DNA from: Haliotis cracherodii
Lineage: Eukaryota
Assembly (NCBI RefSeq): GCF_022045235.1
Contig: NW_027266308.1
Span: forward strand, 49,786,001-49,850,000
Length of the DNA stretch: 64,000 bases
Direction: 5' to 3'
The position numbers were made by a program, and so were the translations under genes. Below are positions 1 through 64,000 of this stretch, piece after piece (position 1 is the stretch's first letter; the number at the start of each line of letters is the position of its first letter). The notes below the pieces were generated by a model that saw only the letters and a program-made list of their open reading frames with translations, made no database searches and had not been told where the DNA came from.

Positions 1-1076
1 AATGACTGAATATTATACTGCAGTGCAATATATATTTAAAATACATTGTTCAATGGTTAATATATTTTGGAGGTTTTGAAATCCAGTTTTGAGTAAGTGC
101 TTATAACTTTCCATTCATTGAATTGCTGGAGCTTTTAATGCATTAGTCAATTAGCCAAAACAAAATGTCTTCAATGTTTTTTGGACAGATCAGATTTTAT
201 TGAAGTTGTGATGCATTTTGTCATGGACAGTTTCGATATCATTGACATAAATTCACAGCCTACATATTTTCGATAATGATGATTAAATTTAATGTTTGAT
301 AAATATATTTACATAATATCTATGTAAAATGTGAAAGGAACCACTCTTAATTTAAATATTGAGATTCCAATTACCTTACTCTAATTTGGGTGAAAAAGAA
401 CATGAAAAAGGTCCATTTTTACCTACATGTAATATTTGTCCTGAATGGAATATAAACATATTGAACCCTGTAGTCTTAAACCATGTAGTGACCATGTGAT
501 GTGAATTAGAACTTTTATGATGTGAAAAATGGATCTCTAGTCTTATCTTCCCATGGAGTTTGTGATAGAATTGAGTCTGTAAGTATTTAAATGAAAATGT
601 GCCTAATGTCTGGCTTATTTAATAGTAATTGGAGACACATTTTTAGGCCTTATACTGACTGAAATCTGTTTGACTCTCATTGTCCATGCTGTTGTATTAG
701 TGAATGTAGGAGGAGGAGGAGGAGGGAGATCTGCAGGGTTGTTGTTCACCTGGCTAACGACCATCCAGCAGGCTGGGAGAAAACAAGTGTCACAAAAGGC
801 ATTTAAATGAAAACTATCTGTATAGCAATTAAAACAATTCAAATTTATCTTCTGTGTTTTGTTTTGTATGCTACATCACTGAAGACTGGTTTGACACTTC
901 TTTGAACCGAATTTCAGTCATATCACTGTGTGTCGGCTTAATGTGTGGAAAGAACAATACGATAAAGTTCGTTGATGATGACTACCAACCCGAAACCCTT
1001 GAGCATGCTGACAGACCAAGGATCATAATCAGGGCAAATGATCTATTCAAACAGCAGATCCTGAACTAGGAACAAC

Positions 1077-1352
1077 ATCCGTGGTCTAGTGGTAGAACGT
1101 CTGCCCAGAGAGCAGAAGGTCGGGGGTTCGATTCCCGGACGCGTCATATCAAAAGACGTAAAAGATAGTGCTCATCATGAAGGGGTCATGACAAGGACTG
1201 GTCGACCCGGAGTCAGTATAGTGTCTGAGTGGGGTATCTCAGTGGCTGGCACTATAAAATGGGCATAGTCCGGACTAGTACAAGGAAGCATGCATGCACA
1301 CACCGTCGCCATGTAATAATCTTGAAAGCGACCCCATAACACATCACCTCAC
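1077..1352 (+). mobile_element. tRNA-derived SINE, family C (central domain resembles Meta/MESC-type SINEs), internally deleted
   Basis: A box GTGGTCTAGTGG, B box GGTTCGATTCCC; homologous to 48512-48874; (TCACC) tail. Confidence 0.75.
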
Positions 1353-2263
1353 CTGACACAACTACAAGGAATGACCTCTGACCACTGGGCCAAGTGCCCC
1401 CAACTGTAAAGGATTCATAGAAACACAAGTCAGTAGCACTGTAGGAAAATATGTTTATTTCCTCTTCATCACCCATCAAGCACATGACATCACATGAAAT
1501 CTTAACTGATTACAAACATGTAGGGTCTGTGTATCTGATGCTCATTATGGAGACCACTACGCTGCAATGAAAGACTCTCATATAATCATACCAAGTTTAA
1601 TCAGTTAACTTCTCTCGACCCACTTGCACAGAATGATCTTCGTGCTAAAAGTGTTGTAAATGGTACAATCGTAAAATAGTCGCGCCACAAGGTTCAAGTT
1701 GTGCTTGTCGGTCCTGATGACTTGTACCCAATTGCCATGCACTTACTTTAACCTACTCCCTAAAATGTTATGATAATCATGTTTATGAAAACAAACAAAT
1801 CCAGTTGCATTTATAACATAACCCCACTGAAATGTTACCAAAGAGAATCTTGTAAATGAACTCCAATATTGTGAACGCCTGTACAATGACACCCCATATA
1901 TGGTGGTTAGTGCTGCATACATATATTAGATTTGTACAATATATACACATGATTCAGTGGATACTTACAATGAGGGTATTAACTTAAGACTGTACATGCC
2001 AATATTCCAAGGCCCAATCCCACTGTCAACCATTACAAACCTCAATACTCTACCAGATGCCAATAATTTGAAACTTAATGCAGTTATTCCAGAGCCCTGT
2101 ACATTCAGCTAATAAAATACTGAGAACATTAACAATTGTAAATTCTAAAACAGATACTTAAAAACTGCATGTGTTGCCACTGCAGGGATCATGGATACTG
2201 TTTAAAAATGTGGATCAACTAAACTCAATGATGAAAATATCCTCACAGTATTAAAGGGGAAGT

Positions 2264-2427
2264 GAGTGAGTGAGTATGGTTTTACGCCGCTTTTAGCAAT
2301 ATTCCAGCAATATCACGTCGGGGTACACCAGAAATGGGCTTCACACATTGTACCCATGTCGGGAATCGAACCAGGGTCTTCGGCGTGACGAGCGAACGCT
2401 TTAACCATTAGGCTACCCGACCGCTCC
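2264..2427 (-). mobile_element. Short tRNA-derived SINE, family A (about 165 bp), downstream of the stop (probable 3' UTR)
   Basis: tRNA head (GGTAGCCTAATGGTTAAAGCG...GGTTCGATTCCC), (TCAC)n tail, 12-bp TSD taaaggggaagt. Confidence 0.9.
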
Positions 2428-2807
2428 TAAAGGGGAAGTACTGTCACTGAACAACAACCTCACTCTAATTCCTTCATCAGGTTTCAACACAGCTACTGGT
2501 CTGCCAAAGTGGAGTGAAACGATGTATGGGCTTTTATGTCTCTACCAAACTGTACAACAACCAACCAGTTCTAATAAACTGGACAAAAAAAATATATTTG
2601 TTCTAACAATTCAAAGTTTTAAAATATGACATCATTTGGTCCTAGTATGTCTTGTTTACACACAAAATGCAACATTATTCTATATAAAATAGGAAAATGG
2701 TGCTTTCACTGTCATAATGATAAAGCTGGAAAGATTAGTCCTATGTGGTTGCATGGTTAAGTCTATTTCTTTGTGTCGACATCATCTCATGACTTGACAG
2801 GAATACT

Positions 2808-2892
2808 TATACTACTCAAAGAAGTTAAGGACCACCCTGTTCTTATTACTATCGTCAATCTGGATCATCCTTAACATCTTTTGAGTAGTATA
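2808..2892. mobile_element. Tc1/mariner-like MITE just downstream of the TRIP11 stop
   Basis: TIRs TATACTACTCAAA(A)GAAGTTAAGGA with TA ends; same family at 18052-18183 and 28284-28412. Confidence 0.8.
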
Positions 2893-2918
2893 TGAACAAT
2901 ACACTAATTAATCTATTA

Positions 2919-3272
2919 TCATCTTGTGCCGAGCACATCTTTAAGAATTGCACTGGAGTTCTGTGGCGTGGACCTGCCGGAGCCTGGCTGACTGAGAGAC
3001 TCTCCTGACATTGGTGCCATAAGTGGATTGGTCTGTGTGACAGGAGACATGGGCCCCATGAGGATGTGGGGTTTGGTGGTAGCGGTCTGTTCCCCGAGCT
3101 GCAGGGGCATGGAGACATGTCTGGGGGCGGTGAATGGGTTGAACACAGGCTTCTGGCTCTCCTTGTGCTTGTCCTTCACCTCCTGGGCCATCTTCTCCGC
3201 CGGCATTCGGACTGGGGGTGGGGGAGGAGAGGACTCCTTCTCAAGGAACTTCACAAACAGTTGGGAGAAAGA
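2919..3272 (-). CDS. TRIP11: TRIP11/Gmap terminal coding exon (GA1 motif SFSQLFVKFLEKES, Pro-rich tail ending ILKDVLGTR*)
   Basis: tttcag acceptor; GA1 motif and C-terminal LKDxL motif; TGA stop at 2919-2921. Confidence 0.93.
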   Translation of the reverse strand, partial: SFSQLFVKFLEKESSPPPPPVRMPAEKMAQEVKDKHKESQKPVFNPFTAPRHVSMPLQLGEQTATTKPHILMGPMSPVTQTNPLMAPMSGESLSQPGSGRSTPQNSSAILKDVLGTR

Positions 3273-6200
3273 CTGAAAACGACAATAATGATTGTTTTTA
3301 AATGTTACAACATCCTTTTTTGTTTATAAACTCCTACAAACTATATATAATTTGAAGCCTATCCTCCAGCCATACAGGACAATGTTACACCAGGACAATG
3401 CGTAGGTGTTATTAATGTTTTTCTTGAGTGACCGCACTTCACTGTCGTAAATGATCACTACTCTTGTAACACTATGACACTCATCATTCTTTAGATATGA
3501 AAATATAGTTCTTTAAAACAGTTACTTCCTATCAACTTGAATGAGTGATGTCTCATGCAGCTTTTAGCAATACTTCAGCAATACTTGAGAAATATCTCAG
3601 CAATATTTCAGCAATACTTGAGAAATATCTCAGCAATACTTCAGCAATACTTCAGCAATATATCAGCTTCATACACTGTACTTGAGTAGAATTAAACCAG
3701 TGTCCTTGATGTGATGTGAGAATGTCGTAACCACTTAGCTACGTTAATCGCGAAGTCTGCCTGACAGTTTACCACCAATGAGCAACCCATTATGTATAGC
3801 TACAACCAGAAGTTCCTCCAGTACTACCAATGGCTCACCTGGTCCAGTGAAGGTGCCTTGCTCCCTGCATGGACAGGTGTGGTCGGTGGGGTGGGGCCCG
3901 CCCGAGGGGACCCAAACCGGAGGAATCCTGCTACCCAGCTGGTCTGCGTCTGATTAATCTGGGGAACAGAATGTCAACACTTACAATACATTCATTACAG
4001 TGGGATGCACTGTGTTCAGAAAGCAAAGTTAACACTGATAAATACACAACCTCATTTAAACATGTGTGCGAAATCGGCAGCACTGGAAGCGCTCGTTAAA
4101 TCTACAACATCATCATCATCATGATTAAACATGTTCATTATTGTTCCATTGAATAATGAACATTTGTAGGAAATGGCATGTGGAAATGTTGGAAATACAA
4201 TATCCGTTCCGGTGATTGGATTGGGAGCATTTTTCAATTGTGGTGCTTATCGGGCTGAATAGTTTACTGATGTAGCTCTAGGGCTGGGACGATACACCAA
4301 CAGTGTGATCCGATACGTATCACAATACCTTGCACACGATCCGATACATATCGCGATACTTGTATGTGCACAGTGGATGAAAATATTTACATTTTTACTA
4401 CTTATTTTCACTAGCAATTAGTGTTTGGTGTAACACTTATTTAAAAAAACCATTTAAGGTAGAATCAATACTTTTTACTTAGTGTGCGACTGTGATCGAT
4501 ACTTGTATCGAGAAGTAAAAAATCGCGATCCACCAGATATCGTGCCACCACTAGTAGATCGGCAGTGCCTTGACAGGAATGATTACTGGTCAAAATGATC
4601 TTCAGATCTCATTCACAGGAAGCGGTCTAAGTAGTACTGGTAGTCCTACATTGTCTTCAAATGAAGTATTCTCTTTACCTTGGCGTAGTCGTCAAGTTGG
4701 AAGTTGAGGACACCACCCATCATATGAATGACCTCATTCCGGCGACCAGTAGGAGTTTGGAAATAGCCAATCAGCATGTTTTTCATCAACAACCTGAGCA
4801 CAAAATAAACAGGACATGAGAGGAAAATCATAACTCATACATGACACAGCAGAAAGGATAAATAAGTGATACAACACACACGAACAGTCCCTCTATGTTA
4901 TATAGTGAATGAGTTGAGTTTCAACAGTATTTCAGTTATATCACAGTGTGTCAGCTTGATGTGGCAGGACGCCATCAGTGATGCAGTTTGGTGAAACCCA
5001 CAAGTATGAACATCGTTCTGACAAACCCAGAAGCAATCAGGGTCAATCTGGGATTTGTACCTAAGGGATGTAACTCTTTGCAGCGAATTCCGGGAACCTT
5101 AGATGCCTGAGTCACCCCTGTCCCTCTCCCCATATCATACAGACGAGGAAATATGTGTGTTGGACTTTTTAAAAATATTTCCATAGAAACCAAGTTAGAC
5201 TCTAAGAATGAGGTCAACTTGGAGGCACAGGTCTCAACACAATATATGTCGTCCTTTTAGAAACAGATAGAAAATACACAACTGCAGGTCTCCAAAGGTT
5301 ATATCATTTTTGCAAAACTATACAAATGCGTCACTGACTAAATGTGACCACTCACTTGTCAACCTTGGCCTCAGTGCTTGTGGTCAGCTTCCTGACTTCC
5401 TCCTCGGCTGCCTTCAGAGTCTTCTCTCGCAGCAGGACTGTAAACAGGAAGTGACGTGTCAACAGGTAACAACAACAGCTCAATGAAGCTTCAATGATTA
5501 GCAATTTCACACATTATTATTCCATAGCAAATTATTCATTAAGTGCTTTACAAAACGATATCAGCAATAATAAACAAAATAGATACATGCAAATAATTAA
5601 CATAACAAACAGTGAGAAAACAAGCAATAAAACACAGAAGGCAATAAATTAGCCAACCAAGGATCGTCTGGTGGGCTAGGGAAGGGAGAAGGCAGGCAGG
5701 CAGGCACTGGACGACCAGGATCGTGTGGTCGCCAAGGGAGGTAATTCTCCATGCTGAGTAGAACAACTACATCTACACAATGTGAACACGGTGCTGCTGC
5801 TGCTGACATACAAACTACGAATATCACAAAAGGTACTGACACTCATCCCTTCAGTACCTGATGTAATACTCATGGTTTGTACATCCAACTTAGCTCATGC
5901 GGTGACCAGGCCAGACAACACACTGTGGCGGCGGCCATCTTGACTTGCTGTGATAAAGCTGTTTCTATGACCAGTGGCTACACTGGAGAGGTGCTAGTGT
6001 TAGACTGGAACGATCTACTGCATCGACTACGATGTACACAGAAAGTCGGACTTCAGGGATGGTTCTAACAAGCATATGAAGACAATGCCATTTTCACACA
6101 ATGGACAATCTCAATATTACCACACATGATAACTGTTCTCACTTTTCATGTTACAATCATATGGATCAATATTATTACCATGGCAACATATCTTCCAATG

Positions 6201-9200
6201 AAATTTTTACTGCAATTCACCCAAATTCCCTTCCTGCATCCATCCAAATTACTAAAATTGGTGTCATATTCCTATAGTTACCATTACAATCAATATCTAC
6301 ATAATTACACAGGATTACATCAGCGTTATGGCTCACACCTAACTAAAATTGGTGTCACGTTCCTACGGTTACCATTACAATCAATATCTACATAATTACA
6401 CAGGATTACATCAGCATTACGGCTCACACCTAACTAAAAATGCCAGTTATACAAAAGTAGTCAAATAGTTTACACACATAGATATTTGGTTATTGCCGAT
6501 AGGTGTATGTTAGTCGGGCACTATAGTAACCTGTTAGGCTAACCATGTTAGTGTATCCAGCCACCAAGCACCACACAGTTGAAAACATACTTACAACATA
6601 GCGTTCATGCATGTTGTGGACAACCCGGGACGTTATCTCGCACGTCCTAACTCACTCCATTTCTCATGCAGTCTTGTAATGATATTCAGGTCCGAGCATC
6701 GACACAGGTCAAGCTCACAAATGTCTACTTTATACAAATGCAGTACAATCGTGATGAAGAAATACATGCTGTTCCAAAAGCTCAATCAATCAGCTGTGTT
6801 ATTTTACACCAACCAATGACAACATGCGTCTCTGCCAGATGGTTCCCTCCACAAGACTGCAGCATTTTGTCTCGGCCATGCTGATTGGTCAGTTGTTAGG
6901 ATAGGTTAGTCCATGCTGTTCGGTAAGATATTTATGTAATCTCGGCTAGTAACTTGAGGCCTCCTTTTTACTCAGAATTACCAGCTGAGATTAGACAAAC
7001 ATCAACACATGCAAGCCCTTTCATTCGAGCATAAAACATGCACAAATTTTGTCTACTGGGCCAAAGTTCCTACAGATTTAGATTTGTTTAAATCGGACAA
7101 ATTTCAATCATTTAGATTATAATTTCAAAACAATATTTCAAATCAGTCTCCAGTATAAGCCTACGAGATTGAATGTGATGTTTGCCTAATAAAACATAAA
7201 TGCTGCAATGACACTACTCCTGATTAACAACTGAACACATTATGGATGAACAATGATAGACATTCAATGAGATGATACGTAGAGGCGCTATCTGCCCGTT
7301 GTGACGAGGAATACAAGTACCCGTTTGCCATATATCAGTCAGCATCCTGAGGCGTGGATCTCTCAGGATTACCAGCTGATATTAAGAAACCAGGCTTAGA
7401 ATGGCAAAATCTGTAATCTTCTCCAAGAAAAACTACTCGTAAAATTTGAAGGAATCACCCCAAACCCAGAAATTGCAAAATTTTCTGTGCACACTCAAAG
7501 CAAGCAAATCTTGATTTAAAAATTGTAAAAAGGAAACACTGCTGTGTGCAATTTCAAAAAGTTAAAGCCAAACAACTTTGTGAGAAGCAAATCTAAAATA
7601 GCTCTGTCACACAGGAAGCACCAAACAGGGCAGTTAGCAACTCAAAAAAGGTTGAAAAATGAGCATAAGAAAATAATGAGAGGAATGAAACAAGTGAGTA
7701 AAAGCAATTAAATGTTGTGAAGCCAGGATATCTATCCCACCCCAGCCAGGCGCTCGAGAAATGAGAGACTCGGAATTACCAGCTGAGATTAAATAGATTC
7801 CCGAGGGACAAAAATCCAAAAAGGTGGGATGCTGGAAGCTTCGATTTTATCAACAAGAAACACCAGCTCCTTGAATCCAATGGTTGAACACCCAGTCCAG
7901 CTTTTTGTCAGTGTTAGTGTCATGATCTAAGCCAGTACCTTGAACACTCTCTTGTGTAGCCCCATGCTAGTTGATGTAAAACCACCCCGTGCACAGCTCA
8001 TGCAGGGTCACATACAGGGTCACATACAGGGTCACATACAGGGTCACATACACAACACACCCATGCAGTATCCAGTCCATGTAACACGTTACACATACTT
8101 AGTGTTATACAAATGTAGTGCTCATTCAGTAACAACAGATTCACAATACTAAACTGCTGCTGCAACAACTGATTTGAAAAAGTAACGAACACTTTTCTAT
8201 TCTCTCATGGAATTATCAATCTTACAATGATGATTGAAACAAAGCATTAAAGTAAAGGGCCTCGTTCCTGAAAAGCGATCTTAATGCTACGATGATCGTC
8301 GCCTAAGTAAACAGTACGGGAGTTACGATCACCTTAGCGTTAAGATCCCTTTGTGGAACAGGCCCATTGTTCTTGTCATGGTGTCATGTTAAAAGTTAGA
8401 TTTTTTATATTTCCCCTTAACTTTTCAACATTAGTTACCCCAAAAGGATTCTTCTTAATCATATCTCATATCAAAACGTATGTCTATATCATTTCACAAA
8501 CATTATTAATAGGTCAGTTTGGTTGTAAATTCAGACACTGAACAGCAGTCCTGACAGACGTGACATGGTTAGTGAAGGAGCACAGTTGATGTTAGAGACA
8601 AGGAGAGGATAGAGCCACCAGAAACTGGAGAGAACATCCAACACCTACCTTCCTCCTTCAACGCAGCAACAGCCTCCTCCTTCTTGTCCAGCTGTTCACT
8701 GAGACGAGATGCCGCCTCCAGTCCATCTGAGGCCTCCTCCAGCTCCGTCTGTAATAGTTGTAAGGCAGATAGTACATAAGAGGCGAGGACATATTAACAT
8801 AGCTGTCAACCCCTGGATGTCTAAATGCGTGAGAAGCCAAGGTGCAGGGGCTGCAAGCCCCGCTGGGTCCAGGGCTAAGCCCTGGTGTGGAGGCGCAAAT
8901 TATATTTTTATCTACATTTTATATGAATGCGTGAGAATTTCCCAACCTTGCGTGTGAGCGTGACATAGGTGATAAATGCTTGAGGCTCACGCGAGATGCA
9001 TGAGAGTTGACAGGTATGTATTAGGTGGGACAAAAACTATCAAATGAGACTTACAGTATAAAAGCTAGCGGAGTGGTGTTTTTTTTCCATAAATATGATA
9101 TCACTTTGGGTAAAAGAGAAAAGAATGTGCTGTGTGTCATCATTACTAATACAAGTAGTGTATCTTTTTTCTCTAGATGAAACCCCTATTGGGCTTCGAG

Positions 9201-12200
9201 GTTAGGATTGGTCCCATGAAATCTACATTGTAAGTAGTATACCTCATAAGAGACTAAACTGGTTGGGGTTGGGGACAGGATCAGTGATGTCACCTGACAC
9301 TGACAGCATGGGACATTGCTCATAATATAAAGACCCTAGGACTGAGAATCACATACCTTTGTAGAGTCGAGTGCTCTCTGCAGGGTGTTGACCTTGTCCT
9401 TCAGGAGTTTTATCTCATCCTGGTACCTCTCAGTGTCTGCAGCGATCTGAGCATCTTTATCTGCAATATGTATAGATGTTATACAACAGTGCCACACTGA
9501 TCCAAAACAAGAAGCTACAAATCTCCTACACTAGGGTATCATTATGAAACATAACAAGACCCCTTGTACCACCCTTAAATGAGAGAGTTACCCACCCTGC
9601 TGGAACTGTTCAAGCACCATCTGGAGGTTGGCAAGGGAGGCAGCATACTGCTGGCACTGGTCCTGCATGGCTGTCATCTGCATGTAGGCGGCGTCCCGCT
9701 GACTGGTCACCCCGTGCAGCTGGTGCTGCAAGGTCTCCACCTGCTCGCTGGCTGCTTGGCTGCAGACGGACAAGATGGTAGATTCATATAGTCAAGAAGG
9801 AAAGTCAATAATCATCTTCATCTTTTGTAAGATTTGTGAAAAATGGCCAAATTATAGTTTGTTGTTTAACACTGCACTCAGCAATATTAAAACTGTATGA
9901 TGTAGCCTATAAATAATCAAGTCTGAATGAGTGAGTGAGTGAGTGAGTTTGGTTTGGCACTGCTTTTAACAATATTCCAGTTATATTGCGGTGTGTCAGC
10001 TTATTGTCGGAGGAATTGATGGAGTTCTTAGACCTTTACCACTTTGGTGAAACCCACGGGGTATGGGGCTGACAAACCTAGAAATATTATCGAGCAAACC
10101 CATTCGAACAACCCACAATCATAGGTTTCTGGCGTAGCCAATGGATGCAACTCTGCACAGCAAATTGCGGCGCCTTAGACAACTGGGCTACCCGTACCCC
10201 CTAAGCAAGTCTGAACCAGACAAACCAGTGGTTGAAATGATGAGCACATGTTGGGGTGCAATGACACATAGTCAACCAAGCCACTTGGCCTGACCACCTG
10301 ATTCATTCACTCATCTTTCACAACCAGCACAGGTAGCTTGGGTGAGTGAGTGAGTGAGTGAGTATGGTTTCACGCCGCTTTTAGCAATATTTCAGCAATA
10401 TCATGGCGGGGGACTCCAGAAATGGGCTTCACACATTGTACCCATGTCGGGAATCGAATCTGGGTCTTCAGCGTGACGAGCGAACGCTTTAACCACTAGG
10501 CTACCCGACCGCCCCTAGGTATCTTGGGACAGTACAAACCCCTTGGGGACTCCAGGTTTAATAGCTAATTACATGCGTGTGTCTATCCAGGAATGTCTCA
10601 CCTGGCATTCTGCACCGCTGAACTGGATGAGAGGATCTTCTCCTCGGCCACAGCGAGCCTGTTCCTCAACTCCTTCTCCCTCTCCTCGGCCTCCAGAGCC
10701 TCACCAGTGTAGCCCTCCTCAATCTGCAATAAATACCACATATTGGATAACATATTTCTTGGATCAATCTTGAACAACCAAATGCAGATATGAACTATAC
10801 TACTCAACAAAACAGTGAGTGAGTATGGTTTTACGCTGTTTTTAGCAATATTCCAGCAATATCACACATGAAATGGGCTTCACACATTGTACCCATGTCA
10901 GGAATCCAACCCGGGTCTTCGGCGTGATGAACGAACGCTTTAACAATTAGGCTACCCGACCTCCCCCTCAACAAAACATGCCATGACAGTAACTATAACA
11001 ATAGTTATAGTAACTATAGTAAAATGAAAGAATCAGGGGTCCTTAACATTTTAATAGTAGCATAATTAGCTACACACTTAGTAAAATGTGAGTGTGTGTC
11101 CTGAATAGGCTTGAGATTGTACCCATGTGGGATCAGGCCTAGTAGTGCCCAAGTGTATACCTGAAGCAAGTGCTGTCTCAGTCTCTCCAGTTCCCGACTC
11201 AGTTTCATTTCTTTCTCCTTCAGTCGGGCAATCTGCAACACAGATATAGACAATCAGATTCCTTTTCATTTGCAAGCTAAACACTGGACAAGTAATGATT
11301 AGCAAATGAATCAGTGACCTTTACCGGTACTAAGTCTATCTCAAGTATCTCCAAAACATATTTCTGAATTATACTGAGGCTAAAACACCAAAAGATTGAT
11401 TACCATGAAAATAATTAATATAAATATCTTATGTTCATTCTAAATCTTCTTGTCATTCTCCAGTAAGTCTCATGCACCAATCCTTTCTATGCAGGGGTAG
11501 GGATGGCCTAGTTGTCTAAGACGCCACAATTCGCAACTCAGTGTTGCACCCTTTCGGCAAGCCCAAAACTTACTATCATGTGTTTGAATCCCAGTTCTCC
11601 CTGATTATATTTCTAGGCTTGTCAGCACCACACCTGTGCTTGTGTGTTTCACCAAAGTGGTTAACGTCTGAGACCTGCATCACTTTGGACTGTCCCCCCA
11701 ACTGACATGCTGCGATATAACAGGAATACTGTTCAAAGCGGCGTTAAACCCAACTGACTCGCTCCTTCCTATGCCAAAGTCTCACCTCTTTATTCAGCTC
11801 CTCCACATCTGTGTGTTTCTGTCGGAGAGCCATGATGGTCTGGTCCCTCTCCTGCTGGTACTGAACTGTCTGCTGATGCAGTGAGGCGTTCTCCTGGACA
11901 AGGTGATCCACCTGCCCCTGCTCACCCTGCTGCTGCTGTAGCAGCGTCGTCAATGTCCCTGTCTTCTCACGCAGACTCGTCAACTCAAACTCCTTCTCTC
12001 TCAGGGACAAAGTCAGCTGATTATTGGAATCTTTCAACACCTGAAGTTCTGAATCTATTTCGGAGGATTTCTGCTTTGTGGATACACTTTCAGTTCTGAA
12101 GTCTTGGAGTTCTGTTTGTAAACCCTGAAGCTGAAATGTTAAATTATCAGCCTGCTTTTTAAAACTAGTCCTCTCAGCTTCTTTACTTGACACAACACTT

Positions 12201-15200
12201 TCCAGCTCATGAATCTTCGAAGACAATCCTTGAATCTTCAGGTCTCGATCATTTATTTCCTGCTGTAGTTCTGATAACCTGTCCTGACATTTCTGGAGTT
12301 CCACCATCTTGGTATTATACGTTGCCATGTCAACCGTTTCACTCATGTTAGACCTTCCCAACAACTCACCATACTTAACTTCTAATTCGTTATATTTCTG
12401 TTTATAATTTAATAGTTCATTTTGAGTTTTAAGCAGAGTCTGAGTTTTATCTTCAAACTGAGGAACAAGATTAGTATAGTTGCGATTTAGAGCTTCAAAC
12501 TGTTCCGTCTGTGTGGACACTAACGCAGTAAGTCTCTGAATCTCATTATGATACGTCACACTCTCCTGATGTTTCTGGTTGAGGTAGGTGATCATCTGTT
12601 CTCGCTCAGCCTGAAATGTCATCATCTGCTTGCTTAGATTATCCTTGTCCTGGAGGAGAGAATTGATCTGTGTCCCTTGAGTTTCCTGAGAAGAGTCTTG
12701 CAGCACAGCCAGAAGTGTGTCATTTTTCTGTTTCAGTGCCTCAATCTCCATTTCCCGATCGCGAACGAGACGAGACAAGTTCTGCAATGCCTCCCTCTGC
12801 ATGTCATCCACAGGATTCTCCCTGTTCTGAAGCTGGTGGTTGTCCTCCTGCAGCTTGTTCAGGGCGCTCTTCTCGGCAGTCACAACACTCATCAACCGAT
12901 GCACCTCAGCTTTCAGGGAACTTGATTCTCGGGACTTCTCGGTCATCACTGCCATAATCTGTTCTCGCTCCATCTTCAAGGCCTTGACCTCATTCTCCAG
13001 CTTATGCACACTGACGAGAGACTTATCCCCATGTGACGTCAGGGACTTGGCCTCCAGCATTGTTAGCAATGAGGCATTATTGCTCTGAAGTTCCTGAATC
13101 ACTAGATCCTTCTCTTGCAGGCGAAGCTGAAGTTCACCGATCTCTTTTGAAATCATCTCAATCTTGTTGGATGTGTCACCATCAAAATCATCCTTATCAA
13201 CAAATTCTTCTTCATCCCACTTCCTTGATGGTGAAGTGTATTCTATTGCTGCCTTCTCTGGATATTCAAGAGCAGGGAGGCCTGGCTGAGAATCTCCTTC
13301 ATTGAGTAATTGCAGCTTTTTAGCATCCACAAGGGATGAAGCTCTTGTCAACTTGTATTTCAAATCAGCAATTTCTTCATCCTTGTCTGCAGATTTCTCT
13401 TGTAGAATCAAAATTAAATCATCCTGTCTTGCAAGCTTTACTCTTTCTTCTTCGATTTCCCTAATATACCCTTCATGTTTTTCATTTAACTGAGTAATTC
13501 CTGCCTTGTGGTCATTAATCAGGGACTCCTGACTGTGGACAGTTTCCTCTAACCTAAATATTTTGTCTTTACATGACGCAAGCTCTTTCTCCAGCTCAGT
13601 GATTATCTCCAGCGTCTTCTGCTGATCCATTTCATCAGGCTTCTGTTGTTCCATGTTCATCTTATTCACCTCAATCTCTGTCCTTAATCTCTGAATCTCC
13701 TCCTTCGAATCAGCAAGGAGTTTCTCCATACCCTTCATGCTTTCCATGAGGACCTCCTGCTCCTTCAGATGAGCACACAACTCCTCATACTCCGAATTTA
13801 GCTCAATATTTGCAGACTTCAGTGAAGAAATTTCATCATCTTTCTCTTTCAAAATAGAAGTCAGCTGCAACTGGCTGTCGACAGACGTCTGCATGGTGTC
13901 TTTAGTCATGTCCAGTTCTGATTTTAAAGAGTTAATCTGAGACTGCAGATCACTGATTGCAAGCTCCTTCTCATGACAAGTCTGCATCATGGCCTGATGG
14001 TCTTGCTGTAACGCTGTGGCATCCTTGTCTTGGCTGCTCTGCAGTTCCTGGATGTAACTCTCATAATGTTTAGTCTGAGCATGGAGTTTGTCCTCCAACT
14101 GACTAATCTCCTTTTCAAGATTTACCTTGTCTAAGTTCACAGCATCAAACTGAGTCTCCAACACAGAGATTCTGTCGTGCAGAGGTTGTGATGCCTGCCG
14201 AGTACTTTCTTGCTTTTGAACTTCGAACTGCTCAGTTTGAACAGACAATCTCTGATTCTCAGCCAAAAGCTGAGAACATCTAGTCTTTTCATGCTCACAG
14301 GCAGTATAATACTCATCAAGTTTTGATCTCAGTTCAGAGATTTCATTTTGCAATTCCTCCATCTCTTTACTCACCGCCTCCTTCTGGGAGTTGTGTACCT
14401 GAGTTTGTTCGTTCCTCTCCTGCCAGTCCTCAATCTCGTCCTCAGCTTCTTGCAGTCTCTCCCTGAGGTCCTTGTTCTCCTCTACTAGGCGGGTGTGGTC
14501 CTCCCTCATCTCCTTCAACTTGGCCACCTTCCCTGTAATCTCCTGTTTCACTCTCCCAAGCTCCTCCTGGAGCTCGCGCTTGTCCATATGTAGATCATTC
14601 ACTGCCACTGCAGCATTCTGACACTTCTCCTTCAAATCTTGAATCTCCTTCGCTTTATCAGACTCCATCTTCTCCAGTTTAGCCTGAAGCTCCTCAACCA
14701 GAGCCTCATCCGGTCCTTCAGCAGCATCAGTCAGGTCTTTTGATGATGAAGCAGCTTCCTCAATCTGAGCCCGGGACTTATCCAGTTCTTCAGTGAGGTT
14801 TACAATCTCTGTATCTTTTAGGGAAAGACTGGTGTTAAGGGTGTCGACCTGCTGCGAGAGGTCGTCCCGTATGCTGATGAGTTTGTCCATGGCCTGCTGA
14901 TGCTGCTGGTCCAGCTCCTCCAGACTGGACTCCAAGTCCAGCTTCTCCTGTTCCATGGCTTTCATCTCCACCTCATGCTGCTGGACTCTCTGTTCCAGCT
15001 GCTGCTGCTGCTGCTGGGGAGACGCTACAACACAAGGTCAAACTGATGTAAGGACAACCAATCAAAACTGATATACAGTACATGTACATGTTTCAAGATG
15101 ATAACTTACTACATAAAATAGACTTACAACAATTGTAGCGGTAAGACAGCTTCATGGAACTCGATCCTGATTTGGTTGTTTGTTATTCAATGTCATAGTT

Positions 15201-18200
15201 ACAATATTCTAGCAATATAGCAGCAACCAGCATATAAGTGATTATTGAACAGACAAACCAGTAACAATTGCCAATGGGGTGCAATGACAAGTAATCAACG
15301 AAATCATGGAGCCTGACGAACCCATCAATTTAGTCCCTTCTTACGAAAAACATAGCTTACTGGGAACTTCTTCTAACCCAGAATCCCCATGGACGCTAAA
15401 TAGTCTTACCTTGTTTTTCACTTTGTAGCGACTTCTCCAATGTGGATACATTGTTTTCTAAACGTTTAATCTTTTCTTCAAGTGCAACCTGCAAAACAAG
15501 ACAAGATTGACAACAACAATATAAGCAGCGTTTATGAAACACAGAAACAAGAAGATCCTCCTTGGACACAATAAGCAAACTTTGTCCAAACACCTTTAAC
15601 AGCAATCCAAAGTGTCAGTCAGGCTGACTGTTTTTTGAAAGTATTTATCCTATCTCACAATAAGAAAAATTCCAAGAAATAAATTATAGACAAAGTCACT
15701 TCGATCTTCAGATTTACTGGTAATGCCAATTTTGAAGAGCTCAGCCTGTCATAAGTGTACATACTGAGAATCATGAGGTACAAATACTGTATTCGACGTA
15801 CTAAAAAGTCCCGCTCTAATAAGCATCCATGGTGATATTTGCTAACATATTGGCGAGTGAACTATCCCAATTAGCACCCCTTCCGATTGATCAATGTACA
15901 CAAGACTTATTTATTCGTGTATAATACGCACTTGTGTGTTAAATGCACCCTTAATTATGGGCAATTTAATTCTGGACAATATATCTGTCGTGTATGATAT
16001 GCACATACTTTTTCTTTAATATCATTTCAGGCTGTCAGCATAAACTACGAAATTTACAATCTTTTGACTCTGATTTTTTTCTCACCAAAATTATATTCTA
16101 ACAAGAGCCCCCTATTTCTAATTTTGAGAGCGCCACGGACGCTTATTACGTTGAATACGGTAGTACGTAAAATGGTGCATGATGGATGCAAAGAGCCATG
16201 GGCAGGATCTCACCTTGTCAGCCTCCAGCTGATCTCGCTCCTCCTCCAGCTGCAGGTTGGCGTCACTCAGTTTTTGAGCCTGGGCAGCAAACGTTTCAAT
16301 GTCGGCCTCTAGAGTTGTCTCCCCTGTCTGCAGCAGATCTTGGTGTTCTGCCACGATTGTCTCCTCGACCACTTCTCCTGTCTGAGAGTCCAAACACAGC
16401 AATGAGATACAATGGCTCAGGTTTCATGGGAAATGTAGTGTCACTACTTATTCTGAAAGAGCTGAAAATCTATTTGATGGAATTGACAACTCATAATATT
16501 CAGTACATTCATCTCTGCACATGACCACAAAAAGAGCCGATTTTTTGTAATGAGCATCCAGCGGTCAACAAAAGCAGCAGGCAGTTGATCAAGCAAAGTT
16601 ACATCGTCTTCCTGTCCTCACTGGTCCATAAACACGCATCAACCCTTCTTTCCATCAATATTATTTTCCTGTTCAGGTTTCACTTCTAGTGGCTAAAGGT
16701 ATAATTAAGTCGATCCTTGGATGATTATTTGTCTATTTCTATTCTCATGAATTCTGAAAAACTTGTTATTCCATAGCAATCCTAGGGGGAATAGGTTAGA
16801 TATTTGATAATTACCTGAGTCCTCTCTACTGCCTGGGATTTCTTCTCCTGACGTTTCACCTCAGCAAGACCCTGGCATATAAACAGTTCAAATGAATAAA
16901 CAATTCTAATGATGCTCAGATATTGTCAGTGTTATGGGCACAAAAGTGAAGGGTCCTTGTTGTAACACTAATGTTAAATAGTAGACATTGAGTGGACCCT
17001 ACATTGAAATACCATAGGGCAAAACTTCAAGGTTCCCAAGACGCATATTAATTTCAAATACTGATTATAACAGCACACTTTTTCCAGACCCCATGTCTAG
17101 CATCATTCTTGCAAACAAATAAAACTATTACGGAGGCACTTATATAATATTTTTTACCGGTTTACAGCTAAATCAACCAAGATATAAATCACAGCACTAA
17201 CTAACTAGCAGGTGGTCCAGTCATCTAAGGCACAGCAATTAGATGTGCAGAGTGGCATCCTTTGGGCATGCCAGAAAAATATCAGTGAGGGTTCGAATCC
17301 TGGTTCGCCCAGATTATGTTCCTAGGTTTGTGAGCACCATAACCGAGCTTGTGGGTTTCATCAAAGTGGTAAACCTTTGGGACCTGCCCGACTTCGGCTT
17401 CCAACCCACTTTAAGCTGACATGCCGTGATATAACTAGAACACTGTTTAAAGGGGCATAAAAAATCCAAGTCTCTCACTCACACCACTAACAACAATCAC
17501 CTTCTGTGCAAGTGCGATGTTCAGTTCCATCTCCTTTTCCTGAAGCTGTTTCCGCAGCTGTAGTAAAACTTCTTCAAGAGATTCTTTCTCCAGCTGCCAA
17601 TCAGATTTCACAAATTCGAACTGATCGATGTCTGTCTTATATTTGTCGACCTCTGTCTGGAGCTGTTCGACCTTGAGGTCAAGTTCACGATTCCTGCGTG
17701 AGAGTTCAGATATGTCGCTGCCATCAACTGTCCTGTGTAATAACATTGAACACCATCACCATATGCAGTGGGTATAGGAAGCCAGATGATAACATCCACT
17801 GGTTATATTGTATAACACATCAGGAATGGGCATTCATGCAAGTTTTTATAAGCAAAACAAAAAATAGTATCCCACAATTAATTCAAACCAAATGATAAAA
17901 TGAGATTGCATTGCTATGAAATTCATTACAGATTCACCTACAGTCTTTGCATGGAGTTTACTCAAATAATCAAAGCTGAAACTATAACTTTTTATAAAAG
18001 ATGGAAATGGAATATTTGTAAAAAATGTCCAAACTGCTAGAATACTGTTAATATACTACTCAAAAGAAGTCAAGAACACTCACTTTTTTCAAAAGATTAT
18101 AGTTCATCTGTCATGGCTGGTGGGTATTGCAACACCCAGCCTTCCAATTTGCGAGTGTTCTTTAACTTGTTTTGAGTAGTATACATGCTGTTATTAGGTG

Positions 18201-21200
18201 GGATGTATAATGTGACCAAAGATGGGAATATGAAGACAAAGAAGTAGAATTAAAGCTTGAGAAAAACAAACAGTTGTTTATCTAACAGTTAATATCTGCA
18301 ATAATGAATTATGCAACCAAGCTTGCTTTAATATGGACGAGTCCGTCAACTATTTTCACATGGATCGATTATTGTCATGAAGCTAAAATTAAATACTGCT
18401 TTGCAGGGAAGCTTTACATATGAAGGAATACCTGAGAACCAATATAGTTCTATAAATGTCTCACCTAACACTGCCAGTGGAGAGACTGTCGTTGAGGGTT
18501 GATACAGAACTGGATTCATCCACATCTAGAAAAAAAGGGGCAAGATATCACATCTGCAAATGGAACGTCCTCAATTAATTTATCCTCATACACTATCCTT
18601 ATAAAACTGAATTACAATCATTTTTGAAATAATGGGCATTTGTATGGTGAAACAGGGGAGATAACTGACACTGACCATCTTGCAGCTGCCCCTTCAACCT
18701 GGAGATGGTGTCTTCACATCGACTCCTCTCCTGGGCCTGAGTGGTTGCTGCTCGCTCCAACAGAGTTATCTGTTCTTGGCACTTCAGATTCTGTTCTCTC
18801 AGGTACAGGTTTTCTTTCTCAAGTGATGCAACTAGTTCTGAAATGGGCAAAATAATCCTCATTATCAAAGAAATAATGACATAAAACGAACAACCACCAA
18901 CATTGCCTAACATATTTTCTTGAGTATAGCACACATTTTTTTCCAAGAAACACACTTGTGTAGAGGGAAGTGTGCATAATACACGCCACAATGAATTTTA
19001 ATGTTTTTGTCCCCAAATGCAAAGATATAACCTTCAGAAATGAAATAATGTACACTCTTAAACCTGTACAATAATAATCAGATGATCAAACAAATTAGTT
19101 TGTGTCATGCATATCACTAGGATGGCTATAGTTTTCCCAAAATTGAACAAGACTGATAAAAACTGGAACATAATGTAGTTGAAATCGTCTGCAGACTTGA
19201 AAGGTCATGAATTAATTACCTGCAGTGACCTGCTGATGACCGGGACTGCCGAGAGACTCCACAATGGCCGCTGCCTCAGTGGTCAGATGGGTACTGAGAG
19301 ACTTGACTTCCACCAGATTAGACTTCACCTGCCCTTGCTGTGCACACATGAACAGCCATTAGACGTACAGTAGTGGACGGCAACATCACAGTAATGAAAA
19401 CTGACATTTTACATTAACATGCTTCTCCTGCAGGACCAACAGTTCTATTTCATATTCATACTTGTCATTACATTCCTACCATTCCCTGTTTTGGAATGAC
19501 ACCTGCTTTCAAACAGCCATATTGACTATGATTTCTCCTGTTATAATGAGAGGTGTGACATCATCAAAGCTGCTGACTAGACAGTGCACACATCTGACTT
19601 GTCAACATTTGGTTCCTGTGAAGTACTGTATACCTATCAGAACTATCCATTCAGAATTTTTGTGCCCATGTCACGATGAGAAGGAAGAGTAAAATAGTGT
19701 GTATACTTTAATTTGACAAACATTCATAATTTGTCAAAAGGTTCCAGTTTTAATGACGACCTGCAACAATTACCGGTATGTTGAGTGAGTGAGTATGGTT
19801 TTACGCCGCTTTTAGCAATATTCCAGCAATATAACGGCAGGGACACCAGAAATAGGCTTTACACATTGTACCCAAGTCAATAATTGAACACGGGTCTTCG
19901 GCATGATGAGCGAACGCTTTAACCACTCGGCTACCCAACCACCCCACTAAAGTACCAAACCAATCAGGTGTTCGAAAACAGGTGATGACACTCGAGCAGT
20001 TTACAGTTACAGAGGACATCCCCTCTTTTATCAAGGATTATTTTTCTATCAGAATACAGCTGAATTCTGTTGCTGAAGTCATCACCTACCAGTATGAAAA
20101 CAAATTTAATTTTGATTCACTCATCCCTCAAAATATCAGCAATGTCGTGTGAACTGTTTGAAAGTAGGGGATGAGAGGATAGTAAAATGCATCCATATTG
20201 AGAATCAAACAATGTTGGGAATCAAGCAGACGCCTAACCATTCGAGACCAACAGCAATGATGATTGACTAAGCCATTAGTGCCATTGATTTAATATATTA
20301 ATCTCTTTACGATTCTGCATCTATTGTTGCATGTAGCTAACCTTCTGCCCCAAGACATAGATCTGATTGGCTAGTTTCTGCTTCTCATTCAGCAGACGGT
20401 TGCGTCTGCCTGCACTGTCATTGTCCATCTGGTGGCGTACATGCTGCAAGTCACTTAATACCTCTAAAGCATCAGCCTGGAACGGGGGCATTCATTGATG
20501 AATTCAAACAAAATATTGATTCAAGTTTCATCAGCAGTTCAGACAAATTAGTTATGATTTACATGAAAAGAGATGACGAAAAGGGCTCATTCTACCATGT
20601 GTCTAGTGATATTTACAATTAAAATTAAACATTACGAGGGATCAACAATGAAATGTAATTTATGTGCATTATGTTCTTCCTCCCAATGCAAAAACAAAGA
20701 CACATTTTGAAACATAAAGGGAATTCCAAGAGTCAATACAAAGGTACCACTCCGTTTTCTTAGTTTTTGCGAATTCAATTTCAGTATAACTGACGCGGTC
20801 AATGTATGGCATGCAGAAGAGGGGAGACAACTCACTGATCAACAGTGCAGACGGACATGCTGCAAGAGCAGTATCAGGTCATGTGTGAGGCAGAATGTAC
20901 ATGCAACATAGACATATCTTTACTTCTACATCATAACACTGGAGACTAAGACTAGCTATCGCTACATTCAACATCACTCAGGGCTCTTGTCAAGCATATC
21001 CAGATGCAAACCATGCGTCTTGTTGTTGTTGTTGTTGTTGTTGTCAAAAAATAGTTCAAAGTGACACAAGAAGTACTGCTGCAAATTTTAGTCAGGAACA
21101 TTAGCTTCAATCACAAGAATGCCTTACATATTATTCAAGCAAATTTTAGCATAGGCCCCCTACTACACAAAGAAATCTTGGAACAGCACCAAATTGATTG

Positions 21201-24200
21201 AATTTAACAGGTGCAGTAGTTTTCTGCAATTTCAGATACATTCCTAAGGAAAGTTGTCAAATGAGTGAACAAAGCTGAAATATACAAATACACTTAATTC
21301 CATGCAGAAAAGTAAGATGCAGCTGTCATAGTTGCATGCAAAGTTAGTCAAGGGGAGACAACTATCCAAGGGGAGATAAGTGCCTGCTGACAGTACATGG
21401 TTTGCATCCAGTTGCTCCAAGAGTCTCTGTTTTGCATCAAACAAAGATAGGCCAACCTGTCCGACTTCTTTTTCCAGTGAACTTTTTTCTGAGAGAGCTT
21501 CTGAAATATACAACAATGATAAGTAACAATGAGTCTTTTCAAGTCATATCTTAATGCTTAAAGTCAAAGCCAATGGGGGTTTCACTTTGCTTTCAAACTT
21601 ATCATCTAACACCCCCTTCATCTTCAGCAGGAGTAATCTTCATATATAACTTATATAATTATTTCTAAAATCGAACATGATTCGGTTTTTCAAGAAAGTT
21701 TGCTTGATACCCCAATAAAATGCACATGCTTGTTTAACTAAATTATAAATTTAAAAAATCAAACATGAGTTCACTGAAGGCTATTCTGATCAATATGCAA
21801 CAGCTGACTCACGTTCAAGAGCCTGCTTTAACTGTACAACGTCATCCCCAGCAGCTTGCTTCAGCGTCTCGAGCTCGGCCCGCTGGTCAGCGACAGTCGA
21901 GTCCAGGAGGGTGATCTTCTCTACATAGCTGTCTCTTTCATCCTGTAGTTTGCCCACCTCCGTCTGTAGTTCCTCCAACACTCCCTCCAGGTGGCGCTTT
22001 GCAGTCTCGATCTGCCATGTGCCATAAACAGATTAGTCTCTGCACATCTGCACAGGTTTGTCGATCATAGTAAAAGAACCATCATTTGTCCTAAAAGGGT
22101 TGTAACTTTGCCAACTTTGAAAATAATGACCTGATGAAATATCAGCAACAACCATTATAATTGCCAAATATACTACTAAAAAAGTTACGGACCACCCGAT
22201 TCTTTCATATTACTATATTCAGCGTTAAAAATTGGCACTAGTCCTGTACTCCTTGCCAAACTGCCCAATGGTTAAGGTATCATAAGGACTGGTAGAAAAT
22301 TGCCATTTATGAAGGGTTTTGCTATATGTTATCATTATAAGGACTAGTTGACTAAAAGTTTCTACCGCTTTGTATTTAATCTGTCATGGCCAGAGTAGTA
22401 TATCAGCAGCAACTATTATAATCTCGACTGCTGTTCACACATGAACCCTCACCTTGTTCTTCTCCGTATTGACCTTGGACAGCTGTGTGTGCAGGTCTTG
22501 CAGCTCACGTCGCAGATCATGAACATCAGACTCAGAGCTGAGTCCAGCTCGGTCAGCCTCAGGCAGGTTGGATGATCCATGCCTCACACTGTCATTGTCC
22601 CGACCTGACAGACATTTCATCATATCATTCAACAACAGACACTGGGAAAGACCCTTACTTTGTCTAGTTAAGCTATCTTTGCAACATAGCAACAGTAATA
22701 TTTACTAAACTGAACAAAACATCCTTCAATAATTTAATCATGGATGGATGCCATGTGGAGTACGCTAGATGCAGAAAATATATGCAAAATAAGTTGGCTA
22801 ACTTGAGTTAAGGCTGAAAGGTTAGGGGGTTTTTTCCATCAAAAAGATAGATTCATAACATACACACATACTTTTGAGAATAAAAATATGTAACATTATC
22901 ATAAAACACTGAGATTCACATTTTTACATCTTCTTGGTGAGATAGAAGTCGTGCCTGACAATGAAAAGTGAAAAAGCATGCGAAGTGAGATAATGTTACA
23001 TCACTCACTTTCACTCAGCTGCTGCTCAAGTGCTGCAATCTGTCTCTTGAAGTCAGCCACCTCCTGTTTGTGCTTCTTCTTAATGGCAGCCATCTTGTCT
23101 GTGTGTACATCCTGAAGGGAGACAACTTCATGTTGCTGATGATCCCGGGCTTGTACCAGCTGATGTTCCAACTCCTGCAATAACAGAGAATCAAACAGAC
23201 TTTAATCATAGCTTGTGAAGTCTCAATCAAAACATGACATACAAGCCAGTTTATTTGTAACAGCAAGTGTAACAGCTTCATTTGGGCATCAAGGGAGGAG
23301 GACAGTTTCAGAACAGATGAGAATGTAGTAAGCTGTAGTAAGCATCCGCCTCGAATAAGCGCCCTGAAAAGTAATCTTCAGAAGTGGCTACTTTGAAAAC
23401 CGAAAAAGATCACATTTTCTTTTGTATATTACAAAAGTAACGCAGAAGTCGCATATAATTGCCTAGTAAATTAATGAAAACATTTTTGGTTTCATCAACA
23501 TTTGAACTAAGTTTGAACTATTTTTGAAAACAAATAACTTTTGTGTATGGTTTTAATAAGCACACATTTGTCAATTTCCTATGCGCCCAGAACTTTTATT
23601 ACAGAAAATATGCTAGACCAATTTATAGATTGTATTACCTGATAATCAATACATTGATCTGTTTTACAATATTTATTTTCATGTGAGTATTAAAGTAAGA
23701 TTTAGACAGCAAAATTGTTATTTATGTGTAAAACTTCCCCCAGGATTGTCTCTATGACAAGGACATGCTCTACCACCACTGGGCTTCTCCCTTAATAGCT
23801 GAATAATGCTGAATGTGTCATTACACAGCAAACAAACAAGATACTCGCTTAATCCTTATCTCATTGTGTTTAACCTGGTTGACAAACTATGTCTAGGCCT
23901 AATCTATTTTATTTATTCTTTATAGATTTTCTCGGCCAGTATGCCAAGAAGTAGATAAGAAAAATTACAAAATGGTGTGATTAATCACCACTATAAAATT
24001 CCGGATATTATTTTTAAAATATCAGTTCACTATATAATCCAAACTTTGCCTTTTCACCTTTAAACTGCTTTTGAAAAGCCACTTGAAATAAACACACTTT
24101 CAATCAAATGTGCCTTTGGTCACGCTCCGATATGTTAGGTGGTAGTAAAATAAAACATCTAGAACTTGTAGGCAGCTAGGAGTGTATACTCCCCAGGGAG

Positions 24201-27200
24201 TTGATAATGATAACTGGAATGATTATGTATCCACTGGTAAGGGAACAACTAAACCGCATTTGAGCTGAGATATCTGGATAAATGCAGTTTATACATTTAA
24301 TTTTATTTTAGGACTGTCCTCCTTATCATCATCAAATAAGAAGAAGTCTCTATATACCTTTGCTCTGTCTCGAAGCTGGATAATCTCAGCATTGCTGGCT
24401 TCAAACTGTTCATTACTTGTCCCGGTCTGGCTCTGAAAGAAGACACAAGCTTGATAATAACACAATATACGACACAACAACAACAAAACTCCATAGTTTT
24501 TGGATACTACTTTGTTGGCTTTTCTTGATTCAAAAATCCAAATACATTTACATAATCCATTAACTACCAATTTTATCTATCATACTCCATAAAATATTTC
24601 CATGCTAATCAACCTTCTGCAATGCTGTGCCAGAAGTCAATGAAAGAAAATTCAGAAAAAACATTGCACCTTCTCAAACTTAAATCTTTACAAGTTTCGA
24701 AAATTGTTGCGGTAAAAGTCCTATTTCCCCAGTGTGTTCATCCTGGAAGTAACGGAATTAAGTTTCAGGATAAACACTAGAAGTTGTCCAGGTGAGAATA
24801 TTCACAGCAGGAATACCAGTCTGACGCAAGTCCCAACGAAACAACAAATCAATCTCCAAAAGTAGACTCTGTAGATCGGATTACATCCAGCTCTGCATTA
24901 AACAATTAAGTTTGACACTCGATGAGCAAAAGCTAATAATCAATTCCTGCTGCCTCAACCCAAGTCTCTAAGTGCAGTGGAAAGTTGGCCAATCACACAC
25001 ATAGACAAGATGGCTGCCTGGTTTCAAATTAACCAATTAGAATGGAGGTAGGGTGAAGGAGCACTCCATGAGAAAGTGCACCTCATGAAATGACTGTCAC
25101 CATCTCCATACAGGTTGTAAGCAGTCCCAATGTGTTGATATAAGTGGAACCTTTCATGGCCGGCATGGTGGAGAAAAGATCTACATAGTTCCAAAATCAA
25201 AGTCGAATAAAAGTCATGAATGTGAATGTGTAATTGTTCAGCGAACCTGGCGTCACTCCGAGAGTGGTACGAGACCTGTCCTTCCCACATTGAGGCCGGC
25301 ACTAACGCCACGCCAACTCGAGATTGATAACCTTGCTTCAAAGTTGGAGCAAAATTCTTTCCAATCTTAGCAACATGGACGTCCGGCAAGATAAATGCGT
25401 TTACGTTTTGATCAGGTGCCTCTTATCATCCAAACAGATTCATGAAGGGATTAAGTTCTTTTATCAGCAGATAAGGCAAAAAGTGGGTTATATGAAGGAC
25501 ATGGGCGTTGCGGCACCCAGACACCACAGCGAGATAGGGCACAGTCTTATGCAATAACCACCAGCAGGAAATCCCACGTCACCAACGGGTGCCCACTTAT
25601 CTAGAACATCCTTGGACTTAAGCTTAAATACAAATGCTCAATTCCACCATAGAATTGTTGGCACTCTTGTCCTCTGATCTATGTATCCAAAGTTAACTTT
25701 CCTAAAAATCACTAAATCACTAAAATGTATTTAATCATGACTACACTTTATACATGTAAATTGACATTATTTTCCAAGAGCACAAAGTTCCATAAAGGTC
25801 AATATTAAAGACATGCAGTAAATGTCAATAACGATTTTTAGCTTCCTTTCTATACAATCAAGAACTGTCTATGATTCTTTGGAAAAAAACCCATGCTGCC
25901 ATAGTTAAGTGATTGTGAGTGAGTTAATGCTTTCCGTCACATCGACAATATTTCAGCCATATCGTGACAAGGCATTAGTTAATCCTAACATCATAGTGAG
26001 TGAGTGAGTGAGTGAGTATGGTTTTACGTCGCTTTTAGCAATATTCCAGTAATATCACGGCGGGGGACACCAGAAATGGGCTTCACACCCTAACATCATA
26101 TGTGCATAATCCACAGAACACTAACTCCTGATCAGAACTACAGACAATACTTTAGGGTAACTGGTCTACAAGCAAGTTTAATTCAAGTTCTGTCTGCCAA
26201 ATCATATGTAATGAATCATATCTGCTAATGATTACTAATTACAGAGAAATGTCCCAGTTTGACACATGGTACTAATAAGAATGTCTAGAAATAGACTGAA
26301 ACTGGGCATCAGAACGTGGACCACTGTCTCTGGTTAAGCTATTCAACAGCTTACATTGACAAAATGGTTGACTCATCAACCCAAACCCATTTCAAATGCA
26401 TTAACCCCTAAGAATATTATGACAGACATTATTTGATTTATAAAATGTGTTTACATGCCAACAGCAGAAATTCTGCACCACTTGTACCAGTTAATATTAG
26501 AGTAAAATGTTATATTTAATACAATAGTTTAAAAACCTAGCACAAGAAAAGGTTTGAACTGGTTCTAAAAATCAGTATGATTCTATTTAGGACATCATGT
26601 GTTAGATCAGGGTGGATTTGCTTTGCTTTGTTCATGTGAACTTCCACGCATGGCAAATACACTTCCAGTATATTTGGTCATGAAAACATAAAGTGCCTAC
26701 GTGACCCTTGAGTATTGAACAAAACATACCAGTCTATCCCACTGCAAGTCATGACCTGCGGTTTTCTCACAACCATTTGATCAGGACAATAAGGAAAGTC
26801 AAACAAATGGATCCTGAAGTCTCAATGTTAATCATTTATTTTCTAATCACAAGACTACACTCAGTATTTACCCAATATTGATCACGAGAAATACCACTTT
26901 GACCCAGCCTTATCTCACAGTGCTACACCAGGAGGCTCAATACAAACACATCATCAACTCTCAATACATCATACAACTTACACAACACGGTTGCATATTT
27001 AATCAACAAACACTATTTAATAAATGCCACATATGATGTGCAAGGTATCATATTGACCTTAAACCCCTTATCTATTCGATCGAAACTACAATCACAACGT
27101 ATATTTGAAATCTGATGCCACTACTAAATTATCTGCTTAAAAACTGCACCAAACGATTTCATGACAATTTATTGTCTACATTTAATAAAATAATCATCTG

Positions 27201-30200
27201 TCATTTCAGGATCGAAACCATGTACTGTACCAAATTAATCACAAGAAAAGCTAACAAACGCAAAACAAACATGGCGCTAATTTGTCGATCGAGTTGAATT
27301 ACACGTGTAATGGTCGTGTTGCAACATGTCATAGTGTCGACGTAGTTCAGCTAATTCTCAGCAAGTCGATGACGACTGTTTGTTCAGTGTTGGTGTGCTA
27401 TCAAGCGGCCCTCCACATTGGCTGAAGCTTGGTTTATCTCCGTGGTTTCCGACATATTACAAACACTGCGGCCTGTCACCACACACACAAACTTAATGAA
27501 AGTTGGAGACACACCTTGCCAACGTTTGTGTCAAACAATGCTGTTATCACGCATCGTCCTAGTCGTGTTCCTAAGCTACCCAGAGTAACAGGATAACACG
27601 GTTAATTACCCTACCTGCAAACACAGCATATGGCCAGGCACATGGGTGATAAGTGTTACTAGTTTGTGCATGAGAGATATGCCTGTAGCTGTGTTACAGA
27701 GATGGTATATTTGCTCATTACAGTGCCAATAAGTGTGTGAGAAAGTCTGTCACTAGGGTTTTCTCCAACGACACTGTAACTGAAAACAACCAGTGTTCAC
27801 TGACATTTATTTATTCCATAAAATGACGTTTGAAGTTATTGAATAATATTGTTGGAAATTATGTTTCAATTCCATAACCTTGTTGAGAGTAAACTACACT
27901 TGTATGGTAATGTCAAATCAAGTGCAGTAAATTAAATATTCTCCACCCCGACAGGGATACGGCTCATATCCAATACCAAGAGAACACAGAGAATGGACTT
28001 CACAATGCGTACCTGCAGATGACCTGTGAAGGGACCTAGCCAAGGTGTTGGCCATGATGGCCAACCACAGGCCAACCACAGGACTACCCAATTATATACT
28101 AGTCAAGAAAGTTAAGGAAATACCCAAGGATGTCAGATGAGTGACATGCAGAAAGCCCCCACCCCCAAATTTAACTGATTCCATACAAATAGATTTCCAA
28201 AACGTTATAGCGAAATATATCCCGTCAAGAAAGTCAGTCAATACCCACTAACATTTGCATCAATAACTAATATCTTTACTATCTATACTACTCACAAGAA
28301 GTTAAAGAACACCCGATTTGTCCTATAATTATAGTTAATCTGTCATGGCATTACAGATCAACTATAGCAACATGAAAGAATCAGGTGTTCTTAACTTCTT
28401 TTGAGTAGTATATTTGTAACAGCCATTACTTTTACGACCATGTATATACTGAAATGAATGAAAAACTATCCAATGTATCCATTGCCCCTAAATAGAAATA
28501 TGAAATAATAACACTAAAGAAGTAAATCCAAATTTAATGGGGAATGAAATAAATGAGAATACATACCTATAATCATGATAATAATGGTTAAAGATTTCAT
28601 GGAAGATACCCTAATCACATTAATGTCAAACGGCTTTTTCAAACGTATGCACTTGAATAAACCTTCTATTCCCCGGAGCCTGCGTGTGATAGTATTGTGT
28701 GAACTGCACCGACACTAGCGGAGACATGTGTTCATGTGACTGTGTGAACATGGCCACACCCAACATCTGTGACAGATGTAGTAAATGACACTATCACACT
28801 GTAACAAAGTACAGGAAGCAGTAGTATCAACAATGGAGGCAATATGTCCCGGGCGCGGACACGGGTCCACAAAACATCTTCATGGAATTCTGCATCCATC
28901 CCATTAATTTCACATTTATATGATCAAAGCCAAACAGGTGCACATGTACTTTATGTGTAACAGTTTGTTTTGTTTGATTGTTGTTTAACGAACGCCGCAC
29001 TCGGCAATATTCCAGCTATATGACGGCGGTATGTAAATAATGGTGTCTGGACCAGACAATCCAGTGATTGACATCATGAGCAATGATCCACGCAATTGGG
29101 ATGCGATGACATGCATCAACCAAGACAGTGATCCTGTTCGTTGCCTCTTACGACAAGCATAGTCACCTTTTACAGCAAGAATGGGTTGCTGAAGACCTAT
29201 TCTACCCCAGATCTTCACGGGTCACAGAACACAGATCTAGTTGGTGAGTTTTACATTTTAGTCAAAGATACAGGCAGGACTGAAAAGGCATAGAGTCTGG
29301 ACCACACAAAAGAGTGATTGATAGTGTTGGGGAAATAATGAGTCCCATCCGGGATTTGAACCCAAACTAGGCTGGATTAGAGGTAATGACTAACCAGTTG
29401 TCCTGCTACTGATTTCCAGTGCTGAGCCTCGGTTTGTAGTCGTGTGGCCTCCTGACGCAGCCTGTTGATTTCATGCTGGAGGCTGATATTGTCACCAAGG
29501 TCCCATTCAGATCCACCGACCCCTTCAGAAAATCCTGTAAGATAAAAAGACAAACATGAAATATTAGCTGGAATGGATGAATGAGTGAGTTAGGTTGCAG
29601 CTTTGAACAGTTATATACTACTCAAAGAAAGTTAAGGACCAAGTGATTCTTTCCTGTTACTATAGTTAATATGTCATGGCATATGGAATAGTACGTAACC
29701 GTGTGTTCTCATGGGAGCCAAGTAAAGTGATGCAGGCCTTAGATGTTTACCACTTTGGTGAAATCCACAAGCACGGGTATGGTGCCGACAAAACCAGAAT
29801 CACTATCAGGTGATCTTAGATGAACTAGAATCTCTGCTCAAAGGTTCTGCTTTCATGACATGTATAAATACATGGAGATGATGCAGTAACATCCATCAAC
29901 AAGTACATCATCAACTTTCAAAGACCTATAAATACATTATGAATGTAGAAGTATTGTACAGTGTTGAATGTAGAAGTATTGTAAAGTGTTGAATGTAGAA
30001 TTATTGTACAGAGTGTTGAATGTAGAAGTATAGTGCAATGTTGAAAATAGAAGTATAGTGCAGTGTTGAATGTAGAAGTATTGTACAGTGTTGAACGTAG
30101 CAGTATTGTACAGAGTGTTGAATGTAGAGGTATAGTGCAGTGTTGAATGTAGAAGTATTGTACAGTGTTGAATGTAGAAGTATTGTACAGTGTTGAATGT

Positions 30201-33200
30201 AGAAGTATTGTACAGAGTGTTGAATGTAGAAGTATAGTGCAATGTTGAATGTAGAAGTATAGTGCTGTGTTGAATGTAGAAGTATTGTACAGAGTGTTTA
30301 ATGTAGAAGTATAGTGCAATGTTGAATGTAGAAGTAAAGTGCAGTGTTGAAAGTAGAGTATTGTGCACAGTTAAAGCAACACTGTAGAGAGTGTTGAAAT
30401 ATTGTCAGTGTGTGATGTGGAAAAATTGTACAAAGAACAGGATTTAGAGAAATTATGTCACAGAACATGGGATGTCAAGATATTGTACACAAAGTTGGAT
30501 GGAGAGAGACTGTACAGAGCATGGGATGTCAAGATATTGTACACACAGTTGGATGGAGAGAGACTGTACAGAGCATGGGATGTCAAGATATTGTACACAC
30601 TGTTGGATGGAGAGAGACTGTACAGAGCATGGGATGTCAAGATATTGTACACACTGTTGGATGGAGAGAGACTGTACAGAGCATGGGATGTCAAGATATT
30701 GTACACACTGTTGGATGGAGAGAGACTGTACAGAACATGGGATGTCAAGATAATGTACACACTGTTGGATGGAGAGAGACTGTACAGAGCATGGGATGTC
30801 AAGATATTGTACACACTGTTGGATGGAGAGAGACTGTACAGAACATGGGATGTCAAGATATTGTACACACTGTTGGATGGAGAGAGACTGTACAGAGCAT
30901 GGGATGTCAAGATATTGTACACACTGTTGGATGGAGAGAGACTGTACAGAACATGGGATGTCAAGATATTGTACACACAGTTGGATGGAGAGAGACTGTA
31001 CAGAGCATGGGATGTCAAGATATTGTACACACAGTTGGATGGAGAGAGACTGTACAGAGCATGGGATGTCAAGATATTGTACACACTGTTGGATGGAGAG
31101 AGACTGTACAGAGCATGGGATGTCAAGATATTGTACACACTGTTGGATGGAGAGAGACTGTACAGAGCATGGGATGTCAAGATATTGTACACACTGTTGG
31201 ATGGAGAGAGACTGTACAGAACATGGGATGTCAAGATAATGTACACACTGTTGGATGGAGAGAGACTGTACAGAACATGGGATGTTAGGACAAAACTCCT
31301 TGGATGAAGGTAGTGCATGTTTCAGAAGTTACAAGTTTGCTTTATATTATATTTTTACTGCACAACATTGATGCTACTGATTATACAGCTTCCTGTCATT
31401 CCTTGAGTGTGGTATACAGATATTAAGGATCTCTACTTAGTAAAATACACAAGGCAAAGCCATTTAGGTATCCATAGAGTTACCTGCCCTTGCTGATAAC
31501 TATAAAACACACACAAGAACACCTGGACATATGGATGACATCAGCCAAAATAAGAATCAAAAAAATTTTTTTTTTCAGCTTCAAAATGATAAATGATTTT
31601 GATAAACAAATTACATCTGTTCAGAATAGAAGACTAACAATGAATAAAATAATTCAGCTCAAAGTTCATAAAACAAAGATATAGTCCAAATTACCCAACC
31701 TACAAAAATGTTTTAGACCTACAACATGAATACATGGACATTCTTATCACTCTCTACTGTACATTTCTCCTGGATTATAAACACCTGGAAATAAACCTAC
31801 TTCAAATGAGATGACCTTATTTCAGACTGATGAAATTTCATTTGACCTCATTGCTATAATAAAGAAATAAGTGGCCCTAATATTTTTCTAATAAAGCAGA
31901 TTTGATACAGATATTCCTGGGAATGGAGAATGCATATCCTACATTCCCACTGTAACTCAACACTATGTCAGTTTGATGTAGACACACACAGGAAATGACT
32001 CTTCTACTCTGACAATAATCAAGTAAAAATGTACCAGAAATAGTCAGCGGGGAACAATATGACAACTATGTGCCCCGGCACGAGCAGAGAGAAGCTCGAG
32101 TGGGTTACATGGACACATGGCATGTCATGGAAAACAGAGGCTGTAAACTTTTATGATCTTCAGAAAGGACAGATGTGGCCATTTATGATTATCAGCAAAC
32201 ATTCACTTGTTTGCCTTGTGGCCGGCACATCGTGTGGTAGACTCGTAAACGTGAAACTGAAATCCCATCATGTATGGTACGAGCAAAAGACTGAGCAATT
32301 CGATATGGTATTGCCTGTATAGTGACAGTGTTGTGCGTCATCTTGCACAGATGGACAGAATATTGCTGTATGTCACAACATCACAATTATTCCTAGTGCA
32401 TGCAAAGAATAGAGGACCTTTTGCCATGTTTGCACATAGAAATGTTAAAATGGTGTGAAAATAATTTAGCCCAGGTCATAAATAAATGAAAAAAAACATC
32501 CTTTGACCCACATCAATGACAAAATAAAATAATTTTTTTTTTTTTTAAATCTAGTTAATCCAAAACCAGAAAAACCTTATACATTTTCTCTCTTGATTTG
32601 AAATGTCTATGTGAAATTTTCATATGAATATGCCACAAATAACAACATTCCTTAGTGAATATATACGAAAATGTTAACCTACCTGTCCCTATTGTATTTT
32701 ACAACAAACTTTTCTTCCTAAATCAATGGTCCAAAAATGCTTGCAAATTTATCATAAAGAGGTGTTGGTTTTAATATTAACATCGGCAGGTCTTTCAGAA
32801 TCACAAATATTATAAACAAATAAATAACAAAATAACCAAAAAATCTGACACAAGTTACAAATAAATAGGTTTAATTTTTTTTATGAAAGCAACTAATTAA
32901 AAAAATGTCAAGCACCACTTTTGCAGCCATTGCCAAGAAAAACATAAAAACATGGCGCTGCCATGTTACAATAAGCAAACACCTATGTTTCTTTCTAAAT
33001 CACTGTAGTGTCATCCAATTAAAGTAAGACGGCATCAGCCTACAACTACAGTGGTTACACAGTCTGATGGACGCATTCAGAGCAAGCATGAGCACATCAG
33101 CCTCTTTTCACAACCCGTGCCGGACACACAATAACATCAGTCATGGAGTATTGAGGGCAACCGCTTGATGGAAATGCAGCAACTATTATATTCAACACCC

Positions 33201-36200
33201 ACACAATTTAACTCAAGGCATGTAGCATATGCATACTATCAACTACACATTTCATACATGTGTGACGATGTTTCTGTCCCGGTCAGTACTGATACACTCT
33301 GTCCTCATGGCTATGAATTACATATCAATTTTGCTGAAATAATTGATATCTTTCTCATTTAAACTTAACTTTTGAAATATTTGCATAGTCTATATATCAA
33401 ATTTAAAGTAATTTCCTATTATCCAATGGAACAAGCACCATGCAAGTCATTAAAGAATATATCTCAATACCAAACCTTAACTAGAACTCGTTTTATGACT
33501 TATCTTCAATAATAAGTATACTGGTACATTTCATGTACTTAAATAAGTCTACACAAATCCAAATTCATGTAACAAAATGAGTAAGTATAATAAGAACAAC
33601 CAACATAACAATTAAAATTAATCAAAATATATTTATTTAACGAGATGAAAACTAGAAAAAAAAATATTAAAATTAAAATGTACAAATACATGTCTATGAA
33701 ATTTTCAGTGAACATGCCCAACACCTTGAAACCCAGAGGCACCAGACCAACCTGATTGGGAACATGCTGTGTGTCCTGTACTACATGTTGCCTGTATGGC
33801 AGGTTATTCCACACATCAGATTCAACAGCCCGCCACGTGGTGGTTCACAATGACTTGCAGATTAATTCCCACATCAATAATCTATAGTAATATGTTAGTA
33901 GATAAGACTCAAGTGCCATGCTATACCTGTGCAGATGACTGTCACCCAAGTCCAGGTTGTGAGAGACGGAAAGAGTACACATCCTTGCACATGGTCATGG
34001 TCCCAATACTGTCCAAGTAATGTGTATCATTATACCGACTAATCTCCGCCTGATGAAGACTTGAATACCAATCAGGCGACATTAACGCACGACGGCCCAT
34101 TTGAATGCATGTACACATACTTGAATACTCTCCATATGCCAGCATGCATGGAGTCAGGCCTAGGTGTGAAGGCTTGAAGAAGCTGTGAAAGAGACTGTGA
34201 ATAGCAAGCGTCCTACCCTGACTGAGCACTTCTTTGTGGCCATGCTTGCCCTGTGATGTCTGGAGCTGACTGGGTGTGCATTATGTCTTCCCCCGGCTCT
34301 CCACCCCGCTCGTGAATGGACCAACGACGTAATCTGGGCCAACTGATTTAAACCTCAAGTGTGTTGGTAGAGGGGTAAGAACGGACTTTGCCCGAGAGAT
34401 AAGTGATTTGGGCGGGAAAATTGCAGAGCACATGATCAGTTACCCTAGCCACACCCTACACCTCACCACCCTTTCCTCGCTGTGAAGCGCAGGACTTTTT
34501 GAAGGATTTCTTATGTGTCAACATAAATGATTAATCATAGAGTAAACATTGATTGTATTTGCCAAAATGAAGGCTCCACTCAAAAGAGGGTATTGCGAGA
34601 CCTAACAGTCCCTATGCTTCCTGGGCCGACAATATGTTGACAGATAAGCTTGTCTAAAGCTTTTCCGATTGTATATCAACAGGTGCCCCTACCCAGGGTG
34701 GGTCTGGCATGAAGTGTGGGTCAGACTACCCAGGGTGGGTCTGGCATGAAGTGTGGGTCAGACTACCATGGGTGGGTCTGGCATGAAGTGTGGGTCAGAC
34801 TACCCAGGGTGGGTCAGGCATGAAGTGTGGGTCAGACTACCCAGGGTGGGTCTGGCATGATGTGTGGGTCAAACTACCCAGGGTGGGTCTGGCATGAAGT
34901 GTGGGTCAGACTACCCAGGGTGGGTCTGGCATGAAGTGTGGGTCAGACTACCATGGGTGGGTCTGGCATGAAGTGTGGGTCAGACTACCCAGGGTGGGTC
35001 TGGCATGAAGTGTGGGTCAGACTACCATGGGTGGGTCTGGCATGAAGTGTGGGTCAGACTACCCAGGGTGGGTCAGGCATGAAGTGTGGGTCAGACTACC
35101 ATGGGTGGGTGAGGCATGAAGTGTGGGTCAGACTACCATGGGTGGGTCAGGCATGAAGTGTGGGTCAGACTACCATGGGTGGGTGAGGCTTGAAGTGTGG
35201 GTCAGGCTACCCAGATCGGGGTAAAACAGCTAATCATTGCTGCCTGTAAAAATTACCAGATTGATTTCATATTGTTGCCTAGTTATTTTCGTGTTAAAGG
35301 CAAAATGCAGTCTGTGAAGTTATTTTTGTTGATGTATGGACAATCTCAACCAAGTGACATATGTCAACACAAATCGATAAAAGTTAAAAAGTCAAGGGAG
35401 ATATTCTATTTATCATCCAAAATCATTTTCAGTTTGTAAACAGGATTAACCAATGTCTGGAGTGTAACAAATACATCTAACGTGTATTAGTGGTACAGAT
35501 ATTAGTGATGTCATGGTGACCGATGAGTGAGTGAGTTAAAATTTAACGTCACATCGGCATTATTTCAGCCATATAGCGACGAGACCAAGTTAATATATTT
35601 ACAATTTAGTTATTTATGCTGCATCTGTATGTTTTATCTAAAAACAAGTTGTGAAACATATTTGAGCATACTATATTTAAAAAGAATTTATGAAACATAT
35701 TTGAGTGGTGACCGATGAAGCCACAATGGACTGCAAAGCACTGTGATGCTATTTCAGTGCTATGCGAATTTATATACCTCCATAAACGCAAAACACAATT
35801 TGGTTGACAGAGAAAAAGATAATCAATGGGAAAATTTTGGATTCAAACCAACTATCAGTGGATCCTTGCATCCAAGGGACACAACTCTGCACCATTGTGC
35901 TACCCATACCCTTAATTGTCTGAAGAACGAGCAGAGTGACTGACAAAAGAATGTAGAAAGGAGACCAACAGAATGTTTACTGGAACTGACTATATAACAC
36001 GTGCGCGAGTGAGTTTGGTTTAACGCTGCTTTGAACAGTATTCCAGTTACATCACAGCATGTCAGCAACGTACAAAGCAACCACCAAAAAACCAAAGTAA
36101 TTAAAGGCAACCCTGATAAAGCAAAAGCTTGATCAAATTCAAACACTTGTTCCCAGCCTTAGGCTGGTTGAAATTCCTGTCAATTGAAGTCTTTTAAAAC

Positions 36201-39200
36201 CACTCATCCCTCCCAATATCTGGGCCAATACAGTACTCTTTCAAATCTTAAACTGACACTTAACACTCTGACTGAATAGTTTTATCCTTGTTAATAAACA
36301 CTTGTGCTGTGTCAAGTTTGCATTCTGTCATCTCATGGTACATAAAGCACACCAAATAGTAGGTCAGATGAACAGAAGGCAATATGTGAGCAACATGCAG
36401 CTTGTGACGAGGTAGCACTGACATTGAACAAGGCACGGTTTTACCTGCAAGCACCTTACCTACAGGTGTGGAGTCAAAGCAGGCTAAGGAACATATCCGA
36501 CGGTCAGACTGTCCCCAATATGACTCTCCATCACCCCCAAACTGAATCTACAATGTCCCGAACACTCTCATCAAAGCAAAACACTGTCTGTCATTGTAAA
36601 AGTGGTTGTAAAGCCCCCTTCTCAGGTTTGACAAATTTTCATGCAGAGCAAACAATATCATTATAAAAGAAACTGTGTTTGAGGTTGAATAAACAGGAAG
36701 ATTAAACAAGTATCCTCTGAGTGTGGTATGGCTGGCCTGTGACATCAGGGACCCAGCCATGGGAGGAGGAGGACATTGATAACAGTCTCAGCCAGTGACG
36801 TACAGTTGTCAGTCATATGGATTGGCTTGATGGTAATTGAACAGCAATACAAATAGGATTTATAATTAATTGTGAAATACTTGAGTGAAACTGTGCACAA
36901 ATATTTTTTGATAAAAAAATACAATACTCAACTTTTGAAAGGGATAATAAGGCATGTCAGATGTAATTAAATATACGCTTGACATATTTTGATAATTTTT
37001 TTGTGTTATTGAGATATATATCCATATCAAAAGTGCAGTAAAACGTATACTACTCAACGTTTGCTTAGCAGCACAGTTTTGATCAAAAATAACTATTTCG
37101 GTCCTTAGTAAATGTTGAGTTGTAATACAACATGTGTTAAATAATAAGAATATGACAGCTAGGACTGAGATATAATACCATGACTGAATCTGGAACAATT
37201 CCTTTTCCGCATTATATTGACTACTTTGAAATCCTCTCTCTTCAAGTAATCAATATTATCAATATATTGAAATAATCTGTAGCATGTATATCAATACTGA
37301 AAATTCCAACCAAGGAAATGCTCACTGAAAGTGCTTGACACACTACTATTCAGTAAAGTGAAAAACAAAATTATGATATTGGTAAGTAAAACTGAAAGTA
37401 CTTTTTTATTTTTTATTTTAGTACCTTTCCCTTAATTTGTGTTAACGAAATTTATCACAAGTATTATATATAATACATGGCTAATACAATATGGTACAAA
37501 AAGATAACAAAGCAATGAATAATTTCCCAACTAACATTTTCTACCATAATAATTTGGCAGACATTATTTTTTCTATCAGGGACTTTTGGCAACATATGCC
37601 AAGGATAATATTAATAAAAAATTAGATATCAACCGTGTTTACATCAACTGACAAAATAATGCACTCAAATGCAACTTACTTTTGTTTAATAATCAATGTG
37701 CTGTAACATGCTTTCAGAAAGTTGCCGTAGCATAAAATAACATTTAGTATCAGAGTTTATTTTTAACCTTGTGAATTGAACACAGTGACCACAACATTCA
37801 TGTACATAAAATATGGACTGTGAAAAAACACATAGGGACCTTGTCAGGAACAGATTTTCTCAGTCGATCCCAGCTGTCGCTAAATACAGATGGGAAATAT
37901 CAATTCTGATGTATTGACGAAATATTAAAAAGGGCCACACAAACATGGCCTAACTTCACACCACTCCTTCATTGCTTCATCCCTTCCCACTCCATCATGT
38001 GCTATCATCTGGTCATGTTCATACTAGGGCTGCAACGAATACGATTCGTATCACGAATATAGGGTAACGAATACGAATAGCAATTCACGAATACAATAAC
38101 AAGTCAGCAGTTGATGTATTATTTGTTGTAATCAGTGAAACAATAACATCAATTATTTGACATGGTTTGTTAATTATTAATATATTATACATTTATATTC
38201 AGCACTTTTCCAGGAACTAATATCTGCACAAATGCGACAATGACCAGTGGCCACAATACTGTCAAATTAAATATTATGAGAGTGTTGTCTTTTGAAGACA
38301 TCTATGCATATAATATGTTCTTATGGATGTTTTTAGGTACGGGGTATGTAAATGCACATGACTGCATATTCATAAATATTCGATTTTAGTGGCCGGGAGT
38401 GTGAGTGAGTGAATACTAAACATCACATCGGCAGTATTTCAGCCATATATTGATGATTGGGGCCGGGAGTGTGAGTGAGTGAATACTTAACGTCACATCG
38501 GCACTATTTCAGCCATAACGTGACGATTGGGGCTGGGTGTGTGAGTGAGTGAATACTTAACGTCACATCGGCACTATTTCAGCCATATCGTGATGATTGG
38601 GGCCGGGAGTGTGAGTGAGTGAATACTTAACATCACATCGGCACTATTTCAGCCATATTGTGATGATTGGGGCTGGGAGTGTGAGTGAGTGAATACTAAA
38701 CATCACATCGGCACTATTTCAGCCATATCGTGACGATTGGGGCCGGGAGTGTGAGTGAGTGAATACTTAACGTCACATCGGCACTATTTCAGGCATATCG
38801 TGATGATTGGGGCCAGGAAAGTGGGTCCACCTTACAGTGGTTTCTAGACATCAAAGTAAAATGTACCACATAGTTATATTTAGATAAGGCCATAACAATT
38901 CAAATACCAGGTATTTGATTTTCATCAAAAACAAAATTTGGCAGGAGGAATAAAATATTTCATTTCGTTTTTAACGCAAACCATTCAAGGCATCTGTGTG
39001 TGTTAACTATAGTTTGTACATGTACTTGGAGGCAACACAATTATGTGATGGCTGTTTGGCTGAGGGACAGGCATGGATGGAAATCTGATAATTAATTAAT
39101 AATATCCAAATATAATGGATTTACAGTCGTAATACATCTTACATCTACACAAAGGTTAATTTCAATGTGGAATAATAAATCCTTAACTTTCGGGAGTTAA

Positions 39201-42200
39201 CAGCCTTAGAATCTGATTAAATCAACAAAGAACAGCTCTAATCATCACATGTTTACTCAGCATCACCATCACTGGTGAAACAGATGTCATATAGCTGGAA
39301 TATTGCTGAGTGTGGCGTTAAACAACAAACAACAACATTGGTGAAACATACATGAAAAATTGTGCCAGTTCAAAAACTTTTCTTGGTGTGTTAGAGTTGC
39401 TCAACATCTTTTGTGCCCTGCTTTCATAAAGTTTACACAATGGTACGCAAATTTGTGTCTTGCTTTATATTTCTCTGACATCAAACATTGGAACTGCTTC
39501 CAAACTATGGAGGATGATTGGGGCTATTATCACTATTGCGATATAGTTCTGCAATAGTACCCGACATTATTGCAATACAGTAAACTACGGTTATAAGGAA
39601 CTCAAAGGGACCTGTAATTTTAGTTCGTAATAACCGTAGTTCGTCATAAGCATATAAACATCATATATACATCAAATGGCCAGGACTAAAAAATAAGTTT
39701 GTTATATCCGTCAGTTCGTTATAAGCATGTTCGTTATAAATGTAGTTTACTGTAGTATTGCGACTGTGTTAAACGACTTTAAGGTTTGATAGTTACATTA
39801 ATCAATGTAACAGAAACAAATAAAGTATGGTGGACAATGTCCTAGTTGGCAATGTTCCTCCCTGTTAAAACTCAAACGAAAGGGAAGTTACTCTAATTGA
39901 ATACTTGCTAATCATCAGACGGCAGGTTTGAAAATCAACTGTCAGAGTTTTCTGACAAATCAGTTGTTTTATTTATAACTGTGACTATTCAGACTATCGA
40001 TTGTTACACATATGATATACCATTAGCGTTTTAAATTCCTATCGATAGAGTACAATTATAGGGCAAGCAATTGTGATACCTTGATAGTTCGATAGATCAT
40101 TACACTCATATTCCATACTAAAATAAATATTGAAAATGTTTCCAATAAGGATATTTATCCTTCCTAAACTTATTTAATGGCATAAGACAGGACATTCAAG
40201 AGGACAACACATAAACCTGCTTAAAAGAACACAGCTATTTCTGAACGTGTTACTCATTGTGTAAGATTGAGACCGACCCACCGACTACGTAGGTTGCCCC
40301 AGAGATCAGTTTGTAGGATATCAATACAACAAGTCATTTAGCCATGTTTAGAAAACTTGCCATGGGAACTCCTTTCGCATGTTGGGGCAAACAAATCCTC
40401 TATCTACTTGAAACCTTTTAGTTCAACTAAACTCTGCATGGCTGAGGTGAATCTCTTTCACACAGAAAACAGGTATGGTACATATTAGGCAAATAAATGG
40501 TTAATAAGTTCACAAAGATAACACAGTCCTTTGTAACTAAAATATGTAATAACTGCTTTTGCTCTCTATCATCAGAAACAAGCTTTTATTTTATCGGTAT
40601 ATTCTTTACATTCGGTGCATTGATTTTTCCAACAGCTGCCTGGACTATTTTAATCCGTTAACGATAAGGACAAAAATATGCAAAGCACAAACAAATCCAA
40701 ATTTATTAGGATATTCATGGAAATCCTACATCACCCACCTACATCAACAGTTCAAATTCCACTCCAGGAAAATTCTTTTGTACCATATTTAGAGTCTACC
40801 TGTCATCTTTTTTTAAAACAAATTCTTTTGGTTCACTTGTAGAATACCAGATACCTTTTGCCTTTCTGAAAAGGTGTGAGACATTTTGTGCTTGAAAAGG
40901 TAATTTAGTATTGGTTTCCAAGTTTTTCACCTGCCATTTTCAGAGTCATTCCAGGCGGTTTGGGGGGACTTGCCCCATCAACTGATGCTTTTTTTAATTT
41001 CATATTACGTTCCAGACTTATTTCCAGACACCAGAAAAGTCGTTGCTGCCATTCATTGAACTTTGAATATCACTTCATTTGTCTATCAGTGTCATATTTC
41101 AAATGTCAATGAACTGAACTGCCATCTATGAAATGCATGCTGATTCATAATCCCTTCTATTTTCAAGTTTTGGGAACAAATTTTTCAAATTGTGCCTCAG
41201 CGACAGAAGCATCAAACAAATATCATCAACGGGTATACTGCAAGTGTACCTCTCTTTCAGCCCTTATTACTTTGAGGTGGTGTCTTTGATTCAAGATGTA
41301 TATTTTTGAGAAGACAACTATCTTTATGAGTGAGTGAGTGAGTGAGTGAGTGAGTGAGTGAGTTGGGTTTAACGCTGCTTTTAACAGTATTCCAGTTATA
41401 TCGTGGCGTGTCAGCTTAATGTGGGAGGAAAGCCCGAAGTGATACAGGTCTTAGATGTTTATCACTTCTGTGAAACCCACAAGTGAGTGAGTGAGTGAGT
41501 GAGTTGGGTTTAACGCTGCTTTTAACAGTATTCCAGTTATATCGTGGCGTGTCAGCTTAATGTGGGAGGAAAGCCCGAAGTGATACAGGTCTTAGACGTT
41601 TACCACTTCGGTGAAACCCACGAGCACGGGTATGGTGTTGACTAACCTAGAAACATAATCGGGGCGAACCGGGATTCGAACCCACAACCATAGGTTTCTG
41701 CCGTGCCCAACGGATGCAACTCTGCACAGCGAATCGCAGCGCCCACACTATCTTTATGAACAGGTGTTGACAAACGAATGTCTTGAATTCATAATATAAA
41801 CATTTTATTTATATTCTTATTTGTACATGCTCTGCGGTCAGAATTTGACAATTGTTTTTGACCTTTTATCTACAAACTTCCATACTGAGTGCTTGTTTGG
41901 CCTGATCAGCATTAGAATTGGCTCTTGTCCTATAGTTCTTGTCATACTGCCAAAAGTTATGGTATCATAAGGACTAGTAGAAATTTGCCTTCCTTAAGAG
42001 TTTTGCTATATTTTATCATTATAAGGACTAGTGGACCAAAACTGTTAGTTTCTATTGCTAATCAGACTCCTGGATCTCCTTCACCTAGACATTAACATAC
42101 ATCTTCAACAAGACTCCAGCATACAGTTCAACTGGATCCCAACATAAAATTTCACCCAGACCCTAAACATAACTTTCACTAGACTCTAACATACAGTTTC

Positions 42201-45200
42201 ACCTAGACTAACATACAGTTTCACCTAGGCTCTAACATACAGTTTCACCTAGGCTCTAACATACAGTTTCACCTAGGCTCTAACATACAGTTTCACCTAG
42301 GCTCTAACATACAGTTTCACTTGACTGTGACATACAGTTTCACCTAGGCTCTAACATACAGTTTCACCTAGGCTCTAACATACAGTTTCACCTAGGCTCT
42401 AACATACAGTTTCACCTAGGCTCTAACATACAGTTTCACCTAGACTAACATACAGTTTCACCTAGGCTCTAACATACAGTTTCACCTAGGCTCTAACATA
42501 CAGTTTCACTTGACTCTGACATACAGTTTCACCTAGGCTCTAACATACAGTTTCACCTAGACTAACATACAGTTTCACCTATGCTCTAACATACAGTTTC
42601 ACCTAGGCTCTAACATACAGTTTCACCTAGGCTCTAACATACAGTTTCACCTAGGCTCTAACATAGTTTCACCTAGGCTCTAACATACAGTTTCACCTAG
42701 GCTCTAACATACAGATTCACCTAGGCTCTAACATACAGTTTCTAAAACAAAACTCATTCATAATTAAGGCCTTCAAAATCAGTCATGTAACCTCAAAGAG
42801 GATATCCACATGGCAAGCAATTACCAAAATATTTGAATTAATTACATGTTTTCTGGCGCCACCCTTTTACAAATATTGACAGAAGGAAGTTGCTATCCTA
42901 CCTACAATATAAGTTATTGTGTAGCTGATTGTTTGTCCGACAGACACTGCAAACACGCCAGTCTGGCTTTTTAGGTGATCTTAAACACTGATAGTCTTAT
43001 GTTGTACAATGTTTCACAGCGTACCAGTGGATTGGATTTTTCGTCCCAATCCAAGCAAGGAAGGATGTAAAAATATAAGCAATACTTACAATACTAATGA
43101 TTCAACAAAGCTACTACACATTCTAAATTAATATAGGCTAAATCCTGTATTACATGTAATTTTTTTTATTGATATAGACTTGGAAGAGAAATAATCTGAT
43201 TATTTAACATTGTAATTCAGCAAAAGCAGCACTTTCCAAAAAAAATTATAGAAACTTCATTATTCTAAAACATAAGTCTGTTGCTCTCGGTTCACCCTGA
43301 TTATGCTTCTAGGTTTGTCAGCGCCATAACTGTGTCTGTGGATTTCACCAAAGTGGTAAACGTCTGAGACCTGCATAACTTTGGGCTTTCCTCCCACATT
43401 AAGCTGAAACGCCAGGATTTAAATGGAATACTGGTCAAAGTAGCATTAAACCAAACTCACTCACTCACTCCTTAACATGACATCGACAAGGATAAACAGT
43501 TCAGGAAATTGACAGAAAGGTTCAATATTTCAGCAGTTATGAAATATCATGCAAGTCATTGACCAATAAAAAAGCTCCGATTTGTTAAATAATGAATTAT
43601 TGATCATAAGATCAGCATCTGAACAGTTTGAGCTTGTCCCAGAAAGTATTTGACACTGTAAATTTTGTCAGTTCAATGGATGTACTGAGAACCATGTGTT
43701 AACTATCAATGGATGTAGGCATTACGCAGAACTCCTACAAATGCGCGTCTTACACATGAGTGAGTGAGTGAGTGAGTATGGTTTTACGCCGCTTTTAGCA
43801 ATATTCCAGCAATATCATGGCAGGGGACACCAGAAATGGGCAGGGGACAACAGAAATGGGCCGGGTCTTCGGCGTGACGAGCGAACGCTTTAACCACTAG
43901 GCTACCCCACCGCCCCGTCTTACACTTGAACTATTTTGACTTACTGAGTGTATAAAACATTACTTAACCCATACATTTCCAATAAAAATATGTTACGCTC
44001 ATTTTGTCTCATAACATACAAGAAAATCCTTCTTTCTGCCTTGACACACTTGACATGTGATAGTTCATACGGTTACAGAACCAGAAGAGATCAACATTTT
44101 GATTTGGGAACTTATTAATTTACTTTAAATGAAGCTGCACTTGTTTAAGCTGCACTTGTTGAAGTTCCTTGGCAATACTGAATACTATTTGTATGCCATC
44201 TACTCTCAGCAAATCTGGCAAACTCAATCCAAGCCTGGACACTGAATATCCCTATCAAAAGTTGAGTAGGATACATTTACAGTAGAAAAGACCAAATATC
44301 TTCTTTTGCTACATGTAACGAATTCCCACACCCTGCTACTTTAGTCACTAGTCCCAAGGCCTGAGTGTAGTAACATTCTGTTCCCCACTGCTGATATACA
44401 ATCGATATAATAACACTAAATTCTACTGAAAAGTGTGGGCTAGCTGACTCAAAAGTGTTTGACTGTTAAAGTACACATGTTAATTAATCCTCAGGTAATC
44501 ATGCTAATTGTCTCAAGATCCTGCATGAAGTGGACATTTCATTCAAAGATTCCAACAGACTCGGGTGGGTTCCATGACACACAGACACACAGCTGTGACA
44601 TGGATGTGGACACTGGAACATTAGCCTCATGGTCAACAGTTCAGATGACATTAGGTAGATTTGCCGGCCATGAACTTTCTACAAACTGGGATGTCAACCT
44701 TTTCAGATGCCCAGATTCAGAAAATAATCCTCTATCTTCTTATAATTATATCCTTCTTACAAAGGCTAAACAAAAAAAATTTCCTGACGAACATGCAGCC
44801 TTGATGTTTTAACATCAACAACACAAATGGAAATATACTAATTCAATTTAACCCCTCAAATTGAACATGTTGAATGTAATATTGCTTTAACGTTTTATAT
44901 TGTGACAGTTTTTAAAGTAGAAAAAAGGAAATAGACCTTAAATCAACAGATGTTTTCAAGATAAATGTCCTGATTGTATACATGTTGAATATTATTGATA
45001 CTTCTTTGTAATTAACCATTATTGACCAATGAAATAACAAACACTTTAAATTCACAGATTGTTTCTTTTACAAATATGACAATATTGTCTGTAAAACAAG
45101 AAAATATCTGATCAAATGTGCAACATTATCATACAATTAGCTTCTATTCACTTTATGACTCACGCACAATACGCAATCCGTTCATAATATTCCCCTATAT

Positions 45201-48200
45201 CATTAGATGAACATGACACTACACCAGTTTTCTACCTAGTTATAATACAATACTAACTTGATTAAAATAAATGCTTTGAAGTACTCATGCATAATGTGTT
45301 GAGTTTCTTCACCTGCACTGGGTATTGTGCAATGTAGATTAGATCTGTGTACATGACTAACAAACACTAGCGGGTGTTAGCAGGCTTGGGTGCAATGGGT
45401 ACGAGCAGCTTGAGTGTTGGGTTGTGTCAAGACCACACCCGCACTAGGGGTATAGTGGGGGCGAGGTGGTAAGGGGTTGGGGGTTAGAAACTATAGCTAG
45501 GGGAGACTGTGGCAGTGTGGATAAGGCAGTAATTACATATAGCTAGGGGGTTGGGTTGCGTAGGGTTTGGATGGGATAGCCAGGGATAAAGTGTTATTAG
45601 CATCTTGATGTCTCCCAGGGGGGATTCCAGTGAGAGAGAATGGTTTTACGCCGCTTTTAGCAATATTCCAGCAATACCACGGCGGGGGACACCAGAAATG
45701 GGCTTCACCCAATGTACCCATGTAGGGAATCGAACCTGGGTCTTTGGCGTGACAAGCGAGCGCTTTAACCACTAGGCTACCCGACCGCCCCTTGGGGATT
45801 CCAGGCTACAACAGGTGCCCTATGTTTGTCTTGAGAGGCAACTTTATGGTTTGGGTGGTCAGATCTGGTGACTTGGGATTGTATGTGACTATACCCCGAC
45901 ATAGTTTGGATTTAGGGGTTGGGTTGTGTAGGGTTTGGGTGGGTGTGGCATGGAGGTATAAGATGATATTAGTAACTAGATTGTACCCCCTGATGAATGG
46001 GGTGGGATGTATGTCTGTGAGGGGGTGTGAGAGGGTAGAAGTGTGTGTGAGTGTGGTGTGTGTGTGGTGTGAGGAGGTAGAAGGGGATGTGTGGTGTGTG
46101 GTGTGTGCGTGCATTGGGTTTCAAAAGAAAGACAAAAACGCAACACCCTAATCCTATGGGGCTGTAATGGGTCGAAGTAGGGTCTGAGTTAGGGTCCTTT
46201 TGGGTAAAACCTCTAATGGGGTTAACAGTGAGGGTGGGATGATTTTGGATAACATCAATGAAGATTCAATTTTTACATAATATTAATAGTGATTGAGTGA
46301 GTTGGGTTTAGCACCCTCTTTAACAGTATTCCAGTCATATCACTGAGTGTCAGCTAGAAAAAGCCCGAAAAGCCTGAGATGATGCAGGTTTCAGACGTGA
46401 TGCAGGTTTCAGACATTTACCACTTTGGTGAAACCCATGAGTATGGTGCTGACAAACCTAGAAACATAATCAGGGTGAAACGGGATTCAAACCCACCATC
46501 TGGCATGCCCAAGGGATGCTACTCTGCACAGAGTAATGATAATGTTAGCACTTGACAAAATGATGATTAATAAACCAGGTACCGTCTTGTGCAAACTTGT
46601 GACAACGTGCCCTAGAAGAAGACTAGGCACAGGCAATCACTAGACTGGCTCTCTGACAACTCCAATTTTATGCTAACACACCTGGCACTAATTAAAAAGT
46701 CCGGAAAATAGACTCAAACTGTGGAGCACGGCCTCCCTTTAAACTATTTCTAATTTCCAATACATATAAAAACAAAAACCCTTCATGTGAATTAATCATG
46801 TCTCAGTAAAATAAGAACTCAGTGGAAATAATATTTTCCCAATAGCTGTTCTGATACGGACTGATATTACAGCACCTAAAACAGTGGTGAAGTTTGCAAA
46901 GCACACTCAGAAAAGGCAATCAGAGGTTTCTAGTTCCTGGAGATATTGGTGTTTTGATGATTAAGTTCGAATCAATACACATGGGCCATAACCGCTGTAG
47001 TGCACATCCTGTTGGAGAAGAAGCGTCCCGCTGGCTGCGGCGGCCATACTGACCTGCCCGCAAAGGTATAAACGAGACGCAGAGCCAGGTGTGGGTTTAT
47101 CAACGGTATTACTCACACTCCAACTCGTCATAAATATCAGGTGATTGAGAACTCAGCAGGAACAAGTCGGCACTCCAGGTAGACTGCCCTCCCACGTTAT
47201 GAGTCTTAGTCAGGTAGAAGTGCAAGGCGAGATGGCGGCCAAACATAGCAGGAGATCTACCCTGTCAACTTCCAAACAACCGACCCTGGGAGACACTTTT
47301 ATAGGTTCAATTCTAAAAAAACTGCTAGGTGCAATTTCATTCTTTAAAGTAAACTAATTAACTGATTGAATGATTTTGACCTCGACTTCACATTGAATAT
47401 GTTAGCAGAGTAAATATATAAAAATAATCCTAATCAATAAATATACTTAAAATGTCTGGAAGTTATATATAAACATGGGGATGAGTCATCAATAATGATT
47501 GTCACCTGAAGGCAGATTACGAGATTTTCTATCCACACACAATCACAAGAATGCTCAACATATCATCTTACCTGAAAGCAAATATGTCAAAAAACATAAT
47601 GGATCGAGCAGCAACACAAATAAAAAGTCTCTGGGATGAAACTAAGGAAAATATAGAAGCATACCTGATATCTTTCAATAAACTCTAACAGTATGAACTG
47701 AATCAGATAAACACCCTTGGCAGGAAGGGACATACAGAGGTAATAAGTGTATTATCACAGCACAGAAGCTTGGCAAACACTCATCTCTTCTGGCTCACAA
47801 ACACATTTTACGTACCGGTACTCAGGCAGGTGATTTCCTGGAATCTGAACAACCTCACTATTTAAATTAGCACTCTTTCTGAAACCTGTGACCTGCTTTC
47901 AATTGGATTAAACAGAAGGTGTGATATCCATTACCTCTTTTGAATTTGAAAGTGTTTAAATTTCAACCTGCATAAGCATTTTCACAAACACGATGAGCCA
48001 GAACTCACCAGCAAAACTGGCAATGAATTCTTACAGTGACACGTGCACTTAGAACAAGAAATGATGTTTTGTTACAAGAAATAAGTCATGCTTAGCAAAC
48101 TGCTATTCTGTTAGACTTAACCATTGATGTTTCAGGACAATGTGACCTTCATTACTTCCTTGTAGTGACAAGTCTAGCATACACATGTCATACTGACACA

Positions 48201-51200
48201 AGCCTGGGTATTACTGCAAGGGTTAAGCGAAACCCACGCTGGATAGATTTCTGCACCTGTTCACATGACCACGCATTGTGAATAGACGGATGAGAAAAAC
48301 TGAAATGGGGATTACCCTTACATGCTTAAATTACTTAGTTTCCTCCATAACGCAATATCTCCCATGATGCAGCATCAATAGGGTATTCATTATGACTGTT
48401 AGAGCATGGCTAGGGTTGTAGCAGTTAGTATTTCCTTGAAAAAATTGATTCACACAAAAGCATAAGGCAAACTTCTATTGCCTCAGCTTAACATTGTCAT
48501 AGGTGACATTAGGTGAGGTGAGGTGAGGTGAGGTGAGGTGAAATGGGGTTTAACATCGCGTCCAAGATTATTGCACTTGTATAGCAACGTGCATGTACGT
48601 GTGTGTGTTTGTGTGGCTGCTTGTACTAGTCCGGACTGATGCCGATTTATAGTGCTAGCTCACTGAGATACCATGCCGCAGTTTAACATGAATACCCCTC
48701 TCAGACACAGTAGAATGACTCCAAGCCAACCAGCCCTTGTTTCAGCCCCTTAATGCCAAGCGCCAGACAGGGTACCATCTTTTAACGTCTTTTGGTATGA
48801 CGCGCCCAGGGATCGAACCCCGGACCTTCCACTCTACGGGCGGACGCTCTACCACTAGACCACGGAGGCGGTCCAGGTGACATTAAGGATAACAATGCTG
48901 CATATTGGATCATTCCTAATGTTTTTTCACGTCAGCACAGAGTGATTATATTATTACCGTGTCAGCACCTATTGTTTGGGTTGATTAATGCTTAATACTG
49001 CATCAACATTTTGTCCTGATGTGAAGGGTTAGCAATGTTGAATCAGAATTGTGTCATTTATATGCGAGGGTGTATATTACCTCATACTATATCAGCACCT
49101 ATTGCTGTTTATACCTGAGGTTGATTAATACTTCATAATGCATCAAAGCTTATTGCTATTTATATTTGAGGTTGAATAATACTAAATAGTGCATCAACAT
49201 TTATTGTTATTTATGTTTGGGGTCGAGACATATTTAATACTGCATCGGCATCTATTGTTGTTTATATTTGGGGTTGAATATACCTTCATACCACATCAGC
49301 ATGTAATGTGGGGGGTTGAATAATGCTGAAAACTACATAGGCATTGTGTCATTTTTATGTGGGATTGCATAATGCTCAATATTTCATCAGACCATACTAT
49401 GATTTATACAGGAGAAGAACAATGCTTGATAAACACCATATTCCTTTATTTCAAGTATACAGACATAGTGACCGTGACTTTTTCATGTAATTGATAAAAA
49501 AATCCACAAATATTTGTCAAAGGAACACTCCATAAATTAGGGCAGGTATGGTATCCTCAACTGCAGCAGCATGGCTTAAAAGCAGTCAATCTTTTGTTTT
49601 GCATGTATCACACACTTATTCCACTGGGCCCTATACCTGGAGGTCAAAATGAATCAATATATTAAACGGGAATCAAAGTTTCAATAACAATATTTTTAGT
49701 TTTGATTCAATCGAGGAGAATAAAGTTATCCTACAGACTGATTTATTATTCTAATTTACCTGTGAGAGTTAAAATCAGCCATACCAAATCCTTACAATTA
49801 ACAAAAAAAAATTATTATGCAGAGGAAAAGGTATCTGTTGTCATAGAAACTGATAGCACCATTTTACTCGTGTGTACTCTACAAACAGTTATCATCCCGG
49901 ATGTTGATTATATAATATCTGAGTCTTTGTTTTTGTGTGGAGTGATAATTTTGTTGATCTGTAATCAGTCCTACATTTGATATTGTAGGCCTAGATTATT
50001 ACTACACATGTGATTGGCAGTACAAGAGGACAAGCTGACAGAGACTGGTGTAAAATGGTCTATTGCACGTGTATCAAAGCACTGCTCCAGATACTGTTAC
50101 AACCACATGAGTACAGTACAGGTCATTGTCAGAACTGACGAGTACAAGTCATATTTTTCAAACCAAAAAGTACCGTACTGCTCGTTTGTACTGGTATGAT
50201 ATTGCACCCCCATCACTGAAAGACCCTGTGTTGTACATTCTTATTTTGGTGCCAAACATAACTAAGACAAGAGAATTTCAGTATGTGTTATTAGCCAATC
50301 CATTTGTTGCTGACAAGAAATAACATATTCCCTGTTTAAACAGAAATTAATGCCCAATATAGAACACAGTTTATCAATGTAGAACATTTTTGAGAATAAA
50401 CAGACAATGTATGGTAACAATTAATCATGAGAGTGTATAGTATTGTTTTCCTGTGTATTTGAGACAGTTGTAATTTGCAATCTATCCGTATTTGACCAGT
50501 TTTTGTCTGTACAATACGTTGATATGGCATCTATCTAGAGTACTGTAAAAGCATCAGCAATACAATGGTAGAAAGAAACATTTTTAGTACACTAGACCTT
50601 ATGATGATAACATACAGCAAAACCCTTAAAAAGGGCAAATTTCTACTAGTCCTTCTGATACCTTAACTATTGACCAGTTTAGCAAGGACTACAGGACCAG
50701 TGCCAATTTCAAACAGTTTTATTAAATCTACTGGTGGAGATCCCCACCATATTCAAATTTCAACAGGTCCATCTTGGCTTCACTGCCCCACAAACACCAA
50801 GTGACTAGGGAGGCAGCTGTCTAGTTGGCAGCTCAATGTCTTCCTCAATGGCTTGTGCTACTTCTCAAGAGCCCTGTCAGTCAGGACGACTATGTGAGAG
50901 CTAGGGAAGAACACCTAGCAAGTCTAAGTCCCCATCATATGACCTGTGTCAATATTTGTTGTCTTCAAAAGGAGAATGCATTCCTCACAAACTTGCTCAC
51001 TTCTATACAGCTCATTTGGTGGACTTCTGACTCAAGATGTCGACATCCTTCCCAATAATGAAACCATGAAAACAGTTCTCTTCCCATGGCTGAGGGAAGG
51101 TGCTGTTTAAAGGGTTCATTGACATAACTTAGTAAATGGAATGAATTGTTATACTTGTCATGCACTTTTACACACGTAGAGTTCTATTGTGTTGAAAACT

Positions 51201-54200
51201 GAGATTATATAGTGGTCATAAAATAATGAAAAGACCACAATGCTTCACTTCCATTTTAATGCCAAACAAGATGAAGTACGGAAGATTATTCTGAACTAAA
51301 ACAATTTGTTTCTACAAATTTTCTTCAAATCTGTTTTCATACTTTTTGGGGTATGTACATCTACTTCAGGCTTATTCGAAAAGATGGCTACCAACTGCAG
51401 AGTTTTTCTCCCAAAAGCAGAACACTTTCCTACAGAAGAATATTTTGCTTCCATCTGCCAAACATTTGATCCCAACTGGAGAAAAATGTCAGTCCAATGC
51501 AGAACATGTTTTGCCATCAGAAGAACATTTTATCCAAACTATAATGATATTTTATCCTAACTGTACCAAACTTCTACCAACTGGAGAACATCTGTTGATA
51601 TCTGGGAGAACACTTATCCAAAATGTATATTTTTTCCCATCTACACAAATTTTCAACCAATTACGTTTTTTCCAAACATTTTCAAATAACTGCAGAACAT
51701 TTTCAGTGGTAGGAACAGACAGTTTTAGTCCACTAGTCCTTATAATGATAACATATAGCAAAACCCTAAAAAGGGGCAAATTTCTACTGGTCCTTATGAT
51801 ACCTTAACTATTGGGCAGGACTGTAGGACTAGTGATAATTTCTAATGCTTATTTTCACCCGAATGTAAAACATTCTCTTCCAACTTGAGAAGTCACACAG
51901 CCTGGAAGTGTATGCAAAGATTCCCATTGCCTCCCAAGTGGAGGTACAGGAAAACAGTACGAGATAAAGGCAAATTATCCCACTAGAGCAGATAGCAGGC
52001 TCTTGAGGGTCCAGGTAGTGAGTTCTCCACTATCTGCTGAGGAGATATCAAACAGGAAGTTGGGAGATAAGGCAGGGTTATCTGCCCCTACCTAAGCTTC
52101 AGCTTACAGTTGTCATGACTACAAGAGGTGGCAGCTGCCTCTGTCAAACTAATCCATCTGTGTATAGGGAAACACTCTACACACCATTAGGAAACACAGT
52201 CATGTCAAACACTAAATTTCAAACACTGACCTTGCGTTAAATGTTTGAAGCCTGTGAACAATCAATTTAAGTTTACAAACACACTGCTTAATTTGTAAAC
52301 TGTCTGCTCAGACAATCCAACCTATGACCAAATTCCATTAAATCTCTATTGTGTGACAAACATAAATAAGATAGTAAACTATGTCTGTTATATTCAGACA
52401 CATGAGTAAATAGGGCTGACATGTTATACTGAAGTCCCAATACAATATGTTTAGAGATACGTTTTGCATGAAACGATACATATCAAGACACATACTTTTG
52501 AAGACAAACTTGTGTAATTCTAACACAACTTTACAAATCAAAAGCTGATTTTTTTTCAAATTCACTTTTTGATTTCAAATGTTTATATTCCTTCCGGGTC
52601 ACCCTGACTATGTTTCTTGGTCTGTCAGCACCATCTCTGTGTTCGTGGGTTTCACCAAAGTGGTAAAGGTTTGAGACCTGCATCACTACAGGCTTTCCTC
52701 CCACATCAAGCTGACACCCCGTGATATAACTAGAAAACCGTTCACAGCATCGTAATTCCCAACTCATTCACCATGCTCGCTCACTCATTCACTCAAATTA
52801 TTTTCTACCCGAGGAGATGTATGCTTGCCATAAAAGGCGACTATGCTTGTCGTAAGAGGCGACTAACAGGGTCGTGAAGGGGTCAGACTCACTGACTTAG
52901 TTGATGCATGTCTCGTATTCCAATTGCGCGGATCGATGCTCATGATGTCAATCACTGGATTGTCTGGTCTAGACTCAATTATTTATAGACCGCCATCATA
53001 TAGATGGAATACTGCTGAGTGCAGTGTTAAACAACAAACAAACAAACAAACAAATCATATCATTTTCAGAGGATACCATATTAAATGATGGAATCCCTAT
53101 GCAAATGGGATAGAGTTGGCATGTCATTTGGTGCCTTAGTCATTACTCAAATCCGGGCACTAGTGTGACTTTGCACTATACACTATCATGCATAGACGAT
53201 AGCTCTCTTATACTCCAAAAAAAATGCACAAAATTCACTTTATGAGAAAGTACATTCACATAAGTCATGCAAATTAAGTTAACATTAGAGTTTTTTGGAG
53301 ATCAGAAATTGCCTGGAAAGGAACTTTGTACTTGACACAAGTCCTGGTAGATTTGCAGACTTGTCAAATCTCAGTCTGTATCTCAGTTCTGTTATTTGAT
53401 TGGATGGCTAAATATAGTACCCAAAATTCAGACTCTAAACGAATCTATGGTGGCAAATGGGCCCAGGGTAGTTATCATAACAGAATGGAGATATAATACA
53501 CTGGATTATCATGAATGATAAACTATATCATTGTAATATTGTACACTGATCATATTTTGAAGGTGAAATTACTTCAATAGAGCTATGACCTTCAGTATCA
53601 TGAAGAATATTTTTGATCTTCTACCCAGCAGTATGGATCAAAAGGTCACCCAACTAGAACTTTCCATTCACGAAGAGTAAGTCAAGTCCCACAAACTTGT
53701 GCCTGTCCTTCAGTGCTATAAGTTTTCCTGACCTTTTGAATGACTAAGAGCGTTTCCAGAGATAACGGTTTTCTCAAGATTACATTCTCTCGGTGCCAAG
53801 GAAACCACAGGTCAGACAGTAAGATTCAACACTCACAGCCACAAAGTTTACAAATGTTTCCAAGTAAAACGGATATCTGCCCTCGGAACAGGCCGCACCT
53901 CGGATGGTAGGAGGAGCGTGTGACTTTGCAAAGTTATAAAGGTTTGCTGAAAGGACCATTTGTCACTAGGCAGTTGACAGCATTAATCAGCCTCTGACAT
54001 GCAGCTAGCAGAAGGGTGGACTTTGAGCCTGATAACGGAGCTACCTACCTAGGCCAGTCTGGGTGGACAAACTTCCTGGCTGGGAGGGAGCGGGAACATG
54101 CGCAGTAGATGGCGCTGTAAGTGGCGACAGCGCTGACCTGGCCTGGTGTTCCAGAATCTCATTATGCTTCTTCTTCAGCTCCTTCAGGTCATTCTGAAAC

Positions 54201-57200
54201 AGAACACATAAAAATATTGGCTACATTTGATTCTGATAATCATGTTCATCTTGGAACATTTAAGTCTTTTGTTACAGAAATAGAGAATATTGGATGAGCT
54301 GTGGTACAGAGTGATTACCGTTTATGTCCGCAGATAAGCCGAATTTTGAGGACCAGAAAAAAGATTTTGTAGAAAGGGTCGGCTTATCCATGGGATACAC
54401 TTTCATGCTAGTATTTTTCAGATCGTTATCTGTCAGAAACATCGCCTTAATGACGGTACGATAGATTAAAACTTCCCGAAAGTTTGGAAGTTGCCACGAC
54501 TAGAGCCATTATTGTTATAAATTATCAATAAAGTTATTATTATACACCAATGTTGTCATTATTAAAATAATGTTATCCATGTTACTAATTCCGATAATAA
54601 GTTTTCAATTAAATTTTCAAAGTTTATCTCCATAATCTTTACATGTAACAATATATGTAATCCACAGCTATAATATATAATCCACAGATGAAATCCCCAA
54701 TAGCTATTACGTACGTTTTGCAAAGTTCATAAATTGGTTGTGAACGAGTATCTACCTTTATTGAAAGAGGCAAATAAACAACTGTAGTTATTCCGTTCGT
54801 CATTTGCAAAACATGTCATCAGCTGTTTCCTGTGACTTCACTAACAGTGACCACTGTGATTGCTTCCTGTTGTTTAAAAAGTATCACAGTACACAAGGAA
54901 AAGAGCGCTGATAATAACGGGCCGATTGGTATAGTTATGTTGTTTACACAAACACTTTCTAGTTGTGGGTGCTTAGCGATCATGTTGGGAGTAGGGGCTT
55001 AATTCCTTTGTTTTCGAGAGATTAGTTTAATAAACTGGAGACATTCTCATCATGAGTTTGAAACGAAAATGCCAAGCTTAGGATGCTGCATTCAAACTGC
55101 GAGTCTTCGCGCCAGCTGATATATATTTTTTTCACGGGTTTATAATTCTATATACACCGATTCACAAAATGGCGCTTCGTTGTTGACATATAACAACATA
55201 TAACGATCATTACGAGATTAAAAAAAGATGAGAGAAACAGCTTCCCACATTATGAGAGTGGATGAATGGTTTGTTAAATCTTTATTAGAAATAATAATGA
55301 CTTTTTCAACATAATTACAAGGTTATCCATCTTATATTATTAAATATCTGCGAGTGTGGGCACATGTCTTGCAATCCGACTTCGCAGTGTTTTTTGCCTT
55401 TCCCTTCCTGGTTTGGCTTATCTGCGGGTCATATCATTTTCTTTCTTATTTCAGTGGTCAAGTTAATACCTCTACAGGGTCGGCTTATCTGCGGTCATAT
55501 ACGGTATATATTTCCCTGTGAATTAATTACAGTAAACTACGTTTATAACGAACACGCTTATAACGAACTGTTGGATATACCAAACTCCTTTTGGTCTCGT
55601 CCATTTGTTGTATATATGCTGTGTATATATGCTTATAACGAACTACGGTTATAACAAATTAAAATTAGGGGTCCTTTTGAGTTTATTATAACCTTAGTTT
55701 ACTGTATGTAAATTACAAGGCTTTCATGAGACATTAATTCACTGACAATCCGTTATAACAAGTTGAAAGTTGTTCTTTATATTATCCAGTGTCTGGGGTC
55801 CTCTTTGCCAACATACTGAAGCAATGTTAAACTCCATCTTGCTCACTTTGCTAACATACTGAAGCAATGTTAAACTCCATCTTGCTCACTTTGCTAACAT
55901 ACTGAAGCAATGTTAAATTCCATCTTGCTCACTTTGCCAACATACTGAAGCAATATTAACTCCATCTTGCTCACTTTTCTAACATACTGAAGCAATGTTA
56001 AACTCCATCTTGCTCACTTTGCCAACATACTGAAGCAATGTTAACTCCTTTTTGCTCACTTTGCTAACATACTGAAGCAATGTTAAACTCCATCTTGCTC
56101 ACTTTGCCGACATACTGAAGCAATGTTAAACTCCATCTTGCTCACTTTGCCAACATACTGAAGCAATGTTAAATTCCATCTTGCTCACTTTGCCAACATA
56201 TTGAAGCAATGTTAAACTCCATCTTGCTCACTTTGCCAACATACTGAAGCAATGTTTAACTCCATCTTGCTCACTTTGCTAACATACTGAAGCAATGTTA
56301 AATTCCATCTTGCTCACTTTGCCAACATACTGAAGCAATGTTAAACTCCATCTTGCTCACTTTGCCAACATACTGAAGCAATGTTAAACTCTATCTTGCT
56401 CACTTTTCTAACATACTGAAGCAATGTTAACTCCATCTTGCTCACTTTGCCAACATACTGAAGCAATGTTAAACTCCATCTTGCTCACTTTGCTAACAAC
56501 CAAAACAAAGGAAATGGATAAGCCAATTGTCACGATCAGTTTGAAGATAAACATATATTTCTCAGAGAGATTTTCTAAAATGTCCCTGCACTAAAAGGTC
56601 ATTTTTCTTATCATACCACTAGGCTGCATTATGTCCATTTTTTTTATTCAGACGGGAGAAGAGCAAGCGTTAGTTCACAGCGTGGTGTAAGTTGGTTAGT
56701 GCTCCTTCTCTGCAGGTGATATGGACTTCATATCACCCATGAGGACGGCGCTAACCTATGAATAACCAACTACAATCATGCCGATATGAGACAAGATTTC
56801 ATTAAAGTTCTTCGAAAATCTTTATCAATAATTCAACTTTTAAAACACAAGGAGGGTTTCTGTCTACATGTTATACATATCCTCACCCTTGGCTAAAAGA
56901 AAACTTCTTCTTTTGGATCTACAGGAAGGTTTGGGGTTCTGAAATTTCAATTTTTCAAAATGGCCCTAACAGATACTAGCATGTTAACATGGCAAACCCT
57001 GGGATTTATCTAGGTTTTCAAACTAAGTGCCTTTAGCAGGCAAACTGGGCAAATAATTGGGATATTATTCTAAATTAATTTTCGTAAATTCTGAGGACAA
57101 TTCAAACTAGAAATTTGACTGTCTTTTGCTGCAGACTTTTTGGGCCGAATATCCACCTCTGGGCAGACCAAGGTGAATCCCTGCAATCCCTAGAGGGTTA

Positions 57201-60200
57201 ACATGAATAAACTGGTCTATATCTTATCATAGACACAAAGAAAGAGCCATGAAGATCTGAAGCTCACCTGACTTGTTGGTTATTTGTAACAGGCAGGCAA
57301 AATAACATTTTCAACATGGCCGCCATAAAGACTTATGGGCATACATGAAAGTAAGAGCTTACTTCAGACCTAAACAGGTGGGAAGTGAACACATTTACAT
57401 TTTCAACATAACCATTTCTAAATGGTGATTGCTAGAATCATCCATTAAAACTTGCATTGTAATTGGTAAGGCTGGCTTTATATTTAGTTAAGAAAAAAAC
57501 AAATATGTGACAGATAAAACAAACAAATGATCAATAATAATAGACAATACTCTGTGAGATAAGGCACTGCGAGACATAGTTCAGGTCATACCATTTCATA
57601 TTTTTCCCACTGAATAACAGGGCCAGATGTTATTTCACATATCAGAATTTGTTCCTCTGAGATATTGCCTGAAAAATGAACATAGAAATGTTCTTTTCAC
57701 TGGCCATCATGAAATATAATTGTGGCCACAAAACATTCATTTCTCCTATATATCAATAACACAACTTCTAACAAACACTCTGACTTCCACAGAGCAACTG
57801 CTCCCCTCAACACTGAAGACAGACAACTGATAGCTCAATGTTTGAAAAGAACCAACAAAGTGCAGCCTAACAAGCCCAGTGACCATGACAGACCTGTGAA
57901 TTGCAAGCTCAGTCTGCCTGTACCTGAATTTCAAAATAAAACACTCCAACAACTATAGAGTGTTTGGTACACAATACAAAGATTTTCCACTGCCTCTACA
58001 GTGAAAGCCATAAACTGGAGCCCAATCCATAAACCCCTCATAATGTTCAGTCATAGACCCCACCTATGAACAAAATGGCGCACAATTTCAGACTGAGTTA
58101 CGATCAGCAAAGCCCCAACAATATAGTTGTATATTGAAAGCCGTGCACAACAATACACTGAATGGCTGTTAACTCGTAAAGCTGTCAATGTTATTTACTC
58201 TAACACAGGAAATCAGCATTAACCCCCTTGGGATTGAGACAGATGACTTTATTTGTTTTCAACATAGAAATGCATGCATTGCTTTGTGACTGGAAAAGGA
58301 TGATTAATAATTTTGTCAGCATTGTCTTGAGATTTCAATTACCAAATAAATGGTTTCTTGTATCTTTTGTTGTTCTTACACTCCCTCAATTCTAATATTA
58401 TATCTAAGTATTCTCGAAAAGTGCCTGGTACAAAGCCTGAAAGTTTAAGCAACAATCCATATTTTCTTGCTTCAGGACACCCCTGTACTGAGAGGCCATG
58501 TGATGTTAAGGCCCTGCTACAAGACACCCTGTACTGAAAGGCCATGTGATGTTAAGGTCTTGCTTCAGGACACCCCTGTACTGACAGGCCATGTGATGTT
58601 AAGGCCCTGCTTCAGGACACCCCTGTACTGAAAGGCCATGTGATGTTAAGGTCCTGCTTCAGGACACCCCTGTACTGAGAGGCCATGTGATGTTAAGGTC
58701 CTGCTTCAGGACACCCCTGTACTGAAAGGCCATGTGATGTTAAGGTCCTGCTAAAAGGCCTGAGAGGCCATGTGATGTTAAGGTCCTGCTACAAGACACC
58801 CCTATACTGAGAGGCCATCTGATGTTAAGGTCCTGCTACAAGACACCCTGTACTGAGAGGCCATGTGATGTTAAGGTCCTGCTAAAAGACACCCCTATAC
58901 TGAGAGGCCATGTGATGTTAAGGTCCTGCTACAAGACACCCCTATACTGAGAGGCCATGTGATGTTAAGGTCCTGCTACAAGACACCCTGTACTGAAAGG
59001 CCATGTGATGTTAAGGTCCTGCTAAAAGACCTGAGAGGCCATGTGATGTTAAGGTCCTGCTACAAGACACCCCTATACTGAGAGGCCATGTGATGTTAAG
59101 GTCTTGCTACTAGACACCCTGTACTGAGAGGCCATGTGATGTTAAGGTCCTGCTTCAGGACACCCCTGTACTGAAAGGCCATGTGATGTTAAGGTCCTGC
59201 TAAAAGACCTGAGAGGCCATGTGATGTTAAGGTCCTGCTACAAGACACCCCTATACTGAGAGGCCATGTGATGTTAAGGTCCTGCTACAAAACACCCCTA
59301 TACTGAGAGGCCATGTGATGTTAAGGTCTTGCTACAAGACACCCCTGTAATGAGAGGCCATGTGATGTTAAGGTTCTGCTACAGGACACCCCTGTGCTGA
59401 GAGGCCATGTGATGTTAAGGTCTTGCTACAAGACACCCCTGTACTGAGAGGCCATGTGATGTTAAGGTCCTGCTACAAGACACCCTGTACTGAGAGGCCA
59501 TGTGATGTTAAGGTCCTGCTACTAGACACCCTGTACTGACAGGCCATGTGATGTTAACGTCCCGCTACAAGACACCCCTATACTGAGAGGCCATGTGATG
59601 TTAAGGTCTTGCTACAAGACATCCTGTACTGAGAGGCCATGTGATGTTAAGGTCCTGCTACAAGACACCCTGTACTGAGAGGCCATATGATGTTAAGGTC
59701 CTGCTACTAGACACACTATACTGAGAGGCCATGTGATGTTAAGGTCCTGCTACAAGACACCATGTACTGACAGGCCATGTGATGTTAAGGTTCTGCTACT
59801 AGACACCCTATACTGAGAGGCCATGTGATGTTAAGGTCCTGTTACTAGACACCCTGTACTGACAGGCCATGTGATGTTAAGGTCCTGCTACAAGACACCC
59901 CTGTACTGAGAGGCCATGTGATGTTAAGGTTCTGCTACAAGACACCCTGTACTGAGAGGCCATGTGATGTTAAGGTCCTGCTAAAAGACACCCCTGTACT
60001 GAGAGGCCATGTGATCTTAAGGTCCTGCTACAAGACACCCTGTACTGAGAGGCCATGTGATGTTAAGGTTCTGCTACAAGACACCCTGTACTGACAGGCC
60101 ATGTGATGTTAACGTCCTGCTAAAAGACACCCCTATACTGAGAGGCCATGTGATGTTAAGGTCGTGCTACAAGACACCCTGTACTGAGAGGCCATGTGAT

Positions 60201-62329
60201 GTTAAGGTCCTGCTACTAGACACCCTATACTGAGAGGCCATGTGATGTTAAGGTTCTGCTACAAGACACCCTGTACTGACAGGCCATGTGATGTTAACGT
60301 CCTGCTAAAAGACACCCCTATACTGAGAGGCCATGTGATGTTAAGGTCGTGCTACAAGACACCCTGTACTGAGAGGCCATGTGATGTTAAGGTCCTGCTA
60401 CTAGACACCCTATACTGAGAGGCCATGTGATGTTAAGGTCATGCTTCAAGACACCCTGTACTGAGAGGCCATGTGATGTTAAGGTCGTGCTACAAGACAC
60501 CCTGTACTGAGAGGCCATGTGATCTTAAGGTCCTGCTACAAGACACCCTGTACTGAGAGGCCATGTGATGTTAAGGTTCTGCTACAAGACACCCTGTACT
60601 GACAGGCCATGTGATGTTAACGTCCTGCTAAAAGACACCCCTATACTGAGAGGCAATGTGATGTTAAGGTCGTGCTACAAGACACCCTGTACTGAGAGGC
60701 CATGTGATGTTAAGGTCCTGCTACTAGACACCCTATACAGAGAGGCCATGTGATGTTAAGGTCGTGCTTCAAGACACCCTGTACTGAGAGGCCATGTGAT
60801 GTTAAGGTCGTGCTACAAGACACCCTGTACTGAGAGGCCATGTGATGTTAAGGTCGTGCTACAAGACACCCTGTACTGACAGGCCATATGGTGACTGCCA
60901 CACCCATATCAGCAGATGGTATAGCACAAACCCTTGAAGACAATGTACATGCCACGTCAGAAGCTCACCTCAACATCTCGCTAAGAATAATTGAAGAGTG
61001 TGATCTGCTTACCTCCTTTTCCTGCAAGACATCTCGATACTGAGAGGAGATGGAGTTGATCTGCAACTCGGATGATTCAGCCTTCTCCTCTAACTCCCTG
61101 TTGAAGATCTTGAGGCGGTCATTCTGGAGGACAAGAACACAATACATAAACAAGTTAAAACTCAGAAATTTCTTTCATAGTTGTGTTGCAAGAAAAGGAT
61201 TTTGGAGAATAATTAATTTTTTTCGACCCCATGGAATAAATAAATTGTAATTGGGAACTTGAAGGACATCAAGTTGAAGTACAATGTATGAAAGGGGCTA
61301 TCAGATTTTTTGGTGTTTTTATTCTTTTCTTTGCCTTTTTAGTAGATTTCAGCATTACCACCCATCCTCTGGGTGCAAGGGTTAAAACTGGGATAGAAAG
61401 ATCAAACGTGCCATAGGGCACCCAATAGATGTTTAGGTGTGTCCTTTAGAAATTAAGAGAACCAATGTGATTGGATTTTTCACTATGAACTAGACAAAAA
61501 GTGGTTGTAATTCAGAAAGTTTGCTTCCTTTCCTTTTACTGAGATTGATAACATCCTGTTCAGGTTTTGGTACCCAGGTTTATGTCCTGATTCATACTGT
61601 GCAATAAGAGGTTTTTATATTTATCTTTAATGTCATCACAGTGTACATTTATCACTGGCTTTGTATAATATACACCCTCACAAGGCATCATGTTATTTTC
61701 AAATATGATCTCTAAGTGTGCCACTCAGAAACCAAGAAGTTATCTTAACAGTTAAACCAATGCGATTGTAACTGTGCCATTGGCACTCCAATACACGTTA
61801 TAGAAAACTACAGTTATAACGAACCCTAAGGACCACTAATTTAAATTTGTTATAACTCTAGTTCGTTATAAGCATATATACAGAAAATGAACGGGACCCA
61901 AAAACAGTTCATTATATCCGTCAGTTCGTTATAAGGGTGTTCATTATAAACGTAGTTTACTGTATTTTGTTTAAAACCTGAATTCAAAATGATGGACTAT
62001 TAAATTTAAGACCTTTATATACTAGGACTTCTTTGCTTATCGCAATCATAAAATATATTCTGCAGACAAGCATAGATAATTCTTTATCGGAATTATTCAT
62101 ATTAAACCATGCTGGCAGAATCCCTGGCATAGACCCTGCTTCTACATATTCAACACATGGCAAGGGACAGCCTGTGCATCTAATCATGCTAATGAGGCGG
62201 TGAAACTTATCCTCGTTAACTACCCAGGTATATCTCCTAAGGGTCAACTCACCTCAGTCTTGAGGGCCCCACACAAAGTTTGAAACTCAGCGATCTTCTC
62301 CTGAGCCAGACGCAGCTCGGTGGCATGAT
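2919..62329 (-). CDS. TRIP11: Golgin GMAP-210 / thyroid receptor-interacting protein 11 orthologue; multi-exon gene, 27 coding exons in window, 5'-incomplete (ALPS/ATG exon upstream of 64000)
   Basis: Phase-compatible GT-AG exons join into about 2,200 aa of coiled coil. N-terminal blocks (LEEKAESSELQI, QHEINRL..EAQHW, HQQHEVVSLQDVH) and C-terminal blocks (YAASLANLQMVLEQFQQ, AASRLSEQLD, GRAB domain, SFSQLFVKFLEKES GA1 motif) match TRIP11/Gmap as I recall them. Confidence 0.95.
3839..3958 (-). CDS. TRIP11: TRIP11/Gmap exon (INQTQTSWVAGFLRFGSPRAGPTPPTTPVHAGSKAPSLDQ)
   Basis: ccccag acceptor, gtgagc donor; 120 bp, phase 0 to 0. Confidence 0.9.
4279..4553. mobile_element. hAT-like MITE (TAGGGCTGGGACGATA ... 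TATCGTGCCACCACTA)
   Basis: Imperfect TIRs, subterminal CGATAC repeats, near-TSD gtagctc/gtagatc. Confidence 0.7.
4679..4793 (-). CDS. TRIP11: TRIP11/Gmap GRAB-domain exon (LLMKNMLIGYFQTPTGRRNEVIHMMGGVLNF)
   Basis: gctcag acceptor, gtaaag donor; 115 bp, phase 2 to 0; GRIP-related Arf-binding signature. Confidence 0.94.
4905..5130 (-). mobile_element. SINE family B, degenerate
   Basis: ttggtgaaacccacaag...ctgacaaacccagaa core shared with other family B copies. Confidence 0.65.
5356..5437 (-). CDS. TRIP11: TRIP11/Gmap exon (LLREKTLKAAEEEVRKLTTSTEAKVDK), start of GRAB domain
   Basis: ttacag acceptor, gtgagt donor; 82 bp, phase 1 to 2. Confidence 0.93.
5809..5881 (-). ncRNA. mir-12: pre-miR-12; mature 5p arm UGAGUAUUACAUCAGGUACUGA at 5872-5851
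   Basis: Matches the protostome miR-12 mature sequence. Near-perfect hairpin with 3p arm UCAGUACCUUUUGUGAUAUUCGU and basal stem UACAAAC/GUUUGUA. Confidence 0.95.
6250..6440. repeat. 91-bp tandem duplication (about 2 copies)
   Basis: ctaaaattggtgtca at 6252 and 6343. Confidence 0.85.
6928..7002 (-). ncRNA. mir-216a: pre-miR-216a (miR-304 orthologue); mature UAAUCUCAGCUGGUAAUUCUGAG at 6993-6971
   Basis: miR-216 family seed AAUCUCA; 3p arm CUCAAGUUACUAGCCGAGAUUA pairs along its length; 12-nt loop. Confidence 0.93.
7323..7390 (-). ncRNA. mir-216b: pre-miR-216b (miR-283 orthologue); mature UAAUAUCAGCUGGUAAUCCUGAG at 7384-7362
   Basis: Seed AAUAUCA as in miR-283/miR-216b; 3p arm CUCAGGAUGCUGACUGAUAUAUG forms the hairpin. 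Confidence 0.92.
7730..7798 (-). ncRNA. Third miR-216-family hairpin; mature UAAUCUCAGCUGGUAAUUCCGAG at 7791-7769
   Basis: Differs from miR-216a only at nt 20; divergent G-U-rich 3p arm CUCGAGCGCCUGGCUGGGGUGG; basal stem UCUAU/AUAGA. Confidence 0.82.
8003..8052. repeat. 12-bp tandem repeat (cagggtcacata) x4
   Basis: Seen directly. Confidence 0.85.
8257..8365. mobile_element. Palindromic Harbinger-like MITE (GGGCC ends)
   Basis: Long imperfect inverted repeat gggcctcgttcc...ggaacaggccc. Confidence 0.65.
8649..8748 (-). CDS. TRIP11: TRIP11/Gmap exon (TELEEASDGLEAASRLSEQLDKKEEAVAALKEE)
   Basis: ttacag acceptor, gtaggt donor; 100 bp, phase 0 to 1. Confidence 0.93.
8798..9018. mobile_element. 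hAT-like MITE (CATA(G/C)CTGTCAAC TIR)
   Basis: TIRs catagctgtcaac / gttgacaggtatg; internal GCGTGAG repeats. Confidence 0.65.
9357..9460 (-). CDS. TRIP11: TRIP11/Gmap exon (KDAQIAADTERYQDEIKLLKDKVNTLQRALDSTK)
   Basis: ttgcag acceptor, gtatgt donor; 104 bp, phase 1 to 0. Confidence 0.9.
9596..9759 (-). CDS. TRIP11: TRIP11/Gmap exon (QAASEQVETLQHQL...YAASLANLQMVLEQFQQ)
   Basis: ctgcag acceptor, gtgggt donor; 164 bp, phase 2 to 1. Confidence 0.93.
9928..10201 (-). mobile_element. SINE family B (about 290 bp; tRNA-Leu-like head with long A-B box spacer)
   Basis: GGGTAGCCCAGTTGTCTAAGGCG head, GTTCGAAT B box, shared tail, (TCAC)n. Confidence 0.82.
10343..10515 (-). mobile_element. SINE family A
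   Basis: Same consensus; imperfect TSD aggta(g/t)cttggg. Confidence 0.88.
10602..10723 (-). CDS. TRIP11: TRIP11/Gmap exon (IEEGYTGEALEAEEREKELRNRLAVAEEKILSSSSAVQNA)
   Basis: ttgcag acceptor, gtgaga donor; 122 bp, phase 0 to 2. Confidence 0.93.
10815..10966 (-). mobile_element. SINE family A (small internal deletion)
   Basis: Same consensus; TSD ctcaacaaaaca. Confidence 0.88.
11161..11232 (-). CDS. TRIP11: TRIP11/Gmap exon (IARLKEKEMKLSRELERLRQHLLQ)
   Basis: ttgcag acceptor, gtatac donor; 72 bp; ELERLRxHLL motif. Confidence 0.93.
11493..11760 (+). mobile_element. SINE family B
   Basis: GGATGGCCTAGTTGTCTAAG head; tail ends about 25 bp from the giant-exon donor. Confidence 0.8.
11786..15024 (-). 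CDS. TRIP11: TRIP11/Gmap giant central coiled-coil exon (3,239 bp)
   Basis: Overlaps ORF 11744-14971; ttgtag acceptor, GAG|gtgaga donor; conserved QNLSRLVRDREMEIEALKQKNDTLLAVLQ and QKHQESVTYHNEIQRL blocks. Confidence 0.96.
15410..15488 (-). CDS. TRIP11: TRIP11/Gmap exon (VALEEKIKRLENNVSTLEKSLQSEKQ)
   Basis: ttgcag acceptor, gtaaga donor; 79 bp, phase 0 to 1. Confidence 0.9.
16214..16381 (-). CDS. TRIP11: TRIP11/Gmap exon (TGEVVEETIVAEHQDLLQ...EEERDQLEADK)
   Basis: tctcag acceptor, gtgaga donor; 168 bp, phase 0 to 0. Confidence 0.88.
16815..16871 (-). CDS. TRIP11: TRIP11/Gmap exon (GLAEVKRQEKKSQAVERTQ)
   Basis: tgccag acceptor, gtaatt donor; 57 bp, phase 0 to 0. Confidence 0.8.
17208..17482 (+). 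mobile_element. SINE family B
   Basis: GGGTTCGAATCC B box, family B core and tail. Confidence 0.8.
17501..17732 (-). CDS. TRIP11: TRIP11/Gmap exon (TVDGSDISELSRRNRELDLKVEQLQ...WQLEKESLEEVLLQLRKQL)
   Basis: acacag acceptor, gtgatt donor; 232 bp, phase 2 to 0. Confidence 0.9.
18052..18183. mobile_element. Tc1/mariner-like MITE (TACTACTCAAAAG TIR family)
   Basis: About 25-bp TIRs, TA flanks. Confidence 0.8.
18465..18525 (-). CDS. TRIP11: TRIP11/Gmap exon (VDESSSVSTLNDSLSTGSV)
   Basis: Poly-T tract with ctag acceptor, gtgaga donor; 61 bp, phase 1 to 2. Confidence 0.85.
18676..18837 (-). CDS. TRIP11: TRIP11/Gmap exon (LVASLEKENLYLREQNLKCQEQITLLE...)
   Basis: tttcag acceptor, gtcagt donor; 162 bp, phase 1 to 1. 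Confidence 0.85.
19220..19337 (-). CDS. TRIP11: TRIP11/Gmap exon (QGQVKSNLVEVKSLSTHLTTEAAAIVESLGSPGHQQVTA)
   Basis: gcacag acceptor (an in-frame alternative AG lies 9 nt downstream), gtaatt donor; 118 bp, phase 0 to 1. Confidence 0.8.
19782..19945 (-). mobile_element. SINE family A
   Basis: Same consensus with (TCAC)n tail. Confidence 0.85.
20342..20476 (-). CDS. TRIP11: TRIP11/Gmap exon (ADALEVLSDLQHVRHQMDNDSAGRRNRLLNEKQKLANQIYVLGQK)
   Basis: ttccag acceptor, gttagc donor; 135 bp, phase 0 to 0, open frame. Confidence 0.8.
21397..21500 (-). CDS. TRIP11: TRIP11/Gmap exon with ambiguous donor (ALSEKSSLEKEVGQ, optionally extended by VGLSLFDAKQRLLEQLDANH)
   Basis: tttcag acceptor, exon starts at 21500. 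Two in-frame phase-0 donors: CAG|gttggc (exon ends 21457) or CAT|gtactg (exon ends 21397). Confidence 0.7.
21813..22011 (-). CDS. TRIP11: TRIP11/Gmap exon (IETAKRHLEGVLEELQTEVGKLQDERD...)
   Basis: tggcag acceptor, gtgagt donor; 199 bp, phase 0 to 1. Confidence 0.88.
22230..22360. repeat. Dispersed repeat of about 130 bp (other copies near 41915-42045, 50580-50710 and 51720-51840)
   Basis: Shared ggtatcataaggact(a/g)gtagaaa...ttttgctata...atcattataaggactagt in both orientations. Confidence 0.75.
22453..22604 (-). CDS. TRIP11: TRIP11/Gmap exon (...SDVHDLRRELQDLHTQLSKVNTEKNK)
   Basis: tgtcag acceptor, gtgagg donor; 152 bp, phase 1 to 0. Confidence 0.88.
23009..23174 (-). CDS. TRIP11: TRIP11/Gmap exon (ELEHQLVQARDHQQHEVVSLQDVHTDKMAAIKKKHKQE...)
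   Basis: ttgcag acceptor, gtgagt donor; 166 bp, phase 0 to 1. Confidence 0.92.
24358..24432 (-). CDS. TRIP11: TRIP11/Gmap exon (SQTGTSNEQFEASNAEIIQLRDRAK)
   Basis: tttcag acceptor, gtatat donor; 75 bp, phase 0 to 0. Confidence 0.85.
25996..26088 (-). mobile_element. 5'-truncated SINE family A
   Basis: 3' half only, flanked by TSD cctaacatcata, as expected for target-primed truncation. Confidence 0.85.
28284..28412. mobile_element. Tc1/mariner-like MITE (TACTACTCAAAAG TIR family)
   Basis: About 30-bp TIRs, TA flanks. Confidence 0.8.
28965..29225 (-). mobile_element. Non-autonomous retroposon family D (GTCGTAAGAGGC(G/A)AC core; (AAAC)n tail)
   Basis: Homologous to 52800-53053; tail GCTGGAATATTGCCGAGTGCGGCGTT resembles families A and B. 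Confidence 0.8.
29395..29534 (-). CDS. TRIP11: TRIP11/Gmap exon (WDLGDNISLQHEINRLRQEATRLQTEAQHWK)
   Basis: ttacag acceptor, gttagt donor; 140 bp, phase 1 to 0; conserved EINRL...HW motif. Confidence 0.92.
29940..30365. repeat. Minisatellite, 25-27-bp units (gtgttgaatgtagaagtattgtaca)
   Basis: Direct tandem repetition. Confidence 0.92.
30457..31285. repeat. Minisatellite, 54-bp unit x about 15
   Basis: Near-identical units; 18-aa periodicity in several ORF frames. Confidence 0.96.
34689..35213. repeat. G-rich minisatellite, 37-bp unit x about 14
   Basis: ctacccagggtgggtctggcatgaagtgtgggtcaga repeated. Confidence 0.95.
38391..38818. repeat. 70-bp tandem array x6 derived from a SINE 3' tail
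   Basis: Units start at 38391, 38461, 38531, 38601, 38671 and 38741. Confidence 0.92.
39576..39754. mobile_element. pogo/Tigger-like MITE (TACAGTAAACTAC TIR)
   Basis: TIRs with TA flanks; internal TTCGTTATAA repeats; copies at 55528 and 61799. Confidence 0.85.
41328..41745 (-). mobile_element. SINE family B with a tandemly duplicated 3' segment of about 145 bp
   Basis: Tail-to-core segment present twice (41328-41480 and 41482-41620), each with (TCAC)n. Confidence 0.85.
42170..42742. repeat. Minisatellite, 24-bp unit (ctctaacatacagtttcacctagg) x about 24
   Basis: Direct tandem repetition with 22-bp variants. Confidence 0.95.
43284..43470 (+). mobile_element. SINE family B, 5'-truncated
   Basis: Core and tail match. 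Confidence 0.78.
43757..43916 (-). mobile_element. SINE family A with internal duplication/deletion
   Basis: Consensus match; TSD cgtcttacac. Confidence 0.85.
45630..45791 (-). mobile_element. SINE family A
   Basis: Consensus match; TSD ggggattccag. Confidence 0.87.
46293..46530 (-). mobile_element. SINE family B
   Basis: Core and tail match; small internal duplication. Confidence 0.78.
48512..48874 (-). mobile_element. tRNA-derived SINE, family C, full length
   Basis: A and B boxes, (TCACC)n tail, 11-bp TSD aggtgacatta at 48501-48511 and 48875-48885. Confidence 0.88.
52590..52790 (+). mobile_element. SINE family B, 5'-truncated
   Basis: Core and tail match. Confidence 0.75.
52800..53053 (+). 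mobile_element. Non-autonomous retroposon family D
   Basis: TAAAAGGCGACTATGCTTGTCGTAAGAGGCGACTAAC core; (AAAC)n tail. Confidence 0.8.
54049..54193 (-). CDS. TRIP11: TRIP11/Gmap exon (NDLKELKKKHNEILEHQARSALSP...)
   Basis: tttcag acceptor, gtaggt donor; 145 bp, phase 0 to 1; followed by a 24.5-kb intron. Confidence 0.85.
54316..55506. mobile_element. Non-autonomous pogo-like DNA transposon, about 1.2 kb
   Basis: TIRs TACCGT(T/A)TATG(T/A)CCGCAGATAAGCCGA, TA flanks, subterminal GGCTTATC repeats; no transposase ORF. Confidence 0.85.
55528..55706. mobile_element. pogo/Tigger-like MITE (TACAGTAAACT TIR)
   Basis: Inverted copy of the 39576 element. Confidence 0.85.
55803..56497. repeat. Minisatellite, 43-bp unit x about 16
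   Basis: ctttgccaacatactgaagcaatgttaaactccatcttgctca repeated. Confidence 0.95.
58468..60888. repeat. Minisatellite, 46-47-bp unit x about 52 (2.4 kb)
   Basis: gacaccctgtactgagaggccatgtgatgttaaggtcctgctacaa repeated, with patterned variants. Confidence 0.96.
61013..61123 (-). CDS. TRIP11: TRIP11/Gmap exon (NDRLKIFNRELEEKAESSELQINSISSQYRDVLQEKE)
   Basis: ctccag acceptor, gtaagc donor; 111 bp, phase 0 to 0; conserved N-terminal coiled coil. Confidence 0.93.
61799..61964. mobile_element. pogo/Tigger-like MITE, same family
   Basis: Right TIR GTAGTTTACTGTA intact, left TIR degenerate. Confidence 0.8.
62253..62329 (-). CDS. TRIP11: TRIP11/Gmap exon (first in window; HATELRLAQEKIAEFQTLCGALKTE)
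   Basis: ttttgtag acceptor, GAG|gtgagt donor; 77 bp, phase 1 to 0. Confidence 0.85.
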
Positions 62330-63721
62330 CTACAAAACAAACAGCAGTTTCAACACACGCCCTTGTTCCGACTCCCCTGGTCCCGACTCCCCCCTCGTGC
62401 TGGCTGATAAGCCATATTAGGATACGATAAGCAGATATGAAGTCAGGGGTTCATATGCCACCAGTAAGGACGCCATTGTTTAGCCAGTTTGACTTTTCAA
62501 ATTTCAAACGTTTCAGGGGTTACAAGAGGTCAAGACGAAGAGAAATGCAATCTGGCAAGTTTGTATCATGATACATTGAGGACTCAATAAACTTAGGTGC
62601 ATTTTTTTGTCAATTAGATTCCATGGATATCTCCATAAATGACTGTGAAACTTATAATAAATATAATTTTTTGCAGTAATCTATTCCAATCTGTATTCCC
62701 ATGCTTCAATCAGTTTGTACCATGTTACCATGTTACCATGGTTACAGGCAGTCACACATACAGGATCTACAATTCTCACACTTTTCATCGTAACACATTA
62801 ATAAACACAATTTACAATCCTACCTTGATTTTCCAAACTTTACTTCATATCAAACTTATTTTTCTCTCTTCTTTATCATGCTTATAGTAACCGTTTATAA
62901 ATAATCATATACTGCAGAAACAGTAGACACTCCAAGTGCCGTGAACTAGATCATTTGAGTAAATACCTTATGCTTTTAAGAAGTAAAGAAAACCTCTGGG
63001 GAGAATATAGCCCACTGATCCTCCTACTGAAAAGTGGATGACAGGTTGGAGACCTCTCTCTCTAAAATCTAAGTGTGGGTTTAACACTGCTCTGAATATG
63101 CTAAACTGTTCTAAATTATATCATGGCATATCAGTTCAATGTGGGTAGAAAGCCTGGTGGAGAGTGAATCAGTTCATGGACGTCTACCAATTGGTTGAAA
63201 CACATACCATATTTGCCATATTAATTGCCCTGCCCCAACTAGCGATCCCGACCAACTCCTAGACTTTAAGTATTCTTGAAAAGTGCCCGGTACAAAGCCT
63301 GAATTTTTTTAGCAACAATCCATATTTTCGTGCCCAGTGATAACACTGAAAATATGAACGACAATCTCTTTTTCCTTGTGCACATTACAGATCTTTTTAC
63401 AATAAGCACAGCAGTGTGCAAAGGGTATACAATGTACTGCCAAGTACATGAAGTATTATCATAATATTGTTAATTTCATGGAAGTTGGAACTATGTCTGT
63501 CCTCTTCCACTCTATCTCTGACAACAATTTTAACTTGCGTATGGTTTTAATAGGCATCCCCTTTAGTCAAAATTCTAAGCTGCCGCAGTTTTTATTACAG
63601 TGAAACAATAGGCACATCTTGGGTGTTGACAGATCAAGGATCGTAATCAGGGTGACTCTGGACTTGGAGACACATGACCAGCACGCTGTGATGCCTTTAG
63701 CCACTGGGACCCCAATGCTCT

Positions 63722-63994
63722 TGAGTGAGTGAGTGAGTTGGGTTTAACGCCGCTTTTAACAGTATTATAGTTACATCGCGCCATGTCAGTTTAATGTGAG
63801 AGGAAAGCCCGAAGTGATGCAGGTCTCAGACGTTTACCACTTCGGTGAATCCCACGAGCACAGGGATGGTGCTGACAAACCTAGAAACGTACAACGATTC
63901 GAACCCACAATCATAGGTTTCTGGCATGCCTAAGGGACGCAACTCTGCACAGCGAATCGCGACGCCTTAGACAACTGGACCACCCGTGCCCCCT
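63722..63994 (-). mobile_element. SINE family B
   Basis: Near full length, from head to (TCAC)n tail. Confidence 0.85.
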
Positions 63995-64000
63995 CCCATG

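What the first reader, a model, noticed from the sequence alone, without database searches (positions are those of the whole stretch)
5809..7798. Four-hairpin intronic microRNA cluster (mir-216-like, mir-216b, mir-216a, mir-12) inside TRIP11/Gmap
Seen: four sense-strand hairpins in the intron just before the GRAB-domain exons, with 5p arms matching miR-12 and the miR-216 family. The ORF track cannot show them. Established: Drosophila mir-283, mir-304 and mir-12 lie in that order in a Gmap intron, and miR-283/miR-304 are miR-216 family members. Inference: host gene and cluster order (216b/283, then 216a/304, then 12) have been kept since the protostome ancestor, so the golgin pre-mRNA also serves as a pri-miRNA.
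Basis: partly seen in the sequence, partly recalled or inferred. Interest (0 to 1): 0.85.

Follow-up and report, generated by a model that had tools for sequence, protein, structure and literature searches.

The report
Known miR-216/miR-12 cluster in TRIP11 intron
Four real microRNA hairpins (three of the miR-216 family, then miR-12) lie on the coding strand of one intron of the Golgi tether gene TRIP11/GMAP-210, just before its GRAB domain, but this gene-microRNA pairing has already been published as an ancient bilaterian/protostome feature.

Summary
Four minus-strand hairpins lie at 7714-7803, 7307-7396, 6914-7005 and 5805-5889. They have pre-miRNA geometry, miR-216a, miR-216b, miR-216a and miR-12 seeds, and covariance-model matches. 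Their mature arms occur exactly once in the 1.18 Gb genome.

All four sit in one GT..AG phase-1 intron (8648..5438) of a TRIP11/GMAP-210 orthologue. The GRAB domain starts at the end of the next exon.

A metagenome scan with the miR-12 arm gave 50 animal contigs. Eighteen carry TRIP11 exons around mir-12 on the same strand. The intron sits at the same position and phase in all 12 contigs that carry the upstream exon end and all 9 that carry the downstream exon start.

The deep synteny is already published: PMC11848845 lists 216~trip11 (Bilateria) and 12~trip11 (Protostomia). The claimed fixed order holds only in part. Contigs show b-a-12, a-b-12 and a-b-a-12 arrangements. The first hairpin (H1) has no full-length orthologue.

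Verdict: a correct reading of an already known system, with some added detail at intron level. The scan holds a separate note on H1 (s1-832084).

The parts
7714..7803 (-). H1: miR-216a-seed hairpin. Predicted 5p arm 7791..7769, 3p arm 7756..7735.
   Evidence: Rfam mir-216 33.4 bits, E 8e-4. Own model R1 59.5 bits. Fold -33.9 kcal/mol, z -3.0. Geometry. Only the 5p arm aligns to other contigs.
7307..7396 (-). H2: miR-216b/miR-283-type hairpin. Predicted 5p arm 7384..7362, 3p arm 7349..7328.
   Evidence: Rfam mir-283 36.7 bits, E 1e-4. R1 69.6 bits. The 5p arm is identical to the bgl-/lgi-miR-216b printed in PMC7328434. The full hairpin aligns to L045.
6914..7005 (-). H3: miR-216a-type hairpin. 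Predicted 5p arm 6993..6971, 3p arm 6956..6935.
   Evidence: Rfam mir-216 53.7 bits, above the gathering score. R1 76 bits. Fold z -3.9. The full hairpin aligns to L045, L042 and L061.
5805..5889 (-). H4: mir-12 hairpin. Predicted 5p arm 5872..5851, 3p arm 5837..5816.
   Evidence: Rfam mir-12 46.6 bits, E 6e-8. Fold -42.6 kcal/mol, z -6.6. Aligned with 37 distinct mir-12 hairpins; basal stem shows compensatory changes.
5438..8648 (-). Host intron (3211 nt, GT..AG, phase 1, splits a Val codon) that holds all four hairpins.
   Evidence: Splice sites read. Reading frame is kept across the junction. Same position and phase in 12 contigs at the donor and 9 at the acceptor.
8649..8748 (-). TRIP11 exon upstream of the miRNA intron.
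   Evidence: tblastn of P0004 residues 1667-1698, 72% identity. Homologous exons lie upstream of the hairpins in 12 contigs.
5356..5437 (-). TRIP11 exon downstream of the intron. Its last residues begin the GRAB domain.
   Evidence: P0004 residues 1699-1726. Pfam places GRAB at 1720-1760 in P0004.
4679..4793 (-). TRIP11 exon encoding the core of the GRAB domain.
   Evidence: Pfam GRAB E 0.011 on this exon alone. P0009 residues 1721-1782 and P0004 residues 1724-1766 align here. GRAB in P0009 is at 1716-1761.
2919..3275 (-). Last coding exon of TRIP11, with the stop codon.
   Evidence: P0004 residues 1797-1897, 50% identity. 60% identical to the corresponding exon of L045.
2919..61168 (-). Approximate extent of the TRIP11/GMAP-210 coding region in the window.
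   Evidence: Colinear tblastn hits of P0004 and P0009 from N-terminal residues 12-102 (61168..60866) to the C-terminus. The 1097-aa exon 11747-15037 hits named TRIP11 proteins at E about 1e-70.

Best explanation
This is the conserved Mir-216/Mir-12 microRNA cluster in its ancestral host gene, TRIP11 (Drosophila Gmap, GMAP-210).

Four canonical pre-miRNA hairpins lie in the sense orientation in one phase-1 intron. That intron directly precedes the exons for the Arf-binding GRAB domain.

The most likely mechanism is canonical. RNA polymerase II transcribes the TRIP11 pre-mRNA, or a transcript that starts inside it. The Microprocessor cuts each hairpin out of the intron about 11 bp above the basal junction. 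Dicer removes the 12-14-nt loops. The 5p arms are then loaded as guides, with seeds AAUCUCA twice, AAUAUCA once and GAGUAUU once.

What is shown: hairpin structure, family identity, uniqueness in the genome, the intronic sense position, and the same intron position and phase in other animal DNA.

What is inferred: actual processing, dominance of the 5p arm, and use of the host promoter.
For: - Family identity comes from Rfam covariance models.
- Hairpin stability exceeds that of shuffled sequence.
- Duplex geometry and CNNC motifs fit pre-miRNAs.
- Covariation across 28 miR-216-type hairpins is strong. Of all cells, 93.3% are paired, against 36-48% when partners are slid. The covariation score is 0.458 against about 0.1. 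The A/C at seed position 5 covaries with U/G on the 3p arm, 14:13.
- In the mir-12 alignment of 38 hairpins, 6 of 17 pairs show compensatory changes.
- The exact mature arms occur only here in the 1.18 Gb genome.
- The host is TRIP11.
- The splice sites are GT..AG and the frame is kept.
- Eighteen metagenome contigs carry TRIP11 exons flanking mir-12 on the same strand. The donor ends with the same split codon in 12 of 12 contigs, and the acceptor in 9 of 9.
- Inside the intron, DNA similarity to those contigs is confined to the four hairpins.
- The trip11~Mir-216 and trip11~Mir-12 linkage is published (PMC11848845).
Against:
- Three of the four hairpins score below Rfam's gathering thresholds.
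- H1 has a G:U-rich 3p arm with a weaker apical stem, and no full-length orthologue among the contigs.
- In Drosophila, mir-283 levels do not correlate with mir-304 or mir-12 (PMC3150300). A single host-driven transcript is therefore not the whole story there.
- About 13 related contigs show mir-12 with no TRIP11 exon or mir-216 hairpin within up to 10-12 kb. L068 and L051 show the same, and there mir-12 sits beside an antisense homeobox exon.
Confidence: 0.9

Rival explanations
1. The cluster is a real miRNA cluster, but it is transcribed wholly or partly from its own promoter inside the TRIP11 intron. The golgin pre-mRNA would then not be the main pri-miRNA.
For: In Drosophila, mir-283 expression is uncorrelated with mir-304 and mir-12 in the same Gmap-hosted cluster (PMC3150300). 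About 850 nt of intron lie upstream of H1. The host gene was lost around the Mir-216/217 cluster in jawed vertebrates while the miRNAs persisted (PMC11848845).
Against: The sense orientation and the exact intron position have been kept across many contigs. This is what dependence on host transcription predicts. No promoter evidence of any kind was obtained here.
Confidence: 0.25
2. H1 (7714-7803) is a decaying or non-processed duplicate. Functionally the cluster would then have three hairpins, as in L029 and L045.
For: Outside its 5p arm, H1 has no full-length match in any contig, whereas H2, H3 and H4 do. Its nearest neighbours are only 51-57% identical over the flanks and 3p arm. Only 17 of 23 nucleotides of the 5p arm are paired. 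It has the lowest Rfam score of the four. L045 has no H1-like hairpin within 1.3 kb upstream of its b-type hairpin.
Against: The 5p arm differs from H3 by one base. The fold still beats all 200 shuffles. A CNNC motif lies at +18. A first-position a-type hairpin also exists in L041, L042 and L061.
Confidence: 0.3
3. The hairpins are chance inverted repeats or repeat-derived foldbacks, not miRNA genes.
For: None beyond the sub-threshold Rfam scores of three hairpins.
Against: The arms are single-copy in the genome. Covariation is far above the controls. Orthologous hairpins sit in the same intron in many contigs.
Confidence: 0.01
4. The plus (antisense) strand is the productive one for some of the hairpins.
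For: The antisense copies still score on the models: mir-216 40.9 bits for H3 and mir-12 33.0 bits for H4.
Against: The sense copy scores higher at every hairpin. The conserved family seeds are on the minus strand.
Confidence: 0.03

Closest known systems
Drosophila mir-283~mir-304~mir-12 cluster in Gmap
   Same: The host gene is orthologous (TRIP11/Gmap). The orientation is sense and intronic. A b-type (283-like) hairpin is followed by an a-type (304/216a-like) hairpin and then mir-12 (PMC12714197, PMC3150300, PMC2486268).
   Different: The window has a further a-type hairpin (H1) upstream. Its a-type arms keep the 216a-like 3' half rather than the diverged 304 form. The position of the fly intron could not be checked here.
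trip11~Mir-216 and trip11~Mir-12 intragenic structures of Metazoa (PMC11848845, Mol Biol Evol 2025)
   Same: It is the same host-miRNA pairing. The paper dates Mir-216 in trip11 to Bilateria and Mir-12 to Protostomia, and its species set includes the molluscs Crassostrea gigas and Lottia gigantea.
   Different: In the text I could read, the paper does not state which intron is involved or the order and number of paralogues. Those details were worked out here on anonymous contigs.
Vertebrate mir-216a/mir-216b/mir-217 cluster (MIR217HG)
   Same: It has two Mir-216 paralogues followed by a third miRNA, in one cluster.
   Different: In jawed vertebrates the cluster lies in a non-coding host after loss of the trip11 paralogue. 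Only cyclostomes keep it in trip11 (PMC11848845; PMC6668398 abstract). The third member is Mir-217, not Mir-12.
[quoted passage not shown]
   Same: The H2 arm is identical to bgl-/lgi-miR-216b. [quoted passage not shown] All three have small-RNA reads in Biomphalaria (PMC7328434).
   Different: Those reports list two miR-216 genes. This locus has three miR-216-type hairpins.

Membership tests
MIR-216 family (mir-216a/b, mir-283, mir-304; Rfam clan CL00094) | 5p arm with seed AAUCUCA or AAUAUCA at nucleotides 2-8, followed by the GCUGG core | tested here: met
   H1, H2 and H3. The core columns are invariant across 28 hairpins.
MIR-216 family (mir-216a/b, mir-283, mir-304; Rfam clan CL00094) | Score at or above the Rfam gathering threshold | tested here: inconclusive
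   H3 scores 53.7 against 53.5 (met). H1 scores 33.4 against 53.5 and H2 scores 36.7 against 50 (below threshold), though with E 8e-4 and 1e-4. The own model R1 gives 59.5-76 bits, but these three hairpins were in its training set.
MIR-216 family (mir-216a/b, mir-283, mir-304; Rfam clan CL00094) | Hairpin supported by compensatory changes | tested here: met
   Twelve of 22 pairs have double changes. Paired cells are 93.3% against 36-48% in slid controls.
MIR-12 family | 5p arm with seed GAGUAUU and a conserved mature sequence in a hairpin | tested here: met
   The arm at 5872..5851 matches the Rfam consensus and 37 other distinct mir-12 hairpins. Fold z -6.6. The Rfam score of 46.6 is below the gathering score of 55.
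Bona fide canonical miRNA (MirGeneDB-style criteria) | Reads from both arms with 2-nt 3' overhangs and homogeneous 5' ends | not testable with these tools
Only the predicted geometry is available.
TRIP11 / GMAP-210 / Gmap golgin | C-terminal GRAB (Arf-binding) domain | tested here: inconclusive
   The GRAB exon alone gives Pfam E 0.011 and 16 bits, below the cut-off of 26. It aligns to the GRAB stretch of named TRIP11 proteins.
TRIP11 / GMAP-210 / Gmap golgin | Long coiled-coil protein colinear with named TRIP11 orthologues | tested here: met
   The 1097-aa exon hits vertebrate TRIP11 at E about 1e-70. Exon-by-exon matches are colinear from the N- to the C-terminus.
TRIP11 / GMAP-210 / Gmap golgin | N-terminal ALPS motif | not tested
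   An exon at 61168..60866 matches residues 12-102 of P0009. The amphipathic motif itself was not analysed.
Conserved intragenic structure trip11~Mir-216/Mir-12 (PMC11848845) | miRNAs on the sense strand of an intron of trip11 | tested here: met
   All four hairpins lie on the minus strand inside intron 8648..5438 of the minus-strand gene.

The most novel reading that the evidence does not exclude
The cluster has stayed in exactly the same TRIP11 intron since at least the protostome ancestor. This is a phase-1 intron that splits a Val codon about 20 residues before the GRAB domain. Over the same period the number and order of Mir-216 paralogues were reshuffled by duplication and differential loss (a-b-a-12, b-a-12, a-b-12). 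On this reading H1 is either an ancient first-position paralogue or a lineage-specific third copy. Such intron-level fixity would point to a mechanistic coupling between splicing or expression of the GRAB-encoding 3' end of the golgin and cluster output.
Probability: 0.5. Interest if true: 0.4.

Novelty: already known. Interest (0 to 1): 0.27.

Why it matters
This locus is a clean example of a miRNA cluster and a protein-coding host that have stayed together for over half a billion years. It is useful as a synteny marker and for asking whether host and miRNAs are functionally coupled.

The pairing itself is already published, so this window adds little that is new. What it adds is:
- evidence that the same intron and phase are used in many unrelated animal contigs;
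- evidence that paralogue number and order vary;
- a third miR-216-type hairpin whose status needs small-RNA data.

Tried and rejected
TRIP11 loci of named molluscs (P0004 Bulinus, P0005 Elysia, P0001) could not be fetched.
- **Joined coding sequence.** I did not build or search one.
- **Self-targeting of the host.** The roughly 2.9 kb downstream of the stop codon holds no 7-mer site for miR-216a or miR-12 and one for miR-216b. There is no support for this idea.
- **Orthology of the a-type copies.** Identity over flanks and 3p arms does not separate the candidates: H1 51-57%, H3 59-67%. It remains unresolved whether H1 matches the first-position hairpin of L041, L042 and L061.
- **Chance metagenome hits.** L030, L039 and L064 are bacterial, inside a 1211-aa ORF with a poor fold. 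They were excluded.
- **Supplements of PMC11848845** are not held.
- **Literature on a third invertebrate Mir-216 paralogue.** The search found nothing relevant.
- **Earlier scan notes, searched by words**, gave nothing on the organism's identity.
Full report
**1. The observation**

Reading 5600-8100 on the minus strand shows four arms at the stated starts. Arms with seed AAUCUCA start at 7791 and 6993. An arm with seed AAUAUCA starts at 7384. An arm with seed GAGUAUU starts at 5872.

At gathering thresholds, Rfam reports one family in the whole window: mir-216 at 6929-7001 on the minus strand, 53.7 bits. A permissive scan of 5000-9000 adds three more minus-strand hits:
- mir-12 at 5812-5878, 46.6 bits, E 6e-8;
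- mir-283 at 7315-7402, 36.7 bits, E 1e-4;
- mir-216 at 7729-7799, 33.4 bits, E 8e-4.

The antisense copies score lower throughout.

Each 101-nt piece folds into one long hairpin, at -33.9, -28.6, -33.2 and -42.6 kcal/mol. The z-scores against dinucleotide shuffles are -3.0, -2.1, -3.9 and -6.6.

I derived the 3p arms from the fold with 2-nt overhangs. This gives arms of 22-23 nt, loops of 12-14 nt and paired basal stems. A CNNC motif lies 17-19 nt past the predicted 3' cut in all four.

In the organism's own 1.18 Gb assembly, the exact arms occur only at this locus. Rfam mir-216 and mir-12 find nothing else.

**2. The host gene**

A 1097-aa open exon (11747-15037, minus strand) matches named TRIP11 proteins of vertebrates at E about 1e-70. 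It also matches gastropod proteins at 33-35% identity.

Exon-by-exon tblastn is colinear along the window. The queries were a Bulinus protein (P0004) and a fish TRIP11 (P0009). The matches run from an N-terminal exon near 61 kb to the stop codon at 2919-2921.

The exons next to the cluster were read directly:
- Exon 8748..8649 is followed by GT.
- Exon 5437..5356 is preceded by AG.
- The frame is kept across the junction, and one Val codon is split after its first base.

P0004 residues 1698/1699 flank this intron. Pfam places GRAB at 1720-1760 in P0004 and at 1716-1761 in P0009. The domain therefore begins at the end of exon 5437..5356 and runs through exon 4793..4679. That exon alone gives GRAB at E 0.011.

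**3. Related sequences from elsewhere**

I therefore scanned the metagenome collection with the miR-12 arm and obtained 53 contigs.

Three of them are bacterial chance matches inside a long ORF. The other 50 fold as mir-12 hairpins.

With only the window's exons as queries, tblastn found homologues of the upstream exon in 12 contigs. It found homologues of the downstream exons in 14. All lie on the mir-12 strand and in the expected order, and 18 contigs have at least one such exon. Independent gastropod and vertebrate TRIP11 proteins hit the same flanks in 13 contigs.

The splice sites agree in every case:
- At the donor, all 12 contigs end the exon on GAA plus one further base and then GT. 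That base is G in 11 contigs and T in L036.
- At the acceptor, all 9 contigs read CAG followed by the last two bases of a Val codon.

The cluster therefore occupies the same intron, at the same position and phase, in every contig where this can be seen. The contigs are anonymous. I cannot name their taxa.

**4. The miR-216-type hairpins**

I aligned 28 of these hairpins without reference to structure.
- RNAalifold predicts 22 pairs, 12 of them with compensatory changes.
- In the pair count, 93.3% of cells are paired, against 36-48% when partners are slid by 1-3 columns.
- The covariation score is 0.458 against about 0.1.
- No shuffle reached the observed values on four of the five measures.
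- The base that distinguishes the two seeds (A or C at arm position 5) covaries with its 3p partner, 14 A-U to 13 C-G.

A covariance model built from this alignment finds three minus-strand hits in the window and no more. It also finds 304-like hairpins in L024 and L026 that were not in the training set.

Rfam run on five contigs gives the same classification: mir-216, mir-283 and mir-12.

Thirty-eight mir-12 hairpins likewise show compensatory changes in the basal stem.

Inside the window's intron, nucleotide similarity to the contigs is confined to the four hairpins.

**5. Order and number of paralogues**

| Source | Order |
|---|---|
| Window | a-type (H1), b-type (H2), a-type (H3), mir-12 (H4) |
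| L029, L045 (closest by exon identity; same 216b arm) | b, a, 12 |
| L026 (283- and 304-like arms) | b, a, 12 |
| L021, L027, L035, L041 | a, b, 12 |
| L042, L061 | a, b, second a-type with a different 3' half, 12 |
| L016, L020 | b, a, 12, but cut off upstream |

H2 and H3 align over their full length to hairpins of L045, L042 and L061. H1 aligns only over its 5p arm. Identity over flanks and 3p arms does not resolve whose orthologue H1 is.

'Order kept since the protostome ancestor' is therefore only partly borne out. A b-type hairpin, followed by an a-type and then mir-12, is common but not universal.

**6. Possible exceptions**

About 13 closely related contigs carry mir-12 with no TRIP11 exon and no mir-216 hairpin. 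L023 has 9.8 kb upstream and L053 has 12 kb downstream with neither.

L051 and L068 have mir-12 next to an antisense paired-like homeobox exon.

Large introns could explain this. In L026 the upstream exon is more than 10 kb from mir-12. I could not decide the matter either way.

**7. What is known**

- PMC11848845 (Mol Biol Evol 2025) lists 216~trip11 among the families that arose in sense introns at Bilateria. It lists 12~trip11 at Protostomia and 217~trip11 at Chordata. Its species set includes Crassostrea gigas and Lottia gigantea. It notes that cyclostomes keep Mir-216/217 in trip11.
- PMC12714197 states that miR-283 is nested in Drosophila Gmap.
- PMC3150300 names the 283~12 cluster with mir-304. 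It reports that mir-283 levels do not follow those of the other two.
- PMC2486268 relates miR-304 to miR-216a.
[quoted passage not shown] The 216b arm is identical to H2, and the other two differ by one base from H3 and H4.
- PMC12261956 annotates bgl-miR-216b as intronic in a protein-coding gene.

**8. Mechanism and limits**

The anatomy fits canonical intronic miRNAs that the Microprocessor releases from a polymerase II transcript running through the TRIP11 intron.

Whether that transcript starts at the TRIP11 promoter is an inference. The constant sense orientation and intron position favour it. The Drosophila data on mir-283 caution against assuming it.

Processing, arm choice and the status of H1 therefore remain untested.

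A quick look for self-targeting of the host 3' region found nothing notable.

**9. Verdict**

Noticed in passing
G000:C6:15410776-15475513 (own genome, outside the window): A large tandem array with a spacing of about 376 bp or multiples of it. Each unit carries a 19-mer two mismatches away from the miR-216b arm. It accounts for most of the roughly 2000 two-mismatch hits in the genome. It looks like a satellite with a chance resemblance, not miRNA genes.
   Followed up: no
window 6251-6439: A 91-bp unit repeated 2.1 times (93% matches) inside the host intron, between H3 and H4.
   Followed up: no
window 7999-8052: A 12-bp microsatellite of 4.5 copies, just upstream of H1 in the intron.
   Followed up: no
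window 2285-2426, 10373-10514, 10834-10992, 19801-20034: A short interspersed repeat recurs in TRIP11 introns and the 3' region. In some searches it shows up as near-identical spurious ORFs of about 40-50 aa.
   Followed up: no
L068:10727 and L051 (mir-12 at 1021 in mir-12 orientation): The mir-12 hairpin lies 200-600 nt from an antisense paired-like homeobox exon. No TRIP11 exon or mir-216 hairpin lies within about 8-10 kb. This may be a lineage where mir-12 left TRIP11.
   Followed up: partly
L018, L022, L023, L037, L038, L040, L043, L050, L053, L056, L057, L058, L067: A clade of near-identical mir-12 hairpins with no mir-216 hairpin or TRIP11 exon on the contig. L023 has 9.8 kb upstream and L053 has 12 kb downstream with neither. 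L058 holds two miR-12 arms 427 nt apart, and the second has a degenerate 3p arm.
   Followed up: partly
L036:1266-2222: A compact TRIP11 3' end. mir-12 lies about 190 nt after the upstream exon, the next exon detected is the GRAB exon about 600 nt from it, and there is no mir-216 hairpin. It looks like a lineage that kept mir-12 in the intron but lost Mir-216.
   Followed up: partly
L026:6102-6267: A palindromic element scores on both strands with Rfam mir-2513 (69.9 and 67.6 bits, below the gathering score of 89). By its coordinates it lies between the 304-like hairpin and mir-12 of that contig's cluster.
   Followed up: no
L030, L039, L064: The 21-nt miR-12 pattern also occurs by chance inside a 1211-aa ORF of bacterial contigs. 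Exact 21-mer hits in metagenomes therefore need a fold check.
   Followed up: yes
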